Origin: Candidatus Omnitrophota bacterium
GTDB lineage: Bacteria > Omnitrophota > Gorgyraeia > Gygaellales > Profunditerraquicolaceae
NCBI GenBank assembly: GCA_041651035.1
Contig: JBAZKC010000002.1
Location: 201,046 to 265,045, forward strand
Direction: 5' to 3'
Length of the DNA: 64,000 nucleotides
Part shown: positions 1-64,000 of the stretch, piece by piece
How positions within the stretch are numbered: the first letter of the stretch is position 1
Layout of the letters: each line of letters begins with the position of its first letter
The notes under the pieces: model-generated
What the model was told of the DNA's origin: nothing
Seen by the model: only the letters and a program-made list of their open reading frames with translations
The model's database searches: none
Position numbers and translations under genes: made by a program

Positions 1-2
1 TC

Positions 3-809
3 CAGGGTGTAACATTAAAGCAGGATATTACTACTTTAGGCCGCGGCGGCTCAGACCTGACCGCGGTAGCCTTGGCCAAAGAGCTATCCGCCAAAGAATG
101 CGAAATATATACCGATGTGGAAGGCATCTATACTGCTGATCCCCGCATAGAACCCAGGGCCAAAAAGATTAAAGAGATCACTTATGACGAAATGCTGGAG
201 ATGGCTTCACTAGGGGCGCAGGTCATGCAGGCGCGCTCCATTGAAGTAGCGAAAAAATTTAACGTGCCTGTGTATGTGCGCTCATCATTTTCCGATAAGC
301 CGGGAACCCTGATCATCAAGGAGGTCAAAAGAATGGAAGACGTGGTTGTAAGTGCCGTAACTTTAAATAGGAGTGAAGCTAAAATTACGATTTGTGATGT
401 TCCTGACCGCCCGGGAGTCGCGGCAACCATATTCCAGGAGCTGGCCGGCGCCGGTATAAATATTGATATGATCGTGCAAAACGTAAGCCATCTACGCCAG
501 ACGGATATATCATTTACCGTGGCTAAATCAGAGGCCTTAAAAACAACAAGGCTTACTAAGAAGGTCGCTACGCGCATCAAAGCAGGAGAAGTGCTGGAAG
601 ACGGGGATATAGCGCGTATTTCCGTAGTCGGTGTAGGCATGAGGGCCCATTCAGGGGTCGCGGCCACCATGTTTGGCACCCTTGCTAAAAACAAGATCAA
701 TATTGAAATGATCTCCACTTCTGATATAAGCATATCCTGTATCATAAAGAATAAGTACGTGGAAGCGGCAGTAAAGGCATTACATGAAAAATTCGGCTTG
801 GGAAAATAA
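3..809 (+). CDS. lysC: Aspartate kinase, C-terminal part; the 5' end lies upstream of the window
   Basis: Reading frame 3 from nt 3 gives ..[17 protein letters not shown].. (the aspartokinase GRGGSD motif), followed by two ACT-like regulatory repeats. The ORF is open to the window edge. Confidence 0.8.
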
Positions 810-823
810 ACAGGGAGGATTAT

Positions 824-2428
824 ATGCCTAAAACCAACTCCCCTATTTCCAGCGGGGTAAAATTATACGATACGACTCTGCGTGACGGCGCGCAAGGGGA
901 AGGTATATCTTATTCTGTTACGGATAAGATCCGGATCGCCCGGGAATTAGACGCGCTGGGCATACATTATATCGAGGGAGGCTGGCCAGGCTCTAATCCC
1001 AAAGACATGGAATTTTATTTAAAGATGGCCAGAAAGCCGCTTAAAAACAGCCAGCTCGTTGGTTTTAGTATGACCCGCCGGCCTCATACTAAAGCCGCGC
1101 AAGACAGCAATATGAAAGCCCTCATAGAATCTAAAGTAGGGACTGTAGCTATTGTGGGAAAAACCTGGGATATGCACGTTAAGGACGTCTTAAAAACAAC
1201 TCTTGATGAAAACCTTAACATGATCAAGGATACCATAGGCTTCCTGGTTTCTAAAGGCCTTACGGTATTTTATGATGCCGAGCATTTCTTTGACGCTTAT
1301 AACGCGAATAAAGAATACAGTTTAAAATGTTTATTAGCCGCTTGCAAAGCCGGCGCTAAAGCTATAGTCTTATGCGATACTAACGGCGGGACGCTTACTT
1401 CAGAGGTCACCAGCGTCATTAAAAAGATCCGGCCGCGGATAAATGCCTGCTTAGGTATCCATTGCCATAACGATGCGGGCCTGGCTGTAGCAAATACTAT
1501 TGCCGCGGTTGAAGCGGGAGCGGGCATGGTCCAGGGTACGATCAACGGTTATGGCGAACGCTGCGGCAATGCCGATCTAATTCCAACCATTGCCAATCTT
1601 AAATTAAAAATGGGTATAGATTGTATCAGCGATGAGCGGTTAAAAGAATTAACCAGCGTATCTCATTTTATCAGCGAAATAAGCAATATGAAGCAGAAAG
1701 ACGACCAGCCTTACACAGGCTTATCCAGTTTCGCGCATAAAGGCGGAATGCACATTAACGCCGTAATGAAGAATTCTAAATCGTACGAACATATCAATCC
1801 AGAGCTTGTAGGGAACCGCCGCAGGGTCCTGGTCTCCGAATTAGCCGGGAAGACCGGAATATTAAGCCGCGCCAAAGACCTGGAATTAGATTTGAGCAGG
1901 GATAATCCTAAAACAAAAAAGATCTTAAAGCTTATACAGGCGCTTGAACATAAAGGATACCATTTCGAAGCGGCAGAAGCATCTTTTGAGCTGCTCATGA
2001 AAAAAGCGTTAAAGAAATATGATAGATTTTTTGAACTAGAGGGTTTCCGCGTGGTGATAGAGAAGCAATCAAACCGGGAAATAACCTCAGAGGCGATCAT
2101 TAAGCTAAAGGTGAAAGGGGTTAAAGAACATACTGCCGCCGAGGGCGATGGCCCGGTTAACGCTTTGGATAATGCCTTGCGCAAAGCATTAAAGGATTTT
2201 TATCCCGCGTTAACCAAGATGCACCTTTCGGATTTTAAAGTGCGCGTGCTGGATGAGAAAACCGGCACTGCCGCCAGAGTGCGCGTGCTTATTCAGTCCC
2301 AGGATGAAACAGATACCTGGAATACTATCGGAGTTTCAGGGAACATCATTGAAGCCAGTTGGCAGGCCTTGGTAGACAGCGTAGAGTACAAACTGTTAAA
2401 AGACCAAAGCAGGCAGCCGCGGTTATAA
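824..2428 (+). CDS. cimA: Citramalate synthase / 2-isopropylmalate synthase family protein (LeuA-like, CimA-type)
   Basis: 534 aa. N-terminus LYDTTLRDGAQGEGISYS and the HxH metal-site region CHNDAGLAVANT are typical of the LeuA/CimA DRE-TIM family. It lies adjacent to aspartokinase. Confidence 0.7.
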   Translation: MPKTNSPISSGVKLYDTTLRDGAQGEGISYSVTDKIRIARELDALGIHYIEGGWPGSNPKDMEFYLKMARKPLKNSQLVGFSMTRRPHTKAAQDSNMKALIESKVGTVAIVGKTWDMHVKDVLKTTLDENLNMIKDTIGFLVSKGLTVFYDAEHFFDAYNANKEYSLKCLLAACKAGAKAIVLCDTNGGTLTSEVTSVIKKIRPRINACLGIHCHNDAGLAVANTIAAVEAGAGMVQGTINGYGERCGNADLIPTIANLKLKMGIDCISDERLKELTSVSHFISEISNMKQKDDQPYTGLSSFAHKGGMHINAVMKNSKSYEHINPELVGNRRRVLVSELAGKTGILSRAKDLELDLSRDNPKTKKILKLIQALEHKGYHFEAAEASFELLMKKALKKYDRFFELEGFRVVIEKQSNREITSEAIIKLKVKGVKEHTAAEGDGPVNALDNALRKALKDFYPALTKMHLSDFKVRVLDEKTGTAARVRVLIQSQDETDTWNTIGVSGNIIEASWQALVDSVEYKLLKDQSRQPRL

Positions 2429-2433
2429 ATTAA

Positions 2434-5148
2434 ATGGATATTCCATCCCGCTATAATCCCAAAGACACAGAAGATAAGTGGTATAAGATCTGGGAAGAAA
2501 AGGATCTTTTCTCCGCGAAGCCCGATCCTGCCAAGAAACCCTTCTCTATAGTTATGCCTCCCCCGAATGTAACCGGGATATTACATATGGGCCATGCCTT
2601 AAACAACACTATTCAGGATATACTTATCCGTTATCACCGCATGAAAGGCGAAAGATCCCTTTGGATGCCGGGAACTGACCATGCCGGTATTGCCACGCAA
2701 AACGTAGTAGAAAGATCAATTGCCAAGGGAGGGCTTAAACGCCAGGATTTAGGCAGAGATAAATTTATCAAGAAGGTATGGGAATGGAAAGAACAATACG
2801 GCTCGACTATTACGCGCCAATTAAGAAAGTTGGGCGCTTCCTGTGACTGGGCAAGGGCCCGGTTTACCATGGACGAAGAATATTCCCGGGCGGTGATTGA
2901 AGTATTTGTAAGGCTTTACGAGAAAGATCTAATATATAGAGGTAATTATATTATTAACTGGTGCCCGCGCTGTCAAACCGCCCTTTCAGATGAAGAAGCT
3001 CCTCATCATGAAATACAGGGCAATTTGTATTATTTAAAGTATCCGCTTAAGCCGGGGCAGTTTCCTATGGGAACAGCTCCTGAATTTATAGTAGTCGCTA
3101 CTACCCGCCCCGAAACAATGCTGGGTGACACCGCTGTAGCGGTCAATCCTAAAGATAAACGTTATAAAAAGCTTGTCGGTAAAATCCTGATTTTGCCTTT
3201 AGTTAATAAAGAAATAAAAATAATCGCGGATAGTATGGTGGATATGGAATTCGGCACCGGCGCGGTCAAGGTAACTCCCGCTCACGACCCCAATGATTAC
3301 GCCTTAGGCAAGAAACACGGCTTGGAGTTTGTAAATGTGCTGGACCCCCGCGGAGGCATGAATGAGAACGCCGGCAATTACAAAGGCCTGGACAGATTTG
3401 AGGCAAGAAAAGTTATCCTAGAGAACCTGGAAGGCAAGGGCCTGCTTGAGAAAATAGAACCTCATACCTTATCCGCCGGACATTGTTACCGCTGCCACAC
3501 TATAATTGAACCGTATTTTTCAGAACAATGGTTTGTAAAGATGCAGCCGCTGGCAAAACCGGCAATAGAAGCGGTCAAAAAAGGAAAGATCAAATTTTTC
3601 CCCAAACGCTGGACTAAAGTTTATCTTAATTGGATGGATAATATCCAGGATTGGTGTATATCCAGGCAGATCTGGTGGGGCCATCGCCTGCCTGTCTACT
3701 ACTGTAAAGATTGTTGTAATCAGGGCAAGAAAGGTATAATTGTATCCCGCCTGAAGCCTGAAAAATGCCCGGATTGCGGTTCAGCGGATATCTATCAGGA
3801 CGCGGATGTCCTGGATACCTGGTTTTCAAGCTGGCTATGGCCTTTTGCCGCGTTTTACTGGCCAGAGGGACTGTCCCTGAAGGCCTGCCTGCCGGCAGGC
3901 AGGGGAGCTGCCCCTAAAGAAGATTTGAAATATTTTTATCCTACCTCGGTCTTAGTGACCGCGCCGGAGATCATTTTCTTTTGGGTCGCGCGCATGATCA
4001 TGGCTGGCATGGAATTTATGAAAGACATCCCCTTTAAGGATGTTTATATCCATGGTACAGTGCGCGATATTGAAGGCAAAAAGATGTCCAAATCTTTAGG
4101 CAATGTTATTGACCCTCTGGACATCATAAATGAATACGGCGTAGACGCGCTGCGCTTCAGCCTTATTTCCATAACCGCCCAGGGCCAGGACATATTCTTA
4201 TCCAAAGAAAGATTCGAGCAGGGAAGGAATTTTGCCAATAAGATCTGGAATGCCTCCAGGTTTATCTTGATGAATCTGGACCAGGGGCTTTCTCTAGAGG
4301 AGGCTGTCCCTAAGGAGAATTCAAACATTATTAATCGCTGGATCTTAAGCCGGCTCCACTCAACCTTAAAAGAAGTAAGTAAGGATCTGGATACCTATAA
4401 ATTTAATGAAGCGGCGAATACACTCTACGGGTTTTTCTGGCATGAATTTTGCGACTGGTACCTGGAAATAATTAAACCGGATATAAAAAATAGGGAAAAC
4501 CAGGCCGTTATGTATACTGTCCTGGAAGAATGCCTAAAACTGCTGCATCCTTTTATGCCTTTTGTCACTGAAGAAATCTGGCAGAGGATACGTGAGCAGG
4601 GAACAGCCCCTGCCGGGGATAGTATCATGATCCAGCCCTGGCCCCATATACAGGCGCGGATGATTGATAAAAAACTGGAAAAACACACGCAATGCCTGTT
4701 TGATGTGATCACGCAGATAAGGAACCTGCGCGGTTCAATAGAGATCAAACCGGAACAAGCAGTTAAAGTCTCTATCTATGCGCATTCTAAGGCCAAACAT
4801 AGCCTGCTTAAGGATAACGCGCGGATAATTGATAACCTTGCCAGGTTGGAAAGCCTGGAATTCCTTGTTTCCAGCCAGAGGCCCGGGGCTACTATCAGCG
4901 CCATAGCAGAAGATATAGATATATACCTGCATTTTACAGGCCTGCTTGATCTTGCCGGGGAACAACATAAGATAGAAGAAAAAATAAGTAACACAGAAAA
5001 AATTATTAGATCTAAGGGGCCCCGGATGGAAAATGCCGAGTTTATCAAAAAGGCGCCAAAAGAGATCATTGATAAAGAAAAGGAAAGCCTGGTTAAGCTA
5101 AACGCTGAGTTGGCCCGCCTTAGAAAGATGGCAGATGAATTACGTTAA
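2434..5148 (+). CDS. valS: Valyl-tRNA synthetase
   Basis: 904 aa. HMGH (HIGH-type) motif PNVTGILHMGHAL, KMSKS motif KMSKSLGNVIDP, and a C-terminal coiled coil. It carries a 14-18 aa in-frame insertion at aa 478-496 (see findings). Confidence 0.95.
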   Translation: MDIPSRYNPKDTEDKWYKIWEEKDLFSAKPDPAKKPFSIVMPPPNVTGILHMGHALNNTIQDILIRYHRMKGERSLWMPGTDHAGIATQNVVERSIAKGGLKRQDLGRDKFIKKVWEWKEQYGSTITRQLRKLGASCDWARARFTMDEEYSRAVIEVFVRLYEKDLIYRGNYIINWCPRCQTALSDEEAPHHEIQGNLYYLKYPLKPGQFPMGTAPEFIVVATTRPETMLGDTAVAVNPKDKRYKKLVGKILILPLVNKEIKIIADSMVDMEFGTGAVKVTPAHDPNDYALGKKHGLEFVNVLDPRGGMNENAGNYKGLDRFEARKVILENLEGKGLLEKIEPHTLSAGHCYRCHTIIEPYFSEQWFVKMQPLAKPAIEAVKKGKIKFFPKRWTKVYLNWMDNIQDWCISRQIWWGHRLPVYYCKDCCNQGKKGIIVSRLKPEKCPDCGSADIYQDADVLDTWFSSWLWPFAAFYWPEGLSLKACLPAGRGAAPKEDLKYFYPTSVLVTAPEIIFFWVARMIMAGMEFMKDIPFKDVYIHGTVRDIEGKKMSKSLGNVIDPLDIINEYGVDALRFSLISITAQGQDIFLSKERFEQGRNFANKIWNASRFILMNLDQGLSLEEAVPKENSNIINRWILSRLHSTLKEVSKDLDTYKFNEAANTLYGFFWHEFCDWYLEIIKPDIKNRENQAVMYTVLEECLKLLHPFMPFVTEEIWQRIREQGTAPAGDSIMIQPWPHIQARMIDKKLEKHTQCLFDVITQIRNLRGSIEIKPEQAVKVSIYAHSKAKHSLLKDNARIIDNLARLESLEFLVSSQRPGATISAIAEDIDIYLHFTGLLDLAGEQHKIEEKISNTEKIIRSKGPRMENAEFIKKAPKEIIDKEKESLVKLNAELARLRKMADELR

Positions 5149-5962
5149 AAAAACACAATTAGAAAAGATTGTAAAAAGCGCCCTTAGAGAAGATACCGGC
5201 AAGAAGGACATTACCACTGAATTGATCATCCCGGAAAATAAATCTGTAAAAGCCGTCCTTCTGGCAAAAGAAGATTGCCTGATCTGCGGCTTAGAAGTGG
5301 CTTTGCTTGTATTCAAGGCGCAGGACAAAAACATTAAATTTAAACCCCTGGTCCAGGAAGGCAGCCTTATAAAAAAGGGTAAGATCATCGCTTATGTTTC
5401 CGGAAAAGCTAAAAACATACTAGCCGCGGAAAGAGTGGCGTTAAATTTCTTAAGCCTGCTTTCCGGTATCGCCACCACTACCAGAAAATACGTAAAGGCG
5501 GTTAAGCCGTTTGAGGTAAAGATCCTGGACACACGCAAAACTATTCCCGGTTTAAGGCTCTTAGAGAAATACGCGGTAAGGACCGGCGGAGGGTTTAATC
5601 ACAGGTTAAGCCTGGATGAAATGGTGCTTGTCAAAGATAATCATCTAAAAGTAATAGGGGGCCTTAAGAAACTGCCTAAAACAAAAACAAGCTATAAAGT
5701 AGAGATAGAAGTAAAAAGCCTCAAGGAATTTAAAGGCGCGCTTGGGCTTAAGCCGGATATCATTATGCTGGATAATATGAATATCGAAACCATAAAGAAA
5801 GCGGCAAAGATCAGGGGCTGCCTGCCGCTTAAACTAGAAGTCTCAGGCGGCATTACTTTAAAGAATGTCAAAAGAGCTGCTTCCACCGGAGTAGATATGA
5901 TCTCCATCGGAGCCTTAACCCATTCCGTAAATTCAGTTGATATGAGCCTGGAAATTTTATAA
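5135..5962 (+). CDS. nadC: Nicotinate-nucleotide pyrophosphorylase (quinolinate phosphoribosyltransferase)
   Basis: 275 aa. AERVALNFLSLLSGIATTT and the C-terminal TIM-barrel part are typical of NadC. It overlaps the valS stop by 14 nt. Confidence 0.85.
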   Translation: MNYVKKTQLEKIVKSALREDTGKKDITTELIIPENKSVKAVLLAKEDCLICGLEVALLVFKAQDKNIKFKPLVQEGSLIKKGKIIAYVSGKAKNILAAERVALNFLSLLSGIATTTRKYVKAVKPFEVKILDTRKTIPGLRLLEKYAVRTGGGFNHRLSLDEMVLVKDNHLKVIGGLKKLPKTKTSYKVEIEVKSLKEFKGALGLKPDIIMLDNMNIETIKKAAKIRGCLPLKLEVSGGITLKNVKRAASTGVDMISIGALTHSVNSVDMSLEIL

Positions 5963-5965
5963 TTT

Positions 5966-7996
5966 ATGGAAAAGTTTAAACTGGTTTCGTCTTATGAGCC
6001 CTGCGGAGACCAGCCTAAAGCAATCAAGGAGCTGACTGAAACACTTTTCTCAGGCAACAGGTTCCAGACTCTTCTGGGGGTTACCGGAAGCGGAAAAACC
6101 TACACCCTTGCCAATGTTATCGCTAAATTAAACCTGCCGACTTTGGTGATCTCGCATAATAAAACTTTAGCCGCCCAGCTGTATTCAGAATTTAAAGAGT
6201 TTTTCCCGCATAACGCGGTGGAGTATTTTGTCAGCTACTACGATTATTACCAACCGGAAGCTTATATACCCTCAACAGATACTTATATAGAGAAAGATTC
6301 CGCCATCAATGACAGGCTGGACCGCTTAAGGCTTTCCGCGACGAGTTCGCTTATGTCGCGCAATGACTGCCTGATCGTCGCTTCCGTTTCCTGTATTTAT
6401 AATCTCGGCAGCCCCCAGGATTACCGCGGGTCGCTGGTCCTTATTAAGAAGGCACAGAACGTTTCCCGCGATGAGTTGATCTCGAGTCTTATTCAGATAC
6501 AATACGAAAGGAATGATCATGAATTTATACGCGGAAGGCTGCGGGTCAGAGGGGATGTGCTGGAGATCTTTCCTTCTTATCAGGAAAAAGGCTTACGCGT
6601 AGAATTTCTTGGCGATAAAATAGAACGGATCAGCGAGATAAATCCAGTATCGGGAGAAATCTTAAATACCCTGGAGAAAACAGCGGTATATCCGGCCAAG
6701 CATTTTACTGTTTCTCAAGATAAGATCGACGCGGCTATGGAATCTATAGAAAAGGAGTTGAAAGGCAGGGTTAAGGCCCTAACGAGTAAGAATAAGTTAT
6801 TGGAAGCCCAAAGGCTCAATACGCGCACGCGTTATGATATGGAAATGTTAAAAGAAATCGGTTATTGCCACGGAATTGAGAATTATTCCCGGCATCTTTC
6901 CGGAAGGCCCTCCGGTTTCAGGCCCTATTGCCTGATTGATTATTTCCCGCGGGATTTCTTGACCATAATCGACGAGTCACACGTGACTATCCCCCAAATA
7001 AGGGGTATGTATGAAGGTGACCGCGCCAGAAAAGAGGTTTTAACAGAATATGGATTCAGGCTCCCGTCATGTCTGGATAACCGCCCCTTAAAGTTTGATG
7101 AATTCAATGAACTTATAAAACAGGCGGTCTATGTCTCGGCAACGCCTAATGAATACGAAATTAAGCAGAGCAAAAAGAAAATAATTGAGCAGATAATCAG
7201 GCCTACAGGGTTAGTTGACCCCCAGATAATCATTAAACCTACCACGGGACAGATAGAAGACCTCATAAAAGAAGTCAAAGAACGCGCCAAGAAAAATGAA
7301 CGGGTTTTGGCGACCACCTTAACTAAACGCCTGGCAGAAGACCTAACAAGTTATTTACAGGAGAAGGGATTAAGGGTAAAATATCTACACTCTGAAATAA
7401 AGACCATCCAGCGTTCCAGCATCTTAAGGGCTTTAAGAAAAAGAGAGTTTGACTGCCTTATAGGGATAAACCTGTTAAGGGAAGGATTGGATCTGCCCGA
7501 AGTATCTTTAGTCGCGATACTTGATGCCGATAAAGAGGGGTTTTTACGTTCCGCTACTTCCTTGATCCAGGTTTCAGGCCGCGCGGCCCGTAATATAAAC
7601 GGAACGGTAATTATGTACGCGGATACCGTAACCGGCTCAATGAAAAAAGCGATCACTGAAAGCAACCGCCGCAGAATAATGCAAATGGAGTTTAATAAAA
7701 ATAATGGGATTACCCCGCGCTCTATTCAAAAGGCAATAAGGGAAGGGATAGAGGATTTGCAGGAATCAGAAGAATTCCTGGCTAACTTGACCGGGCAGGA
7801 GAAAGATGAATACGAATTAAACAAATATATTTCGGAATTAGAATACGAAATGGAATTAGCGGCAAGAAATTTACAATTTGAAAAGGCAGCGCTCATCAGA
7901 GACGAAATAAAAAAATTCAGGGACACCCAACTTGCCAAAGCTAAGCCTGCCTGCCGGCAGGCAGGGGTGTCCCCAGGAGTTAAGAAATGCTATTAG
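5966..7996 (+). CDS. uvrB: Excinuclease ABC subunit B
   Basis: 676 aa. Walker A GVTGSGKT, helicase motifs and the C-terminal UvrC-interaction coiled coil ([13 protein letters not shown]). It has a 20-aa C-terminal extension encoded by a palindromic repeat. Confidence 0.95.
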
Positions 7997-8730
7997 CTAT
8001 AGACATAGGCAATACCAATATCAGCTTTGGGATATTCAAAGCTATGAGGATCATAAAAAAGTTTGAGATCCCCACAAAATACTACAGCTTAAAAAAACTA
8101 AAGAAAAAGCTGCTTAATGCCAATATAGATGATACTCTCATCTGCAGCGTTGTGCCTAAGGCCTCTAAGGCCCTAAAAAGAGACCTGGAAAAACTATTAG
8201 GTAAGCAGCCCCTTATTATAGGTAAGGATATAGAGGTGCCCATAAAGAACCTTTACCGTAAGCCCGAACAGGTTGGGCAGGACCGGCTGGTCAATGCCTA
8301 CGCGGGAGTCCTGCTTTATAAAACCCCTTTAATTATTATCGATTTTGGCACTGCCGTAACTTTTGATGTTATATCCAAGAATAAAGAATACCTGGGGGGC
8401 ATGATCTTGCCGGGCCTTAAGGCCTCATTAGAGGCGCTCGCGGAGAAGACCGCGTTATTGCCCAAGATAAAATTAAACAAGCCTAAGGAGTTTATCGGCA
8501 GGGATACACAAAGCAGCATGCTTAGCGGTATAATTTATGGCTTTTCCGCCTTAACTGATGAACTGATCAAACAGATAAAGAAAAAAATAGGCAGGAATAC
8601 GCTGGCTATCGGCACCGGCGGCAATATCAGCCTGATTGGAAGGCACTGCAAAAGACTCGACGGGATAAACGCGGATTTAACGCTTACAGGTTTGAGCTTA
8701 ATCTACGAATCGCAGAGACTCTGCCGGTAA
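7987..8730 (+). CDS. coaX: Type III pantothenate kinase
   Basis: 247 aa. N-terminus [17 protein letters not shown] and the ASKHA fold motifs. The start overlaps the uvrB end by 10 nt. Confidence 0.85.
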
Positions 8731-8795
8731 GGATTCCTGAAGCATCCCGCGCAGTTACTTTCTATGTTCAGGATGCGCTTCGATTAAAAAACTTC

Positions 8796-8823
8796 TTGAC
8801 AAGATTTTTTTTTGAATTATAAT
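8796..8823 (+). promoter_or_regulatory. Sigma-70-type promoter of the groES-groEL operon: TTGACA, 16-nt spacer, TATAAT
   Basis: TTGACA at 8796-8801 and TATAAT at 8818-8823, read directly from the sequence. The -10 hexamer abuts the CIRCE element. Confidence 0.7.
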
Positions 8824-8849
8824 TAGCACTCTGAAAAAGAGAGTGCTAA
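8823..8849 (+). promoter_or_regulatory. CIRCE operator (HrcA binding site): TTAGCACTC-N9-GAGTGCTAA
   Basis: Perfect match to the CIRCE consensus, 35 nt upstream of the groES ATG. Confidence 0.9.
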
Positions 8850-8883
8850 TTTAGTTCATACTAACAAAAGGGAGGCAGGAAGA

Positions 8884-9174
8884 ATGGATATCAAACCATT
8901 AGGTGACCGTGTGGTTGTCAAGCCTTTAGAGGCGGAATCAAAGACAAAAGGTGGCATATTATTGCCGGATACAGCTAAAGAGAAACCCCAGGAGGGTAAG
9001 GTTGTTGCCGTAGGTAAAGGCAAGGTTTTAGAAAATGGCTCTGTGCAGCAGCCAGAAGTAAAAATAGGCGACAAGGTATTATACGGGAAATATTCTGGCA
9101 ACGAAATTACGACCAAGGAAGGCGAAGAGCTGTTGATTATGCGCGAAGAAGATATCTTGGCAATAATTAAGTAA
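8884..9174 (+). CDS. groES: Co-chaperonin GroES
   Basis: 96 aa with typical GroES sequence ([26 protein letters not shown]). Confidence 0.95.
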
Positions 9175-9220
9175 TAACACAGGTAACTAGTAAATTAAGA
9201 GTTTATTAAAAGGAGGAAGT

Positions 9221-10876
9221 ATGGCAAAGCAATTGTTATTCAGGGATGAAGGCCGCAGGAAGATCTTAAGCGGTGTTGAGCAGTTAGCCGCGGCGGTCAA
9301 GGTAACATTAGGGCCCAAGGGCCGCAATGTGGTCATTGACAAGAAGTTCGGGTCGCCTACCATAACCAAAGACGGCGTTACAGTAGCTAAAGAAATAGAC
9401 TTGGAAGATCCGTTTGAGAATATGGGCGCGCAGATGGTAAAAGAAGTCGCGGAAAAAACCTCTGACATAGCTGGTGACGGCACCACAACAGCGACAATTC
9501 TGGCAGAAGCAATTTACCGCGAAGGTTTAAAGAACGTGACCGCGGGATCAAACCCGATGGCTTTAAAACGGGGAATTGAAAAGGCCGTAGAGAAGGTAGT
9601 TGAAGAGTTAAAAAAACTTTCCAAGCCCATTAACTTGGCTGAGAAGAAAGAAGTAGCGCAAGTTGCCTGTATTGCCGCTAACGGCGATCATAATATAGGT
9701 GATTTGATCGCGGAAGCAATGACCAAGGTTGGTAAAGACGGAGTTATTACGGTTGAAGAGGCAAAATCAACGGCCACTACGCTTGAGTTGGTAGAAGGTA
9801 TGCAGTTTGACCAGGGTTACCTCTCGCCTTACTTTGTTACTGACGCGGAGAGAATGGAAGTAATAATGGAAGATGCTTACATCCTTATCCATGAGAAGAA
9901 GATCTCTTCTTTAAAGGACCTATTGCCCTTATTGGAGAAGATCGCCCGCACCGGAAAACCACTTTTGATTTTAGCTGAAGAGGTTGAAGGCGAGGCGCTG
10001 GCGACATTAGTAGTTAACAAGATCCGCGGCACGCTCACAACCTGCGCTGTGAAAGCGCCCGGTTATGGAGATAGACGCAAGGCAATGCTTGAGGATATCG
10101 CGATCCTCACCGGAGGCAAAGCCATAACCGAAGATCTGGGTATTAAGCTGGAGAACGTGGATATCGAAGATCTAGGCCGCGCCAAAAGAGTAAAGATCGA
10201 CAAAGAAAATACCACCATTGTCGAAGGCGCCGGCAAGAGCCAGGCCCTTAACGCGAGGATTGCCCAGATTAAGAAACAAGTTGATGATACCGATTCAGAT
10301 TATGATAAAGAAAAGCTTCAGGAGCGCTTGGCAAAACTGGCAGGCGGCGTCGCGGTAATTAACGTAGGCGCGGCAACTGAAACCGAAATGAAAGAAAAGA
10401 AGGCTCGTGTTGAAGACGCGCTTCATGCGACTCGCGCCGCGGTCGAGGAAGGGATAATTCCCGGAGGCGGTGTGGGGTTATTGCGTACAATACCTGCATT
10501 AGATAAACTAAAGCTTGAGTCCGATGAGAAGATCGGAGTTGAGATCGTAAAGCGTTCCTTAGAGGAACCGATCAGGCAACTAGCTGATAATGCCGGATTA
10601 GAAGGCTCAGTGGTTGTGCAGCAAGTAAAGCAAGAAAAAACCAACGTAGGTTATGATGTAGCTCAAGACGCCTACGTGGATATGATTGCTGCCGGCGTAA
10701 TTGATCCTACCAAGGTTACGCGTTCAGCTTTACAAAATGCCGCAAGCATTGCCGCATTACTGCTGACAACTGAGGCGCTCATTACAGATAAACCCGAGAA
10801 GGACTCACCTATGCCTATGCCTCCAGGTGGAATGGGAGGAATGGGTGGAATGGGAGGAATGGGCGGCGGGTATTAA
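9221..10876 (+). CDS. groEL: Chaperonin GroEL
   Basis: 551 aa. AAKEVAE... and DGTTTATIL motifs, with the C-terminal GGM repeat tail. Confidence 0.97.
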
Positions 10877-10904
10877 GAACTAGCAGAAAATCGTAAGTCG
10901 TAAG

Positions 10905-10940
10905 CAAAGGGGCGGAGTGAATAACTTCGCCCCTTTTTTA
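10905..10940 (+). terminator. Rho-independent terminator downstream of groEL
   Basis: AAGGGGCG ... CGCCCCTT stem followed by a T-run (TTTTTTA). Confidence 0.7.
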
Positions 10941-10975
10941 ATCCTGTTTTGGCTTAAAAAAACAATGAAAAAAAC

Positions 10976-11003
10976 TTGACAAATAGATTTTATATGTTAT
11001 ATT
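10976..11003 (+). promoter_or_regulatory. Putative promoter of the giant gene: TTGACA, 16-nt spacer, extended -10 TGtTATATT
   Basis: TTGACA at 10976-10981 and TGTTATATT at 10995-11003. It is followed by a leader of about 130 nt containing a repeated TTTCTAAAAG motif and a hairpin plus T7 tract. Confidence 0.5.
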
Positions 11004-22500: not shown

Positions 22501-22947
22501 ACCCGCGCTAAGCAAGAGAAGATGGCGATCTTAAAATTAGAGGACTTAGAGGGAGGGGTAGAAGTACTGGTGTTTCCGCGGACATACCAGAAGGTATCCG
22601 GTTATATCCAACCCAACACAGTCGTGCTGATAAGAGGAACCCTTAACCTTAAAGAAGATACCCCCAAGATCATAGCTAATGATCTAATTCCATTTGAGGC
22701 GATCTATAAGCTGATCACGGGTATAAATATAAACCTTTCAGGCATACGTGAGAACATTTTTGAGAGTTTAAAGGGGTTATTGGCTGTTTCACACGGCACC
22801 ATCCCTATTTATCTGCATCTGGATACTCCTACAAAAGCCAGGACACATATTGTCGTAGGTTCTGACCTCTATGTTTCTCCGTCTGAGAAATTGATCCAGG
22901 ATATAGGAGAGCTTTTGGGAGAAGAAAGGCTGTCTTTGGTGGTCTAG
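19528..22947 (+). CDS. dnaE: DNA polymerase III alpha subunit
   Basis: 1,139 aa. N-terminal PHP domain (HLHLHTQYSLLDG), polymerase core motifs, and an OB-fold near the C-terminus. Confidence 0.95.
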   Translation: MPHSDFIHLHLHTQYSLLDGACRIPEILDLAKQYKMDSLAITDHGNMFGAIDFYLEAQKAGIKPIIGCEVYVARGSRLDKSSGGIEEAANHLILLARDETGYHNLMKLVSIGYLEGFYYRPRVDKEMLAQFSEGFIGLSACLKGEIPSLLQQKRFNDALKAADTYLNIFGKGNFYLEIQGNSIPEQKIVNAGLIKISKELNIPLVATNDVHYLSRDRAASHEALLCIQTQTTLDDPNRMRFQTDEFYFTSPEEMKEFFKDTPEAVTNTVEIARRCNLELDFSKIHLPKYDPPKDQTKEEFLMRLCEEGLKERYASITPAITGRLEHELKIIKSTGFVSYFLIVWDFIHYAKTQGIPVGPGRGSAAGSIVSYLLGITDIDPLKYGLLFERFLNPERLSLPDIDIDFCYERRQEVIDYVAKKYGQENVAQIITFGTMQARAVLRDVGRVMGISYADVDRIAKMIPPELDITLKKALESETELKNMYKNDPEITKLINTAMSLEGLNRHASVHAAGVVIADRPLNNYMPLFKTGDDQITSGYSMGVLEKIGLLKVDFLGLRTLTVINEAVKLVKQTRGIEVDIEKLPLDDAPTYKLLSGAHTIGIFQVESSGMRDLLRKLEPSCFEDLIALLALYRPGPIGSGMLDDFMKRKHKLVPIKYEHPKLEPILKETYGIMVYQEQIMQIASSLAGFSLAQADILRKAMGKKIPEVMEKQRKNFLTGCIKNEIKESVANRIFDLIEYFSGYGFNKSHSTAYALISYRTAYLKANFPVEFMTALLTSERDNIDKIVEYVNEAGRMGQKVLPPDINESEGLFKVVDKNTIRFGLLAVKNVGTGAAESIVAARKNKKFASLEDLTSRIDLRLANKKVLESLIKCGALDYFNMPRAQMTASLDMILESASRSQKEKAKGQFSFFDQAFKSTANNLPSVREWPEPQLLSFEKEMLGFYVSGHPLARYAKQLRLFASASTSSLTQHKDQDEIKIVGLIAKIKQTTTRAKQEKMAILKLEDLEGGVEVLVFPRTYQKVSGYIQPNTVVLIRGTLNLKEDTPKIIANDLIPFEAIYKLITGININLSGIRENIFESLKGLLAVSHGTIPIYLHLDTPTKARTHIVVGSDLYVSPSEKLIQDIGELLGEERLSLVV

Positions 22948-22957
22948 TTAAAATCGC

Positions 22958-22986
22958 TTGACACTGTAAATTTTTGGTATTATTAT
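22958..22986 (+). promoter_or_regulatory. Putative hup promoter: TTGACA, 17-nt spacer, TATTAT
   Basis: TTGACA at 22958-22963 and TATTAT at 22981-22986. Confidence 0.55.
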
Positions 22987-23000
22987 AGTTAGAAAATAAG

Positions 23001-23020
23001 CCTGCCTACCGGCAGGCAGG
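23001..23020. repeat. 20-bp palindrome CCTGCCTaCCGGCAGGCAGG directly abutting the hup RBS (GAGGAG)
   Basis: The same 20-mer (one mismatch) occurs at 3884-3903 inside valS and at 7946-7965 at the uvrB 3' end. Confidence 0.8.
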
Positions 23021-23030
23021 GAGGAGATTA

Positions 23031-23303
23031 ATGACTAAAAAAGATATCATTCTAAAAGTATCTGACGAAACCGTATTAAAACAAATAGATGTAAAAAAGG
23101 TCATCCAAAAGACCCTTGATACGATCATTGAGGCATTGGTAAGAGGAGAAAAGATAGAATTACGTAATTTTGGGGTCTTTAAGGTAAAACAGAGAAAGAG
23201 CCGCACAGGTAGGAACCCTCGCACCAATCAGGTAATTCCTGTCCCGCCCAGAAAAGTAGTAGTCTTTAAGGCCGGTTTGGATATGAAACAAAAAATAAAA
23301 TAA
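23031..23303 (+). CDS. hup: HU/IHF family DNA-binding protein
   Basis: 90 aa. Beta-arm motif RNFGVFKVKQRKSRTGRNPRT. Confidence 0.9.
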   Translation: MTKKDIILKVSDETVLKQIDVKKVIQKTLDTIIEALVRGEKIELRNFGVFKVKQRKSRTGRNPRTNQVIPVPPRKVVVFKAGLDMKQKIK

Positions 23304-23366
23304 TTAATATCCTCTATAACCCTAAGTCAATAGTTTTATCTAAAGCAGCTTAATTGCGATCAGGTT

Positions 23367-24644
23367 ATGTTTAAAAGGGTCCCCGGGACAAAAGATATCC
23401 TGCCGGAAGAAGCGAGCGCGTGGCAGAAAATAGAAGAGGCCAGCCGCAGCATTTTTTCTCTTTACAACTATAAAGAGATACGCCCGCCCTTGATTGAAGA
23501 GGCGTCCTTGTTCGATCGTTCATTAGGACAAACCTCGGAAATAATCCAGAAACAGATGTTCCTGATCAAGAACAAAGAAGATATTTACGCGCTGCGCCCG
23601 GAAGGCACAGCTTCTATCGCGCGTGCCTATATTGAGAATAACCTCGATAAAATATCAAAATTCGCTAAACTTTTCTATATCGGCCCGATGTTCAGGCTGG
23701 AACGGCCGCAAAAAGGAAGGCTTAGGCAATTCCATCATATAGGCTGCGAAGCGATCGGTTCCTCGTGCGCGGGCCTGGACATAGAAGTTATATCCCTGGC
23801 TGATAACCTGCTTAAAGGCCTTTCTATAGATGATTATAAAATCAAGATCAACAGCTTGGGCTGCGCGAAAGATAAAAAGGGATTATCGGTAATATTACAT
23901 AAGGGCCTTAAAGATAAACTGCGCGGACTCTGTGGAGACTGCAAAATAAGGTTTGAAAATAACATCTTAAGGGTATTAGATTGCAAGAATGACGCCTGCC
24001 AAGAAGTAGTCCGGGGATTAGATATTACGGATACCTGCCTTTGCCCGGAATGCGGCGCGCATTTCTCTGAAGTAAGGCAAGGGCTGGACGACTTAGGAAT
24101 AAATTACGAGACGGCGCCTTATCTTGTGCGAGGCCTGGACTATTATACCCGCACAGTATTTGAAATTACGCATAAAGACTTAGGCTCTCAGGATGCCCTA
24201 GGCGCGGGTGGAAGATACGATAACCTGATCAAGGAATTGGGCGGCCCGGATCTCGGGGCTGTTGGGTTTGCTTTTGGGGTCGAGAGATTACTGCTGGCTG
24301 CCGGCCGGAAAGCGCAGGCCGCAGGCAAAGATCTGGTTTACCTGATAGCATTAGGCGGGGAATCAAAAAGGCATGGCTTAAAGTTATTAGACGATCTGCG
24401 TAAGCACGGCATTACCTGTGATACGGACTACGAAAATAAATCCCTTAAGGGAGCCTTAAGAGCAGCTAATGACTTAGGCGCAAAGCTGGTTTTAATTATA
24501 GGGGAGAACGAACTGAAGAAAAACGTAGTAATTTTAAAAGACATGTCCACGGGAGAACAAAAGGAGATAAATAAGGAGCAGGCAGTTAATACAGTTTTAG
24601 AAACCGGGGTATTAAAATCCCGGCAGCTGCCGCACCCCAATTAA
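23367..24644 (+). CDS. hisS: Histidyl-tRNA synthetase
   Basis: 425 aa. Class-II aaRS motifs (YIGPMFRLERPQKGRLRQFHHIGCE, GGRYDNL) and a C-terminal anticodon-binding domain. Confidence 0.9.
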   Translation: MFKRVPGTKDILPEEASAWQKIEEASRSIFSLYNYKEIRPPLIEEASLFDRSLGQTSEIIQKQMFLIKNKEDIYALRPEGTASIARAYIENNLDKISKFAKLFYIGPMFRLERPQKGRLRQFHHIGCEAIGSSCAGLDIEVISLADNLLKGLSIDDYKIKINSLGCAKDKKGLSVILHKGLKDKLRGLCGDCKIRFENNILRVLDCKNDACQEVVRGLDITDTCLCPECGAHFSEVRQGLDDLGINYETAPYLVRGLDYYTRTVFEITHKDLGSQDALGAGGRYDNLIKELGGPDLGAVGFAFGVERLLLAAGRKAQAAGKDLVYLIALGGESKRHGLKLLDDLRKHGITCDTDYENKSLKGALRAANDLGAKLVLIIGENELKKNVVILKDMSTGEQKEINKEQAVNTVLETGVLKSRQLPHPN

Positions 24645-24649
24645 ATATC

Positions 24650-26047
24650 ATGTTACGCACTCATACCTGCGGCCAATTAAACGCCGCTAACGTCGGAGAA
24701 GAAGTTTCATTATGCGGCTGGGTAGCCAGCAGGCGCGACCACGGCAAGCTTATCTTTATTGATATCCGCGACAGGCAAGGTATTACCCAGGTTGTCTTTG
24801 TGCCCAAAGATTCCCCGGAAGCCTATAAAAACGCGCAGAATTTAAGAAGCGAATTTGTCATTCTCCTTAAGGGCAAAGTAAACAGCCGGCCGCAGGGCAC
24901 TATAAATTCTAAAATACCCACGGGAGAAATAGAAATTTTGGCCCGGGAATTGGAAATCCTGAATCCCAGCCTTACTCCGCCTTTTGAAATAGAAGACAGC
25001 CTTAATGTCACGGAAGAAATGCGGCTTAAATACCGCTACCTTGATTTAAGAAGAAAAAGGGTGCTCGGTAATCTCGTCATGAGAAGCAATCTTTCTAAAG
25101 TCATACGTAATTTTATGAGTGAACGTGATTTCATAGAATGCGAAACGCCTATTCTTACAAAATCTACCCCGGAAGGCGCGCGGGATTACCTGGTACCTTC
25201 AAGGCTTAATCCAGGCAAATTCTACGCGCTTCCTCAATCACCGCAATTATTCAAACAGATACTGATGGTAGCCGGCATTGAAAAGTATTATCAGATCGCC
25301 AAATGCTTCAGGGATGAAGACCTGCGCGCTGATCGCCAGCCTGAATTTACCCAGTTAGACATAGAAATGTCTTTTATTGACGAAGAGGACATTTTCTCTT
25401 TAACTGAACAAATGACGCGACTGATATTAAAAGAAATAAAAGGGGTGGATATTAAACTGCCTTTTCCGCGCATAACCTTTGACGAAGCGCAAAAAAAATA
25501 TGGCACGGATAAACCCGATTTAAGAAAAGAATTGAATAATGAATTTGCCTTTGCCTGGGTAGTAGATTTTCCATTGTTCAAATACAATACAGAAGAGAAA
25601 CGCTGGGAGAGCGAACACCATCCTTTCACATCCCCTGCTCAAAAAGATTTAGGTATTTTGGAGAGTGATCCGGAAAAAGTAAAATCCCGTTCATACGACC
25701 TGGTGTTAAACGGCATGGAAATGGGCTCCGGTTCCATAAGGATCCACAGCCCGGAATTACAAGAGAGGATCTTTAAGATCATCGGTATTGATAAAGAACA
25801 GGCGCGTAAACGTTTCGGGTTCCTTTTAGAGGCGTTCCAGTTCGGCGCTCCGCCTCATGGCGGGATCGCTTTAGGCTTAGATAGGCTCCTGGCGATCTTG
25901 GCCGGGGAAGAAAGCATCAGAGAAGTAATAACATTCCCCAAGACGAGCGCTGGTTCCTGCTTATTGACAGACGCGCCCTCGGATGTAGATGAAAAACAAT
26001 TAACAGAGCTGAATTTAACCATAAAGAAAGGGAGGGAAAAACAATGA
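24650..26047 (+). CDS. aspS: Aspartyl-tRNA synthetase, short archaeal/non-discriminating type that lacks the GAD insertion
   Basis: 465 aa. N-terminal OB-fold; class-II motifs [18 protein letters not shown] and [10 protein letters not shown]. Confidence 0.88.
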
Positions 26048-26622
26048 AAAAACAAGGGTTGTTTTATTTATCGGGCTTATGTTTTGCTTTAGTGCTATCA
26101 GGATGCGTGGTCAGGACCTATCCGTTGGTAAAAGAAAGAGTGGACCAGGATTTAACTACAGGTAACCACGGGTATCTTATGGGCCAGGCCCCTGCCTCCA
26201 CAGGAGCGGAAAAAGAAAGAAAAACCACCCGCACCACTCGAGTTGTGGAAATCGAACTGGGTTCTCCGATAAAATTCGAGAAAACATCCAAGAGGGCGGT
26301 TCAGAGCACAGTGCTTACGCAAGAAACAACAGAGCAGACAACGGAGGGTAACCGCGGGTATATCACCCAGTCCATTGAACCCCAAACAATTGCCGAGCCA
26401 TCCTATGAGAATTATACCGTGCAAAAAGGAGATACCCTGCAAAAGATCTCTAAAAAGTTTTACGGTACCACCAAGAATTGGACAAAAATATACGACGCTA
26501 ACAGGGATACGCTTAAAGGCCCTAATAAAGTTTACCCTGGGCGGACTATAAAGATACCGGCCGGCCCTGAATTAAGAAAAGGCGTTGAGCCGTTAATGGA
26601 ACCCAAAGAAAACCTTAAGTAA
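26044..26622 (+). CDS. Lipoprotein with a C-terminal LysM domain
   Basis: 192 aa. Signal peptide with lipobox LSGC; LysM motif YTVQKGDTLQKISKKFYG...YPGRTIKIP. Confidence 0.7.
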   Translation: MKKQGLFYLSGLCFALVLSGCVVRTYPLVKERVDQDLTTGNHGYLMGQAPASTGAEKERKTTRTTRVVEIELGSPIKFEKTSKRAVQSTVLTQETTEQTTEGNRGYITQSIEPQTIAEPSYENYTVQKGDTLQKISKKFYGTTKNWTKIYDANRDTLKGPNKVYPGRTIKIPAGPELRKGVEPLMEPKENLK

Positions 26623-26627
26623 AGCCT

Positions 26628-27584
26628 GTGGAAAAAGTAATCAAACTTCAAACTCACCAAGAAGCGCAGGCTCTTTTTGGCCCTCACGACGATAATATCA
26701 AAATAATAGAAAGAGAACTTAAGGCCAAACTGACTATGCGCGGCGGCCACCTGAAGATAACCGGCACCGCCACTAATATAAAGAAGGCCTCGGAGCTTAT
26801 AGAATATATATTAAACGCCCTGCGGAGAGGCCAGGCAGAGTTAGGCAGGCAGGACCTATACGGCTTGATAGCAAGTTTTAAAGGCAAAAAGAACGGTAAA
26901 ACAGCTGATTTCGAAGAACCGAATACTGCCGTTTCATCCAGCCGTAAGTATGTGGGCCCCAGGACTAAGGGCCAGCAGGAATACATAGAAGCAATAAAAA
27001 AATACGATATCGTATTCGGCATCGGGCCTGCCGGGACAGGCAAAACATACCTGGCTATGAGCTGCGCCGTAGAAGCCTTAAAAAAACAGGAAGCGCGCAG
27101 GATCATTCTTACCCGTCCGGCAATCGAAGCGGGCGAATCCTTAGGGTTCCTGCCGGGCAATATGTACGAAAAGATATCGCCGTACCTTAGGCCGCTTTAC
27201 GACGCGCTTTACGATATGATGGAGGCCGAACGCATCGAGAAGTATTTAGAAACCGGCATTATCGAAGTAGCGCCCCTGGCATATATGAGAGGAAGGACTT
27301 TAAACGACGCCTTCATTATCCTGGATGAAGCGCAAAACTGCACTGCCGAGCAGATGAAAATGTTCCTGACGCGGCTGGGGTTTGATTCTAAAGCGGTCAT
27401 CACCGGAGATATAACGCAAAGCGACCTACCGGACGGCAAACCCATAGGGCTGCTCCAAGCGCAGGATATACTGAAAAATGTCGACGGAATAGGTTTCGTT
27501 TATTTTACCGGCTCCGACGTGGTCAGGCATGCCCTGGTACAAAGGATCATCGAAGCTTATGACAAAACAAATCGGGAAAAATAA
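26628..27584 (+). CDS. phoH: PhoH-like ATPase (YbeZ)
   Basis: 318 aa. GTG start; Walker A GPAGTGKT, and the KH-like N-terminal region. Confidence 0.85.
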   Translation: MEKVIKLQTHQEAQALFGPHDDNIKIIERELKAKLTMRGGHLKITGTATNIKKASELIEYILNALRRGQAELGRQDLYGLIASFKGKKNGKTADFEEPNTAVSSSRKYVGPRTKGQQEYIEAIKKYDIVFGIGPAGTGKTYLAMSCAVEALKKQEARRIILTRPAIEAGESLGFLPGNMYEKISPYLRPLYDALYDMMEAERIEKYLETGIIEVAPLAYMRGRTLNDAFIILDEAQNCTAEQMKMFLTRLGFDSKAVITGDITQSDLPDGKPIGLLQAQDILKNVDGIGFVYFTGSDVVRHALVQRIIEAYDKTNREK

Positions 27585-28935
27585 GTTAAAATTTATTTTC
27601 TGGGCCGCGGCAATATTCATAATCGGCGCGATCGCGCAAGTCAGCCTGATCATCCCGGCGTTATTAGTCTCTTTATGCGCCTACATCAAGGCCAGAAGAT
27701 TAAACCTAAAGAGCCTGAATTTCCTGAATCTAGCTTTGTTATTCCTGATATTTTTAACCGCCGGTTACTTTATAATAAATAAATGGGAAGCATTCTATAT
27801 ACCTTTTTCGGTAATACCGATGCTGACCGTGCTGTTATCCAATAATCTGGAAATATCCCTGCTGATCACATTGGCATCTTCTTTATCAATCGCTTCTTTT
27901 TCCAACAGCCCTTTTGAGCTGGCACTGCCATCCTTGATCAGCGGCATATCAGCGAGTATCTTTATTTTAGGGGCGCGTAAACGCACCACCATCATCCGTG
28001 CCGGGATACTCGTAGGAATTGTACAGGTGATTTCGTTTATCCTTATGGACCATTTCCTGATCAACCAGCCCCAACGATACCTGATCCTTATGCTTAACGG
28101 CGTGGTATCCAGCGTAATTGTGCTGGGAGTGCTGCCTGTTTTTGAATATCTCTTTAAAACAGTTACTAATATCAGTTTATTGGAATTAACCGACTCTCAC
28201 CACCCGCTTTTACAGCGGATGGCATTAGAAGCGCCAGGCACGTATCATCACAGCCTGGTGGTAGGCAACCTCTCAGAGAGCGCCTGCGAAGCAATAGGGG
28301 CCAACGCGCTGTTAGCCAGGATAGGGTCGTATTACCATGACGTAGGCAAGCTCCAAAAACCAGATTATTTTAGCGAAAACCAGGACGCCTCAATGAGCAA
28401 ACACGATACCTTAGCCCCCACCATGAGCAAGCTTATAATTATGAACCACGTTAAGGAAGGCGTGGAATTGGCTAAAAAATACAACCTTAACCCCGCCCTG
28501 ATAGATTTTATACTGCAACATCACGGCAACAGCCTGGTCTATTATTTTTACCGCCGGGCGCTGGAGAACCTGGAAGAAGAACAGGAAGTAAAAGAAGAAG
28601 GATTCCGCTATCCCGGCCCGCTGCCGAACACAAAAGAAACAGCTATAGTGTTACTGGCGGATTCCGTAGAGGCGGCCACGCGCGCTTTAAAAGAACCAAC
28701 CGCGGCAAAAATCGAAGAAGTAGTGCATAAGGTCATTAACAATAAGTTTATTGACGGCCAGCTCGACGAATGCGACCTGACTTTAAAAGACCTGGAAAAA
28801 ATATCTAAAGTGTTCATCCGCATATTAAGCGGCATATACCATAGCCGCGTAACCTATCCTGAAGAGCAGAAAATAAGTGAGAATAACCATAAGAAATTCC
28901 CAAAAGAAGATCCCTATCGATCCGAAAAGGATTAA
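27559..28935 (+). CDS. 7TM-receptor domain protein with an intracellular HD hydrolase domain (YqfF/PgpH family)
   Basis: Seven predicted TM helices followed by an HD domain (HHSLVVGNL...YHDVGK). The start is placed at the internal ATG at 27559. It sits in the conserved phoH/7TM-HD/ybeY context. Confidence 0.8.
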   Translation: MTKQIGKNKLKFIFWAAAIFIIGAIAQVSLIIPALLVSLCAYIKARRLNLKSLNFLNLALLFLIFLTAGYFIINKWEAFYIPFSVIPMLTVLLSNNLEISLLITLASSLSIASFSNSPFELALPSLISGISASIFILGARKRTTIIRAGILVGIVQVISFILMDHFLINQPQRYLILMLNGVVSSVIVLGVLPVFEYLFKTVTNISLLELTDSHHPLLQRMALEAPGTYHHSLVVGNLSESACEAIGANALLARIGSYYHDVGKLQKPDYFSENQDASMSKHDTLAPTMSKLIIMNHVKEGVELAKKYNLNPALIDFILQHHGNSLVYYFYRRALENLEEEQEVKEEGFRYPGPLPNTKETAIVLLADSVEAATRALKEPTAAKIEEVVHKVINNKFIDGQLDECDLTLKDLEKISKVFIRILSGIYHSRVTYPEEQKISENNHKKFPKEDPYRSEKD

Positions 28936-29296
28936 AAAAACAATTCTTAAGGTCTTATCAAAAGAGAATAAAAGAACCGCCGGCGAAATAACCGTCTATT
29001 TTGCGGATGACCAGAAGATCAAAGAATTAAACTTTCGGTTCCTGGGCAAGGATACCCCTACAGACGTATTGGCTTTTGATATGTCTAAGGCAAAAGGTTT
29101 GAGCCCGCTGCTGGCCGATATAGCCATATCTACGGATACCGCTGTCCGGAATTCAAGGGTTTTTAAAACTACCCGCCTTTACGAGCTTTATCTATATTTA
29201 GTTCACGGGCTGCTGCACATTTTAGGTTACGATCACCGAGGCCGGAGGCAAAAACAATTGATGCGGCAAAAAGAAAGGGAATATGTCCATACATAA
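28877..29296 (+). CDS. ybeY: Endoribonuclease YbeY (rRNA maturation factor)
   Basis: 139 aa. Zinc-binding motif HGLLHILGYDH. Confidence 0.85.
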   Translation: MRITIRNSQKKIPIDPKRIKKTILKVLSKENKRTAGEITVYFADDQKIKELNFRFLGKDTPTDVLAFDMSKAKGLSPLLADIAISTDTAVRNSRVFKTTRLYELYLYLVHGLLHILGYDHRGRRQKQLMRQKEREYVHT

Positions 29297-30038
29297 AACT
29301 GAAGCGATAATTTTAAACAGGCGGAATTTCCGGGAGACTTCCATTATAGCTGATTTCTATACGCGGGATTTCGGCAAACTTAGCGGCTTATTAAAAGGCA
29401 TCCGGACAGAACCTGCTAAGTTCGCCAGCAACTTAGAGCCGTTCTCTCTTAATGAAATTATATTTTACAGGAAGAGGAATTCATCATTGCATCTGGTAAC
29501 TCAAGCGGACAAAAAGGACAATTTTGACAATATAAGGCAGAACATCGTAAAGACCGGCATGGCCAGCCTGATAATGGAACTATTAGGGGTGGTAATGCCC
29601 GCGGAAGATAAGAACGAGGACGTATTTAATCTGGCTCTAACCTGCCTTACGGAATTACAAGCCGCCAATAATCCGGATAAAGTAATGACCATATTCAAGA
29701 TCAGGATGTTGTCACTGTCGGGATTCAAGCCCCATTTTGATTCCTGTGTCTCCTGCGGCGATAAGATCATGGGCCAGTCTAAATTCAGCCTGGTATTAGG
29801 AGGATTACTCTGCGGGAAATGCTATCAAAAAGACTTAAGCAGCCGCTCTATATTCCGCGGCACAGTAGCCTCAGTCCTGCATATTGAAAGAAATGATATC
29901 AAAACTAACCTTAATTTAGGGATGAACCCTCAGATAAAAAAAGAACTGGATGTTATACTCAACGCTTTCCTTAACTTTCATTTAGAAAGAGAACTAAAAT
30001 CGCAGAGGGTTTTGAATAAGTTAGCGGTGGCAGTATAG
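29283..30038 (+). CDS. recO: DNA repair protein RecO
   Basis: 251 aa. N-terminal OB-fold (EAIILNRRNFRETS) and the zinc-finger pair CVSCG...CGKC. Confidence 0.85.
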   Translation: MSIHKTEAIILNRRNFRETSIIADFYTRDFGKLSGLLKGIRTEPAKFASNLEPFSLNEIIFYRKRNSSLHLVTQADKKDNFDNIRQNIVKTGMASLIMELLGVVMPAEDKNEDVFNLALTCLTELQAANNPDKVMTIFKIRMLSLSGFKPHFDSCVSCGDKIMGQSKFSLVLGGLLCGKCYQKDLSSRSIFRGTVASVLHIERNDIKTNLNLGMNPQIKKELDVILNAFLNFHLERELKSQRVLNKLAVAV

Positions 30039-30065
30039 GAACTACCCCTAAAACCAGGAGGTGAC

Positions 30066-30998
30066 ATGAAAATAGTTATAGCCGGCCCCGGGGCAATGGG
30101 CTGCTTATTTGCCGCCTTTTTATCTAAATCAAAGGAAGAAATCTGGCTGCTGGACAAAAATAAAGAGAGGGCGCTGAAATTAGCCCAAAACGGGATATCT
30201 ATTGAGGGCGTTTCAGGAAAATGGAACGCGAAGGTAAAATCAACGGCTGATCCTAAGGATATAGGAGCAGCGGATTTAATAATCATCTCCACAAAATCCT
30301 ACGATACAAAAGCCGCTATTACGCAGGCAAAGCCGCTCATCGGAGATAAGACGGGTATACTGACGCTTCAAAACGGCATAGGCAACATTGAAACTATCAG
30401 TGAAGTTTCAGGGCCGGACAATGTCATCGGAGGCATAACTAATTTAGGATCTGCTTTAATTGATGATACGCATATAAGGCATGCCGGATACGGCGAGACA
30501 ATTATCGGAAAGATTGACGGCTCAACTCCGGTGATCTTGCGCAATATAAGAGAATTATTTAACAAAATGAAGCTGGAAACAAAAATTTCCCGGGATATTA
30601 AAAGCATCTTATGGTCAAAACTGATCATCAACGCGGGTATAAACGCGCTCTCCGCGTTGACACGGCTGCATAACGGCCGTTTAATTGAATTTGAAGGAAC
30701 ACGCAGGATATTGCGGGACGCGGTAACTGAAGCGGTAAAAATTGCCAAACGCAAGCGCATCAAGCTTATTTATGATGACCCTCTGGCAAAGGTAGAGGCG
30801 GTATGCGAAGCGACATCGGGTAATGTTTCTTCGATGTTGCAGGATGTCTTACGCAGGAAACGCACGGAAATAGATTATATAAACGGGGTAGTCGTACGCT
30901 TAGGCCAGGAATTAGGGATCCCGGTGCCGGTAAATACGATACTCGTGGATCTGGTAAAAACCCTTGAATCCAGCCATCACTTCGCGCTTGAGAGATAG
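30066..30998 (+). CDS. panE: 2-dehydropantoate 2-reductase
   Basis: 310 aa. Rossmann N-terminus MKIVIAGPGAMG with an ApbA-like C-terminal domain. Confidence 0.8.
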   Translation: MKIVIAGPGAMGCLFAAFLSKSKEEIWLLDKNKERALKLAQNGISIEGVSGKWNAKVKSTADPKDIGAADLIIISTKSYDTKAAITQAKPLIGDKTGILTLQNGIGNIETISEVSGPDNVIGGITNLGSALIDDTHIRHAGYGETIIGKIDGSTPVILRNIRELFNKMKLETKISRDIKSILWSKLIINAGINALSALTRLHNGRLIEFEGTRRILRDAVTEAVKIAKRKRIKLIYDDPLAKVEAVCEATSGNVSSMLQDVLRRKRTEIDYINGVVVRLGQELGIPVPVNTILVDLVKTLESSHHFALER

Positions 30999-31009
30999 GT
31001 ACACCCCTC

Positions 31010-31078
31010 AACAGGGACTGTCCCCGAAAGGTAGCTCCTGCCGAGCTGTTCTTAGGGGACTGTCCCTAAAAATATAGG
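31010..31078. repeat. Intergenic pair of GGGACTGTCCC motifs flanking a short AGCTCCTGCCGAGCT inverted repeat. Related to the GGGAC(A/T)..CCC palindromic family.
   Basis: GGGACTGTCCCC at 31014-31025 and GGGGACTGTCCC at 31065-31076. The same 11-mer occurs at 3867-3877 next to the valS palindrome. Confidence 0.7.
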
Positions 31079-31080
31079 TT

Positions 31081-32790
31081 ATGAAAAACTTAGAAGTTGC
31101 ACAGATATTACGCGATATCGCCAGGATCCTGGAGATCAAAGGCGGTAATGTTTTTAGGATCCGCGCCTACGAAAGGGCGGCTCAGAATATAGAAGGCTTA
31201 AGTAAAGACATAGAAGACATCGCTAAAGAAGGCACGCTTACCGGGATCCCCGGTATTGGCAAGGATATTTCAGAAAAGATCAAAGAATTCATCGCATCCG
31301 GAAAGATCAAGATGCGCGAAGACCTGATAAAAAGCCTGCCTGAAGGTTTACTGGACCTGCTTAACATCCCATCCATCGGCCCAAAGACCGCCAAGCTTTT
31401 ACATGAAAAATTAAAGATAAAAAACGTCGCGGACCTGGAAAAAGCAATAGCAAAGAATAAACTTAAGGGGATCTTTGGGATAAAAGAAAAAACCATAGAA
31501 AATATTCTAAAGGGGATAGAGATACTTAAAAAAGGCAGCGAAAGGATGACCCTTGCCCAAGCGGGGCTTATAGCAGAAAGATTCATAAACCCCCTGCGGG
31601 AATTGCCTGAAGCCAAGAAGGTATCGGAGGCAGGAAGTTTACGCAGGCAAAAAGAAACAGTAAGGGATATTGACATACTGGTGATCTCTGATAAGCCGAA
31701 GGCGATAATGCGCGCTTTCACTAAGATGCCCGAAGCCGCGGATATCCTGGCTGAAGGAGAGACTAAATCTTCCTTGCGCACAAAAGATAATGTGCAAATA
31801 GACTGCCGGGTAGTGAAAGAGAGGTCTTTCGGAGCGGCCCTTCTTTATTTCACAGGCTCAAAGAATTTTAATATCAAGCTCAGGCAGCTGGCGATAAAAA
31901 AAGGATTAAAGATAAATGAATACGGGGTCTTTAAGCAAGGCAGGTTTATCTGCGGCAGGACCGAAAGAGAGATATTCAAGGCATTAGGTATGTCCTATAT
32001 TGAACCGGAATTAAGGGAAGATACGGGAGAAATAGAACTGGCGCGGAAATTCAGGCTTCCTGAATTAATAGAGCTAAAGGATTTAAAAGGCGACCTTCAC
32101 GCGCATTCTAAATATTCTGACGGCGCTAATAGTATAGGCGAAATGGCATCTGCCTGCCGTAAAAAAGGGTACTCTTATGTGGCTATTACTGACCATTCAG
32201 AGAGCCTTAAGGTCGCGCATGGATTAAGCATCGCGGACCTAAGAAAGAAAAAGAAAGAAATAGACAGCCTGAATAAGAAATTCAAGGATTTCAGGGTCTT
32301 GTTTGGGACAGAGGTGGATATAGGTTCCGACGGAAAAATAGATTATACAGACGGAATATTAAAAGATTTTGACATAGTAGTGGCTGCCATCCATACAGGA
32401 TTTAAACAATCAAGAGGACAGCTTACAAAAAGGATAATTAGAGCCTGTGAGAATAGATACGTGCATATTATCGCGCATCCCACAGGCAGGCTCTGGGGTG
32501 TGCGCGAGGCTTATGATATAGACTTAAGCGAGATCTTAAAAGCAGCCAAAGATACCCATACGCATCTAGAGATAAATTCTTTTCCGCAAAGATTAGATTT
32601 AGACAGCCCGCATTGCCGGCAGGCTAAAGAAATGGGCGTAAAATTAACCATTTCTACGGACGCGCACGCGGCCAGGCATTTAGAAGCAATTAAATTCGGC
32701 ATTTCGGTAGCGCGGCGCGGCTGGCTTACTAAAAATGACGTTATTAACACGCTTTCAGTTGAAGCGTTATTAAAAGAAATAAAAAAATGA
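31081..32790 (+). CDS. polX: DNA polymerase X family protein with a C-terminal PHP phosphoesterase domain
   Basis: 569 aa. Pol-beta-like HhH and palm motifs (GSLRRQKETVRDIDILV) plus a PHP domain (HAHSKYSDG...DHS). Confidence 0.85.
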   Translation: MKNLEVAQILRDIARILEIKGGNVFRIRAYERAAQNIEGLSKDIEDIAKEGTLTGIPGIGKDISEKIKEFIASGKIKMREDLIKSLPEGLLDLLNIPSIGPKTAKLLHEKLKIKNVADLEKAIAKNKLKGIFGIKEKTIENILKGIEILKKGSERMTLAQAGLIAERFINPLRELPEAKKVSEAGSLRRQKETVRDIDILVISDKPKAIMRAFTKMPEAADILAEGETKSSLRTKDNVQIDCRVVKERSFGAALLYFTGSKNFNIKLRQLAIKKGLKINEYGVFKQGRFICGRTEREIFKALGMSYIEPELREDTGEIELARKFRLPELIELKDLKGDLHAHSKYSDGANSIGEMASACRKKGYSYVAITDHSESLKVAHGLSIADLRKKKKEIDSLNKKFKDFRVLFGTEVDIGSDGKIDYTDGILKDFDIVVAAIHTGFKQSRGQLTKRIIRACENRYVHIIAHPTGRLWGVREAYDIDLSEILKAAKDTHTHLEINSFPQRLDLDSPHCRQAKEMGVKLTISTDAHAARHLEAIKFGISVARRGWLTKNDVINTLSVEALLKEIKK

Positions 32791-33710
32791 CGAATATTAT
32801 TGCTTTCCTGCTCTTGTGTTCCTGCGTTCTTACGGCTGGCTGCAAAAATCAACAACTCTATACGGATAACCGCGTAATGATGGGGACTATCGTGGAAACA
32901 ACCTCTGTGTATAAAGAGGCATCGGGCATTGTTTTTAGCGAGATGGAAAGAATAGACGGGTTGTTGAGCAAATATAAACCGGACAGCGAAGTCTCAGAGT
33001 TAAACAGATCAGGCAAATTAAATGCCAGCCCGGACACATTTTCTATTATAAAAAAGGCTAAGGAATTTTGGCAGGCAAGCGGCGGCGCGTTCGATATTAC
33101 CGTAGCCCCGCTTCTAGACCTGTGGGGTTTTACCAACGGGCAGTATTGCCTGCCTCGGGAAAAAGAAATTAAAAATACCTTAAAGCTGATAGGCTCTGAT
33201 AAAATTATTTTGCGCGAGGATAATAGTGTGGTAGAATTTAGGCTTTCCGGAATGAAGATAGACTTAGGAGCGATAGCAAAAGGTTACGCGTTAGACTGCG
33301 CGGCGGATAAATTAAGAAAAGCGGGAATAAAAAGCTGCCTGATCAATGCCGGAGGACAGGTTTATGCCTTAGGAGATAAATTTGGTAAACCCTGGAAAAT
33401 AGCGATTAAGGGTCCGCGGGGGGGGAATTTTATAGGCTATCTGGAATTAAAAAACAAGTCCGCGGCAACCTCAGGAGATTACGAACAGTATTTTATTAAG
33501 AATAATACCCGTTATCAACATATAATAAACCCTAAAACCGGATACCCCGCGAATTCAGGGATCGTCTCAGTAACGGTGATTGCATCTGACGGCTTGACTG
33601 CCGATTGCCTATCGACAGCTATCTTTGTTTTAGGAAAAGAAAAAGGCAAGGCACTGGCCAAAAGTTTTTCTACGGAAGTAAAGATCATCGAAGATAAAGG
33701 TGGTTCTTAA
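32787..33710 (+). CDS. apbE: FAD:protein FMN transferase (ApbE family lipoprotein)
   Basis: 307 aa. Signal peptide with Cys lipobox (LTAGC); ApbE motifs GAIAKGYALD and TSGDYEQYF. Confidence 0.8.
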   Translation: MTNIIAFLLLCSCVLTAGCKNQQLYTDNRVMMGTIVETTSVYKEASGIVFSEMERIDGLLSKYKPDSEVSELNRSGKLNASPDTFSIIKKAKEFWQASGGAFDITVAPLLDLWGFTNGQYCLPREKEIKNTLKLIGSDKIILREDNSVVEFRLSGMKIDLGAIAKGYALDCAADKLRKAGIKSCLINAGGQVYALGDKFGKPWKIAIKGPRGGNFIGYLELKNKSAATSGDYEQYFIKNNTRYQHIINPKTGYPANSGIVSVTVIASDGLTADCLSTAIFVLGKEKGKALAKSFSTEVKIIEDKGGS

Positions 33711-34536
33711 TATGTTTGACATAATAACTACGCAAGAATTAGCTAAAGATATAACCAAGATCACAGTCAATGCTCCAGTAATCGCGCAAAAAGCAAGAGC
33801 AGGACAGTTTGTGGTCCTGATCTTGGATGAAAAAGGAGAACGTATACCGTTAACCTTGGCAGATTGGGATAAAAATACCGGGGCTATCTCCTTAATATTC
33901 CAGAAGGTCGGTTTTACCACTAAAAGATTAGGAGCCTTAAAAATAGGCGACCCCATAGCTCATATTCTGGGCCCCTTAGGCCATCCTACAGAAATAAAGA
34001 ATCTGGGTACCGTTGTTTGTGTCGGAGGCGGAGTAGGGATCGCGGAAGTCTATCCGGTCTCCAGGGCTTTTAAAGAAGCCGGCAACCGTGTTATAGGAGT
34101 AGTCGGCGCGCGCTCAAAAGATCTATTGATCCTGGAAAAAGAGATGCTCGGCGCCTGCGATGAGTTATTCATTGTCACAGACGACGGATCTTGCGGAAGA
34201 AAGGGTTTTGTTACGGATGCCTTAAGGGAATTATTTGATACGATAGATAAATCTACGCATACCAAATATCCGGACTTAATTTACGCGATCGGCCCGGTCC
34301 CCATGATGAAGGCGGTTTCAGAATTGACTAAAATATACGGGATAAAAACCATAGTAAGTATTAATCCTATAATGGTAGACGCTACGGGCATGTGCGGCTC
34401 CTGCCGCTGCACCGTAGGCGGAAAAACGCTCTTTGGCTGCGTGGACGGCCCGGATTTTGACGGCCACAGCCTGGATTTTGAGGAATTAGAAAAAAGACTG
34501 CGGTTTTTTAAGGATGAGGAGATCAAATTACTATGA
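33700..34536 (+). CDS. nfnA: NfnA/SudB-type ferredoxin-NADP+ reductase small subunit (PyrK-like; FAD and [2Fe-2S])
   Basis: 278 aa. FAD/NAD-binding PyrK-like fold with the C-terminal Cys cluster MCGSCRC...GCVDGP. Confidence 0.7.
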   Translation: MVLNMFDIITTQELAKDITKITVNAPVIAQKARAGQFVVLILDEKGERIPLTLADWDKNTGAISLIFQKVGFTTKRLGALKIGDPIAHILGPLGHPTEIKNLGTVVCVGGGVGIAEVYPVSRAFKEAGNRVIGVVGARSKDLLILEKEMLGACDELFIVTDDGSCGRKGFVTDALRELFDTIDKSTHTKYPDLIYAIGPVPMMKAVSELTKIYGIKTIVSINPIMVDATGMCGSCRCTVGGKTLFGCVDGPDFDGHSLDFEELEKRLRFFKDEEIKLL

Positions 34537-35933
34537 AAAACGGAACACGTAAAACTATAGATATCATAGCGCTTTTCCTTCCCGAAATAAAAGAACTCCT
34601 GCAGAACAAGGATTTTAACGGCCTTAAGGCATTTTTAAAGAATATCAACTCCGTTGACCTGGCTGAAGGCTGGCAGTATCTTGAGCCGACTGAAAAGATC
34701 CTGACTTTTAAGCTGCTGGGGATCAAGAAATCTATTGAGGTATTTGAAAATTTACGCCTGCCCGAACAAACCTTTATCTTGAACAACCTGGATAATGCCG
34801 AGGTCTCGCAGGTCATCAACGTTATGGCTCCCGATGAAAGGGCTGATCTCTTTAAAGAATTGCCTGAGAAAGTCTCAAAAAGGTTCTTCCAGTTAGTCAA
34901 TAAAGAAGACCAGAACGACTTAAGAAAACTTATGGTTTATCCTGAAGGCAAAGCAGGCAGCCTTATGACCACGGAATTCGTAGAATTAAAAAAGGATATG
35001 ACCGGCAGGCAGGCGATCCTTTCAACCCAGGAAGCCTTAAGGGCCGGTTACAGGGAAAATGTTTATTCTGTTTTTGTCACAGACGATGCCCATAAACTTC
35101 TCGGGATTATAGCCCTCCAGGACTTATTGAAGGCCCCGCCGGATATTATCATAAAGAATATAATGCTAAGCGCTGAATCAATTAAAGTAGACGTAGAAAC
35201 TGGCATTAAAGATACTGCCGGACAGTTTAAAAAATATGACTTACTTGATGTACCGATAGTAGATAAGGAAAATACGCTTTTGGGAATTATCACTGTTGAC
35301 GACATAGTAGATATAATGGAAAAAGAGACCACCAAAGAAATATACGAAATAGGTAAGATGAGCTCCGAGGGAGGAGAAATAATCAGTTACGCGCGCGCGA
35401 CTACAATGGAATTAGTAAAAAGGCGCGCCGGATGGTTGATTATGCTTTTGATATTTGATTTCTTAACGGGGACTGTTTTGAAAAACTTTGAGCATGTTTT
35501 AAGTTCGGTGGTCGCCTTAACGTTCTTTATCCCGATGCTGCTGGATACCGGAGGTAATGCGGGCGCGCAGACTTCTATTACTATCATCCGCGGCATGGCA
35601 ACAGGCGATGTCAACCTGAAGAATATCTTTAAAGTGATCAAACTTGAATTCAGCGCGGCCATGCTAATGAGCTTCATCGTAGGCAGCGTAGCTTTTGGCA
35701 GGGCGTTTCTTCTGCAAAAGGACTTTGTGCTTGCCAGTGTAGTAGGTTTCAGCATGCTATTGATCGCGATACTGGCAATTGCTACCGGTATCTTCTTGCC
35801 GCTTTTTTCCAAGAAAGTCGGTTTAGACCCGGCAGTTCTAGCCGGTCCTATCACAACCAGCGTTGTAGATGTGATAGGCCTTATCATATATTTTAAGATC
35901 GCGCAGTTATTTATTCCTGCTTTACGGTTATAA
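34533..35933 (+). CDS. mgtE: Magnesium transporter MgtE
   Basis: 466 aa. MgtE N-domain, tandem CBS domains and a C-terminal 5-TM domain (PMLLDTGGNAGAQ). Confidence 0.9.
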   Translation: MKNGTRKTIDIIALFLPEIKELLQNKDFNGLKAFLKNINSVDLAEGWQYLEPTEKILTFKLLGIKKSIEVFENLRLPEQTFILNNLDNAEVSQVINVMAPDERADLFKELPEKVSKRFFQLVNKEDQNDLRKLMVYPEGKAGSLMTTEFVELKKDMTGRQAILSTQEALRAGYRENVYSVFVTDDAHKLLGIIALQDLLKAPPDIIIKNIMLSAESIKVDVETGIKDTAGQFKKYDLLDVPIVDKENTLLGIITVDDIVDIMEKETTKEIYEIGKMSSEGGEIISYARATTMELVKRRAGWLIMLLIFDFLTGTVLKNFEHVLSSVVALTFFIPMLLDTGGNAGAQTSITIIRGMATGDVNLKNIFKVIKLEFSAAMLMSFIVGSVAFGRAFLLQKDFVLASVVGFSMLLIAILAIATGIFLPLFSKKVGLDPAVLAGPITTSVVDVIGLIIYFKIAQLFIPALRL

Positions 35934-35938
35934 ATAAA

Positions 35939-37333
35939 ATGAGAATACAAGTATTACGGCGCCAGTCAAAAGAACGGACAAAAGACTTCCTGGAAGTCGC
36001 TTTGGGGCTTTCCAAAGAAGAGGCGGAAAAAGAAGCAAGCCGCTGCCTTCAGTGCAAAAACCCTGCCTGCGTAAAAGGCTGCCCCGTCAATATAGATATA
36101 CCCGGCTTTATAAAACTGCTTAAAGAAAGTAAGCATAAAGAAGCGTTGGAGAAAATCAAAGAAAAGAATAATCTTCCGGCGGTCTGCGGCAGAGTATGCC
36201 CTCAAGAGAACCAGTGCGAAGCAGCCTGCGTCCTCAACAAGAAAAAAATACCTATAAATATCGGAGCCCTGGAAAGATACGCCGCGGATTATAAATCAAC
36301 CCATAGCCAAGATCTTATAACCCATAGCAAGCAGATGCAGGCTAAGATCGCGGTAGTAGGCTCAGGGCCGGCAGGACTAACCTGTGCCGCGGACCTGGCA
36401 AAAATGGATTATCGGGTTACTCTCTTTGAATCTTTGCATTTACCCGGAGGCGTATTGGCCTATGGAATACCGGAATTCAGGCTGCCTAAAGAAATCGTGG
36501 GAAGTGAAGTTGAATACATAAAAAGCCTGGGCGTAAATATAATAACCGATGCCCTTATTGGTTATACTCATACTATTGATGAATTATTACAGGAGGGTTT
36601 TAAGGCCATATTCGTAGCAACAGGCGCGGGCCTCCCGTTATTTTTAGGGATACCGGGGGAAAACTTAAACCGGGTTTACTCTGCCAACGAGTTCTTAACC
36701 CGTATTAACCTTATGAAGGCGTACAAATTCCCCGAATACGCCAGCCCTGTAAATATAGGCGAAAAGGTCGCGGTTATCGGCGGCGGGAATGTCGCGCTTG
36801 ACTGCGCGCGCGCTGCGCTCAGGTTAGGCAAACAAGTAACCCTGGCTTACCGGCGCACGGAAAAAGAAATGCCCGGCCGCGCTGAAGAAGTAGAAAATGC
36901 CAAAGAAGAAGGAGTGGTTTTTAAATTCTTAACCCAGCCGGTAAAAGTCCTTGGCGATGATAAAGGATTTGTAAAAGGCCTGGAATGTATTAAAATGGAG
37001 TTGGGAGAACCTGATGAATCAGGCAGGAGAAGGCCTGTCCCCGTAAAGGATTCCAATTTCATCCTGGATGTAGATACTATTATTGTAGCTATAGGGCAAA
37101 ACCCCAACCCGTTATTATCCAAAGTTACGCCCGGGCTTAAAACCAATAAAAACGGCACGATCTTTGTAGACGATAATTTTATGACCTCTCTGCCTGGAAT
37201 TTTTGCCGGAGGAGATATTATTACCGGCGCGGATACGGTTATTTCAGCTATGGGCGCAGGCAAAAAAGCCGCCGCCGCTATAGACAAATATATCAGGGAC
37301 ACCCAATCTGCTAAAGCTAAGGGTGTCCCCTAA
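35939..37333 (+). CDS. nfnB: NfnB/SudA/GltD-type NADPH-dependent oxidoreductase large subunit (glutamate synthase beta-chain homologue)
   Basis: 464 aa. N-terminal Fe-S cysteine motifs (CLQCKNPACVKGCP, CGRVCPQENQCEAAC) followed by FAD/NAD Rossmann motifs (VAVVGSGPAGL, VIGGGNVALD). The last 9 codons are encoded by a palindromic repeat. Confidence 0.8.
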   Translation: MRIQVLRRQSKERTKDFLEVALGLSKEEAEKEASRCLQCKNPACVKGCPVNIDIPGFIKLLKESKHKEALEKIKEKNNLPAVCGRVCPQENQCEAACVLNKKKIPINIGALERYAADYKSTHSQDLITHSKQMQAKIAVVGSGPAGLTCAADLAKMDYRVTLFESLHLPGGVLAYGIPEFRLPKEIVGSEVEYIKSLGVNIITDALIGYTHTIDELLQEGFKAIFVATGAGLPLFLGIPGENLNRVYSANEFLTRINLMKAYKFPEYASPVNIGEKVAVIGGGNVALDCARAALRLGKQVTLAYRRTEKEMPGRAEEVENAKEEGVVFKFLTQPVKVLGDDKGFVKGLECIKMELGEPDESGRRRPVPVKDSNFILDVDTIIVAIGQNPNPLLSKVTPGLKTNKNGTIFVDDNFMTSLPGIFAGGDIITGADTVISAMGAGKKAAAAIDKYIRDTQSAKAKGVP

Positions 37334-37410
37334 ATAAAAATAATTCCTAATAGGGGACACCCTCCCGATTGGTTGAAAGGGTGTCCCTCGATTGGCAAAA
37401 AGGGTGTCCC
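37296..37410. repeat. Cluster of three GGGACACCC / GGGTGTCCC hairpin elements (9-bp stems, about 16-nt loops) spanning the nfnB 3' end and the nfnB-panB spacer
   Basis: Element A runs 37296-37329; its loop AATCTGCTAAAGCTAA encodes the nfnB C-terminus. Element B runs 37354-37387. A third 3'-half GGGTGTCCC lies at 37402-37410. Compare the uvrB copy at 7920-7973. Confidence 0.85.
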
Positions 37411-37419
37411 TAAGAAAGA

Positions 37420-38259
37420 ATGGAAGAAGCAAGGATGGAGATTAAAGACATATTGTCTTTAAAAGGAAAACGTAAGATCACCATGCTTACTGCCTATGAT
37501 TATCCCATAGCTTCTCTGATCGATAAGGCTGGCATAGACATGATCCTGGTAGGCGATTCCCTGGCCAATGTAGTTTTAGGGCTGGATTCAACAACCCAGG
37601 TAGGCATGCAGGAGATGCTGCATCACGCTAAGGCAGTAACACGCGCGGTAAAACATTCCCTGGTAATTGGCGATATGCCTTATAATTCTTACCAGGTCAA
37701 TCCGCAAAACGCGGTAGAAAATGCCTTAAGGTTCATTAATGAAGCCCTGTGCCAGGCGGTAAAATTAGAGTGGTTTGATAAATGCCTGGAGGTAGCTAAA
37801 GGAATTATTCAGGCAGGGATACCTGTGATGGGGCATATTGGACTTACTCCGCAGACTGCCGATAAAATAGGGGGCTTTAAGGTGCAGGGAAAAGATGCCG
37901 ATACTGCCAGGCGGCTGATCGAACAGGCAACGGCATTGGAAAAACTGGGCTGTTTCTCCATTCTCCTTGAATGTATCCCCGACAGGATCACGGAATTGAT
38001 CACTAAAGAATTAAAGGTCCCTACGATAGGGATAGGGGCCGGGCCTTATTGCGACGGCCAGGTGCTGGTTACGTATGATATGCTGGGGCTCTCCCAGCGC
38101 CGCAGGCTGAAATTTGCCAAGAAATACGTTGATCTATCCGCGTTAATCGCTAAGGCCGTAGAAGAATTTAAACTTGAGGTAACAGGTAAAAAATTCCCCG
38201 CCGCCGAACACAGTTTCAGCATACAGGAAGAAGAACTTAAAAAATTAAATGAAAGGTAA
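37420..38259 (+). CDS. panB: 3-methyl-2-oxobutanoate hydroxymethyltransferase
   Basis: 279 aa. ITMLTAYDYP and VGDSLANVVLG motifs. Confidence 0.9.
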   Translation: MEEARMEIKDILSLKGKRKITMLTAYDYPIASLIDKAGIDMILVGDSLANVVLGLDSTTQVGMQEMLHHAKAVTRAVKHSLVIGDMPYNSYQVNPQNAVENALRFINEALCQAVKLEWFDKCLEVAKGIIQAGIPVMGHIGLTPQTADKIGGFKVQGKDADTARRLIEQATALEKLGCFSILLECIPDRITELITKELKVPTIGIGAGPYCDGQVLVTYDMLGLSQRRRLKFAKKYVDLSALIAKAVEEFKLEVTGKKFPAAEHSFSIQEEELKKLNER

Positions 38260-38977
38260 GGCCGGCTTTAAAAAATATATTTCCATCGCCGTACTTCTAC
38301 TGCTGGGCATTTTGTTTATAGCTAAATTTGGCGGCCCGGCTATTTTAAGATTATACATTGAGACCGGTATCGGCACCTGTTCTAAAATACCCATATTATG
38401 CCTGGCCCCCGAAGGGACAATCAACTCTGAGATAAATAAAGCCTACGCCGCGGAATTGGTGCCCCATAAATTCCCTCAGATGGCCATCTCAATACCAATG
38501 ACCATCTCAATACCAAAGGGTTTTTCTATAGTCCAGCAAAGGACCAAGAGGGTCTATTATAAAAAGAGAAGGCCTGAACAAAAACAACCCATTATATACC
38601 TTCTCCGCCAAGAGCCTGGTTTCTTTATAAACTTATACCCCCGGTTAAAGAAAGAGGGGATAGCCGATGATTATGAATTCCTGAAGCGCGTAATGTACGC
38701 CAAGCCGGCTGATATAAAAGATATCACCGGGGCATTTTTCCTGATCATGAAAAGCATTTTTATCCCGGACTTGGGAGATCAAAGAAACGCGAAGATGGCG
38801 CAATTCAGCATAGCGGGAAGAAAAGGTTTTATAAATTATAACCTGGCTGGGCCGGAGCATTATTTTGACTGTAACGTAATTAACGCCCAAGGTGCGTTCT
38901 TTAAGATCTATATTAAAGATAAAGGCGCTAATTTAGATTTAGATAAAGTATTAACGATAGTCTCTACGGTAAATTGA
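38249..38977 (+). CDS. Hypothetical membrane-anchored protein
   Basis: 242 aa with an N-terminal TM helix and no recognisable motif. It contains a tandem 18-nt duplication at 38484-38519. Confidence 0.45.
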   Translation: MKGKAGFKKYISIAVLLLLGILFIAKFGGPAILRLYIETGIGTCSKIPILCLAPEGTINSEINKAYAAELVPHKFPQMAISIPMTISIPKGFSIVQQRTKRVYYKKRRPEQKQPIIYLLRQEPGFFINLYPRLKKEGIADDYEFLKRVMYAKPADIKDITGAFFLIMKSIFIPDLGDQRNAKMAQFSIAGRKGFINYNLAGPEHYFDCNVINAQGAFFKIYIKDKGANLDLDKVLTIVSTVN

Positions 38978-39049
38978 GGCCCCCGCTCCTGACGGAAGCG
39001 TTGAATTGTACTTGACTTTTTGTTCAATATGCGCTAAAAATAAAAAGTT

Positions 39050-40366
39050 ATGACTGAGAATTTAATGGATAAGATCGTTTCACTATGCAAGCGCCGCGGG
39101 TTCATATTCCAATCCTCGGATATATACGGCGGCCTGGCCAATGCCTGGGATTACGGGCCATACGGGGTTGAGCTTAAAAATAACCTTAAGCGGGCCTGGT
39201 GGAAATCAGTTGTTTACCAGCGCGACGATATCTTCGGGATGGATGCCGCTATCCTCATGCATCCTAAAACCTGGGAGGCATCCGGCCATGTGCAGAACTT
39301 TTTTGACTTAAAAAGCGACTGCAAGGACTGTAAGAAACGTTTCAAGTCAGAAGATTTAAAGGGCTCCTTAAAATGCCCGGAGTGCGGCGGAGAACTGACA
39401 GAATCCCGGCCGTTTAATCTGATGTTTAAGACCCATCAGGGACCAATTGAGGATACCACAAACCAGATCTATTTACGCCCTGAAACCGCTCAAGGCATAT
39501 TTGTAAATTTCCTCAATATCCTTGATTCAAAACACCCTAAACTTCCGTTTGGGCTTGCTCAAATCGGAAAGTCTTTCCGCAATGAAATTACGCCGGGAAA
39601 CTTTACTTTCAGGACCCGCGAGTTTGAGCAGATGGAAATAGAATACTTTGTCCGCCCGGAAAATGCCGATGATAAGTTTAAGGAATGGGTGGATTACAGA
39701 TACAATTGGTATGTGGGGCTGGGGCTTAAAAAAGATAATTTAAGAATGCGCGCGCACGCCAAGGATGAACTCGCGCATTATGCTTTAGCGTGCACGGATA
39801 TAGAATACAATTTTCCTTTTGGCTTTTCAGAACTTGAGGGTATAGCTAACCGCGCTGATTTTGACCTGAAACAACACTCGGAATATAGCGGCAAAGACTT
39901 AAGATATTATGATGACGCGGCTAAAGAAAGGTTTTTCCCGTATATAATTGAGCCTTCCGGCGGAATAGACAGGGCCACCTTAGCGTTTTTAGTTGATGCT
40001 TATGCCGAAGAAATTGTCCGGGATGATACCCGTGTTGTCCTTAAGCTGCACAGGGATTTAGCGCCCATAAAGGCGGCGGTGCTGCCGCTTTTAAGGAACC
40101 GCCCCGAGATCGTGGAATTGGCCAAAAAAATATCCCAGGATCTAAGAAAAACCCTGGTTACTGTTTATGATGATACCGGGGCAATAGGCAAACTTTACCG
40201 CAGGCAGGATGAAGTCGGCACGCTTTTCTGCGTAACAGTAGATGTCCAGACACTGGAAGACAAACAGGTTACTGTCCGTAACAGGGATACCATGCTTCAG
40301 GAAAGAATCAGTATTGATAAACTAAGAGGTTATCTTTCAGAAAAAATAACCGGGGACGTTCCTTAA
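39050..40366 (+). CDS. glyQS: Glycyl-tRNA synthetase, alpha2 (eukaryote/archaeal-like) type
   Basis: 438 aa. Class-II motifs FRNEITPGNFTFRTREFEQMEIEYF and a zinc-ribbon insertion CKDCKKRF...CPECGG. Confidence 0.88.
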   Translation: MTENLMDKIVSLCKRRGFIFQSSDIYGGLANAWDYGPYGVELKNNLKRAWWKSVVYQRDDIFGMDAAILMHPKTWEASGHVQNFFDLKSDCKDCKKRFKSEDLKGSLKCPECGGELTESRPFNLMFKTHQGPIEDTTNQIYLRPETAQGIFVNFLNILDSKHPKLPFGLAQIGKSFRNEITPGNFTFRTREFEQMEIEYFVRPENADDKFKEWVDYRYNWYVGLGLKKDNLRMRAHAKDELAHYALACTDIEYNFPFGFSELEGIANRADFDLKQHSEYSGKDLRYYDDAAKERFFPYIIEPSGGIDRATLAFLVDAYAEEIVRDDTRVVLKLHRDLAPIKAAVLPLLRNRPEIVELAKKISQDLRKTLVTVYDDTGAIGKLYRRQDEVGTLFCVTVDVQTLEDKQVTVRNRDTMLQERISIDKLRGYLSEKITGDVP

Positions 40367-40405
40367 GAACAAGTCCATAAAACAAGAGGGAGGGTTTTAA
40401 AAGCA

Positions 40406-43150
40406 ATGGCAACAAAAAAATATGTTTACAGTTTCGGCGGAGGCAAGGCAGACGGCAACGAAAGTATGAAAAATCTCCTGGGAGGCAAGGGTGCTAACCT
40501 GGCTGAAATGGCCGGTTCCAAAGATCTAAAGCTTCCCGTTCCTCCGGGTTTTACCATTACCACGGAAGTTTGTACTCATTATTACAAAAATAAAAAGACT
40601 TACCCCAAAGGGCTTAGGGAAGAGGTCATTAAGGCCTTAGAGAAAATAGAAAAGCTGATGGAGAGAAAGTTCGGAGATGCCCAGAACCCCCTGCTTGTTT
40701 CCGTGCGCTCGGGCGCCAGAAAATCAATGCCCGGAATGATGGAGACGGTTTTAAACGTAGGGCTCACTGAAAAAACCATTCCCGGTTTGATCAAACAGAG
40801 CGGAGGTGACAGCCGTTTTGTTTACGATGCCTATCGCCGTTTGATCATGATGTATTCAGACGTAGTCATGGAAAAGGCCGCCGGCATTGAGCCAAAAAAT
40901 GAAGAATCCGGTATCCGTAAACAATTAGAAAAGATCATGGCGGCAATGAAAAAGGAAAAAGGTTACAGCACAGATACAGACTTAACCGCCGAGGATCTAA
41001 AGCAATTATGCGCCTCATTTAAAGCCAAGATAAAAGAAGCCTTAAATAAGGACTTCCCTGATGAGCCTATGGAACAGATGTGGGGAGGCATAGGCGCGGT
41101 ATTTTCTTCATGGAACGGAAAACGCGCGATAAGTTACCGCCGCATAGAAAATATTCCTGATGAATGGGGCACAGCAGTCACCGTCCAGACCATGGTTTTC
41201 GGGAACATGGGGACAGACTCCGCTACCGGTGTTGCCTTTACCCGCAACCCCGGCAACGGCGATAATAAGTTCTACGGCGAATACCTGATAAACGCGCAGG
41301 GCGAAGACGTAGTTGCCGGTATCCGCACACCCGCTCCGATAAACGAAACCTCTAAATCAGAGCATAATAAAGAGCTGCTTAGCCTGGAAAAGACAATGCC
41401 TAAGATCTACAAGGAGCTTTTTGAGATCCAAAAGAACCTTGAGAAACATTACCGCGATATGCAGGATATCGAATTTACCATTGAAAAAGGCAGATTATTC
41501 ATGCTGCAGTGCCGCATAGGAAAACGTAACGGCCCGGCGGCAGTAAGGATCGCCATGGATATGTTAAAAGAAAAATTCATTAAAAAAGATGAGGCGGTTA
41601 TGCGCGTAACTCCCGCGCAATTAGATGAATTACTGCATCCTATAATCGACCCTAAAGTTGAATTGGCGAATAAACCGTTGGCAAAAGGCCTGCCCGCGGG
41701 CCCGGGTGGGGCTTGCGGCCAGATCGTTTTCTCCGCGCAAGAGGCGGTAGCATGGAAAAACCAGGGAAAGCGCGTGATCCTTGTGCGCGAGGAGACAAAT
41801 CCTGAAGATGTGGAAGGTATGCGCGCGGCCGAGGCAATTTTGACTGCCAGGGGCGGCATGACATCACACGCCGCGCTTGTTGCCCGCGGTTGGGGAAAAT
41901 GCTGCGTTGTCGGATGCAGCGCCATCCATGTTGATTATTTCAAAAAAGAAATGGTCATTAATGGCAGGTCATTTAAAGAGGGAGAGTGGGTCACCCTTAA
42001 CGGAACCAAAGGCAATATTTACGCGGGAAAACTGGCAATGATGGATGCTACCGCGGAAAACAAACTCTTAAGCGATTTCCTGGATATTTGCGGTTCGGTC
42101 AAAAAATTAGGTATCCGCACTAATGCCGAAACGCCTGCTGACGCCCAGAAGGCGCGCCAGTTCGGCGCGGAAGGGATCGGGTTGTTCAGGACCGAGCATA
42201 TGTTCTATGGCAAAGGCGCTGATGAGCCGCTTTTTATTCTACGCAAGATGATTGTCTCTAAGACCGAAATAGAAAGAAAAAAAGCAGTTGAAGAATTGTT
42301 CCCTTACGTTAAGAAAGATATTAAAGGAACTCTTGAGGCAATGGACGGGTATCCTGTGGTAATCCGCCTGCTGGATCCTCCGTTACATGAGTTTGTCCCC
42401 CGCGAGGAAGCAAAATTACAACAGCTAGCCCAGGAACTAAACATATCCATGGAAGAACTCGCTAAGAGAGCCGAAGGCCTGCATGAATCAAACCCCATGA
42501 TGGGCCATCGCGGAGTGCGTTTAGGCGTGACTTATCCTGAAGTAAGCGCGATGCAGATACGGGCTGTATTTGAAGCCTCAGCTGAGCTTATCAAAGAAGG
42601 CAAAGAGCCTTATCCTGAAATAATGATACCCGTTGTCTGCGATGTAAAAGAACTCCAGGACCAGTTGGTTATCGCCAAGCAGGTATACGCTGAAACACTC
42701 TTAAAATACGGAATTAAAAAGATAAAACATTTATTTGGCACAATGATCGAAATTCCCCGCGCGGCACTCATGGCAGGAGAATTAGCAACAGTAGCTTCAT
42801 TCTTCTCCTTCGGAACCAATGACCTTACCCAGATGGGTTTTGGTTTTTCGCGCGACGATATCGGCGGATTCCTTCCTGAATATATCAAGAAGGGGATATT
42901 GCCGGATGATCCGTTCCAGACTATTGACCAGAAAGGCATCGGCGAACTGATAACCATAGCAATTGAAAGAGGCCGCAAGGCCAATAAAGGGCTTGAGGTC
43001 GGCATATGCGGAGAGCACGGCGGAGATCCTAAGACGGTTGAGTTCTGCCACAAGGTAGGCATGGATTACGTAAGCTGCTCGCCTTTCAGGGTACCCATCG
43101 CTAAATTAGCCGCGGCACAGGCAGTGCTTAAGGAGAAAACTAAAAAATAA
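40406..43150 (+). CDS. ppdK: Pyruvate, phosphate dikinase
   Basis: 914 aa. PEP-utilisers phospho-His region GGMTSHAALVARGWG, ATP-grasp N-domain, and the C-terminal PEP/pyruvate-binding TIM barrel (CGEHGGDP). Confidence 0.95.
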   Translation: MATKKYVYSFGGGKADGNESMKNLLGGKGANLAEMAGSKDLKLPVPPGFTITTEVCTHYYKNKKTYPKGLREEVIKALEKIEKLMERKFGDAQNPLLVSVRSGARKSMPGMMETVLNVGLTEKTIPGLIKQSGGDSRFVYDAYRRLIMMYSDVVMEKAAGIEPKNEESGIRKQLEKIMAAMKKEKGYSTDTDLTAEDLKQLCASFKAKIKEALNKDFPDEPMEQMWGGIGAVFSSWNGKRAISYRRIENIPDEWGTAVTVQTMVFGNMGTDSATGVAFTRNPGNGDNKFYGEYLINAQGEDVVAGIRTPAPINETSKSEHNKELLSLEKTMPKIYKELFEIQKNLEKHYRDMQDIEFTIEKGRLFMLQCRIGKRNGPAAVRIAMDMLKEKFIKKDEAVMRVTPAQLDELLHPIIDPKVELANKPLAKGLPAGPGGACGQIVFSAQEAVAWKNQGKRVILVREETNPEDVEGMRAAEAILTARGGMTSHAALVARGWGKCCVVGCSAIHVDYFKKEMVINGRSFKEGEWVTLNGTKGNIYAGKLAMMDATAENKLLSDFLDICGSVKKLGIRTNAETPADAQKARQFGAEGIGLFRTEHMFYGKGADEPLFILRKMIVSKTEIERKKAVEELFPYVKKDIKGTLEAMDGYPVVIRLLDPPLHEFVPREEAKLQQLAQELNISMEELAKRAEGLHESNPMMGHRGVRLGVTYPEVSAMQIRAVFEASAELIKEGKEPYPEIMIPVVCDVKELQDQLVIAKQVYAETLLKYGIKKIKHLFGTMIEIPRAALMAGELATVASFFSFGTNDLTQMGFGFSRDDIGGFLPEYIKKGILPDDPFQTIDQKGIGELITIAIERGRKANKGLEVGICGEHGGDPKTVEFCHKVGMDYVSCSPFRVPIAKLAAAQAVLKEKTKK

Positions 43151-43986
43151 TGGAAGCCTTAAAGACTTACCTTAAGGAAATTAAAACCATACCCTTGCTG
43201 ACCCACGAGGAAGAGATATCGTTAAGCAAAAAGGCAAAGCGGGGTGACGAACAGGCGCGCAAACAAATGATCCGCGCCAACCTTCGCCTGGTGATCAACA
43301 TAGCCAAAAGATATATGTATCTGGGGATACCTTTTTTGGATCTGATCGAAGAGGGGAACCTGGGGTTAATGAAAGCGGTAGACAAGTTCAACCATAAAAA
43401 AGGATTCCGTTTTTCAACCTACGCCGCCTGGTGGATAAAACAGAGCATCACGCGCTCGATATCAGAACAAGGGAAAATGATCCGCGTTCCGGTATATATG
43501 AACGACCGTATCACCAAATGGAAAAAGCATAAAGAGCATTTAACGCAAAAATTAAAACGCGCGCCTACCGACGCGGAGATCGCCAAAAAACTAAAGATAC
43601 CAAAAGACAAAATAGAACAAATAAATTTCTGGATGTCCACCACGACTTCTTCTTTGGAAGCGCCGATCGGCGACGATAACGAGAAACAGGTATCCGAACT
43701 GGTAGAAGACCATACTACCCAGGCTCCGGACGCGGCGATCGAGCATGTTTTTGATAAAGAAAGGTTAAACAGCCTGCTGGATATAATGGCCGGCAGGGAA
43801 AGGCAGATCCTGGATCTGCGTTTCGGGCTGGCAGATACCAAACCGCATACCTTAGCGGAAGTCGCGAAAAAATTAGGCGTTTCGCGTGAAAGGATACGCC
43901 AGATAGAAGAAACGGCGTTAAAGAAATTAAGAAAATTTGTCGAACAGCAGGAAGGCGAGGTCTCCGGTGAAAGAATTCAACTTTAA
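43150..43986 (+). CDS. RNA polymerase sigma factor, sigma-70 family (compact RpoD/RpoS-like, regions 1.2-4)
   Basis: 278 aa. Region 2 DLIEEGNLGLMKAVDKFNHKKGFRFSTYAAWWIKQSI and region 4 HTH TLAEVAKKLGVSRERIRQIEETALKKLR. Confidence 0.85.
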   Translation: MEALKTYLKEIKTIPLLTHEEEISLSKKAKRGDEQARKQMIRANLRLVINIAKRYMYLGIPFLDLIEEGNLGLMKAVDKFNHKKGFRFSTYAAWWIKQSITRSISEQGKMIRVPVYMNDRITKWKKHKEHLTQKLKRAPTDAEIAKKLKIPKDKIEQINFWMSTTTSSLEAPIGDDNEKQVSELVEDHTTQAPDAAIEHVFDKERLNSLLDIMAGRERQILDLRFGLADTKPHTLAEVAKKLGVSRERIRQIEETALKKLRKFVEQQEGEVSGERIQL

Positions 43987-44488
43987 AGACTGTATCAGAG
44001 AAATACCCGATTTTCCTAAACCGGGTATTTTATTCTATGACGTTACCACATTATTCAAGAACAAAGAAGCGTTTAACCACGCGATTGATCTGCTGGCGGA
44101 GGAGTTCAAAAATAAAAAAATAGACATTGTAGTCGCGACTGAAGCCCGCGGATTCATCCTGGGAGGCGCCTTAGCGTATAAATTAGGGGCGGGATTTGTG
44201 CCGGCGCGCAAGAAAGGCAAGTTGCCGTGGAAGTTTAAATCGGTCAGTTACGGATTGGAATACGGCACAGATACTCTCCAGATGCATGAAGACGCCTTTG
44301 GGCCCGAAGATAATGTGCTTATCGTAGATGACTTATTAGCCACCGGAGGCACTGTTAAGGCGACGGTAGAGCTGGTTAAACACCTTAATGGGAAAATTAC
44401 CGGCATCGCTTTCTTGATCGAACTGGTTGATCTAAAAGGCAGGGATAAATTAAAAGATTACCCGGTTTTTTCGCTGATCAAATATTAA
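43937..44488 (+). CDS. apt: Adenine phosphoribosyltransferase
   Basis: PRTase motif VLIVDDLLATGGT and FPKPGILFYD. The real start is probably the GTG at 43967, which would reduce the overlap with the sigma gene. Confidence 0.85.
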   Translation: MSNSRKARSPVKEFNFKDCIREIPDFPKPGILFYDVTTLFKNKEAFNHAIDLLAEEFKNKKIDIVVATEARGFILGGALAYKLGAGFVPARKKGKLPWKFKSVSYGLEYGTDTLQMHEDAFGPEDNVLIVDDLLATGGTVKATVELVKHLNGKITGIAFLIELVDLKGRDKLKDYPVFSLIKY

Positions 44489-44490
44489 CT

Positions 44491-44564
44491 GCCCCTGTAG
44501 CTCATAAGGATAGAGCAACAGTTTCCTAAACTGTGTGTGGCAGGTTCGATTCCTGCCAGGGGCA
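44491..44564 (+). tRNA. tRNA-Arg (anticodon CCT)
   Basis: Cloverleaf folded by hand: acceptor GCCCCTG/CAGGGGC, D-arm GCTC-ATAAGGATA-GAGC, anticodon arm ACAGT-TTCCTAA-ACTGT (CCT at 44525-44527), variable loop GTGTG, T-arm GCAGG-TTCGATT-CCTGC, discriminator A. CCA is not encoded. Confidence 0.85.
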
Positions 44565-44576
44565 CGTAAAATTAAA

Positions 44577-45236
44577 ATGTATAATTATAATTTACACGCG
44601 CATAGCTTGCTAAGTGACGGGCAGCTGCTTCCTTCCGAGGTAGCTGTGCGTTATCTTAAAAAAGGCTATAAGGTAATCGCGATCACCGATCATGCCGATT
44701 ACAGCAATATAAAGCCTACTTGCCAGGCGGTCATAGAATTCTGCCGCAAATGGCCGAAAGATTCAAAGATCAAGATCCTCCCGGGAATAGAATTAACGCA
44801 TCTGCCTTTAGGGCAATTTAAGCCCCTGGCTGATTACGCCAGAAACCAAGGCATAAAGATAATTATCGGGCATGGCCAGACCACGGCTGAGCCGCTGATA
44901 GAAGGGACTAACATCGCGGCATTAGAAGCGGATATAGATATATTAGCCCATCCGGGTTTGATCACTGGCGCGGAAGTTAAATTAGCCAAGAAAAAAGGAA
45001 TATTTTTAGAGGTCACGTCCCGTAAAGGCCATCGCGACGCTAACTCTCATGTCGTCAGGCGCGCTTTAAAAGCAGGCGCTAAATTGATCTTAAATAATGA
45101 CAGCCACGCTCCCGAAGATATTATAACGCCTGAACAATTAATAAACATAGGGCGGAAAGCGGGATTAAGCGCGGAAGGAATAAACAGGATTTATAAAGAC
45201 GTGAATAATTTCTTACGCGAAAAGGAGGAAAGATGA
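44577..45236 (+). CDS. PHP-domain metal-dependent phosphoesterase
   Basis: NLHAHSLLSDG and ITDHADY motifs. The start is placed at the ATG at 44577; the upstream part of the ORF overlaps the tRNA. Confidence 0.7.
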   Translation: MYNYNLHAHSLLSDGQLLPSEVAVRYLKKGYKVIAITDHADYSNIKPTCQAVIEFCRKWPKDSKIKILPGIELTHLPLGQFKPLADYARNQGIKIIIGHGQTTAEPLIEGTNIAALEADIDILAHPGLITGAEVKLAKKKGIFLEVTSRKGHRDANSHVVRRALKAGAKLILNNDSHAPEDIITPEQLINIGRKAGLSAEGINRIYKDVNNFLREKEER

Positions 45237-45700
45237 AGGCAAAAGTATTGATTCTCGCGCTCTTGGGTTCCTGCGCTCTTGGGTTCTTAGGATGCGCCGA
45301 TCTATCTAACAAAAACGATAACCTGTCAAAAAACTCAAACCTATTAGAGCCATCCGCTGCGCTAAAGTTCAACGATGTGCCTGTTCCCATGGGATTTAAG
45401 TCGTTACCGCAAGGCTCCTATTCTTTTGAAACAAGCGGCGTGCGCGTAGGCGTATTAAAATACCAGGGCAAGGCAAACCCGGACCAGTTGATCAACTTCT
45501 ACAAAGAACAGATGCCTCTATATAACTGGAACCTGCTGAATATCGTAGAGTATGGCGACCGCCTGATGAATTTTGACCGCGAAAATGAAACCTGTATAAT
45601 AAGCTTATTGTCCAAAGGAAGCACCTCTATTATTACGGTCTCTTTAGGCCCAAAACCACAGCAAATTTCCCAGAAAAAGCCTAAACAACCCGTAAAGTAG
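45233..45700 (+). CDS. Hypothetical lipoprotein
   Basis: 155 aa with a signal peptide and Cys lipobox (FLGC); nothing else recognisable. Confidence 0.5.
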   Translation: MKAKVLILALLGSCALGFLGCADLSNKNDNLSKNSNLLEPSAALKFNDVPVPMGFKSLPQGSYSFETSGVRVGVLKYQGKANPDQLINFYKEQMPLYNWNLLNIVEYGDRLMNFDRENETCIISLLSKGSTSIITVSLGPKPQQISQKKPKQPVK

Positions 45701-45955
45701 ATACAGGGCTCCATAAGTTATCTGCTTATTAAAAAACACTTGACAAACAACGAGTTATATGTTAAAAATTAAACAAATTAGGTTATACCACTGGAGATGA
45801 CTTTAATCTCAGGCGAAAGGGAGGTGAAGACCAAAACAGGCCCAAAGTCAGCCAAAATCCAGTGATATACATATATAGAAAATACCTAGGAATAAAATAT
45901 TAAACCCTAGTTGATTATAGTTGTGTTATTGATTTTTTAAAGGAGGATAACCTAA

Positions 45956-47356
45956 ATGAAGAAACATCTAATATTACTCCTGGCTCTTGCGCTTGTGGCC
46001 GGTTCAGCTTTTGCCGCCTACGCGGAAGTCCAGAATGTAAAAGTAAGCGGAGACATCACTGCCTTAGCTTTAGGCCGTGCTTTATCCCTTACATCTCAAA
46101 AGGCTGAAACTACTATGGCCAGCATTATACGTTTAAGAGTTGACGCTGACTTAACCGATAATGTTACCGCCACAGTAAGATTGATCAATGAAAGATATTG
46201 GGGAGAAGATGTCACTAACCAGAATACTACCGGTTATGGCTCTTCAGCAACGTCAGATAATACCAATATCGATCTTGATTTAGCCTATGTAACCTTAAAA
46301 GAATTCCTGTATTCGCCTCTGACTTTAACAGTAGGCCGCCAGGAATTGCATTTCGGAAGTGACATGATTGTTGGCGATGCTTATACCAATAACCACGCTT
46401 CCAAGGCTAGCGTATTCAACACAACCATTGACAAAGATTTAAGCATGCGCAAGTCATTTGATTCTATCCGCGCAACCTTAAATTATGATCCGTTGGTGGT
46501 TGATGTCGTAGCAGCTCAGGTTAGAAAGAATTCACGTACTCTGACATATAATCTCAGCAGCGGCAGCAGCGCCTTAGATATTGATACCCAGGAGACTCTA
46601 ATAGGCGTTAATGCTAATTACGCTGTTAACAAAGATACGAATGTAGAAGGATACTTCTGGCAGAGAAGAATAGGCAAGAATGATAAAAGCGCCTCTGGTG
46701 TTCTGAAAACAGATACTACCAATGTTGTAGGCGCCCGTCTCGTTGCTAAGCCTATTGAAAATCTAACTTACGAGTTAGAGTCAGCGTTTCAGTTCGGCAA
46801 GTCAACCAGCTCATCAGCAAATCTTGAGCGCAAAGCCTGGGCATTAGAAACCATGGCTACCTACGATCTAAAGAATGTAAAAAATATGGCAAAATATGTG
46901 CCTACAGTAAGCGCGCTTTATGCTTATTTTAGCGGTGACAGGGGAAGCAAGAGCGGAACTGAAACCTACAAAGGTTGGGACCCGATGTATGAAAACCAGA
47001 CCTTTGGCAGTATCGCTAATGCTATCTTTAACCAGACCAATATGCATATCATAGGCGGCATCATCCAGGCAAAAGCAACTGATGATGTTACTTTAAAAGC
47101 TGAATATTACGCATACTGGTGGGATAAGAGACACAGCGATGGTGATACCGTTTCCAACGTGGCAACCGGACTACCAGCAACTATGACCGGGAAAAAGTTC
47201 TTAGGGCAGGAAATTGATCTTTCTGCTACCTATGACTACACCGAAGATGTGCAGTTCGGCATCCTCGCCGGTTGGTTAGCTCCTGGTAAATCTTTCGCGA
47301 AAGTAAATCGTAACACAGCCGCGGAAGTAATCGGTTCAATGAAGGTTACATTCTAA
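45956..47356 (+). CDS. Putative outer-membrane beta-barrel protein (porin-like)
   Basis: 466 aa. Signal peptide ...AFAAYA, alternating amphipathic beta-strand pattern, and a C-terminal KVTF (terminal aromatic residue). It is preceded by a promoter-like TTGACA..TAAAAAT at about 45738 and a leader of about 190 nt. Confidence 0.6.
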   Translation: MKKHLILLLALALVAGSAFAAYAEVQNVKVSGDITALALGRALSLTSQKAETTMASIIRLRVDADLTDNVTATVRLINERYWGEDVTNQNTTGYGSSATSDNTNIDLDLAYVTLKEFLYSPLTLTVGRQELHFGSDMIVGDAYTNNHASKASVFNTTIDKDLSMRKSFDSIRATLNYDPLVVDVVAAQVRKNSRTLTYNLSSGSSALDIDTQETLIGVNANYAVNKDTNVEGYFWQRRIGKNDKSASGVLKTDTTNVVGARLVAKPIENLTYELESAFQFGKSTSSSANLERKAWALETMATYDLKNVKNMAKYVPTVSALYAYFSGDRGSKSGTETYKGWDPMYENQTFGSIANAIFNQTNMHIIGGIIQAKATDDVTLKAEYYAYWWDKRHSDGDTVSNVATGLPATMTGKKFLGQEIDLSATYDYTEDVQFGILAGWLAPGKSFAKVNRNTAAEVIGSMKVTF

Positions 47357-47375
47357 AACTGTTTATGTAGAGTCA

Positions 47376-47411
47376 CAAACCCCCGGGGGAGTAATCCCCT
47401 GGGGGTTTTTT
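47376..47411 (+). terminator. Rho-independent terminator downstream of the outer-membrane protein gene
   Basis: AAACCCCCGGGGG agtaat CCCCTGGGGGTTTTTT. Confidence 0.8.
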
Positions 47412-47445
47412 AATACCGACATCACACCGGAGAACTTATTAAGAT

Positions 47446-49017
47446 ATGCTTTATCTGGCCTTCATCTTTCATATGCACCAGCCGTATTACAAGGACCTCT
47501 TAACCCAAGAGGCGGATCTACCCTGGGTACGCCTGCACGGGGCCAAGGATTACCTGGATATGGTCTTGATCCTGAAAAAATACCCCCTGATCCGCCAGAA
47601 CTTCAACCTCGTGCCGTCATTAATAGAACAGATAGAAGACTATAATAATCTGGCGGTAAAAGATAAATTCCTGACATTATCCCAGAAACCCGCCGAAGAT
47701 TTAACTTCTCAGGATAAAATATTCCTAACAGAGAATTTCTTTTCCATTAACACGGAAAAAGTAATTTCTATCCACCCGCGCTATTACGAATTATACCTTA
47801 AGAAACAGCGGAGGGCGGGCTTTACCGCGCAGGACTATTTAGACCTGCAAGTATGGTTTAATCTGGCCTGGATAGATCCCTGTTTCAGGCAGGATATACC
47901 TGAACTAAAGGACTTGATCGCCAAGGGAAGGTTCTTTAGCGAAGAAGATAAGCGGACCGTGCTAAACAAACACCTTAAGATCATAAAAGATATCATCCCT
48001 ACCTATAAGGAATTTTCAGACAGCCAACAAATAGAAGTCTCTATCACCCCTTACTATCATCCTATTTTACCTTTGCTCTACAACACTAATATTGCCAAAC
48101 AAGCCAACCCAAAGACTGTCCTGCCCCGGATAGGATTCGCTTATCCAGAAGACGCCCAAACCCAGATAGAAGAAGCCGTAAAATTCTATCAAGCCAGATT
48201 TAATAGCCCTCCTTCAGGCATGTGGCCGTCTGAAGAAGCGGTAAGCGAACATATCTTGCCGTTTATAATTCAGGCGGGATTAAATTGGATAGTTACTGAT
48301 GAGGCTATTCTCTTTAAATCCTTGAATAAGAAAAAAAGAGACGCGAGGCTTTTATACAGGCCGTATCTTCTAAAGAGAAAAAAGGGGGCATTAAATATAG
48401 TCTTTCGTGACAGGAATCTTTCGGATCTGATCGGGTTTACCTATCACTCCTGGAAGGCCAAAGACGCCGTAGATGATATGATGAAACACTTAGAGAATAT
48501 CGCGCAGGCATTCAAAGGACAGGATACCCTTGTTACCATTGCCATGGATGGCGAGAATGCCTGGGAATATTACCCTAATGACGGCCATGATTTTCTAGAA
48601 CTGTTTTACCAGAGGTTATCCGATTCCAAGATTATAACGACTACGACAATAAGAGATTACTTAAAGATGTTTTCTCCGAAGTTTGAAATCAAACGCCTTG
48701 CCGCCGGTTCCTGGATATACGGAGAATTCGGTAAGTGGATAGGCAATCCCTATAAGGTATACGCCTGGGAATGCCTGGCAGAAGCAAGAAAGAAGCTGGA
48801 AGAAGTAATCAAATCAGGAGGAGAGGGGATTAACTTAAGCCTGGCCTGGAAACAGATGTATATCGCAGAAGGCAGCGATTGGTTCTGGTGGTATGGAGAT
48901 GATCAACCTGATTTCGACAGGCTTTTCCGCATGCATTTATCTAACTTCTATACTATAATAGGTAAGGAGATACCCGGCTACCTGAAGAAACCCTTAGTTC
49001 CGCGCCTTATCCCATAG
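47446..49017 (+). CDS. Glycoside hydrolase family 57 protein (GH57 alpha-glucan branching / 4-alpha-glucanotransferase type)
   Basis: 523 aa. N-terminal IFHMHQPYY signature of GH57. Its size matches the roughly 520-aa GH57 branching enzymes. Confidence 0.85.
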   Translation: MLYLAFIFHMHQPYYKDLLTQEADLPWVRLHGAKDYLDMVLILKKYPLIRQNFNLVPSLIEQIEDYNNLAVKDKFLTLSQKPAEDLTSQDKIFLTENFFSINTEKVISIHPRYYELYLKKQRRAGFTAQDYLDLQVWFNLAWIDPCFRQDIPELKDLIAKGRFFSEEDKRTVLNKHLKIIKDIIPTYKEFSDSQQIEVSITPYYHPILPLLYNTNIAKQANPKTVLPRIGFAYPEDAQTQIEEAVKFYQARFNSPPSGMWPSEEAVSEHILPFIIQAGLNWIVTDEAILFKSLNKKKRDARLLYRPYLLKRKKGALNIVFRDRNLSDLIGFTYHSWKAKDAVDDMMKHLENIAQAFKGQDTLVTIAMDGENAWEYYPNDGHDFLELFYQRLSDSKIITTTTIRDYLKMFSPKFEIKRLAAGSWIYGEFGKWIGNPYKVYAWECLAEARKKLEEVIKSGGEGINLSLAWKQMYIAEGSDWFWWYGDDQPDFDRLFRMHLSNFYTIIGKEIPGYLKKPLVPRLIP

Positions 49018-49088
49018 CTCTTATCAGAACTAACAGACGAAAGGAAACATATTGACAGACAATGGGTTTTGTGTTATAAAAATTAAAA

Positions 49089-49649
49089 ATGGACAAGAAA
49101 GATATCTACGAACACCTGGCCAAGATCTATCTGGATGCTTCTTCCAAGAAGAAAAAAGCGCGCAATTACCCGAAGTTTTCTAAAAACCTTATTTTAGTAA
49201 GCGCTGTTTTCGTATTCGCGTCCAGCCTTATATTATTTAACAATTCCCAGCGGAAAAAAGCCTTAAATTCAGAGCTGGCACTTGTGCTTTTGCCTGAGGC
49301 GGCGAAACTTAACTTCCACTTTGACCCCGCCAGGAAAGAAACCTATTCCTTCAATTTAAACAAGTTAAGCTTAAGCCGGTTTAAGTCCTTGGCATTTTCC
49401 GTAAAAAAGACCGACCATAGGAATGCCGTTTCCTTAAGGGTTGAGTTTACCACTCCTTTTAAGGAAAGGTCTGAAGTCTATTTTAAAGATATACCGTATA
49501 AGTGGCATGATTTTAGAATAAACCTTTCTGAGTTTAAAGGCATAAGCGACTGGTCGGAAATATCCAGCCTTTCTTTTTCCGTTGAAGAATGGAACGCGCA
49601 GAGTAAAAAAGGCATAGTCTATATAGATAATGTAAGATTACTGAAATAG
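49089..49649 (+). CDS. Membrane-anchored protein with a putative carbohydrate-binding-module-like beta-sandwich domain
   Basis: 186 aa. Basic N-terminus, a single TM helix (LILVSAVFVFASSLILF), and a C-terminus GIVYIDNVRLLK that resembles the terminal strand of CBM4/9/11-type modules. Confidence 0.45.
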   Translation: MDKKDIYEHLAKIYLDASSKKKKARNYPKFSKNLILVSAVFVFASSLILFNNSQRKKALNSELALVLLPEAAKLNFHFDPARKETYSFNLNKLSLSRFKSLAFSVKKTDHRNAVSLRVEFTTPFKERSEVYFKDIPYKWHDFRINLSEFKGISDWSEISSLSFSVEEWNAQSKKGIVYIDNVRLLK

Positions 49650-49688
49650 AAGAAGGCATGGCTTGCATGCCCGAAAGGAGACAAGAAT

Positions 49689-50771
49689 ATGCGGATTATT
49701 TCTACGGCTAACCAGAAGGGCGGATGCGCCAAGACGACCACCGCGGTAAATTTAGCCGCGTCTTTAGCTGCTAATTCCAAGAAGGTCCTGCTGATAGACT
49801 TAGACCCGCAGGCGCATGCTACCTTGGGGTTAAATATTAAGGCCGACTTAAGCATCTATAACGTCCTTTCAAAAATAACCCACAAGAAAGCTAAATTAGA
49901 AAATATCGTGCAGAACTTAGGGGTTAATTTCGATATCGCCCCGTCCAGCATAGTATTAAGCACGCTGGAACAGGAGTTAGCCGGAGAAATAGGAAGAGAA
50001 TCCCGCCTTTGGGAAACATTGAATAATTTTAAAACCAGCTATGATTATATATTAATAGACTGCCCTCCCAATTTAGGGATACTGACTATAAACGCCATCC
50101 GCGCCTCGCATGAGATAATCGTGCCGGTAGAAGCAAGCAGATTTTCTCTTGAGGGCCTTGACCAACTTATCAGCATAATAAACCTGGTAAAAGAAAGATT
50201 GAGCCATAACGTAAGTTTTAAGGTACTCGTAACTAACTTTGACTCCCGGCTCAGGCACTCATTTAAAATGCTTGAGCGCATAAAGTCTAATTTCAAATCT
50301 CAATTATTCAATACTATAGTGCATGTAAACGTAAAATTAAAGGAGGCCCAGAACGAAGGGGAGCATATCTTTAATTACGATAAATACTGCCGCGGCGCCA
50401 AAGACTATTTCAGCTTAGCCAAAGAGCTCATCATGCAAGAAACTACGCCTCTTTCCTCCGGAGCATTAGAGAAAAAGATGCAGGATATCTTAAAAGAAAA
50501 ACTGCCCAGGCTGATGGAAATAACTTTTTCATTATCCGCGCCGGAGGCAAAAGAAGTTTATCTGGCGGGAGATTTTAATTCCTGGAAGTTAGATACCACG
50601 AGCAGAATGGAGCATAATAACGGCGCCTGGAAAAAAAAGGTCAGCCTTTCCAGCGGTAAGTACCGTTACCGCTTTGTAATTGACGGGGAGTGGAAAGAAG
50701 ACGCGAATAACCCCGTTAAGGAAATAAACCCCTACGGCTCGGTGGATTCCTTAATAGAAGTTAAAGGATAG
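49689..50771 (+). CDS. ParA/MinD-family P-loop ATPase fused to a C-terminal AMPK-beta-type glycogen-binding domain (CBM48)
   Basis: 360 aa. Deviant Walker A NQKGGCAKTTTAVNLA and Walker B ILIDCPPNLG. From about aa 275: KEVYLAGDFNSWKL...YRYRFVIDGEWKEDANNP...GSVDSLIEVK, which closely matches the AMPK-beta glycogen-binding domain (KEVYLSGSFNNW...YKFFVDGQWTHDPSEP...GTVNNIIQVK). Confidence 0.85.
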   Translation: MRIISTANQKGGCAKTTTAVNLAASLAANSKKVLLIDLDPQAHATLGLNIKADLSIYNVLSKITHKKAKLENIVQNLGVNFDIAPSSIVLSTLEQELAGEIGRESRLWETLNNFKTSYDYILIDCPPNLGILTINAIRASHEIIVPVEASRFSLEGLDQLISIINLVKERLSHNVSFKVLVTNFDSRLRHSFKMLERIKSNFKSQLFNTIVHVNVKLKEAQNEGEHIFNYDKYCRGAKDYFSLAKELIMQETTPLSSGALEKKMQDILKEKLPRLMEITFSLSAPEAKEVYLAGDFNSWKLDTTSRMEHNNGAWKKKVSLSSGKYRYRFVIDGEWKEDANNPVKEINPYGSVDSLIEVKG

Positions 50772-50779
50772 AAGCCCTT

Positions 50780-51106
50780 ATGACTACTCCGCAAGTAAAA
50801 AAAGACGCTCAGGAAGGAAAATTCTTCGCGGTAATTTCTTATATAAGTTTTCTTTGCGTAATCACCCTGCTTTTAAAGAAAGGCAACAAATTCGCTCTTT
50901 ACCACGCTAAGCAAGGCCTTGTGCTTTTTGTATTCGAAGTAGCGGCTTTTATCATCTCCATCGTCCCTCTGCTTGGCTGGCTGCTGGGTACATTCGGCTT
51001 AGCGGTATTCAGTATTTTTTCCTTATGGGGGATCCTTCAGGCATTAATGGGCAAGTATCCCCGCTTCCCCATAATCTCAGATATTGCTGACAACATTACT
51101 ATATAA
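50780..51106 (+). CDS. Small integral membrane protein (DUF4870-like)
   Basis: 108 aa with 2-3 TM helices. YHAKQ...LWGILQA resembles DUF4870. Confidence 0.55.
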   Translation: MTTPQVKKDAQEGKFFAVISYISFLCVITLLLKKGNKFALYHAKQGLVLFVFEVAAFIISIVPLLGWLLGTFGLAVFSIFSLWGILQALMGKYPRFPIISDIADNITI

Positions 51107-51145
51107 AAAATTGCCTCTAAAAAATATTAACCAAGGAGGTGCCTG

Positions 51146-51544
51146 ATGCCTGCCAAGAAAAAGGCGGTAAAAAGAAAAATTGTAAAAAAGAAACCAGCCA
51201 AGAAGAAAAGCACCGTTAAGAAACCGGTACGGGGCAAGGTTAAGAAACCGGTAGTTAAGAAACGGGCAACCAAGAAACCAGCGGCTGCTAAGAAGGCGAA
51301 AGAAAATGTTATCGGAAAGGTCACGCATTATTTTCCTCATGTCAGGGCAGCTGTAATAAAATTAAAAGGGCCGCTATCAACAGGAGACACGGTCAGGATC
51401 AAGGGCCACACTACGGAGTTTAAACAACGCATAATCTCTCTGCAGATAGACCGCGTTCCCATAAACTCCGCGAAAAAAGGCCAAGAGATCGGGTTATTAG
51501 TTGATTCCAGAGTAAGAAACGGAGATATGGTTTATAGTGTCTAG
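51146..51544 (+). CDS. Histone-H1-like lysine-rich protein with a C-terminal EF-Tu-domain-2-like beta-barrel
   Basis: 132 aa. The first about 50 residues are a KKP/KKA-rich tail (PAKKKAVKRKIVKKKPAKKKSTVKKPV...). The C-terminal 80 aa (GKVTHYFPHVRAAVIKLKGPLSTGDTVRIKG...GDMVY) resemble the GTP_EFTU_D2 barrel. Strong RBS AAGGAGG. Confidence 0.6.
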   Translation: MPAKKKAVKRKIVKKKPAKKKSTVKKPVRGKVKKPVVKKRATKKPAAAKKAKENVIGKVTHYFPHVRAAVIKLKGPLSTGDTVRIKGHTTEFKQRIISLQIDRVPINSAKKGQEIGLLVDSRVRNGDMVYSV

Positions 51545-51560
51545 CACGGAAGGAGGAGGG

Positions 51561-51743
51561 ATGAGGCTTTCAGAAATTGAGAAAAAGGCAAGAAGCATGG
51601 GTGTTAAAGACACCTGGAAATACTCTAAAAGGGAGTTGATCAAGACCATCCAGCGTAAAGAGGGTAATTTTGACTGTTTTGGGACAGCCCGCGGAAATTG
51701 CGGCCAAATGGCCTGCTGCTGGAGGCCTGATTGCGTAAGGTAA
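51561..51743 (+). CDS. Small protein with a Rho_N/SAP-like helix-hairpin N-terminus and a 5-Cys C-terminal tail
   Basis: 60 aa starting at the ATG at 51561 with a strong RBS (GGAAGGAGGAGGG). LSEIEKKARSMGVKD..SKRELIKTIQ resembles the Rho termination factor N-terminal (SAP-like) motif. It is followed by CFGTARGNCGQMACCWRPDC. Confidence 0.45.
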   Translation: MRLSEIEKKARSMGVKDTWKYSKRELIKTIQRKEGNFDCFGTARGNCGQMACCWRPDCVR

Positions 51744-51765
51744 CTAAGGAAAGGATAAGCCAGCA

Positions 51766-51951
51766 ATGAAATACAGGTGCCAGATTTGCGACAGAGATAT
51801 CGATGATTTCGCCAGCATTGCGCACATAAAGGCGGAAGAGTACATAATTAACTTAATAAGGCGGGACCATCCTGAATGGAAAAAAGAGGAAAAAACCTGC
51901 CATAAGTGCGTTGACTATTACCGTAAGCTGGTAAAAGAAACTGAAATTTAA
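51766..51951 (+). CDS. Small zinc-ribbon protein (CxxC...CxxC)
   Basis: 61 aa: MKYRCQICDRD...TCHKCVDYY. RBS AAGGAAAGGA. Confidence 0.4.
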   Translation: MKYRCQICDRDIDDFASIAHIKAEEYIINLIRRDHPEWKKEEKTCHKCVDYYRKLVKETEI

Positions 51952-51966
51952 ACAGGGAGGTTTCCG

Positions 51967-52251
51967 ATGATGGGATTTTCAGGTATGTTTGAAGCGCTAT
52001 TATTGATCGCCTTAGGTTTTGGTTACATAGTCCTGTATCTTGCCAAAAGAGAAGATAAAAGGCTGCAATTCCTGGGTTATTTCCTGGGTGCCGTGATCAT
52101 AACACTATCATTAACCTATCTTGTCATCAATGTCTTGACGCAAGCGTTCTTCTTAGCTCCAAAAACGCGCTATTACAACAGGAGCATAATACAACCGTCT
52201 AAGTCTATGCCGCGCCCCATGCCGCAGCAGGCACCCGCGCAAAAACCTTAA
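51967..52251 (+). CDS. Small membrane protein (2 TM) with a Pro/Gln-rich C-terminus
   Basis: 94 aa. Two hydrophobic helices and a PRPMPQQAPAQKP tail. RBS GGGAGG. Confidence 0.4.
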   Translation: MMGFSGMFEALLLIALGFGYIVLYLAKREDKRLQFLGYFLGAVIITLSLTYLVINVLTQAFFLAPKTRYYNRSIIQPSKSMPRPMPQQAPAQKP

Positions 52252-52258
52252 GATTTTC

Positions 52259-53212
52259 TTGATGCGTTATCTCATAACAGGGGGAGCGGGTTTCATCGGC
52301 TCCCACCTGGCAGAATATTTACTTAAACAAGGCCATTTTGTCCGCGTCCTGGATAATTTCTCCAGCGGTAAACGCGAAAATTTAAGCTTCACCAAAGAAC
52401 TGCCCCCCACGAAGTTTGAGCTTATTGACGGGGATATCCGCGATAAATCTGCCTGCGAAAAATCCTGCCTGGGCATTGATTATGTGCTTCATCAGGCAGC
52501 CCTGCGCTCAGTCCCAAAATCAATGAAAGACCCTCAAAGTTATAACGATGTTAATATAAATGGCGTACTTTTTATGCTCCAGGCAGCTTTAAAGGCAGGC
52601 ATAAAGCGCTTTGTATTTGCCTCATCAAGCTCCGTATATGGAGATACGGATAAGATCCCCGAGAAAGAAAAGGATTACCCCAGGTTAATTTCTCCTTACG
52701 CGCTTACCAAGCTGGCAGGAGAATATTATTGCCGCGTATTCAGCCAATCTTTCGGGTTAGAAACCGTGTCTTTGCGCTATTTTAATGTTTTCGGCTGCCG
52801 CCAGGCCTTAGATGACGAATACGCGGTAGTTATACCAAAATTCATCTATAGCATACTTCACGATCAACAGCCTCCGGTATTCGGCACAGGCAAACAATCC
52901 CGCGATTTTACCTATATAGATAATGTTGTCCAAGCCAATGTTCTGGCTGCTACCACAGCGGGCATAAGGGAGGCAGTATTTAATGTAGCCAATGGCAAAG
53001 ACCACACGATCCTGGAGCTGGTTGACCTCTTAAACAGAATACTCGAGAAAGACTCAAAACCCGTATTCCTGCCGCTGCGGCCAGGAGATGTCTTCCGCAC
53101 CTGTGCTGATATTTCCAGTATCAGAAAAGTTTTAGGCTATAAACCAAAGGTAGGCTTCGAAGAAGGGTTGCGTCGCACAGCTGCCTGGTTTAGCAAGTCG
53201 CTAAAACAATAA
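52259..53212 (+). CDS. NAD-dependent epimerase/dehydratase (extended SDR; UDP-sugar 4-epimerase or decarboxylase type)
   Basis: 317 aa. TGGAGFIGSHL Rossmann motif and the YxxxK catalytic motif (SPYALTK). Confidence 0.85.
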   Translation: MMRYLITGGAGFIGSHLAEYLLKQGHFVRVLDNFSSGKRENLSFTKELPPTKFELIDGDIRDKSACEKSCLGIDYVLHQAALRSVPKSMKDPQSYNDVNINGVLFMLQAALKAGIKRFVFASSSSVYGDTDKIPEKEKDYPRLISPYALTKLAGEYYCRVFSQSFGLETVSLRYFNVFGCRQALDDEYAVVIPKFIYSILHDQQPPVFGTGKQSRDFTYIDNVVQANVLAATTAGIREAVFNVANGKDHTILELVDLLNRILEKDSKPVFLPLRPGDVFRTCADISSIRKVLGYKPKVGFEEGLRRTAAWFSKSLKQ

Positions 53213-53307
53213 TTAAGAGTACATACTCATTATAACCGGGGCGTTAAGAATAGGTAAAAGTAAGTAAATCCTGATAAGCACAAACGCCGCTTTATAAGAG
53301 ACTATAA

Positions 53308-53658
53308 ATGCCTAATATTGTAGGAAGGCCTAAAAAATACCGAATAGTGCGGCAAGACCCGCGGATAAGCCAATTTAGCCCAAGAGGGAAGCCTGGCAGG
53401 CCGGATGAAGTTGAGCTTAGTATGGATCAATTCGAGGCTATAAGGCTGGCTGATTACATGGGCCTGGGACAGAAAGAAGCGGCAAAATCAATGCGCATAT
53501 CCCAACAAACCTTTAGCCGCGTGCTTAAAAAGGCGCGCAAATCCCTGGCAAACGGCTTGGTTAATGGAGCCGCTATCAAGATCCAGGGAGGTTCTTATAT
53601 AATCAGTTCCCGTGAGAATTCCCCGCCAGATAGCTTAAAAAAACCACCAATTCCATAG
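53308..53658 (+). CDS. DUF134 (UPF0251) family putative DNA-binding protein
   Basis: 116 aa. Sigma-region-4-like HTH LSMDQFEAIRLADYMGLGQKEAAKSMRISQQTFSRVLKKARKSL. Confidence 0.65.
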   Translation: MPNIVGRPKKYRIVRQDPRISQFSPRGKPGRPDEVELSMDQFEAIRLADYMGLGQKEAAKSMRISQQTFSRVLKKARKSLANGLVNGAAIKIQGGSYIISSRENSPPDSLKKPPIP

Positions 53659-53861
53659 GCATTTACAGGGCCAACCGCACTTTTTGCCCTATAAATACCC
53701 TTGTGCTCAACTTCCTATAATATATCTTATGTTAACTTGAGCATATTGAATATATTGCCCTAAGGCATTGTGTTATAATGAGTTAAGTTATGTATGTATT
53801 TTCCTGTGTATAAGCCAAACTTGACTTACTTCGACTTACTTACTTTCTTTAAGCTTTACAT

Positions 53862-54686
53862 TTAGAAACAAATGGTGAGCTTATTTGACAGGCCGGATTG
53901 GCTGGCAAGTTCCCTGGCTCTTTGGCGCAGTTGCCGGCTGTATTCGGCATATTTGGCGGGATTGGTAGTTTTATAGAGCAATAATCTCCAATTAGTATAC
54001 TCTCCCCTGCTTAACCCTTTTTTAATGGCATCCAGGACACCCCAGCGGGGATTTAATCTATCTAAATAGATCCGCTCTAAATTCAGGCCTTTCAGGGAAC
54101 TAAAAATGGCTTCTAAATTAGCCGGAGTATCGGTAAATTCAGGTATCAAGGGCCCTAAAAACACCCAGGTCTTAATGCCTTTTTCCTTGGCCTTTTTTAG
54201 GGTATTTAAACGATCTTGAGGCTCTGAAGCATAGGGTTCTAAGGCCTTTTGCAGGTTTAAATCCAGGGTAGTAATGGTCATGCCTAACCTGGGGGTTTTA
54301 TAGGCCTCCAGAAGGTCTAAATCGCGCAAGATCAGGCTGCTTTTAGTGAGTATGTCTACCTCAAAACCTGCCTCCAGAAGCAGTTTAAGGCAGGCCCGTG
54401 AGAGCTTATATTTTGCCTCTATTGGCTGCCAGGCATCGCAGATAGAACTCATAAATACCTTTTTGGGTGGCTTGATCTTGCGGAGCTGTTTAGCCAGAGC
54501 CTCCGGAGCGTTTATCTTAACATCCACAAAATCGCCCCAGTCCTCAGGCCTATCTTTGAACTTCTTCATATACCGGGCATAGCAATACAGGCATCTGTGG
54601 CTGCAGCCTACATAGCAATTCAGGGTAAAGTCGCTCAGGCTGGATTTGTTCAGAAGGGTTTTACACTGGATTTCGCGGATTTTCAT
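53862..54686 (-). CDS. Radical SAM domain protein (SPL / DNA-repair-photolyase-like family)
   Basis: 274 aa. CxxxCxxC cluster in GCSHRCLYCYARY near the N-terminus. Confidence 0.7.
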   Translation of the reverse strand: MKIREIQCKTLLNKSSLSDFTLNCYVGCSHRCLYCYARYMKKFKDRPEDWGDFVDVKINAPEALAKQLRKIKPPKKVFMSSICDAWQPIEAKYKLSRACLKLLLEAGFEVDILTKSSLILRDLDLLEAYKTPRLGMTITTLDLNLQKALEPYASEPQDRLNTLKKAKEKGIKTWVFLGPLIPEFTDTPANLEAIFSSLKGLNLERIYLDRLNPRWGVLDAIKKGLSRGEYTNWRLLLYKTTNPAKYAEYSRQLRQRARELASQSGLSNKLTICF

Positions 54687-54770
54687 AGTTTAAGGAGGCA
54701 AGATTTCACTCCCCATGAGAACACCCAGAAATACGGCGCGACAGAAAAAATCTCTGTTATACAGGTAGAA

Positions 54771-55907
54771 TTAAAAAGAACAAACTTTACTCTGAACCAC
54801 AAAACTATTAATAAGTTTACAAAAATTATTTTTAAACCTATTATTATGGATAAATGTATTAGCTATTACTTTCGCTCTACCCGAGAGCTCCTTTCTTAAA
54901 GCGCGATTTCTTACCAGAGACTCGTATTTATTGGAAAAATTCCCGTCATTTGCTTCAAAAAATAACGCGGCACCCTTGAATTTATCCAAAACCGGAAGCC
55001 GATTTAAAAGCAGGGTACTGCCACAAAATGCTCCTTCATGGGTACTTAAAGAAAACGACTCGCTTAAAGAGCTATTTATATAGATATCGCTTAAATAATA
55101 ATACTGGAACAATTCGCTTTTCTCCAGATGTCTTTTATAGAAAAACTGGCAGGGGAATTTCCTGCATACGCTTAATAATTTTTTATACAGGTCTTTCTCT
55201 AGCGACCTGCCCACAAAAAAGAGCTTAAGATGCCTGTGCCTCTCCAGAATTTTAGGCGCTTCTTCAAGCAAAATGTGAGCCCCCTTTATTCTTTCAAGCC
55301 TACCTACATAAAGCGAAACAATATCATTCTTTTTGATATTATGTAAACGCTTTATCTCTTCTATCCTCTTTCTATCCGCTTTGAAGGTTTCAACCGTATT
55401 CTCAATAACAACCACCTTATCTATAAAAGAGGGAAAATATCTGATAAAATTATCGTATTCGTAAGAAGAAGGACAAATTATTCTCTCTGCCAATACAATC
55501 ATCTTCTCCTGATTATGCAAAAAGTGGCTTAACGTCCTGAATCCGGATTCCTTCTCTCTTCTTAATATGCTATGGAAATGGTATATAATTTTAGGCTTTC
55601 TTCCTTTTAGTAACATAATTTTTTTAAGTTCTTTAGTCCAGTTCACAAAATGATGGATTATGTAACCAAACTTACACCAGTTATGTTCCCTTAGAAACGC
55701 CCCGAGATTGTTGTAGTGTTTTATGGTATCATCCGGAAATAACAGCTTAACAGGATATTTCCTGGCAAAATCAGGGCTTATAAGAACGTAGGTTTCATAA
55801 CCCATAGCCAACAAAACATCCCTGCTCTGCTCTACAATCTGACCCACGCCGCCACAGTATGACTTGCCGGTAGGATATTCAAATGAAATAAGTAGTATTT
55901 TCTTCAT
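54771..55907 (-). CDS. Glycosyltransferase family 4 (GT-B fold)
   Basis: 378 aa. N-terminal KILLISFEYPTGKSYCGGVGQ and the C-terminal EGFG-like motif (THEGAFCGSTLL). The gene and its flanks are visibly more AT-rich than the neighbouring genes. Confidence 0.8.
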   Translation of the reverse strand: MKKILLISFEYPTGKSYCGGVGQIVEQSRDVLLAMGYETYVLISPDFARKYPVKLLFPDDTIKHYNNLGAFLREHNWCKFGYIIHHFVNWTKELKKIMLLKGRKPKIIYHFHSILRREKESGFRTLSHFLHNQEKMIVLAERIICPSSYEYDNFIRYFPSFIDKVVVIENTVETFKADRKRIEEIKRLHNIKKNDIVSLYVGRLERIKGAHILLEEAPKILERHRHLKLFFVGRSLEKDLYKKLLSVCRKFPCQFFYKRHLEKSELFQYYYLSDIYINSSLSESFSLSTHEGAFCGSTLLLNRLPVLDKFKGAALFFEANDGNFSNKYESLVRNRALRKELSGRAKVIANTFIHNNRFKNNFCKLINSFVVQSKVCSF

Positions 55908-56014
55908 AGATTTTATATACCTTTGGACAACTTTAAAATAAATATTATCTAATTATTGTTTAGCTATAGATAGTATATATGTAGGACAGGCGGACTTTTA
56001 AATCAGATAAAATC

Positions 56015-57043
56015 CTAATTATTTATATCAATGCGCATCCTCGGTAAACATTCCGGGAAACGTTGTTGTAAAAACCCAAGAAGCTTTTCCCTGACTTCGC
56101 AACGTAAATCCCATAAGGTAGGAGAATCCGCCGCACTCATCAGCGCCCGCAGTTCAATTGTTTTCTCGGTTGTATTGGTAACCTGCAGCACATTGACCTT
56201 TTTATCCCACTTTGGGCTGTTTTCTAGAATACTTGTTAATTCATTACGGACTTCTTTCACGGGTATGGCGTAATCAGTATAAATAAAAACAGTTCCCAGT
56301 AAATCTGCCGAAGTTCGCGTCCAATTCTGAAATGGCTTCTCGAGAAAATATGATATTGGAACTACTAAACGCCTTAGGTCCCAGATACGCACCACTACGA
56401 AAGTAAGGGTAATTTCCTCAATCCAGCCCCATTCATCTTCAATAATGACCACATCGCCTAGCCGGATTGGCTGAGCAATGGCTATCTGGATACCGGCAAT
56501 TAAATTCCCCAGTGTTTTTTGCGCGGCAAAACCTATAACTATCCCGATAACTCCTGCCGAGGCCAATATGCTTACGCCTATATGCCTGACTTCTGCGAAA
56601 TTCATCAATATAAAAGAAATAGTTAATAAAACTATAAGCACGACTATGACATTTGTAATCACACGCATTTGTGTATGTATGCCACGGGCACGCAGATTAT
56701 CCCGAGTATTAATATCATAACGGTGCAAAAGCACATCGCGGGCAATGTAAGCGATCTTTACGGCAGCCCAGCCAAAGAACGCAATAAGCAGGATACGGAT
56801 AAAGTCGCCGATTAATAAACGCGTCTTTTCCGGCAGCTGCAATAGAGGGATAACCCCCGAGACACACAAAACAGGTATCAAAAAACGTAAGGGGCTTTTA
56901 AGGTGCCTCAAGTCGACCTTAAGCCCTTCGGCAAAAAAAGCATTCCCCCGCTTAAGTAAGAATGAAATAATAAGATAAAATACCCACCCGGCAGTAAAAC
57001 CGGATGCTATTAGAATACCCGAAAACAGATAGTTACTCATCAT
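56015..57043 (-). CDS. mscS: Small-conductance mechanosensitive channel (MscS family)
   Basis: 342 aa. Three or more N-terminal TM helices and the MscS beta-domain GNLIAGIQIAIAQPIRLGDVVII. Confidence 0.85.
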   Translation of the reverse strand: MMSNYLFSGILIASGFTAGWVFYLIISFLLKRGNAFFAEGLKVDLRHLKSPLRFLIPVLCVSGVIPLLQLPEKTRLLIGDFIRILLIAFFGWAAVKIAYIARDVLLHRYDINTRDNLRARGIHTQMRVITNVIVVLIVLLTISFILMNFAEVRHIGVSILASAGVIGIVIGFAAQKTLGNLIAGIQIAIAQPIRLGDVVIIEDEWGWIEEITLTFVVVRIWDLRRLVVPISYFLEKPFQNWTRTSADLLGTVFIYTDYAIPVKEVRNELTSILENSPKWDKKVNVLQVTNTTEKTIELRALMSAADSPTLWDLRCEVREKLLGFLQQRFPECLPRMRIDINN

Positions 57044-57233
57044 TTTATACCCTTTCTCTATAAGGAGATCTTTTATCTATAGCGGCAGGATTTTAAGTCT
57101 TTATTTATCCAAAGCCTTAAGATATTTATAGTAATCGCTATCAGTAGTCAAAATCAGTGTTGAATTTTCATCAATAGTACCTTTATATGTTTCTAACGTC
57201 TTATGGAATTATCCATATTTACCCCCCCCATTT

Positions 57234-57371
57234 TTATTTCTTGAGCCTCTTTAAAACCTTGGAATCTTCGCCCCCAAGACCTTTCTTAAATATCCTGCTA
57301 TAACAAAATACCAGCATGCTCAAAATAAACGCCCATGAAATAATCATAAAAATCCAACCGCTAAGCTTCAT
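57234..57371 (-). CDS. Unannotated 45-aa single-TM peptide 22 nt downstream of the P-type ATPase stop
   Basis: ATG at 57371-57369 with GGGAGA six nt upstream. Translated by hand as MKLSGWIFMIISWAFILSMLVFCYSRIFKKGLGGEDSKVLKRLKK*. It is not in the supplied ORF track because it falls below the track's size cutoff. Confidence 0.3.
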   Translation of the reverse strand: MKLSGWIFMIISWAFILSMLVFCYSRIFKKGLGGEDSKVLKRLKK

Positions 57372-57393
57372 TGAGTCTCCCAAGCTTTCTTAA

Positions 57394-60135
57394 TCAAACT
57401 CGTTTCCTTTTTAAGAGATAATCACGAACCTTCTTCTCGATTTCTATAACAATGTGAATCAATAAACCTATCAAGAAAATCCTAACCCAAGCATCCAGCG
57501 AAATCGGCGCACTATGAAAAAAGCGGTTCATGGCGGGGGAATAAGTAAAGAAAACCTGTAAGCCTATCATAATCAAAACCCCGGAAATAAGCCACCGGTT
57601 AGAAAATACCCCCAGCGCAAACATTGACTTCGACAACGAACGGCAATTAAGAAGATAGAGCAGCTCCCCTATAACCAAAACACCAACAGCCGCTGTTCGA
57701 GCCTCTTCAATACTTAATCCCCTATTCCTTTCGTAGAAAAATGATCCAAAAACTCCCAAAGCTAAAAGTACGCCCACGATGATTGTGCGCGCAACAAGCT
57801 CACCCGTCATAATCGGTATCTTAGGGTCACGTGGCGGCCGCTGCATCAAATCGGGCTCCTTAGACTCAAAGGCTAGCATCATACCTAAGCATAGAGCGGT
57901 AGTCATGTTTATCCAGAGCAATTGAACAGGAGCTACCGGCAGCACCATTCCGCCAAAAATAGCGACCATGATAGCAAGGGCTTCCCCCAAATTTGTCGGT
58001 AGGGTCCAAACAATAAACTTCTTCAAGTTATCAAAGACGCAGCGCCCTTCTTCTATCGCAGCCTCAATGGAAGCGAAATTATCATCGGTTAAAACCATAT
58101 CCGCCGCCTCTTTTGCGACCTCTGTACCTGTGCGCCCCATAGCAATACCTATATTAGCTTGTTTAAGCGCCGGAGCATCATTCACACCATCTCCGGTCAT
58201 CGCCACAATATAGCCTCTTGTTTGGATCGCTTTAACAAGCCGTAACTTTTGTTCCGGCGTCACACGAGCAAAGACGCTAACCCGATCAACGGATTTCTGT
58301 AAATCTTCGTCATTCATAGTCTCAAGATCGCTTCCGCTTAACGCTGCCAAACCTTTAGCTGGATCTCCGGACCCAAGCCGACTTTTAAGGTTTAATTGCT
58401 CAGCAATAGCTTTAGCCGTCAATACATGGTCTCCGGTTATCATCTTAACCAATATCCCGGCCGAATGACAACGCCGCACAGCATCAATCGCTTCTTCCCG
58501 TGGAGGATCTATCATGCCTTGTAATCCTAAGAATGTCAGAGATTCAGTAATATCACCGTGATCAATCCTGTCTTTCTGCGAAGAAATACTGCCGCGGGCA
58601 AAAGCAAGCACTCTAAGCCCTTTTGCCGCCATAATTTCAACCTGATGCCCAATAATAGCGCGTTTCAAAGGACGGATATCTCCATTTTCATCCAGATAAT
58701 CAACGCATTTGGCTAAAACTTTTTCTACAGAGCCTTTTAAATAAACAACCCCATCTCCATCAGGTAAAATATGAAAGGTCGCCATATATTGATATTCCGA
58801 TTCAAACGGAATAGAATCTTTGCGGGGCAGCTGGGGCATGCCTCCGGCAAATAAACTCTTTGCCTTATTCGCGGATACAATAAGGGCCGCTTCTGTCGGG
58901 TCACCTTCCACTTGAAATAATCCTTCTTTCTCCACGATCCTGCTATCATTGCATAAGAAGCCGGCTGTCAAACATTCTTTAAGAGCCATAGAAGATATTG
59001 CCCCGGACTTACGCGAAGGATCTTGAATAGAACCCTCAAAACCATATCCCACCCCTGAAACATTGTATATATGACCGTCGGCAAATATCTCCTGCACAGT
59101 CATTTGATTTTCGGTAAGCGTTCCGGTTTTATCAGAACAAATAACCCCGGTACTGCCTAGCGTCTCCACTGCCGGCAGCTTTCGAATGATAGCGCGGCGC
59201 TTAGCCATTCTTGCCACGCCTATCGCGAGTGTTATCGTTACAGCCGCGGGTAATCCTTCAGGTATCGCCCCTACCGCGAGCGCGATCGCGGTCATAAACA
59301 TTTCCGCGGCAGATTCACCCCTCATTACACCCACAACGAAAGCAATTACGGACAAGCCCATTATAACGTATAAAAGGTACCGGCTAAAGTGGGCTATTTT
59401 AATCGTAAGAGGCGTTTCTAAATCCTCAGCGGTAGTGATTAACTCAGAGATTCTACCGACCTCAGTGGCGTCTCCTGTGGCGATAACAATAGCCTTTCCT
59501 CTGCCATAGGTAACAAAAGTAGAGGCGTAAAGCATATTTAACCGATCTGCCAAAACAGTTTTAGCATCGATAGCGTCAATTTGCTTCCCAACCGGCACAG
59601 ACTCACCCGTAAGAGGAGACTCATTGACTTGCAGGTCCCGGATATTGATAAGGCGCATATCGGCGGATATCTTATCACCGGAAGCGATCATGACCACATC
59701 CCCGGGGACCAATTCGGTAGATGAAATATGCTGTTCCTTGCCGTCTCTGAATACAGAGACAGAAGAAGTCATTGAACGGGAAAGGGCCTCCAGGGCTTTT
59801 AAAGCCTTGGTTTCCTGCAAGAAACCGACGATAGCATTAATAAAAACTACTCCAAAAATTACCGAGGCATCAACCCATTCTTTTAAGAATAGAGTAGTCG
59901 CGGTCGCCGCCAGAAGGATATATACAAGAGGCTGATTAAACTGCGATAAAAACCGTAGCCACAGGGGCGTGCCCTTCTTAGGAGTGATCTGATTTAATCC
60001 AAAACGCTCCCTGCGTTTCTTGACCTCGTCCGAGGATAGGCCTGCAGAAACATCTACTTCCAGCCGCTTGATAACTTCATCGGCAGGCAACGCATGCCAA
60101 AATTCTTTAGTAAAATCCAGTATTTCTTCAGGCAT
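57394..60135 (-). CDS. Cation-transporting P-type ATPase (P2-type, Ca2+/Mg2+ family)
   Basis: 913 aa. DKTGTLT phosphorylation motif, [16 protein letters not shown], and 10 predicted TM helices. Confidence 0.9.
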
Positions 60136-61150
60136 GGCTCTGTTTCCTTAAATATTCCTCAGTAAACTTTATTATATTGTTCATCATGATAACCGTTTCA
60201 ACAGGGTATTTACCTACGGCTGATTCTGCCGAAAGCATGACAAAATCAGTGCCGTCTATGATGGCGTTAGCTACATCAGTTACCTCAGCACGCGTAGGCC
60301 TAAGGTTCTCGGTCATACTCTCAAGCATCTGCGTTGCGGTAATGACAAATTTACCCGCACGGTTACATTTTTTTATGATCATCTTCTGAATAACGGGGAT
60401 TTCATAGATTGGTAGCGATACCCCCATATCCCCGCGCGCTACCATAATGCCATCAGCGGCTTTGATTATTTCATCGATATTCTTTATGCCTTCCCTGCTC
60501 TCTATCTTGGCAATAATCCTGCATTTTGAGCCCGGTTTAAGCAATTTTCTTATATCTAAAATATCATTCTTGGCACGTACAAATGACTGAGCGACATATT
60601 CCACGCCGTGCTTTTCGCAGAAAGATATATCCTGCATATCCTTCTGGCTTATGCCGCCGAATTCAAGCCTTGCTTCTGGGATATTCACGCCCTTATGCCC
60701 TTTAAGCAAGCCGCCGGCTATTACCTTGGCCTTAAGTCTGTTTTTAGTCCTGCCGGTAACTTCCAAGGCAATATTTCCGTCATCTATGAATATCTGGTGG
60801 CCGTTCTTAATGCTGCGTAGCGGGCCTTGATAATCAAAAGGTATCTTGGCATGAGAGCCTTTTATGTCTTCCCGGGTAAGCCAAACTACCTGGCGCTTTT
60901 TAAGTTCTAGCGGAGCGGCGAGCCCGCCTATTCTTATCCGATGGCCCCGGAGATCACCAAGAAGCTTTATGCGCCTGCGGTATTTCGCGTTTAAAAACCG
61001 GATAAAGCCTATCCTATTAAACAATTCCTGCGGTTTAGCGTGGGAAAAATTCAAGCGGGCAACATCCATACCGCTACGCATCATTTTCCTGAGGACCGTC
61101 TCGCTTGACGATACCGGACCGAGCGTACAGATTATCTTAGTCTTAACCAT
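60128..61150 (-). CDS. pyk: Pyruvate kinase, A+B domains only (no C-terminal regulatory domain)
   Basis: 340 aa. [28 protein letters not shown], and the terminal A-domain region [18 protein letters not shown]. The ORF ends soon after. It overlaps the P-type ATPase start by 8 nt. Confidence 0.8.
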
Positions 61151-61177
61151 AGAATTCCTTCACTATGCCTAGCTTTT

Positions 61178-62872
61178 TTATAAATAAGCATTTAGCACAT
61201 ACTCCTGAACCATTCTCTGGGTATTAAAAAATGAGGCGTTCAGGGCAATTGCATGCCGCATTATCTCAATCCACTTATTTTTATCTTTATAAAACATAGG
61301 AATTATTATCCCCTCTAATTTTTGATATAAATCGCGGGCGTCTTGGGCGCTATCGGTATTCTTCTTGTTCGCCGGCCCAATCGCCCAACCAGTTACATTT
61401 TCAATACATCCTTCTATCCACCAGCCATCCAGGACGCTTAGATTCGGTACGCCGTTAAGGCAGGCCTTCATCCCGCTTGTGCCAGAGGCCTCTCGCGGAG
61501 GAAGGGGATTATTCAGCCAAAGGTCAACGCCGCTAGTAATTAATTTCCCTTGCGTCATATCGTAATTCTCTAAGTATGCAATTTTGATTTTTGGGCTTAA
61601 TTCTTTAATCCTTGAAAATATATTTTTTATCAGCTCTTTTCCTCCGCCATCCTTAGGATGCGCCTTTCCCGCATAAACGATTTGTATCCTGCCTGCCTTA
61701 TCATTAATTTCAGCTAAACGCTTTATATCAGTTAATAAAAGGTCTGCTCTTTTGTAAGGCGTAACGCGCCGGGCAAACCCTATAGTAAAGATATCGTAGT
61801 CCATCCCGATGCCCGTTTGGCTATTTACATAATCAATAAGTTCTTTTTTTGCCTCCCTGTGCGCCTCCAATATTTCCTCTTTGGGGATACTTAAGGCATA
61901 ACGTAAGGAAAAATAATCTGATTGCCAACCGGGGATATATTTATCGTAAAGCCTTTTGAACGCAGTAGCCGCCCAGGTTAACAAATGAATACCGTTGGTG
62001 ATAGAATCTATGATGTAACCAGGAAACATCTCCCGCGTCACCTCGCCGTGTTTCTTGGCTACCCCATTGACATATTTACTCAAATTCAAAGCAATCAGGG
62101 TCATATTCATTTCATTATCCCGGATAAATATATCAGACATTTCAAAAGGCAAGTTGCTGCGTAGAGCTCTTTTTACAAAATCAAGAGGAAAGCGGTCATG
62201 CCCGGCAGCTACAGGAGTATGCGTGGTGAAGATGCATTGATTTCTTACGGATTCAAGGTCATATTTTTTATAAATATCTTCTTCGCCGTCTTTTTTTGTC
62301 CTCCCTAATAATTCCAGAGCCAAGAGGCTGGCATGGCCTTCGTTCATATGGTATTTTTCGATATTTTGATAGCCAATAGCTCCAATCGCCCTCAATCCCC
62401 CTATTCCAAGGATTATCTCCTGACAAAGGCGATACCACTGATCGCCTCCGTAAAGAAAGCTGGTCAGGCTGCGGTCGTATTCAGTGTTTTCAGTAAGGCC
62501 AGTGTCCAGAAAATAAACCGGCACAATCGCGCCGGTAACGCCCTTTACAATATACTCCCAAACCTGAATTTTGACTTCCCTTGCTTCAATATTTACGCTT
62601 ACTTTTATCGGCAAAAGAGTTAAAAATTTCTCTTTTAGCCATTCCACAGGAATTTCTGCCTGGCTTCCTTCTCCATCCAGCTTTTGCGCAAAATAACCTT
62701 TTTCATTAAGCATGGTTACGGCGATAAGTGGTACGCCTAAATCCGCGCAGGATTTTATAGTATCTCCTGCTAGAACCCCTAATCCGCCGCTATAGGTAGG
62801 CATTTTAGAATCAAGGCCTACTTCCATTGTAAAATAGGCAATTTTTCTTTTCCCTATCTCTTGTTTATCCAT
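61178..62872 (-). CDS. glgP: Alpha-glucan phosphorylase (GT35, short maltodextrin/glycogen phosphorylase type)
   Basis: 564 aa. GGLGVLAGD motif and the pyridoxal-phosphate Lys region (NGVAKKHGEVTREMFP). Confidence 0.85.
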   Translation of the reverse strand: MDKQEIGKRKIAYFTMEVGLDSKMPTYSGGLGVLAGDTIKSCADLGVPLIAVTMLNEKGYFAQKLDGEGSQAEIPVEWLKEKFLTLLPIKVSVNIEAREVKIQVWEYIVKGVTGAIVPVYFLDTGLTENTEYDRSLTSFLYGGDQWYRLCQEIILGIGGLRAIGAIGYQNIEKYHMNEGHASLLALELLGRTKKDGEEDIYKKYDLESVRNQCIFTTHTPVAAGHDRFPLDFVKRALRSNLPFEMSDIFIRDNEMNMTLIALNLSKYVNGVAKKHGEVTREMFPGYIIDSITNGIHLLTWAATAFKRLYDKYIPGWQSDYFSLRYALSIPKEEILEAHREAKKELIDYVNSQTGIGMDYDIFTIGFARRVTPYKRADLLLTDIKRLAEINDKAGRIQIVYAGKAHPKDGGGKELIKNIFSRIKELSPKIKIAYLENYDMTQGKLITSGVDLWLNNPLPPREASGTSGMKACLNGVPNLSVLDGWWIEGCIENVTGWAIGPANKKNTDSAQDARDLYQKLEGIIIPMFYKDKNKWIEIMRHAIALNASFFNTQRMVQEYVLNAYL

Positions 62873-63056
62873 AGATTTATTACGCTTTAACCTTGCTTAT
62901 TTTAGGGGGCAAGTAAATGCTTCTTTTACGTGCCTCCTGCTCTAATTGCCTAAGCGCTAAGCCTTAGGACCCATTCGCTTCCACGCCAACCTTGGTAAAA
63001 TTAAATCGCCGTGCATACGCCAGTATACCACATCTCCTAAGAAACACGATAGATAA

Positions 63057-63092
63057 AAAAACACCGATAAGTTACCCTATCGGTGTTTCGTT
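63057..63092 (-). terminator. Rho-independent terminator for the minus-strand membrane-protein gene
   Basis: Perfect 11-bp inverted repeat AAACACCGATA-agttaccc-TATCGGTGTTT, followed on the minus strand by T7. A second perfect 12-bp hairpin (GTACCTCATTGT tcca ACAATGAGGTAC, 63095-63122) lies immediately adjacent. Confidence 0.65.
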
Positions 63093-63269
63093 GTACCTCA
63101 TTGTTCCACAATGAGGTACCATGTTTAAGGGTCCCTCTCGTATTTCATAAGGGGAAACCTCTCTAAATTTAATAGACTAATTATAGGCTCAATACCTTGA
63201 TATATCAATAATATTCTGGTTGATATATAATCAATTAGCGATGTCCACCTGCGAGGATAGACACTTTTT

Positions 63270-63677
63270 TTAGGGGGTGAAAGGACAAGATGCTAACCCA
63301 TACCCTTTGACTGTCAGAAGTATGCCAAGGGCTAAGAGTATTACTAACTCAATCGTCAATAAAGCTGTCTTTTTCTGGTAAGATTGAGTAAGTTTGGCTA
63401 CTGTATTCGGGAAAAGGATTAACCAGGTGCCTTTAATAATCGCAAGCCAACCAAAGATAGTAATGATTACCTGCCAATCAGCTATCCATAGATTGTGAGA
63501 TAATACTACCAGAATGCCAACGAGAAACGCAAATACCCCGCCCAGATAAATCAGGGCAGAGTTTTTACAGAAATCCTCTACAACCTTCTGATAGCTTTTC
63601 AGGTTAAACAAAAATGCCAGCGCAACGATGATGCAGTATGGGCCAAGAATCTTAGCCAGAAACACCGAGTTTTCCAT
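63270..63677 (-). CDS. Hypothetical integral membrane protein
   Basis: Start placed at MENSV (ATG 63677-63675) with RBS AAAGGAGGGG. About 4 TM helices. The longer ORF reaching 63752 overlaps the upstream gene's 3' end. Confidence 0.5.
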   Translation of the reverse strand: MENSVFLAKILGPYCIIVALAFLFNLKSYQKVVEDFCKNSALIYLGGVFAFLVGILVVLSHNLWIADWQVIITIFGWLAIIKGTWLILFPNTVAKLTQSYQKKTALLTIELVILLALGILLTVKGYGLASCPFTP

Positions 63678-63691
63678 ATACCCCTCCTTTT

Positions 63692-64000
63692 TTATGTTTT
63701 TCTTCGCTGCAATACCAAAAGCGCGGTTAGATAAACAAGCAGGCCTAAGCAAAAAGCAATTAATAAATAACCTGCTATAACCGGCAGGATAATCTTTAAA
63801 ATGCCTGTTTTAAAGAGGCTTAACCAGCTAAAACTCGATAAAAAAGATGCCCAATCTTGTTGCAACTTCTGCCAGCTTACCCCAAATAGAGCTGAACCGA
63901 GCTTAATTGCCAGAAGGAAAGTTACAAAACTTAGCCAGGTGTTGGTAAGTAAGCTTCCCAGAAGCGCGCTGGCGCGGTTTGCCCGCAGTAAAAATGCCAG
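63692..64000 (-). CDS. Partial membrane protein (C-terminal part; start beyond the window edge)
   Basis: Minus-strand frame open to the window end, terminating ...FCLGLLVYLTALLVLQRRKT* with the stop at 63694-63692. Hydrophobic segments. Not in the ORF track because there is no in-window Met start. Confidence 0.35.
   Translation of the reverse strand: MAFLLRANRASALLGSLLTNTWLSFVTFLLAIKLGSALFGVSWQKLQQDWASFLSSFSWLSLFKTGILKIILPVIAGYLLIAFCLGLLVYLTALLVLQRRKT

Follow-up and report, generated by a model that had tools for sequence, protein, structure and literature searches.

A 20-nt palindrome nested within a hairpin repeat in the valyl-tRNA synthetase gene of an Omnitrophota bacterium

The stretch of DNA analysed here (the window; 64,000 nt of a Candidatus Omnitrophota bacterium, GCA_041651035.1 JBAZKC010000002.1:201046-265045) carries valS, encoding valyl-tRNA synthetase (ValRS), at 2434-5148; this and all other window features given below lie on the plus strand. 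The ORF appears intact, and its 904-aa product contains the Pfam domains tRNA-synt_1 (5.6e-138), Anticodon_1 and Val_tRNA-synt_C (the Pfam scan covered 7 ORFs of the window) and is 100% identical to NCBI entry P0001, 'valine--tRNA ligase, Candidatus Omnitrophota'. The class Ia ValRS architecture is present, namely the HIGH + KMSKS core (HMGH at residues 51-54, KMSKS at 550-554), editing domain, anticodon-binding domain and C-terminal coiled coil, and the T. thermophilus enzyme (1GAX) was matched at E 1.5e-42 over the 169 aa tested. The gene order leuA-valS-nadC-uvrB-coaX is common to the window and its relatives.

This valS carries 15 extra codons between WPE and KEDLKYFYPT, a stretch of ~4 residues in the T. 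thermophilus enzyme; in the 1GAX alignment the insert faces a 15-residue gap (WPEE---TEDLKAFYP), which falls between residue 473 and Thr474 of that structure. The loop so enlarged is in the catalytic domain, ~55 residues before KMSKS and immediately ahead of the conserved YFYPTSVLVTAPEIIFFW block. An initial annotation of the window had quoted an insert sequence inside valS, in frame and free of stop codons, together with a 31-residue translation: the sequence matches the window exactly, the translation is correct, and the frame is indeed open throughout the 904-aa ORF. Its further remark that other ValRS enzymes have only a short loop here agrees with the 1GAX gap and with loops of 8 or fewer residues (e.g., PELKDD, PKKSAD) in 40 of 120 Omnitrophota homologues. 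Across all 120 the loop ranges from 4 to 36 residues (40 short, 30 with a GxSP/GTVP-type element and 50 with other long inserts), in line with the same annotation's view of the segment as inserted repeat DNA rather than ancestral ValRS, and these states are scattered patchily over a rough neighbour-joining tree of the homologues. An AlphaFold2 model was discarded for placing the loop, as pLDDT was below 50 over residues 457-561 (mean for the model, 62.9); the low confidence probably stems from its shallow 47-sequence alignment, in which identity is nowhere below 69%. A literature search on ValRS domain boundaries found nothing. The loop would nonetheless be expected at the protein surface, and the insert is presumably neutral for the enzyme.

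We resolved the insert by codon-level comparison with three relatives (L123, L125 and L121). The whole insert (3868-3915) consists of 48 nt, or 16 codons, replacing one codon of short-loop relatives, for a net gain of 15 aa and 45 nt. It is laid out as GGGACTGTCCC (3867-3877), TGAAG (3878-3882), G (3883), CCTGCCTGCCGGCAGGCAGG (3884-3903) and GGAGCTGCCCC (3904-3914). That is, it is made of two unrelated elements, one placed inside the other, and not of the single palindromic element initially annotated, whose GGGACTGTCCC arms belong to a different and apparently older element than the core. At the same valS site L123 has no insert, while L125 and L121 have the outer hairpin alone.

The outer 5' arm and loop in the window, GGGACTGTCCC with TGAAG(G) at 3867-3883, match GGGACTGTCCCTGAAGGGGACTGTCCC of L125 and the corresponding sequence of L121. 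The 3' arm is degenerate, with GGAGCTGCCCCT (3904-3915) replacing GGGACTGTCCCT, a change that can be written as an extra G plus T>C or alternatively as three substitutions, and the outer helix is absent from the fold predicted for the window valS. In L125 and L121 the element is predicted to form a 12-bp hairpin (-21.9 and -22.3 kcal/mol, z -3.6 and -4.8). Its general form is a 27-nt hairpin, GGGACTGTCCC-yGAAG-GGGACTGTCCC, of an Omnitrophota family that codes for GLS[L/P]KGTVP. The outer peptide (GLSLK..G..P) is common to relatives, as GLSLKGTVP in P0024 and GLSPKGTVP in P0002, and therefore predates this genome. Members of the family were found at no fewer than six ValRS sites among the homologues and also in intergenic DNA. 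L121 has a 51-nt long form twice, once between genes (8361) and once within valS in the reading frame (10621), the two interiors being almost the same, and the window has a 53-nt intergenic long form, GGGACTGTCCC-N31-GGGACTGTCCC, at 31014-31066, directly 5' of polX. From this distribution the outer family appears to behave as a small transposable repeat.

The inner element, or core, is the perfect 20-nt palindrome CCTGCCTGCCGGCAGGCAGG at 3884-3903, located where the loop of the outer hairpin meets its 3' arm and coding, together with G3883, for ACLPAGR. It comprises two 10-nt half-sites, (CCTG)2CC and GG(CAGG)2, and is predicted to fold into an 8-bp stem with a CCGG loop (-14.9 kcal/mol). Comparison with relatives, which the initial annotation had set as its own refuting test, gave a divided answer: the outer part is shared and older than this genome, and the ACLPAGR of the core is absent at this loop from all 119 other homologues. 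One homologue, P0088, has an independent core copy at a different ValRS site.

The core adds a net 21 nt to valS although the dispersed unit is 20 nt and not a multiple of three, so the in-frame state is not a property of the element; the frame is kept through selection and one extra nucleotide. The annotated length divisible by three accordingly applies to the net gains of 21 nt (core) and 45 nt (whole insert) and fails for the unit itself. Two independent valS core copies each have one extra nucleotide, which lies within or beside the 3' arm in the window and is a T inside the core in L161, whose copy sits in a heptamer array. One point against the explanation favoured below is that even a temporary loss of the valS frame would be lethal.

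Two further readings, an ancestral ValRS loop peculiar to this lineage and an artefact of MAG assembly, we find barely credible. The exact protein is indeed found in one assembly only, and the GLSLK..G..P part of the segment is shared with relatives; against this, the short loop is present in T. thermophilus and in a third of the homologues (40 of 120), the sequences flanking the core form contiguous in-frame valS sequence, the 20-mer recurs in cultured isolates as well as in Illumina, Nanopore and complete assemblies, and a compensating extra nucleotide is not expected of an artefact.

The 21-mer occurs three times in the window (once with one mismatch) and in none of 100 shuffles; two of the three core copies are inside ORFs, and the core flanks are AAGG/GGAG, TAAG/GGTG and TAAG/GAGG. 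The second copy is part of a composite of ~61 nt at the 3' end of uvrB (7919-7979), where a different hairpin, with arms GGGACACCC (7920-7928) and GGGTGTCCC (7965-7973), surrounds a core (7946-7965) that adjoins its 3' arm; the nested fold is predicted at -33.4 kcal/mol (z -2.8). This insert shifts the frame and creates a new tail of 25 residues, giving a UvrB of 676 aa vs. 657 aa in L121, L123 and L161, all of which are without the insert. A core-less paralogue of the uvrB hairpin, GGGACACCCaatctgctaaagctaagGGTGTCCC, was found at 37296-37329, where it overlaps the last part of a gltD-like gene, whose encoded tail is RDTQSAKAKGVP followed by the stop; the uvrB copy exceeds it by precisely the 20 nt of the core, and no target sequence is duplicated. 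The spacer 5' of panB holds additional arms of the GGGACACCC/GGGTGTCCC family (37354-37410). The third core copy (23001-23020) has the one mismatch (G8A) and is in the 83-nt dnaE-hup spacer, where its 3' end adjoins GGAGG, the HU gene's ribosome-binding site (start ATG at 23031); its predicted hairpin has -14.9 kcal/mol and z -3.6.

The valS composite could in principle have arisen in one step, with an outer hairpin that already held the core being inserted or copied into valS. The whole uvrB composite is missing from three relatives, so composites may travel or arise together, and the outer element is patchy enough at this position in valS to permit an independent gain in this lineage. We nevertheless judge a single step unlikely. 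The outer arms differ, GGGACTGTCCC in valS vs. GGGACACCC in uvrB, as would follow from a core that is independent of its host hairpin; in L125 the same outer element, again with loop TGAAG, occupies that codon position but has no core; and the window holds no second composite of GGGACTGTCCC with core.

The likely explanation, in our judgement, is that small pieces of selfish DNA, non-coding and able to form hairpins, have entered a permissive ValRS loop in two generations, one nested in the other. The 27-nt hairpin of the Omnitrophota-wide family (GGGACWGTCCC arms, coding G-L/Q-S-P..G-T-V-P) would have entered the loop first. The younger step, seen in this genome only among the 120 homologues, would have placed CCTGCCTGCCGGCAGGCAGG inside that hairpin, between its loop and its 3' arm. 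The valS mRNA would then be read straight through with ACLPAGR added, and valS would have survived because the net gain was 21 nt (20 plus the one extra). As the closest valS available for comparison is only ~75% identical to that of the window, we infer rather than observe the timing and order of these insertions.

Beyond the window, at least 120 genome stretches, spread over more than 10 phyla, hold the exact 20-mer, where ~0.5 occurrences are expected for a 20-mer in 596 Gb; these counts and the taxon spread are lower bounds from a sample that is not representative. Listed carriers belong to Bacteroidota, Patescibacteria, Omnitrophota, Planctomycetota, Verrucomicrobia, Nitrospirota and others, with at least eight cultured Bacteroidota isolates; named carriers include Agriterribacter humi YJ03, Winogradskyella echinorum KCTC 22026, Flagellimonas yonaguniensis and Longitalea luteola. 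There were no cyanobacterial records among the 120 loci listed. Viral stretches with the exact 20-mer numbered 35, vs. none for either of two control palindromes (one of identical composition with its halves swapped, the other a re-ordered analogue) and none for an arbitrary 1-nt variant. A G8A subfamily recurs in 12 viral stretches, and the base that follows it is C in 16 of 19 copies, which hints at a 21-nt unit; assignment of the window's 23001 copy to this subfamily is doubtful, its flanks being G..G vs. the C..C typical of the subfamily. No exact copy was found among the cultured phages of INPHARED, and the PLSDB plasmids gave short or partial matches only (18-19 nt exact, or longer at 80-95% identity), mostly from high-GC hosts. 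In literature searches the 12-mer CCTGCCGGCAGG and GGGACTGTCCC occurred only in unrelated eukaryotic papers, and nothing relevant emerged on palindromic or in-frame elements in Omnitrophota. The cross-phylum spread of the 20-mer probably travels with phages.

This recurrence bears on whether the palindrome could be generated locally at each site, by replication slippage or template switching on CCTG/CAGG repeats and with no moving unit. The core is internally repetitive, and tandem 21-nt arrays of a core variant are present in L159. We consider local generation highly improbable all the same: palindromes of the same composition or re-ordered design have no viral matches vs. the 35 of the core, the empty sites (37296, L125 and L121) have no CCTG repeats as seed, and an independent origin of 20 identical nucleotides in more than 150 unrelated contexts is impossible.

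Target duplication is absent from 159 of 167 copies (flank identity of 0-3 nt), and seven of the remaining eight have flanking direct repeats of 7, 8 or 14 nt. [quoted passage not shown] Checking ~160 core copies for one conserved larger surrounding sequence or parent element yielded unrelated flanks. In the viral contig L146, ORF inspection of the 1.3 kb between inverted core-bearing repeats found a single plausible gene and no evident transposase; the repeats turned out to be a hairpin family whose loops carry different mini-palindromes, and a parent transposon was dismissed there.

Among copies with a flanking inverted repeat, the core adjoins an arm in 38% vs. 12% of controls (p = 1.7e-4). 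Flanking inverted repeats of at least 6 nt are lacking from 78% of copies, a fraction not enriched over controls (p = 0.14); hairpin targeting would thus apply at most to a subset. Nesting in hairpin repeats was seen in the window and L146, nesting of the core in its own copies in L018, L042 and L021, and flanking 7- or 14-nt direct repeats (heptamer arrays) in L045, L080, L082, L101, L134 and L144. Some ~96 of 125 copies are intergenic. Others reside in tRNA genes, among them a tRNA-Arg(TCT) gene of cultured carriers with the insert in its D loop; ARAGORN does not call tRNA genes interrupted by the core, and because L030 and L106 have an intact copy of the same tRNA near the interrupted one, some interrupted copies may be fragments, and the idea of the core as a tRNA intron was abandoned. 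Outside the window 19 cases of read-through were scored, ~8 of them in long ORFs (60 or more codons on each side) that close once the core is deleted. Copies in GatB (L104), FtsK (L013) and other genes leave long ORFs open, and the GatB loop exceeds that of solved structures by 7 residues. There may also be copies that break their genes.

A selected functional motif, whether a protein-binding site or an RNA hairpin that regulates transcription, mRNA stability or translation (regulatory also in valS), would account for the perfect conservation of 20 nt across phyla, the stable hairpin, the many intergenic copies and the adjacency of the 23001 copy to the HU ribosome-binding site. Such a role is nonetheless quite improbable, since the locations are unrelated (protein loops, tRNA genes, heptamer arrays, own copies), the palindrome is missing from orthologous sites of relatives, the valS and uvrB copies have no T-run following them, and a motif with a single function would not nest within itself; moreover, an Rfam scan of the window returned one tRNA only and no family matching the palindrome.

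The initial annotation had likened the insert to Rickettsia palindromic elements (RPEs). As summarised in PMC10969869 for the elements of Ogata et al. (2000), RPEs are ~150 bp long, form ten families, are confined to Rickettsia and have a conserved encoded peptide in each family. The likeness stands as regards behaviour: palindromic DNA is found in frame in housekeeping genes, adds a fold-compatible peptide and also occurs between genes, with in-frame copies in such unrelated genes as valS (window, L121, L125 and L161), the uvrB tail, GatB and FtsK. It is strongest for the outer GGGACWGTCCC element, whose 27 or 51 nt add 9 or 17 codons at many valS sites. Family membership falls away on size (core 20 nt, outer 27 nt or 51-53 nt in the long form, composite 48 nt, vs. 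~100-150 bp for RPEs) and on distribution, the inner element being a perfect palindrome, not a multiple of three and present in more than 10 phyla, and the host an Omnitrophota MAG; this separation is by size, encoded peptide and host range.

By analogy of habits, the closest precedent is the small dispersed repeats (SDRs) of cyanobacteria. Elhai et al. in 2008 reportedly described SDR1-8 of Nostocaceae as 'very small mobile repeated elements' of ~20-27 nt with hairpin potential. These are said to occur in tandem heptamer arrays, in other small repeats and in their own copies, to lack coding capacity and to be mobilised by an unknown mechanism. The core resembles them in its 20-nt dispersed unit (21 nt net in coding sequence), its 8-bp stem with CCGG loop and its presence in the same three settings, a likeness drawn from habits. 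It differs in being a perfect palindrome, identical in more than 10 phyla and viral contigs, in frame in essential genes and present in tRNA genes, whereas SDRs are reported solely from Nostocaceae in PMC5861425 (the Elhai work is also cited in PMC3116915). REP/REPIN sequences are high-copy, hairpin-forming palindromes of 20-40 nt moved in trans by RAYT (IS200/IS605-like Y1) transposases (PMC3116915; PMC3733652); REPs are extragenic, species-specific and imperfect, with a GTAG or CGTC tag at one end (PMC3733652). The core is perfect, cross-phylum and in coding sequence for two of the three window copies, and neither tag was found in the window core flanks or in flank position counts over 123 copies. 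Bacterial MITEs (ERIC, Correia, Nezha) are non-autonomous, hairpin-forming and sometimes translated within host ORFs, with ~50-500 bp, terminal inverted repeats for a known IS transposase and target-site duplications (PMC10969869). The core departs from these in having 20 nt, no duplication in ~95% of copies and no parent IS seen around ~160 copies. More distantly, the core is like other short GC-rich palindromes in an AT-richer genome. Mobile palindromes of this kind are the lineage-specific GC clusters of yeast mitochondria, which have 30-50+ bp and are occasionally in frame (var1); these belong to a eukaryotic organelle, and no sequence relation is claimed.

Having no coding capacity, the 20-mer would have to be moved in trans. 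It would integrate without target-site duplication, with subsets of insertions at stem-loop junctions, in register in heptamer arrays and inside its own copies, and within genes only those copies would persist that keep the frame in tolerant loops. A bolder reading, to which we give somewhat less than an even chance, makes CCTGCCTGCCGGCAGGCAGG a mobile element of ultra-small size, pan-bacterial and so far undescribed, for which phages serve as vehicles both inside phyla and from one phylum to another. It would make no target duplication and would prefer the junctions of stem and loop in single-stranded hairpins, be these other repeats, heptamer arrays, the D and variable loops of tRNAs or its own copies. 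A widespread enzyme or repair route, hitherto not connected with it, would integrate it, and the in-frame survivors would remodel loops of ValRS, GatB and FtsK.

To our knowledge, palindromic selfish DNA that settles in frame in essential genes is a textbook subject for Rickettsia only. Such settlement appears routine in Omnitrophota, where one ValRS loop is the landing pad for several unrelated families and the nested inserts illustrate stepwise loop growth. Gene calling, tRNA detection (as with the genes missed by ARAGORN), phylogenies built on alignments and the prediction of structures are all confounded by such inserts. The inner unit is much smaller than any element for which we know of a transposition mechanism, raising the question of what machinery is able to move 20 nt, a question that the presence of the 20-mer in cultured Bacteroidota opens to bench work. 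The 20-mer would carry the very small mobile repeated elements, Nostocaceae-only so far, to bacteria at large.

The segment in question lies within valS (2434-5148), a 904-codon ORF that encodes valyl-tRNA synthetase (Pfam: tRNA-synt_1, E 5.6e-138; Anticodon_1; Val_tRNA-synt_C) and is 100% identical to the NCBI valine--tRNA ligase protein of a Candidatus Omnitrophota MAG; the valS sequence with the insert is known from one assembly, its best homologues being 62-76% identical. The initial annotation had quoted a repeat inside this gene, which we confirmed at 3867-3914, where the window reads GGGACTGTCCC-TGAAG-G-CCTGCCTGCCGGCAGGCAGG-GGAGCTGCCCC, and the peptide it gave for the insert matches the in-frame translation of the ORF. 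The 21-mer it had described as repeated has three copies in the window (3883, 7945 and 23000, the last with one mismatch), against none in 100 dinucleotide-preserving shuffles. The observation is thus real and its core interpretation right in kind: the segment is inserted DNA. It is not a single element, however, but a nested composite of two kinds, a 20-nt perfect palindrome (the core) within a 27-nt hairpin with GGGACWGTCCC arms (the outer element). Nor does the proposed element length, a multiple of three, hold, since the dispersed unit is 20 nt.

That ValRS enzymes elsewhere are short at this point was borne out for Thermus thermophilus (PDB 1GAX), with a 15-residue gap aligned exactly at the insert (WPEE---TEDLKAFYP), and for part of the phylum. 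Among the 120 best ValRS homologues, all from Omnitrophota, the stretch from W-P to DLKYFYPT is hypervariable, at 4 to 36 residues: 40 have a short loop (e.g., PELKDD, PKKSAD, PNDSAD), 30 a motif of the type (K)G-Q/L-S-P-x-G-T-V/D-P, and 50 other long inserts of a few recurring repeat-like types. Recurring types after W476-P477 in different genomes include FEHIAYRISQDNDKRLAISDKQKD and QPSAISxQPSA..LKAESRKLKAE, which resemble further palindromic or heptamer repeats in translated form. Loop states are interspersed on a rough neighbour-joining tree, which marks the site as a hot spot where inserts have repeatedly been gained or lost. The loop precedes the conserved YFYPTSVLVTAPEIIFFW block, some 55 residues ahead of KMSKS, and is modelled by AlphaFold with low confidence across the insert region; it is likely to be tolerant of inserts.

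The DNA of three relatives, in which the order leuA-valS-nadC-uvrB-coaX-groES/EL is kept, separates the two elements. One (L123) has no insert (TGG CCA GAG CTA AAG GAT GAC), and two have the outer hairpin: L125 reads ..AAG GGA CTG TCC CTG AAG GGG ACT GTC CCT GAG.. (GLSLKGTVP) and L121 reads ..CAG GGA CTG TCC CCG AAG GGG ACT GTC CCT AAA.. (GLSPKGTVP). The core, translated as ACLPAGR, is absent from all three, and the 120-homologue alignment has this peptide at the loop site in none of the other homologues. The window is identical to L125 through the 5' arm and the TGAAG loop, after which come the 20-nt palindrome and a degenerate 3' arm, GGAGCTGCCCCT in place of GGGACTGTCCCT.

Since the codons of L125 and L121 spell the 27-nt hairpin GGGACTGTCCCyGAAGGGGACTGTCCC, the GLS..GTVP peptides are its translation. 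The hairpin folds at -21.9 and -22.3 kcal/mol (z-scores -3.6 and -4.8), and peptides of the family occur at no fewer than six ValRS positions across the homologues (near 207-213, 432, 476-491, 616-618 and 728). A 51-nt long form, GGGACTGTCCCcgtcagagct..aaagGGGACTGTCCC, is found in L121 once between genes and once in frame in valS, with nearly the same interior, and a 53-nt form lies upstream of polX in the window (31014-31066). From these sequences the GGGACWGTCCC-arm family behaves like a small transposable repeat of the Omnitrophota phylum.

On sequence grounds the inner 20-mer is independent of the outer family, because the uvrB-terminal copy (7946-7965) is housed in another hairpin, GGGACACCC..GGGTGTCCC, directly against its 3' arm. 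The 61-nt uvrB insert is absent from three relatives (L121, L123 and L161), where UvrB has 657 aa vs. 676 aa in the window; it shifts the frame, replacing the native C-terminus and stop codon with a new 25-residue tail. A core-less paralogue of this hairpin at 37296-37329 has GCTAAG joined directly to GGTGTCCCC, vs. GCTAAG, the core and then GGTGTCCCC at uvrB, a difference of exactly 20 nt without target duplication. The inner unit is thus a palindrome of 20 nt that occurs dispersed, and its exact length is all that separates filled from empty sites. The third copy, a one-mismatch variant (G8A) at 23001-23020, lies between dnaE and hup, right against the HU gene's ribosome-binding site. All three window copies have AAG before and G after.

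Several further features of this region were recorded. The uvrB end (7919-7996) and an unrelated gltD-like oxidoreductase (37286-37333) share an element-encoded tail, RDTQ(L/S)AKAK.., because the GGGACACCC hairpin repeat overlaps both 3' ends in the same frame. The spacer before panB (37296-37410) holds five clustered GGGACACCC/GGGTGTCCC arms, amounting to two hairpins and a solo arm, and in a Planctomycetales-labelled contig (L063) the 20-mer adjoins the same GGGACACC / CCAATCG-type repeat as this cluster. DnaE has 1139 aa in the window vs. an annotated 1602 aa in the relative L161 (22307-22850, where the gene runs off the locus), with intein hits (Intein_splicing, LAGLIDADG_3) in the latter. 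Cumulative GC skew peaks at about 48-52 kb and reverses sign afterwards (48000-56000), which may reflect an origin or terminus of replication, or else genes switching orientation.

When one genome per species (596 Gb) was scanned for exact matches, the 20-mer turned up in no fewer than 120 genome stretches, spread over more than 10 phyla; with uniform base composition, the expectation for a sequence of this length is about 0.5. Among the matches listed are many Bacteroidota, including eight cultured isolates (among the cultured carriers are Winogradskyella echinorum, Flagellimonas yonaguniensis, Longitalea luteola, Flavivirga sp., Aquiflexum lacus, Agriterribacter humi and Aestuariivivens sediminis), many Patescibacteria, including a curated complete WWE3 genome, and at least 10 Omnitrophota, including a single-cell genome. 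Also listed are Planctomycetota, Verrucomicrobia, Elusimicrobia, Ignavibacteria, Thermodesulfovibrionales, Thermodesulfobacteriota, Bdellovibrionales, Chloroflexi and Gammaproteobacteria-labelled MAGs. Carriers span Illumina, Nanopore and complete assemblies, so the distribution is no platform artefact. In IMG/VR viral contigs the 20-mer occurs in 35 stretches and the G8A variant in 12, while the half-swapped palindrome GGCAGGCAGGCCTGCCTGCC, a re-ordered analogue and an arbitrary one-base variant gave no matches there. The unit is thus present in unrelated genomes and viral contigs alike. No exact copy was found in cultured-phage records, plasmid records gave short or partial matches alone (longest exact stretch 19 nt), and Rfam had no match at the 20-mer. 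Its sequence appeared in no relevant paper, and as far as the searched literature shows, this cross-phylum palindrome is undescribed.

Flanks are unrelated from copy to copy in genome and viral stretches, so that the 20 nt make up the whole unit. Of 167 copies, 159 show no target duplication; direct repeats of 7, 8 or 14 nt flank seven of the other eight, which places these insertions in register in tandem heptamer arrays (L045:773, L080:187, L082:346, L101:1815, L134:8396, L144:3391 and L128:1660). Inverted repeats of at least 6 nt flank 37 copies, a frequency not enriched over controls (22% vs. 17%, P = 0.14), but within these 37 the core abuts an arm in 38% vs. 12% of control positions (P = 1.7e-4). 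The core also nests in itself, as CCTGCCTGCCG-core-GCAGGCAGG in L018 and L042 and as a copy inside a diverged copy in L021. It is found in tRNA genes too: at the D-loop 3' edge of a full-length tRNA-Arg(TCT) in Agriterribacter humi YJ03 (L085:45-137), in the anticodon loop of a tRNA-Gly-like copy, and in the variable loop of viral tRNA-Met (L150:2240-2330, L127:8570-8660), where it would mimic a long variable arm. Further tRNA genes or fragments with the core are in L015, L037, L099, L030, L106 and L157. ARAGORN did not call the tRNA genes interrupted by the core, and some may be fragments, since L030 and L106 have an intact copy of the same tRNA close by. In a viral hairpin family, GGGTGCCCCATCCTTGC..GCAAGGGTGGGTC (L146: 545-595, 2499-2549, 4198-4248, 8899-8946, 9926-9976 and 10383-10460), the arms enclose either a loop of just 7 nt, the 14-nt palindrome TCCGCCGCGGCGGA, or the 20-mer, the last placed at the loop/3'-arm junction; insertion into loops is thus common to several mini-palindromes. 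A separate viral contig ends in a tandem array (L159:3913-4142) in which a core variant, GGCCATGCCTACCGGCAGGCA, is repeated at least 10 times with a 21-nt period.

Where the core lies within a gene, the reading frame is preserved. Examples of long conserved ORFs that run straight through an exact 20-mer are GatB (L104), where the loop at the core is seven residues longer than in the T. maritima and Aquifex structures, FtsK (L013), in a loop of variable length, and a 356-aa ORF (L021), which we take to resemble a sugar-nucleotide dehydratase. Of 10 in-frame copies inspected from other genomes, eight (L104, L013, L043, L071, L053, L047, L014 and L074) use the frame ..C CTG CCT GCC GGC AGG CAG G.., giving LPAGRQ without cysteine, and the frames CLPAGR and PACRQAG are rare among them, a preference that points to selection on the peptide or to target bias. 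Relative to L125, valS in the window has the 20-mer and an altered 3' arm (an added G with a T>C or, alternatively, three substitutions), for a net gain of 21 nt at the core. An independent second valS copy (P0088, encoded in L161), at a different site within a CACAGTC heptamer array (10620-10680), reaches 21 nt because its core contains one additional T: CCTGCCTtGCCGGCAGGCAGG. Given that each of the two valS copies has such a compensating nucleotide, the insert must remain in the mRNA and be translated; excising 20 nt from the transcript would leave that nucleotide to throw the frame off. The 21st nucleotide may have come from imprecise insertion or from a later +1 change. In the recurrent G8A subfamily the unit is followed by C in 16 of 19 copies, making a 21-nt unit possible.

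Having no coding capacity, the 20-mer would have to rely on machinery supplied in trans. Its preference for junctions, its targets of single-strand type (the loops of hairpins, of tRNA genes and of the 20-mer itself) and the missing target duplication suggest that it integrates into single-stranded hairpins once these are extruded, which might, speculatively, occur during replication, with a strand-transferase of HUH/Y1 or similar kind, or a repair route, as the conceivable agent. Within coding sequence, selection would then retain in-frame copies in tolerant loops alone.

The initial annotation had likened the insert to Rickettsia palindromic elements (RPEs), in-frame palindromic selfish DNA in housekeeping genes (PMC10969869). 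The behaviour is indeed shared at valS, but the insert differs in size, in taxon and in the multiple-of-three property, so it is not an RPE. REP/REPIN sequences were rejected, as the 20-mer has no GTAG/CGTC tag and is neither extragenic nor species-specific (PMC3733652, PMC3116915). MITEs were likewise rejected, the 20-mer being far too small and without target duplication. The SDRs of Nostocaceae, 'very small mobile repeated elements' of 21-27 nt, were reportedly described by Elhai et al. in 2008 as occurring in heptamer arrays, nesting in themselves and having no known mechanism. These are the closest precedent, since the 20-mer shares both habits; unlike them, it forms a perfect palindrome, has the same sequence in different phyla and in viral contigs, and lies within the reading frame of essential genes. 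According to PMC5861425, SDRs do not occur outside Nostocaceae. The in-frame inserts in Omnitrophota valS add a new case to a behaviour already known; the 20-nt palindrome shared across phyla is the greater surprise.

Follow-up and report, generated by a model that had tools for sequence, protein, structure and literature searches.

The hairpins at the nfnB-panB junction and at the 3' end of uvrB in the window (the whole 64-kb stretch of Omnitrophota DNA analysed here) are most probably REPs arranged in a REPIN-type doublet, the non-autonomous DNA partner of an HUH/Y1 RAYT that is widespread in Omnitrophota. We put the probability of this reading at roughly 0.82. In relatives, two hairpin types, termed B and A, flank the RAYT gene, so that the gene-less doublet of the window would be a REPIN-like, non-autonomous RAYT partner. 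The distribution of the repeats, as judged from sequence, looks like that of a mobile or concerted family. The family is a known kind of element (REP/REPIN-RAYT) in a further phylum and opens no new mechanism. Nearly all work on REP/REPIN-RAYT systems has been done in Proteobacteria, and the persistence of these systems and any benefit to the host are debated. Omnitrophota, in turn, is a phylum of ultra-small, partly host-dependent bacteria, for which our literature search found no published description of such REP/REPIN elements.

A doublet and a singlet in the window

The 9-mer GGGACACCC or its complement occurs seven times in the 64-kb window, compared to 0.13 expected copies, a number that was matched by none of 100 shuffles. 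All seven cores are confined to the 3' end of uvrB and the nfnB-panB junction. The window carries the gene-less form of the element, which consists of hairpin B, a 24-nt spacer, hairpin A and an extra direct half unit, plus a singlet of hairpin B at uvrB. All these features are given on the + strand.

Hairpin B at the nfnB end (37295..37330; -19.0 kcal/mol, z -4.95 as RNA) is built from arm 1, (A)GGGACACCC (37296-37304), a 16-nt loop, AATCTGCTAAAGCTAA (37305-37320), and arm 2, GGGTGTCCC(C) (37321-37329); read over 37293-37330, this first hairpin is TCAGGGACACCCAATCTGCTAAAGCTAAGGGTGTCCCC. It lies within the final 12 codons of nfnB, encodes the peptide RDTQSAKAKGVP and is followed by the nfnB stop codon TAA (37331-37333). 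The ORF translation gives ...KYIRDTQSAKAKGVP* as the C-terminus of NfnB. The doublet spacer (37331..37353), which in its full length of 24 nt reads CTAAATAAAAATAATTCCTAATAG (37330-37353), includes the nfnB TAA. It leads to hairpin A (37354..37387), whose arms, arm 3 GGGACACCC (37354-37362) and arm 4 GGGTGTCCC (37379-37387), enclose the loop TCCCGATTGGTTGAAA. The extra direct half unit (37388..37410) combines a 14-nt spacer, TCGATTGGCAAAAA, with a fifth core, GGGTGTCCC, at 37402-37410. From its end it is 9 nt to the first panB ATG (37420) and 24 nt to the called panB start (37435). The same five-core layout, '><><<', is found at the nfnB-panB junction of L125/L126. A sequence-only reading of this DNA had described a hairpin at the nfnB end and two more copies before panB; these are present as read, to within 3 nt, the two copies being the second hairpin (37354-37387) and the core of the half unit (37402-37410).

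At the 3' end of uvrB, hairpin B (7919..7974; -33.7 kcal/mol, z -3.87 as RNA) has arms at 7920-7928 and 7965-7973 and a loop made up of AACTTGCCAAAGCTAAG and a nested palindrome. It is translated in frame as 19 residues. The repeats at nfnB and uvrB had been called about 90% identical, and their likeness is real, with a measured identity of 83% over 36 nt and differences at 3 of the 29 positions in the element part. UvrB and NfnB also share the peptide RDTQ[L/S]AKAK, which in both is the in-frame reading of the repeat. That UvrB ends with this peptide, as had been proposed, does not hold: its frame reads on through the second palindrome in the hairpin loop (7946-7965) and then through the 3' arm. 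The uvrB ORF continues to 7996, overlapping the coaX start at 7987.

A further core, GGGGACGTTCC (40352..40362, + strand), stands at the 3' end of glyS, whose protein ends in ...GDVP*. Being a lone degenerate core that has no partner arm, it is a weak candidate for a decayed relic; the glyS junction of L125 holds a full '><<' REP cluster. Degenerate core or loop matches at 1355, 1388 and 18943 are ordinary coding sequence and were dismissed as chance. An Rfam scan of the whole window at gathering scores had tRNA-Arg as its sole match, and the hairpins match no family.

Consensus and distribution of the family

The canonical unit is a doublet of hairpin B, a spacer of about 6, 16 or 24 nt, and hairpin A. 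The consensus is AGGGACACCC-(nnnnn)GCYAAAGCTAA-GGGTGTCCC for hairpin B and GGGACACCC-TYCCGATTRGnnnnAA-GGGTGTCCCT for hairpin A, the loop TYCCGATTRGnnnnAA of the latter being seen in 44 composites. Moreover, hairpin A, when reverse-complemented, is similar to hairpin B. With a length of 34-36 nt and many dispersed copies, the unit falls within the 20-40 nt of a REP palindrome. Its stems are short (9-10 bp) and its loops long (16 nt) and conserved in sequence, unlike those of most described REPs.

The family is found in at least 16 Omnitrophota MAG loci, and the loop-plus-arm 20-mer GCYAAAGCTAAGGGTGTCCC in at least 120 metagenome stretches. Together with the hairpins that flank a RAYT-type gene, this bears out the earlier suggestion of a dispersed REP/MITE-like element. 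A purely local duplication, which had been named as the alternative, was checked by pattern search, and further copies exist across Omnitrophota. The bare pattern GGGACACCC-N10-40-GGGTGTCCC, when run over the genome collection, returned mostly chance matches or unrelated high-GC REP families; the loop modules, in a scan of the same kind, were common only to low-GC Omnitrophota loci and one 'Planctomycetales' MAG. No copy of the repeat was found on the viral contigs scanned.

The architectures among 95 metagenome copies include '><' (27 copies), '><><' (26), '>><' (13) and '><><<' (10). Those with the doublet arrangement of a REPIN, '><><' and '><><<', account for 36/95 copies. Spacer lengths cluster at 6 nt (11 copies), 16 nt (13) and 24 nt (7). 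The outermost arms of the 95 copies are preceded by A at position -1 in 86 cases and followed by T or C at position +1. The GTAG tag seen in RAYT-linked REPs is absent, GTAG being rare because position -3 is G in only 4 of the 95 outermost arms. TAG precedes the outermost arm in roughly 40% of the 95 copies examined. CGTC does not occur as a tag and is found only within the variant stem GGGACGTC. At a few copies outside the window (L145, L148 and L246) T runs follow. The REP copies are located in spacers and often overlap the final codons of the upstream ORF, as those at nfnB and uvrB in the window do.

A single predicted hairpin spans the doublet

At minimum energy, 37290-37415 folds as a single nested hairpin (-55.8 kcal/mol, z -6.2), of which the doublet spacer forms the terminal loop. 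When 44 composites are scored, nested pairing (arms 1 with 4 and 2 with 3) yields 770 Watson-Crick pairs, 15 G-U pairs and 7 mismatches, compared to 732, 31 and 29, respectively, for local pairing (arms 1 with 2 and 3 with 4). Covariation is seen between the outer arms, as in GGGACGTCT with AGACGTCCC, and L134 has wholly different outer arms, GGGTCAGGC and GCCTGACCC, which are nevertheless complementary at 9/9 positions. Complementary changes thus back the folding of the doublet into one long hairpin, although the covarying copies may stem from few events. In this strand, G-U pairing still joins most arm-1 variants (GGGACGYYY) to GGGUGUCCC, with 22 G-U pairs and 3 mismatches. We downgraded this as evidence for an RNA hairpin, since the same copies carry a matching arm-4 variant and therefore support outer-arm pairing or matched ends.

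The same gene ends carry the repeat in different states

At the nfnB-panB site, the window and L125 have a doublet and a half unit, L253 an inverted doublet that begins at the identical nucleotide, L252 a singlet and L123 a direct array. The closest relatives of the window, L127 and L129 (approximately 76-84% identity over 5-6 proteins), show no core in 15-21 kb and none at the nfnB-panB junction, where the two genes abut or overlap. L125 and L123 are more distant from the window than L127 and L129, yet they are REP-rich. In total, three related genomes have no core in 15-21 kb each. Loop variants are specific to a genome: all L125 copies carry GATTACCAAAAA and those of the window GATTGGCAAAAA. 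The uvrB position also bears REPs in L183/L241, L216 and L218, and the spacer of the window doublet is about 71% identical (17/24 positions, counted manually) to the uvrB-site spacer of L183, which is from another organism. Several species thus have their copies at matching positions of nfnB and uvrB, be it as doublet, inverted doublet, singlet or array, and between orthologous sites the hairpins are conserved while the spacers vary. This same-site conservation could also be compatible with selection for a host function.

Rough ORF calls place a co-oriented gene 5' of hairpin B in 61 cases and an opposed one in 33. About 44 of the 61 co-oriented upstream genes end inside the element or within approximately 15 nt of it, and a rough list of ORF distances has about 29 of the 61 ending inside or abutting it. 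Among the other contexts are 16 copies antisense to both neighbours and 5 between divergent genes. The preference for gene 3' ends that had been proposed is borne out only in part. Since compact genomes offer few other tolerated sites, the 3'-end bias is no proof of targeting.

Copies that are transcribed with their genes would form stable RNA hairpins at or just past stop codons, and, on the predicted folds, they may secondarily affect mRNA 3' ends or translation termination. It is conceivable, albeit doubtful, that the doublets at the nfnB and uvrB ends have been co-opted, in that they supply stops and tails, and that a hairpin overlapping the stop codon tunes termination, operon polarity (nfnB-panB, uvrB-coaX) or mRNA 3'-end stability. 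If so, selection rather than repeated insertion would preserve the hairpins at orthologous sites and leave the spacer to drift.

Another reading, which we consider unlikely, holds that the repeats are host-selected RNA elements at gene ends, such as factor-dependent terminators, 3' stabilisers or translation-termination brakes, and that the transposase link is secondary. Such elements could explain why several species have copies at these nfnB and uvrB positions, why variable spacers stand beside conserved arms and partly conserved loops, and why the copies show an approximately 2:1 co-orientation bias, with about 44/61 upstream genes ending in the element or within some 15 nt of it. The predicted RNA hairpins are stable, and most GGGACGYYY arm-1 variants still pair with GGGUGUCCC through G-U; a single subfamily, in which the outer arms pair with each other instead, accounts for most of this signal. 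The element is dispensable in L127 and L129, which lack it and in which nfnB and panB overlap or abut. Moreover, both orientations occur at the same site, 16 copies are antisense to both neighbours and 5 lie between divergent genes, and all copies in a genome have its specific loop variant in common. There is no U-tract, and a terminator scan of 36800-37800 found no intrinsic terminator, the loops being 16 nt long and the post-stem sequences CTAAATAAAA and TAAGAAAG. Finally, the two hairpin types flank a RAYT gene.

Hairpins B and A flank a RAYT gene in relatives

RAYT loci were located by tblastn, using first E. coli RayT and then the Omnitrophota protein as the query. In six loci from about five organisms (L114/L198, L158, L137, L230 and L194/L215) a 160-aa HUH/Y1 ORF lies between hairpins B and A. 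The full unit of these relatives consists of hairpin B, approximately 90 nt, the 160-aa RAYT gene, 4-12 nt and hairpin A, so that the hairpin-A type follows the stop codon of the gene. The REPtron arrangement, a RAYT flanked by inverted repeats, is found in relatives only. The RAYT gene is absent from the 64-kb window, and that of the window's own genome was not recognised among the best 120 homologues; the link between REP and RAYT therefore rests on relatives.

Two of the RAYT sequences were scored against three models: Pfam Y1_Tnp (PF01797) gave 58.7 and 65 bits; NCBIfam NF047646 (REP-associated tyrosine transposase), which has a cutoff of 80, gave 80.5 and 78 bits; and NF033573, the IS200 model with a cutoff of 55, gave 18.8 and 21.1 bits. 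The sole PDB match of the Omnitrophota protein is 4ER8 (TnpA-REP), with which its HUH motif (PNHIH) and the YxxxNP tyrosine are aligned. The best tblastn match to E. coli RayT has about 27% identity over 121 residues. These comparisons identify the flanked protein as a RAYT rather than an IS200 transposase, with one of the two sequences 2 bits under the cutoff.

In L114, L158 and L137 the RAYT gene has an ECF sigma/anti-sigma pair on one side and a 721-aa gene on the other, these neighbours being shared by all three, and the three RAYTs are only 78-81% identical. Those of L230 and L194 share a different neighbour and make up a second clade. Among the best 120 homologues, the protein clusters have 1-6 member sequences, and all clusters with a phylum in their name are from Omnitrophota. 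The RAYT thus appears to behave like a single-copy, vertically inherited gene, in a sample that contains no complete genome. Many of the RAYT-bearing contigs are only about 1 kb long.

It is rather improbable that the B-gene-A unit is instead an active insertion sequence of the IS200/IS605 type and the gene-less doublets its miniature derivatives, similar to PATEs or MITEs. The unit of about 700 bp, which has a Y1_Tnp gene between two subterminal hairpins, does look like IS200, its distribution among relatives is patchy, and one of the two tested proteins is 2 bits below the cutoff of the RAYT model. However, the RAYT model scores approximately 60 bits above the IS200 model, which stays far under its own cutoff, and a hopping IS would not retain its gene neighbours across three genomes in which RAYT identity is as low as 78-81%. 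Furthermore, the protein clusters cover few contigs (best 120 homologues) and the repeat is on no viral contig. A MITE of a DDE transposon (Correia, IS630-type) was also considered and rejected, as no duplication is visible, TA is not fixed in the A/T-rich flanks and the gene is Y1 and not DDE. Comparing the occupied window with the empty L127 and L129 revealed no visible target-site duplication, at the low resolution that a protein divergence of about 18% allows.

The DNA uptake sequences of Neisseria (DUS) and Pasteurellaceae (USS) are likewise found as inverted pairs, both behind genes and in coding regions. That the 9-10-mer is such a signal is very improbable: many genomes of one phylum conserve its short oriented core, which is often found as inverted pairs at gene ends and is followed by a T-rich stretch (GGGACACCCTTTTT...), but the 64-kb window has only 7 cores, which form two clusters, compared to about 1 per kb in an uptake system, 15-21 kb of each of three related genomes have none, and the cores always lie within fixed loop and spacer modules that form discrete doublet classes and flank a transposase gene.

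Under the REPIN-RAYT reading, the RAYT would recognise the hairpins in single-stranded DNA, on one strand, cut beside them and copy or move the doublet without target-site duplication, by analogy with the biochemistry of E. coli TnpA-REP and IS200/IS605. Copies persist mainly where insertion is tolerated, namely in the last codons of genes and in short intergenic spacers, and can there supply C-terminal residues and stop codons. Each genome has its own loop variant, and some lineages lack copies in the sampled stretches.

Comparison with known systems

REPIN-RAYT systems, in which REP doublets form hairpins that are mobilised by RAYTs, are described from Pseudomonas fluorescens and Enterobacteriaceae (PMC3116915, PMC3337134, PMC5581495). 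Like them, the Omnitrophota unit folds into one long hairpin, has singlets and clusters beside doublets, flanks a gene matching the RAYT model (Y1/HUH) at a conserved chromosomal site, and shows genome-specific sequence variants next to related genomes that have no copies. In contrast to them, the Omnitrophota family lacks the GTAG tag, combines stems of 9-10 bp with conserved loops of 16 nt, and has, in the manner of heterodimers, two unlike hairpins (types B and A) as its halves. Its spacers are also very short (6, 16 or 24 nt), and many copies overlap the last codons of genes.

The comparison with the REPs and BIMEs of E. coli and their TnpA-REP (4ER8; PMC3479197) is close in two respects: no relative of the Omnitrophota protein other than TnpA-REP has a solved structure, and BIMEs are likewise mosaics of palindromic units in alternating orientation with linkers, situated behind genes inside operons. 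The E. coli REPs differ in being extragenic, GTAG-tagged imperfect palindromes with small loops, and the BIME linkers in being conserved motifs to which host proteins bind.

For other families, a survey of REPs tagged with GTAG or CGTC (PMC3733652) has reported intragenic copies at the ends of ORFs. As with these and the Rickettsia palindromic elements, palindromes are read in frame in conserved proteins, here in the tails of UvrB and NfnB and in ValRS. The Omnitrophota sequence family differs from them, and mostly it replaces the last residues and supplies the stop, leaving domains uninterrupted. IS200/IS605 elements and PATEs resemble the family in that a Y1 HUH gene lies between subterminal hairpins and that gene-less miniatures keep both ends, and IS200/IS605 also in needing neither classical terminal inverted repeats nor target duplications. 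They differ from it in that the Omnitrophota protein is far below the IS200 model and that its gene is syntenic in three genomes.

The family would add an uncultured phylum to the known systems, with a compact and easily recognised element that has two distinct hairpin ends and three spacer classes. Orthologous sites in differing states would lend themselves to dating gains, losses and inversions, and to testing whether the REPs decay once the RAYT is lost. If the co-option described above is true, it would mean a long-lived, vertically inherited partnership of RAYT and REPIN with a host function. For annotation, the repeats lengthen or change the annotated C-termini of NfnB and UvrB, and they probably break metagenome assemblies.

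A second palindrome family

A second palindrome, P (CCTGCCTGCCGGCAGGCAGG), is nested in the loop of the uvrB REP (7946..7965); P is nested beside a GGGTGTCCC core in L102 and L148 as well. Another copy (3884..3903) is in frame in the ValRS gene (2434-5148), within a 14-residue insertion, and the alignment with T. thermophilus ValRS (PDB 1GAX) has a 14-residue gap exactly at the insertion point. It is thus P, and not the GGGACACCC family, that adds residues to ValRS. Finally, a P palindrome with one mismatch (23001..23020; -14.9 kcal/mol, z -2.67) is intergenic; it stops 11 nt short of the ATG of a small HU/IHF-like gene, and its 3' end runs into GGGAGGAG.

REP hairpins at the nfnB and uvrB 3' ends of the window

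The exact 9-nt core of the REP hairpin, or its complement, occurs seven times in the 64-kb window, compared to 0.13 occurrences expected, and no shuffled sequence reached seven. Hairpin 1, of type B, lies at the 3' end of nfnB (arms 37296-37304 and 37321-37329, 16-nt loop AATCTGCTAAAGCTAA) and is followed by the nfnB stop codon TAA (37331-37333). Hairpin 2, of type A, comes next (arms 37354-37362 and 37379-37387, loop TCCCGATTGGTTGAAA), and 3' of it is a half unit made of TCGATTGGCAAAAA and a core at 37402-37410. These arms, loops and half unit match the sequence-only reading, which described a hairpin in nfnB followed by further units. The remaining two cores, at 7920 and 7965, belong to the hairpin at the 3' end of uvrB. 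Both ORFs use the repeat in frame, and in the same one. The C-terminus of NfnB (next best homologue 82% identical), which ends in KYIRDTQSAKAKGVP, is thus repeat-encoded. The claim that UvrB and NfnB end with the same peptide therefore holds for the shared frame but not for the end of UvrB, where a second palindrome, CCTGCCTGCCGGCAGGCAGG, nested in the hairpin loop carries the reading frame beyond the peptide.

This second palindrome is perfect and dispersed, and is found in the window at 3884-3903, 7946-7965 and 23001-23020, as well as in five of the other loci compared (L102, L133, L148, L180 and L239; L handles denote MAG or metagenome DNA). Some copies stand by themselves in spacers and others sit within REP loops (window uvrB, L102, L148); the copy in the ValRS gene is part of an in-frame insertion of 14 residues that T. 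thermophilus ValRS (1GAX) lacks.

The repeats form a dispersed, modular family

A scan for the bare inverted 9-mer in one genome per species, which also returns many chance matches and unrelated repeats of high-GC genomes, recovered 16 loci from Omnitrophota MAGs. In these, direct cores are separated by a conserved 14-nt spacer, TTTTTGCCAATCGR, and inverted cores by a conserved 16-nt loop, TTTTWGCYAAAGCTAA. Four copies in L085 are built like the reverse complement of window positions 37353-37410. Scanning metagenomes for loop B joined to its 3' arm (GCYAAAGCTAAGGGTGTCCC), so that the 5' arm could vary freely, yielded at least 120 stretches; the same scan of viral contigs found no copy. With further copies in related genomes and metagenomes, the element is dispersed and REP-like rather than a local duplication, and the overall reading made from the sequence alone was essentially right.

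The repeats share a modular grammar and fall into doublet classes. Among the metagenome matches listed, the canonical composite consists of hairpin B, a short spacer and hairpin A, the latter being GGGACACCC-TYCCGATTRGnnnnAA-GGGTGTCCC. Since hairpin A resembles hairpin B on the other strand, the composite is an imperfect inverted repeat overall. With '>' and '<' denoting the core orientations, the 95 listed copies with enough flank include 27 '><', 26 '><><', 13 '>><', 10 '><><<' and 5 '><<', and the five-core arrangement of the window is therefore a recurrent form. Doublet spacers of the listed copies cluster at 6, 16 and 24 nt. In 86 of the 95 copies an A precedes the first core; the last core is followed by T in 64 copies and by C in 29, and the GTAG tag is absent from the flanks. 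In some copies (L224, L227, L229, L243, L248, L082 and L089) an internal GGGACACCC core is swapped for AGCCGCTC or GAGCGGCTC and the loop modules are retained; modules and cores are therefore able to vary independently.

Fold predictions for RNA give -19.0 kcal/mol (z -4.95) for nfnB hairpin B and -33.7 kcal/mol (z -3.87) for the uvrB element. The composite at 37290-37415 is predicted to form one nested hairpin (-55.8 kcal/mol, z -6.2), with outer arms 1 and 4 paired, inner arms 2 and 3 paired inside them, and the 24-nt spacer as the loop. Summed over 44 metagenome composites, whose arm 2 was set by the search pattern, the nested arrangement yields 770 Watson-Crick and 15 G-U pairs with 7 mismatches; the corresponding counts for local pairing are 732, 31 and 29. 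The arm-1 variants GGGACGTCT, GGGACGTCC and GGGACGTTC occur together with the matching arm-4 variants AGACGTCCC, GGACGTCCC and GAACGTCCC, the inner arms remaining canonical, and the outer arms of L134 have a wholly different sequence that is still 9/9 complementary. Such covariation fits either a long hairpin or matched ends that one enzyme recognises, and the covarying copies may descend from few events. A terminator scan found no T-run terminator at the window copies.

Gene context and orthologous sites

Rough ORF calls around 119 of the listed metagenome copies show both flanking genes co-oriented with the B-to-A direction in 38 copies and opposed to it in 16; the genes are convergent in five and divergent in five. 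By the same calls, approximately 44 of 61 co-oriented upstream ORFs stop inside the element or within ~15 nt of it, and about ten seemingly use the TAG of TAGGGACACCC as their stop codon. The proposed preference for gene 3' ends is thus a real association but not an exclusive one. It may reflect places where insertions are tolerated in compact genomes, or could stem from the replication-strand bias known for single-strand transposition.

The apbE-nfnA-(mgtE or ATPase)-nfnB-panB-x-glyS-ppdK-sigma block is syntenic in L123 to L129. At the nfnB-panB junction the window has '><', a 24-nt spacer and '><<', and L125/L126 show the same five-core build, with arm 1 GGGACGCCC and loops GATTACCAAAAA. L123 carries a direct array, '>>B<', with cores GGGACGTC, L252 a singlet, and L253 an inverted doublet (reverse A, then reverse B) that starts at the identical nucleotide, aaatatatcaGGGACACCC. 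L127, L128 and L129 have no element there, and their nfnB and panB either overlap, adjoin each other or are separated by 40 nt. The distribution among relatives is patchy and the variants are genome-specific: L127 and L129, the closest relatives of the window (~76-84% identity over 5-6 proteins), have no core within the 15-21 kb examined, and 21 kb of the more distant L125 contain 10 cores, spread over three junctions, all its copies having a loop variant absent from the window.

REP-encoded tails directly follow KYI in ~17 of 120 NfnB homologues (e.g., RDTQSAKAKGVP, RDTQLTNRKGVP, RDTLFANRGTPF, and RDTH or RDTQ before the stop). The uvrB 3' end also carries the element in L218, L216 and L183/L241 (protein end KTLRDVFAAKAKGVP). 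The 24-nt spacers of the window nfnB copy and the L183 uvrB copy agree at 17 of 24 positions (~71%), which argues that the composite spreads as a unit in that subfamily. The same sites may be occupied in several genera because the insertion is ancient and was later subject to loss and homogenisation. Alternatively, the outer arms may have mediated inversion in situ, which would explain why L253 retains the identical boundary, or the element may prefer certain targets.

At the glyS 3' end of the window (40352-40362, protein ending in GDVP), GGGGACGTTCC and the TTAAG after it look like the beginning of a REP unit. This junction bears a full '><<' cluster in L125, and the window sequence may be a decayed relic. 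The glyS-ppdK spacer of L127 (~8510-8600) contains other inverted repeats, e.g., with TGACAC-rich arms, and none of the GGGACACCC family; the apbE-nfnA and glyS-ppdK spacers of L123 contain other inverted repeats too. Having a hairpin behind them may be a general property of these genes, with the hairpin sequence changing.

In relatives, a RAYT gene is bracketed by the two hairpin types

A tblastn search of all compared loci with the REP-associated tyrosine transposase (RAYT) of E. coli K-12, RayT, found a 160-aa ORF in L230 (E = 2e-8), L158, L194/L215, L198/L114 and L137; weak Y1/RAYT-like matches came from three gammaproteobacterial loci, L008, L013 and L016. In every one of the loci with the 160-aa ORF, it is bracketed by a B unit ~90 nt 5' of its start and an A unit that starts 4-12 nt past its stop. 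Between hairpin B and the start, ~40-60 nt 5' of the latter, four of the five distinct loci (L137, L158, L198/L114, L230) have the motif TTGTTAGAAAT, which may be a promoter or 5'-UTR element; L194/L215 has the related TTGTTAGATTT.

Two sequences of the protein score 58.7 and 65 bits with Pfam Y1_Tnp and 80.5 and 78 bits with NCBIfam NF047646 (REP-associated tyrosine transposase, cutoff 80), compared to only 18.8 and 21.1 bits with the IS200 model (cutoff 55). Its sole solved relative is E. coli TnpA-REP (4ER8), to which the protein aligns at its HUH motif (PNHIH) and at the tyrosine of YxxxNP. A database search returned 1661 homologues at E ≤ 1e-20. Among the best 120, clusters contain 1-6 member sequences and are from Omnitrophota wherever the name gives a phylum. 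Many contigs among the protein matches listed are only ~0.6-2 kb long, consistent with assemblies breaking at flanking repeats.

The gene occupies conserved chromosomal sites. The RAYTs of L114, L158 and L137 are 78-81% identical and have the same neighbours, a divergent ECF sigma/anti-sigma pair on one side and a convergent 721-aa gene on the other; L230 and L194 have another upstream neighbour in common. Conserved genomic context is described for RAYTs and not for insertion sequences (PMC5581495), and by this measure the Omnitrophota protein appears to behave as a RAYT.

A REPIN consists of two REPs in inverted orientation around a spacer and relies on a RAYT for mobilisation in trans (PMC3337134, PMC3116915). 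Since hairpins B and A flank the RAYT gene in relatives, the gene-less B-spacer-A is thus a miniature of the B-RAYT-A unit, and this flanking, in L114/L198, L158, L137, L230 and L194/L215, argues that the composite is the REPIN-type partner of the RAYT. A mechanism for the repeats can thereby be proposed: on the model of E. coli TnpA-REP (PMC3479197) and of IS200/IS605 enzymes, the RAYT would recognise the hairpins in single-stranded DNA and cleave beside them, and the doublet would spread in trans.

Comparison with known systems

REPIN-RAYT is the closest known system. The Omnitrophota repeats differ from its known examples in phylum, in lacking a GTAG or CGTC tag, in their short stems, long conserved loops and very short spacers, and in often overlapping the last codons of genes. 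REPs in PVC phyla are already on record; our literature search found no description of this family or of RAYTs in Omnitrophota. Most REPs are sorted by GTAG/CGTC tags, and intragenic REPs are known, some of them in repair genes or at the ends of ORFs (PMC3733652).

Unrelated multi-copy palindromes with GGGACACCC/GGGTGTCCC stem ends and other loops are found in Gammaproteobacteria (L058, L059, L061, L068, L072, L106, L113), Acidobacteriota (L026, L051, L083, L109, L118) and Elusimicrobia (L027, L086, L093); these common stem ends may be convergence or coincidence. L024, from a gammaproteobacterial MAG, has three tandem 110-bp units at 2553-2825, each with an identical GGGACACCC...GGGTGTCCC hairpin. 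Finally, the window contains an ORF of 1833 aa (11113-16614), and near 53.7 kb its genes switch from the plus to the minus strand and are hence convergent.

Follow-up and report, generated by a model that had tools for sequence, protein, structure and literature searches.

What is the role of a ParA-type ATPase that carries a glycogen-binding domain, and why does its gene adjoin that of a membrane protein with a fold resembling carbohydrate-binding modules (CBMs)? We considered this question for a locus of Candidatus Omnitrophota, within a stretch of 64,000 nucleotides (64 kb) that was analysed as a whole and is referred to here as the window. Our favoured answer, held tentatively and with a little less than even confidence, is that the membrane protein, p186, is the membrane-anchored partner of a glycogen-binding ParA in a variant ParA/MinD positioning system. 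If true, this points to a hitherto undescribed machinery by which Omnitrophota position or tether their glycogen store.

Gene content and conservation of the locus

The genes of the module are as follows.

47446-49017, + strand: 523-aa ORF, GH57 alpha-glucan hydrolase of the amylopullulanase type (Pfam GH57, 6.6e-67), predicted cytoplasmic
49089-49649, + strand: 186-aa ORF, p186
49689-50771, + strand: 360-aa ORF, ParA-CBM48
50780-51106, + strand: 108-aa ORF, DUF4870/MamF_MmsF-like small membrane protein with three hydrophobic segments
51146-51544, + strand: 132-aa ORF, p132, polybasic, the fifth member of the module

An initial annotation had described the first four, and its coordinates, strand and intergenic gaps (71, 39 and 8 nt) are exactly right. 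As an outline of the whole module they fall short by one gene, p132, which is present downstream in 63/63 close and 6/7 remote loci. The module thus comprises GH57, p186, ParA-CBM48, an optional DUF4870-like gene and p132, and is apparently specific to Omnitrophota.

GH57 retains the catalytic motifs WPSE and DGEN, and both align in its nearest solved structures (8zyi/9jlq, ~1e-91), which are of a GH57 amylopullulanase (PMC12106739). No signal peptide was found on it. Its gene lies 5' of p186 in 63/70 close and 6/7 remote loci, at a distance of 15-22 nt in the remote lineage, and a glucan phosphorylase gene occurs ~10 kb from the module in the same window. The DUF4870 label given to the small membrane protein is weak here (18.4 bits against a Pfam cut-off of 25) and firm for the ortholog at locus L084, which has a precomputed PF09685 match; the gene, present here, is found in just 31/63 close and 1/7 remote loci. 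p132 has an N-terminal tail of 40-75 aa that is ~50% Lys/Arg, followed by a small beta-barrel that resembles EF-Tu domain 2 or Peptidase_U32_C, to which family matches are weak. The polybasic tail and an IGxVTHYFPxVxAAV core occur in all 73 of 73 homologs.

Comparison across relatives, which the initial annotation had proposed as a check, bears out the conservation of the neighbourhood. ParA-CBM48 lies directly 3' of a p186 homolog in all 86 of the 86 loci with room for it (78/78 close GTDB species and 8/8 remote), separated by a median of ~18 nt and, in most loci, by 13-40 nt. Upstream, a PHP gene and a porin gene are syntenic in both the close and the CG1_02_44_16 lineages, so part of the conservation is plain synteny. 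The adjacency of the pair is independent of this, as it persists amid different flanks and where p186 is just 23-32% identical. In L084, the genes around the pair encode an Opp ABC transporter, an M23 peptidase and a nitroreductase, with no porin upstream, and the flanks in L082 and L085 are different again. The p186/ParA-CBM48 pair is therefore the invariant core of the module.

Transcription of the module

Two regulatory elements are encoded around the first gene.

47377-47411, + strand: intrinsic terminator of the upstream porin gene, forming the 5' boundary of the module
49052-49080, + strand: near-consensus sigma-70 promoter with an extended -10, inside the GH57-p186 gap

The terminator follows a gene for an AlgE-like porin (Alginate_exp, 3.8e-25). 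It is as strong as had been claimed: a hairpin at 47377-47408 with a 14-bp stem is followed by U6, and its folding energy of -28.7 kcal/mol (z about -4.4) was equalled in 0/200 shuffles. We likewise agree that the four genes have no obvious terminator between them, since nothing convincing was found on the + strand from 47411 to 54000, where the sole candidates are poor and lie within coding sequence.

The promoter consists of TTGACA (49052-57), a 17-nt spacer that includes TG (49072-73), and TATAAA (49075-80), and ends 8 nt ahead of the p186 ATG. The pattern TTGACA-N14-TGNTATAA has a single match in the 64-kb window, at this promoter, against a chance expectation of 0. Among close loci, TTGACA-N9-TTTTRTGYTATAA occurs exactly once in 63/81, always just 5' of p186, and the distance from the -10 to the ATG is 6-14 nt in 39/62. 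No Shine-Dalgarno sequence was found ahead of the p186 ATG. Because the promoter is only 8 nt from the start codon, the p186 mRNA is probably leaderless or has a very short leader. The conserved promoter had been overlooked in the initial annotation, which considered the four genes probably co-transcribed; given this strong element ahead of p186, they are not simply one transcript in this lineage.

The ParA-CBM48 fusion

The 360-aa protein is composed of two domains.

49689-50438, + strand: ParA/Soj-type deviant Walker A ATPase domain (Pfam AAA_31, 2.6e-54)
50517-50768, + strand: C-terminal CBM48 or AMPK-beta-type glycogen-binding domain (AMPK1_CBM, 3.9e-14; CBM_48, 4.6e-07)

The best PDB match of the ATPase domain is 8ray, the ParA of M. 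xanthus (2e-51), followed by Soj (1wcv) and 6iub, and Foldseek also places ParA and Soj at the top, with 37-42% identity to ParA/Soj structures. Conservation of the domain is very high (73-84%). It reaches at least 95% throughout the motifs KGGCAKT, DLDPQ, IDCPPN and HVNVKLKEAQ, save for the first K of KLKEAQ (at least 70%). That lysine replaces the DNA-binding Arg of the Soj NV[R/K]L motif, and from this one aligned basic residue we infer that ParA-CBM48 may bind DNA. The CBM48 domain scores 53 bits with AMPK1_CBM (cut-off 26.8) and matches the AMPK beta1 CBM (1z0n) at 2.7e-10, with FNSW/YRYRF/DGEW aligned to FNNW/HQYKF/DGQW. Its model (pLDDT 85-91) superposes on the AMPK beta CBM at 1.2-1.9 A, and the carbohydrate-binding Trp pair of AMPK beta is at least 95% conserved across 73 orthologs. 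A literature search found no description of a ParA-CBM48 fusion in the searchable papers.

Such a protein could be a chromosomal partition ATPase (Soj) that acquired an AMPK-beta-like glycogen-sensing domain, coupling chromosome segregation or replication control to carbon storage, with p186 and p132 as modulators or unrelated neighbours. The Soj-like sequence and high conservation of the ATPase domain are consistent with this, as is the finding of no second ParA within the 64-kb window; the CBM of AMPK, which is of the same type, is a regulatory glycogen sensor. Counter to this, no parB adjoins ParA-CBM48 in ~90 loci, the window has no parS-like site at up to 3 mismatches, and the universal partner gene is p186 rather than parB. 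We consider this explanation unlikely.

The membrane protein p186

Three parts of p186 can be distinguished.

49089-49142, + strand: residues 1-18 (MDKKDIYEHLAKIYLDAS), near-invariant and cytoplasmic, comprising an amphipathic helix and then a run of Lys
49179-49253, + strand: TM helix, about residues 31-55 (30-55 in the AF2 model), N-in/C-out
49269-49646, + strand: extracytoplasmic beta-sandwich, CBM11/CBM30/CIA30-like, with invariant W139, W155 and W168 and acidic residues

The confident AF2 model has an N-terminal helix, one TM helix and a nine-stranded beta-sandwich, the final strand of which is VYIDNVRLLK (E174-185). In 80/80 homologs the more basic flank is the N-terminal one, in line with the positive-inside rule, with a mean of 7.1 K/R compared with 2.3 past the TM helix. 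p186 is thus predicted to be a bitopic inner-membrane protein whose sandwich faces the periplasm, which is the layout that had been read from the sequence (basic cytoplasmic N-terminus, one TM helix, extracytoplasmic beta domain). The structural comparison proposed earlier places the sandwich closest to CBM11, CBM8 and CBM30. Thus the outcomes that the initial annotation named as fatal to its proposal, an unconserved neighbourhood and a fold unrelated to carbohydrate binding, are not what we observe.

Most of residues 1-18 are invariant across 40 aligned homologs, the remainder of p186 being 58-73% identical, and the motif is kept in family members of just 23-32% identity. As codons 2-18 vary synonymously, the peptide is under selection at the protein level. 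Residues 3-18 are helical in the AF2 model. What the activators of ParA/MinD ATPases have in common, across diverse architectures, is a conserved N-terminal peptide that is short and positively charged (PMC7993993; PMC11407121; PMC12462528), and residues 1-18 are a candidate for a ParA-binding or ParA-activating peptide. The earlier idea that p186 is the partner of ParA-CBM48 gains support from this near-invariant peptide; the physical contact is one that we infer.

It is also conceivable that p186 senses or receives periplasmic or external glycan, that the cytoplasmic ATPase is controlled through the clustering of p186 N-terminal peptides upon polymer binding, and that, with the AlgE-like porin, the genes form a locus for glucan uptake and storage rather than granule positioning. 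The CBM-like ectodomain with its invariant Trp and acidic residues fits such a role, large proteins with glycosidase-like, beta-helix, PKD or dockerin domains contain repeats of this module, and the upstream synteny of the porin and PHP genes extends to two deep lineages. However, the gene module has no inner-membrane transporter or signalling domain, a helix of 18 residues offers minimal output, L084 lacks the upstream porin, and the fold family suggests beta-glucans, in contrast to the alpha-glucans on which GH57 and CBM48 act. This makes a sensor or uptake role distinctly unlikely.

A proposed role in glycogen positioning

We return to p186 as the membrane-anchored partner of a glycogen-binding ParA. 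ParA-CBM48 would act as a Soj-like ATPase and ATP-dependent dimer, and its CBM48 would grip cytoplasmic glycogen directly, so that no separate cargo adaptor would be needed. The conserved positive N-terminal peptide of p186 would make contact with the ATPase in the manner of the corresponding peptides of ParB, MinE, PomX and McdB, and this contact could bring the ATPase with its glycogen load to the envelope, set off ATP hydrolysis at that site, or do both. On the periplasmic side, the CBM11/30-like sandwich would fix or cluster p186 on a glycan, either of the envelope or external, and GH57 would provide alpha-glucan hydrolysis of the same polymer. Polybasic p132 is a second candidate partner, as good a candidate activator as p186, or alternatively a nucleoid-binding component that could link the system to the nucleoid. 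Glycogen synthesis is commonly encoded in Omnitrophota MAGs (PMC8542988).

Several points argue against this role. The p186 sandwich is predicted to be extracytoplasmic, so it could not touch glycogen held by CBM48, and beta-glucans are the ligands of its relatives CBM11 and CBM30. The ParA domain is near chromosomal Soj and could be the cell's chromosome-partition ATPase, and K12 of the p186 peptide is not invariant. Because the sandwich is CBM11/30-like, not like starch or glycogen modules, and predicted periplasmic, the "glucan-handling" label first given to the neighbourhood is demonstrated for GH57 and CBM48 only. The original interpretation as a whole is partly supported: conservation and the CBM-like fold hold, a single simple transcript does not, and the DUF4870-like gene is optional.

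A role in envelope-polysaccharide assembly, with ParA-CBM48 as a cytoplasmic organiser like BcsQ or a BY-kinase and the CBM-like domain of p186 guiding polymer in the periplasm as BcsB does, appears very improbable. A full-length CBP_BcsQ match (4.2e-09), a TIGR03371 match (2.1e-18) and, in the remote lineage, downstream genes of the glycosyltransferase, MGDG-synthase and Polysacc_synt types could be taken to favour it. Nevertheless, the BcsQ and BY-kinase scores are far under the family cut-offs (66.7 vs 157.85 and 38.8 vs 108), the C-terminus is CBM48 rather than a tyrosine cluster, no synthase adjoins the module in the window, and the glycosyltransferase genes are not kept beside the pair in the close lineage. 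Least credible is conserved gene order without shared function in a core-chromosome block that rearranges slowly: APRT, PHP, lipoprotein, porin, GH57, p186, ParA, p132, small proteins and DUF134 are syntenic across 80 species, but the pair survives the change of all other flanks, has short gaps in most loci and a dedicated conserved promoter, and is never parted even though p186 evolves fast.

Comparison with known systems

The proposed system resembles McdA/McdB of carboxysomes and orphan ParA systems such as PpfA/TlpT in that a ParA-type ATPase would position a non-DNA cytoplasmic cargo. In McdA/McdB-type systems the partner protein has a basic N-terminal extension (PMC7993993). Here, by contrast, ATPase and cargo-binding module (CBM48) form a single polypeptide, and the part of partner would fall to a bitopic membrane protein whose CBM-like domain is periplasmic. 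The ATPase is also much nearer Soj than McdA (2e-51 vs 2e-12). The ATPase domain is closest to the chromosomal ParA(Soj)/ParB(Spo0J)/parS group: it has the same deviant Walker A and a basic residue where Soj has its DNA-binding Arg, and activation by the partner's N-terminal peptide may apply to ParA-CBM48 as well. The two systems differ in that ParA-CBM48 has an extra CBM48 and no nearby parB or parS, and that its neighbour, p186, is a membrane protein without a ParB fold.

The PomX/PomY/PomZ system of Myxococcus, in which a ParA/MinD ATPase has two non-homologous activators, can be likened to the module with p186 and p132; in both, a highly conserved ATPase goes with fast-diverging partners. 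A conserved charged N-terminal peptide of ~22 residues suffices for activation by the Pom activators (PMC7993993). The cargo is different, the components are non-homologous and p186 is membrane-anchored. Compared with the jelly-rolls of CBM11/CBM30/CIA30, p186 is a stand-alone TM-anchored module rather than a glycosidase appendage, and has no direct Pfam match.

In architecture, p186 is like FtsN, the bitopic divisome protein whose basic cytoplasmic N-terminal peptide binds FtsA and which has one TM helix and a periplasmic glycan-binding SPOR domain. This is an analogy only: the two share a short conserved basic cytoplasmic peptide, one TM helix and a periplasmic domain, are unrelated in sequence and fold, and differ in partner (ParA-type for p186, actin-type for FtsN). 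Finally, CBM48-type modules bind glycogen in AMPK beta, and membrane-anchored factors of the Stbd1/Atg45 type tether glycogen particles. These are eukaryotic and have no ParA ATPase, and Stbd1, unlike ParA-CBM48/p186, combines CBM and membrane anchor in one polypeptide on the cytoplasmic side.

Locus organization and transcription

The window comes from a Candidatus Omnitrophota metagenome-assembled genome, and the genes around the module are of the core chromosome, among them PPDK, a sigma-70 factor, APRT, aminoacyl-tRNA synthetases and DnaE. The genes considered here follow one another on the plus strand, behind an intrinsic terminator:

47377-47408, + strand: intrinsic terminator followed by U6 (stem 14 bp, dG -28.7 kcal/mol, z -4.4)
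47446-49017, + strand: GH57 enzyme
49089-49649, + strand: p186, a 186-aa protein with one TM helix and a CBM-like sandwich
49689-50771, + strand: ParA-CBM48
50780-51106, + strand: 108-aa DUF4870-like protein
51146-51544, + strand: p132, a 132-aa polybasic protein

The initial annotation had described the first four genes as a compact, probably co-transcribed glucan-handling cluster. ORF calling reproduced all four, separated by 71, 39 and 8 nt, and confirmed were both the strong terminator 5' of GH57 and the lack of one between the genes, with no credible plus-strand terminator up to position 54000. Co-transcription stands only in part. The gap between GH57 and p186 holds a near-consensus promoter (TTGACA, 17-nt spacer, TATAAA, with an extended -10 TG), which is the sole match to this pattern in the window, where 0 are expected by chance. 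Because of this promoter, common transcription is likely for p186, ParA-CBM48 and the genes downstream, whereas in the window's lineage GH57 would contribute by read-through only. Of the 81 loci from closely related GTDB species (close loci), 63 contain the 28-nt pattern TTGACA-N9-TTTTRTGYTATAA a single time, always immediately 5' of p186. The motif is missing from the remote CG1_02_44_16 lineage, in which the GH57-p186 gap is only 15-22 nt.

The end of the -10 element lies 6-14 nt from the p186 ATG in 39 of 62 loci, and no Shine-Dalgarno sequence was found 5' of the p186 start; the p186 transcript probably has no leader or a very short one. Read by eye, the stretch from the terminator to the GH57 ATG (47446) contains a weak promoter-like element (CCGACA, 16 nt, TATTAA; 47416-47443, + strand). 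Since it ends 2 nt 5' of that ATG and no well-placed Shine-Dalgarno sequence was seen, GH57 may also be translated from a leaderless mRNA. A hairpin between p186 and ParA-CBM48 (49655-49671) was dropped as a feature, being no better than shuffled sequences (z -0.63).

A ParA/MinD ATPase fused to a CBM48 domain

The ATPase domain is predicted to be a ParA/MinD deviant Walker A ATPase that keeps its Walker A (KGGCAKT) and A'/B motifs. It matches AAA_31 in Pfam at 2.6e-54 (184 bits against a cut-off of 27), and NQKGGCAKTTT, DLDPQ and IDCPPN are each at least 95% conserved across 73 orthologs. The fusion is 73-84% identical among its best 120 matches.

The C-terminal domain is, judged by alignment and model, of the CBM48 / AMPK-beta type and predicted to bind glycogen. 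It exceeds the cut-offs of both PF16561 (AMPK1_CBM; 3.9e-14, 53.0 bits against 26.8) and PF02922 (CBM_48; 30.5 bits against 22.4), and the last 85 residues align with the AMPK beta1 CBM (1z0n) at 2.7e-10. FNSW, YRYRF and DGEW of the fusion correspond to FNNW, HQYKF and DGQW of 1z0n, with K replaced by R; the carbohydrate-contact residues compared here are W100, K126 and W133 in AMPK beta1. Each of the two Trp positions that stack against carbohydrate is occupied by Trp, with conservation of at least 95% across the 73 orthologs. When the modelled domain (pLDDT 85-91) is laid over the AMPK beta CBM, 83-89 residues fit at 1.2-1.9 A. This domain is the sole reliable part of the full-length AF2 model, in which the ATPase part has a mean pLDDT of 65.8, a low confidence that reflects a shallow alignment.

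Four other explanations compete with a system that positions glycogen. Among these rivals, we give most weight to a chromosomal Soj that has gained a glycogen-sensing domain. The best phmmer match of the ATPase domain is Myxococcus xanthus ParA (8ray, 2e-51), followed by Soj (1wcv, 5.6e-38); ParA and Soj are also the top Foldseek matches, obtained with a domain model of moderate-to-low confidence. A search of the window for parS-like sites, allowing up to 3 mismatches, found none. ParA/MinD ATPases bind a matrix either by non-specific DNA contacts of a basic surface, as with R189 of Soj, or by a membrane helix at the C-terminus. A MinD-type helix is absent, since the C-terminus is CBM48. NVKLKEAQ aligns with NVRLSE[AC] of ParA/Soj, with K in place of R at the position of Soj's DNA-binding Arg, and this K is only at least 70% conserved, being R or Q in some orthologs.

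GH57 and the glycogen context

The GH57 assignment is secure (PF03065, 6.6e-67, 226 bits), and the nearest solved structures are those of the GH57 amylopullulanase 8zyi/9jlq (~1e-91). Its segments gmWPSEeavs and amDGENaweyy align with 9jlq, WPSE and DGEN being conserved; the catalytic Glu and Asp of GH57 lie in conserved regions 3 and 4, respectively. The protein starts directly at the HQP region without a signal peptide, so we place it in the cytoplasm. Glycogen synthesis is generally encoded in Omnitrophota metagenome-assembled genomes (PMC8542988). Genes for glycogen catabolism lie about 10 kb from the module, as indicated by an alpha-glucan phosphorylase-like gene (61178-62872, - strand; 564 aa, PF00343 at 7.3e-30) that adjoins a pyruvate kinase gene.

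Fold and topology of p186

More than 950 homologs of p186, of ~187 aa, were found, and every named one comes from Omnitrophota. With 40 homologs as input, AF2 gave a confident model (pLDDT 86): residues 3-18 form a helix, a disordered stretch rich in Lys follows, the TM helix spans 30-55, and a nine-strand sandwich occupies 64-185, most of it with pLDDT of ~90 or above. The model and the positive-inside rule agree on the layout first read from the sequence (a basic N-terminus, one TM helix and an outside beta domain). N-in / C-out topology is indicated in 80 of 80 homologs, so the sandwich is predicted to be periplasmic.

Structure prediction likewise supports the label CBM-like, as the sandwich has a beta-jelly-roll fold of the CBM11/CBM30 type together with transitive profile homology. 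No Pfam or NCBIfam family matched p186 at E <= 0.01, and for lack of a direct family HMM match (PF03425 / PF21582) we class it as related in fold to CBM11/CBM30, not as a member. An exhaustive profile search gave 484 cluster representatives, and of the best 150 listed some 100 have this ~190-aa layout. Proteins of 400-2950 aa also contain the sandwich, often in several copies; in most of them the matching stretches carry the Pfam labels CBM30, CBM_11 or CIA30, with beta-helix, PKD, dockerin, GH-like and PF10091 as companion domains. On such profile matches the relatives of p186 are predicted beta-glucan modules, p186 itself falling below every Pfam threshold. W139, W155, W168, E166 and D180 are invariant in the alignment, a suggestive hint of a carbohydrate ligand.

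Five of the large proteins matched by the p186 profile (P0317, P0328, P0344, P0349 and P0376; 1400-2950 aa) repeat the sandwich 3-5 times. Pfam scans of two of them, P0317 and P0328, found beta-helix/NosD in both, and PKD and GH-like domains also in P0317. These proteins are probably surface glycan-binding or glycan-degrading.

Second in weight among the rival explanations is a locus for glycan sensing in the periplasm or for uptake, with the porin encoded 5' of the module as a part of it. In the predicted topology, residues 1-18 of p186 (MDKKDIYEHLAKIYLDAS) are its only cytoplasmic part besides the Lys run. Most of these positions are invariant in the alignment, whereas identity to the window sequence is 58-73% elsewhere in the protein. 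The motif is still recognisable in members of only 23-32% identity (for example MKKEVSDHLAKAFF and MEKNEVYDYLAKIYL). Synonymous sites in codons 2-18 vary freely, so the constraint acts on the protein and not on the RNA; this rules out a nucleotide-level cause such as a leaderless-mRNA constraint.

Third in weight is a polysaccharide assembly module resembling BcsQ/BcsB, which would likewise join an ATPase of this superfamily to a membrane protein. Membership of ParA-CBM48 in the BcsQ and BY-kinase families was excluded, as its scores lie far below the family cut-offs.

Conservation of the neighbourhood

The initial annotation had suggested p186 as a possible partner of ParA-CBM48, and their adjacency proved to be without exception (86 of 86 loci). 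The close set comprises 80 GTDB species loci found with the p186 profile, in which the median gap between the two genes is ~18 nt. Because general synteny alone could yield the pattern in close loci, remote members were examined, in which p186 is 23-32% and ParA 51-59% identical; their named members also belong to Omnitrophota.

Conservation of genes around p186 (loci with the gene / loci counted; for ParA-CBM48, loci with room)
Gene; close loci; remote loci
ParA-CBM48, immediately 3' of p186; 78/78; 8/8
GH57, 5' of p186; 63/70; 6/7
p132, downstream; 63/63; 6/7
DUF4870-like gene; 31/63; 1/7

The flanks of remote loci differ: one (L084) is preceded by genes for an Opp transporter and an M23 peptidase, and in several, nitroreductase, OsmC and MGDG-synthase genes lie downstream. 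Plain synteny, the explanation of least weight, fits the close loci and fares poorly here, as the adjacency held where other flanks had changed; the pair is thus locked together in evolution, with GH57 and p132 as frequent companions. Insertion of a nitroreductase gene, often with OsmC, directly after ParA-CBM48 or the DUF4870-like gene is recurrent (loci L082, L084 and L088-L091).

Other genes of the region

The N-terminal tail of p132 (40-75 residues) is ~50% Lys/Arg with almost no acidic residues; in its homologs (loci L002-L091) a small beta-barrel with an invariant THYFP motif follows. A profile of this C-terminal domain gave weak matches only, to EF-Tu domain 2 and Peptidase_U32_C, in PDB and Pfam. 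The protein is possibly histone-like or a ParA-activating factor. The DUF4870 label of the 108-aa protein needs softening: the window protein scores 18.4 bits against DUF4870 / MamF_MmsF (PF09685), under the cut-off of 25, but the precomputed match, 'faint' in L001, is unmarked for the ortholog in L084. It is probably a distant member of the family.

Two small Cys-rich proteins are encoded next (51537-51951, + strand), syntenic downstream in most close loci: p68, with a Rho_N/SAP-like N-terminus and a CxxxxC...CC...C tail, and p61, with a CxxC...CxxC zinc-ribbon pattern. Upstream of the module (45233-47356, + strand), a lipoprotein-like ORF of 155 aa is joined by an AlgE-type porin of 466 aa (Alginate_exp, 3.8e-25); the porin may functionally belong to the module. 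PHP, porin and GH57 genes are syntenic also in the remote CG1_02_44_16 lineage. Farther away, a single ORF of 1833 aa (11113-16614, + strand) has a signal-peptide-like N-terminus. It contains phosphoglycerate kinase and GAPDH C-terminal domains (residues 413-625 at 4.4e-43 and 979-1134 at 3.1e-25, respectively), and its last ~700 residues match no family. It looks like a giant, very unusual fusion of glycolytic enzymes.

Discussion

The most far-reaching reading, which we consider possible though rather unlikely, is that ParA-CBM48 and p186 make up the first bacterial system devoted to the positioning or tethering of glycogen particles. The ATPase would grip the polysaccharide through its fused CBM and be switched by the cytoplasmic tip of p186, possibly with a second polybasic factor, so that these ultra-small cells would depend on ATP to partition their storage granules or keep them at the membrane. 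Beyond domain identity, topology, adjacency and selection, we infer the mechanism.

Our main proposal, to which we give slightly less than even odds, is that ParA-CBM48 carries glycogen directly via CBM48 and that p186 is its partner, anchored in the membrane: p186 has a candidate activator peptide predicted on the cytoplasmic face, and its gene is never separate from that of the ATPase. It could serve as activator, anchor or both. GH57 would act on the same polymer as CBM48. The locus offers two candidate activating peptides, the N-terminus of p186 and the polybasic N-terminus of p132; p132 could act as another activator or connect the system to the nucleoid. The periplasmic beta-glucan-type module may fix or cluster p186 on envelope glycan. 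The SPOR domain does this for FtsN, to which we liken the p186 sandwich by analogy only.

Activators of ParA/MinD ATPases are unrelated in architecture. What they have in common is an N-terminal peptide, short, conserved and positively charged, which activation requires and for which it often suffices, as in ParB, SopB, MinE, ParG and PomX; the same has been suggested for McdB and TlpT (PMC7993993; PMC11407121; PMC12462528). p186 would bear the same kind of peptide, here on the cytoplasmic face of the membrane. A literature search on ParA with CBM48, glycogen or Omnitrophota found neither a ParA-CBM48 fusion nor a ParA system for glycogen, and glycogen is absent from a 2024 review of the ParA/MinD family (PMC11407121). 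The pair would then be an addition to the ParA/MinD positioning systems not previously described in the literature searched. If so, three 'hypothetical' families, present in nearly all members of a large part of the uncultured phylum Omnitrophota, would gain a testable role.

ParA/MinD ATPases are general bacterial devices for positioning cargo, their known cargos being chromosomes, plasmids, carboxysomes, chemoreceptor arrays, the divisome and flagella. Were our proposal true, polysaccharide would join these cargos as an example bound directly by the ATPase, and the cytoplasm would be linked to the envelope through a membrane protein whose N-terminal peptide is of the ParB/MinE style.
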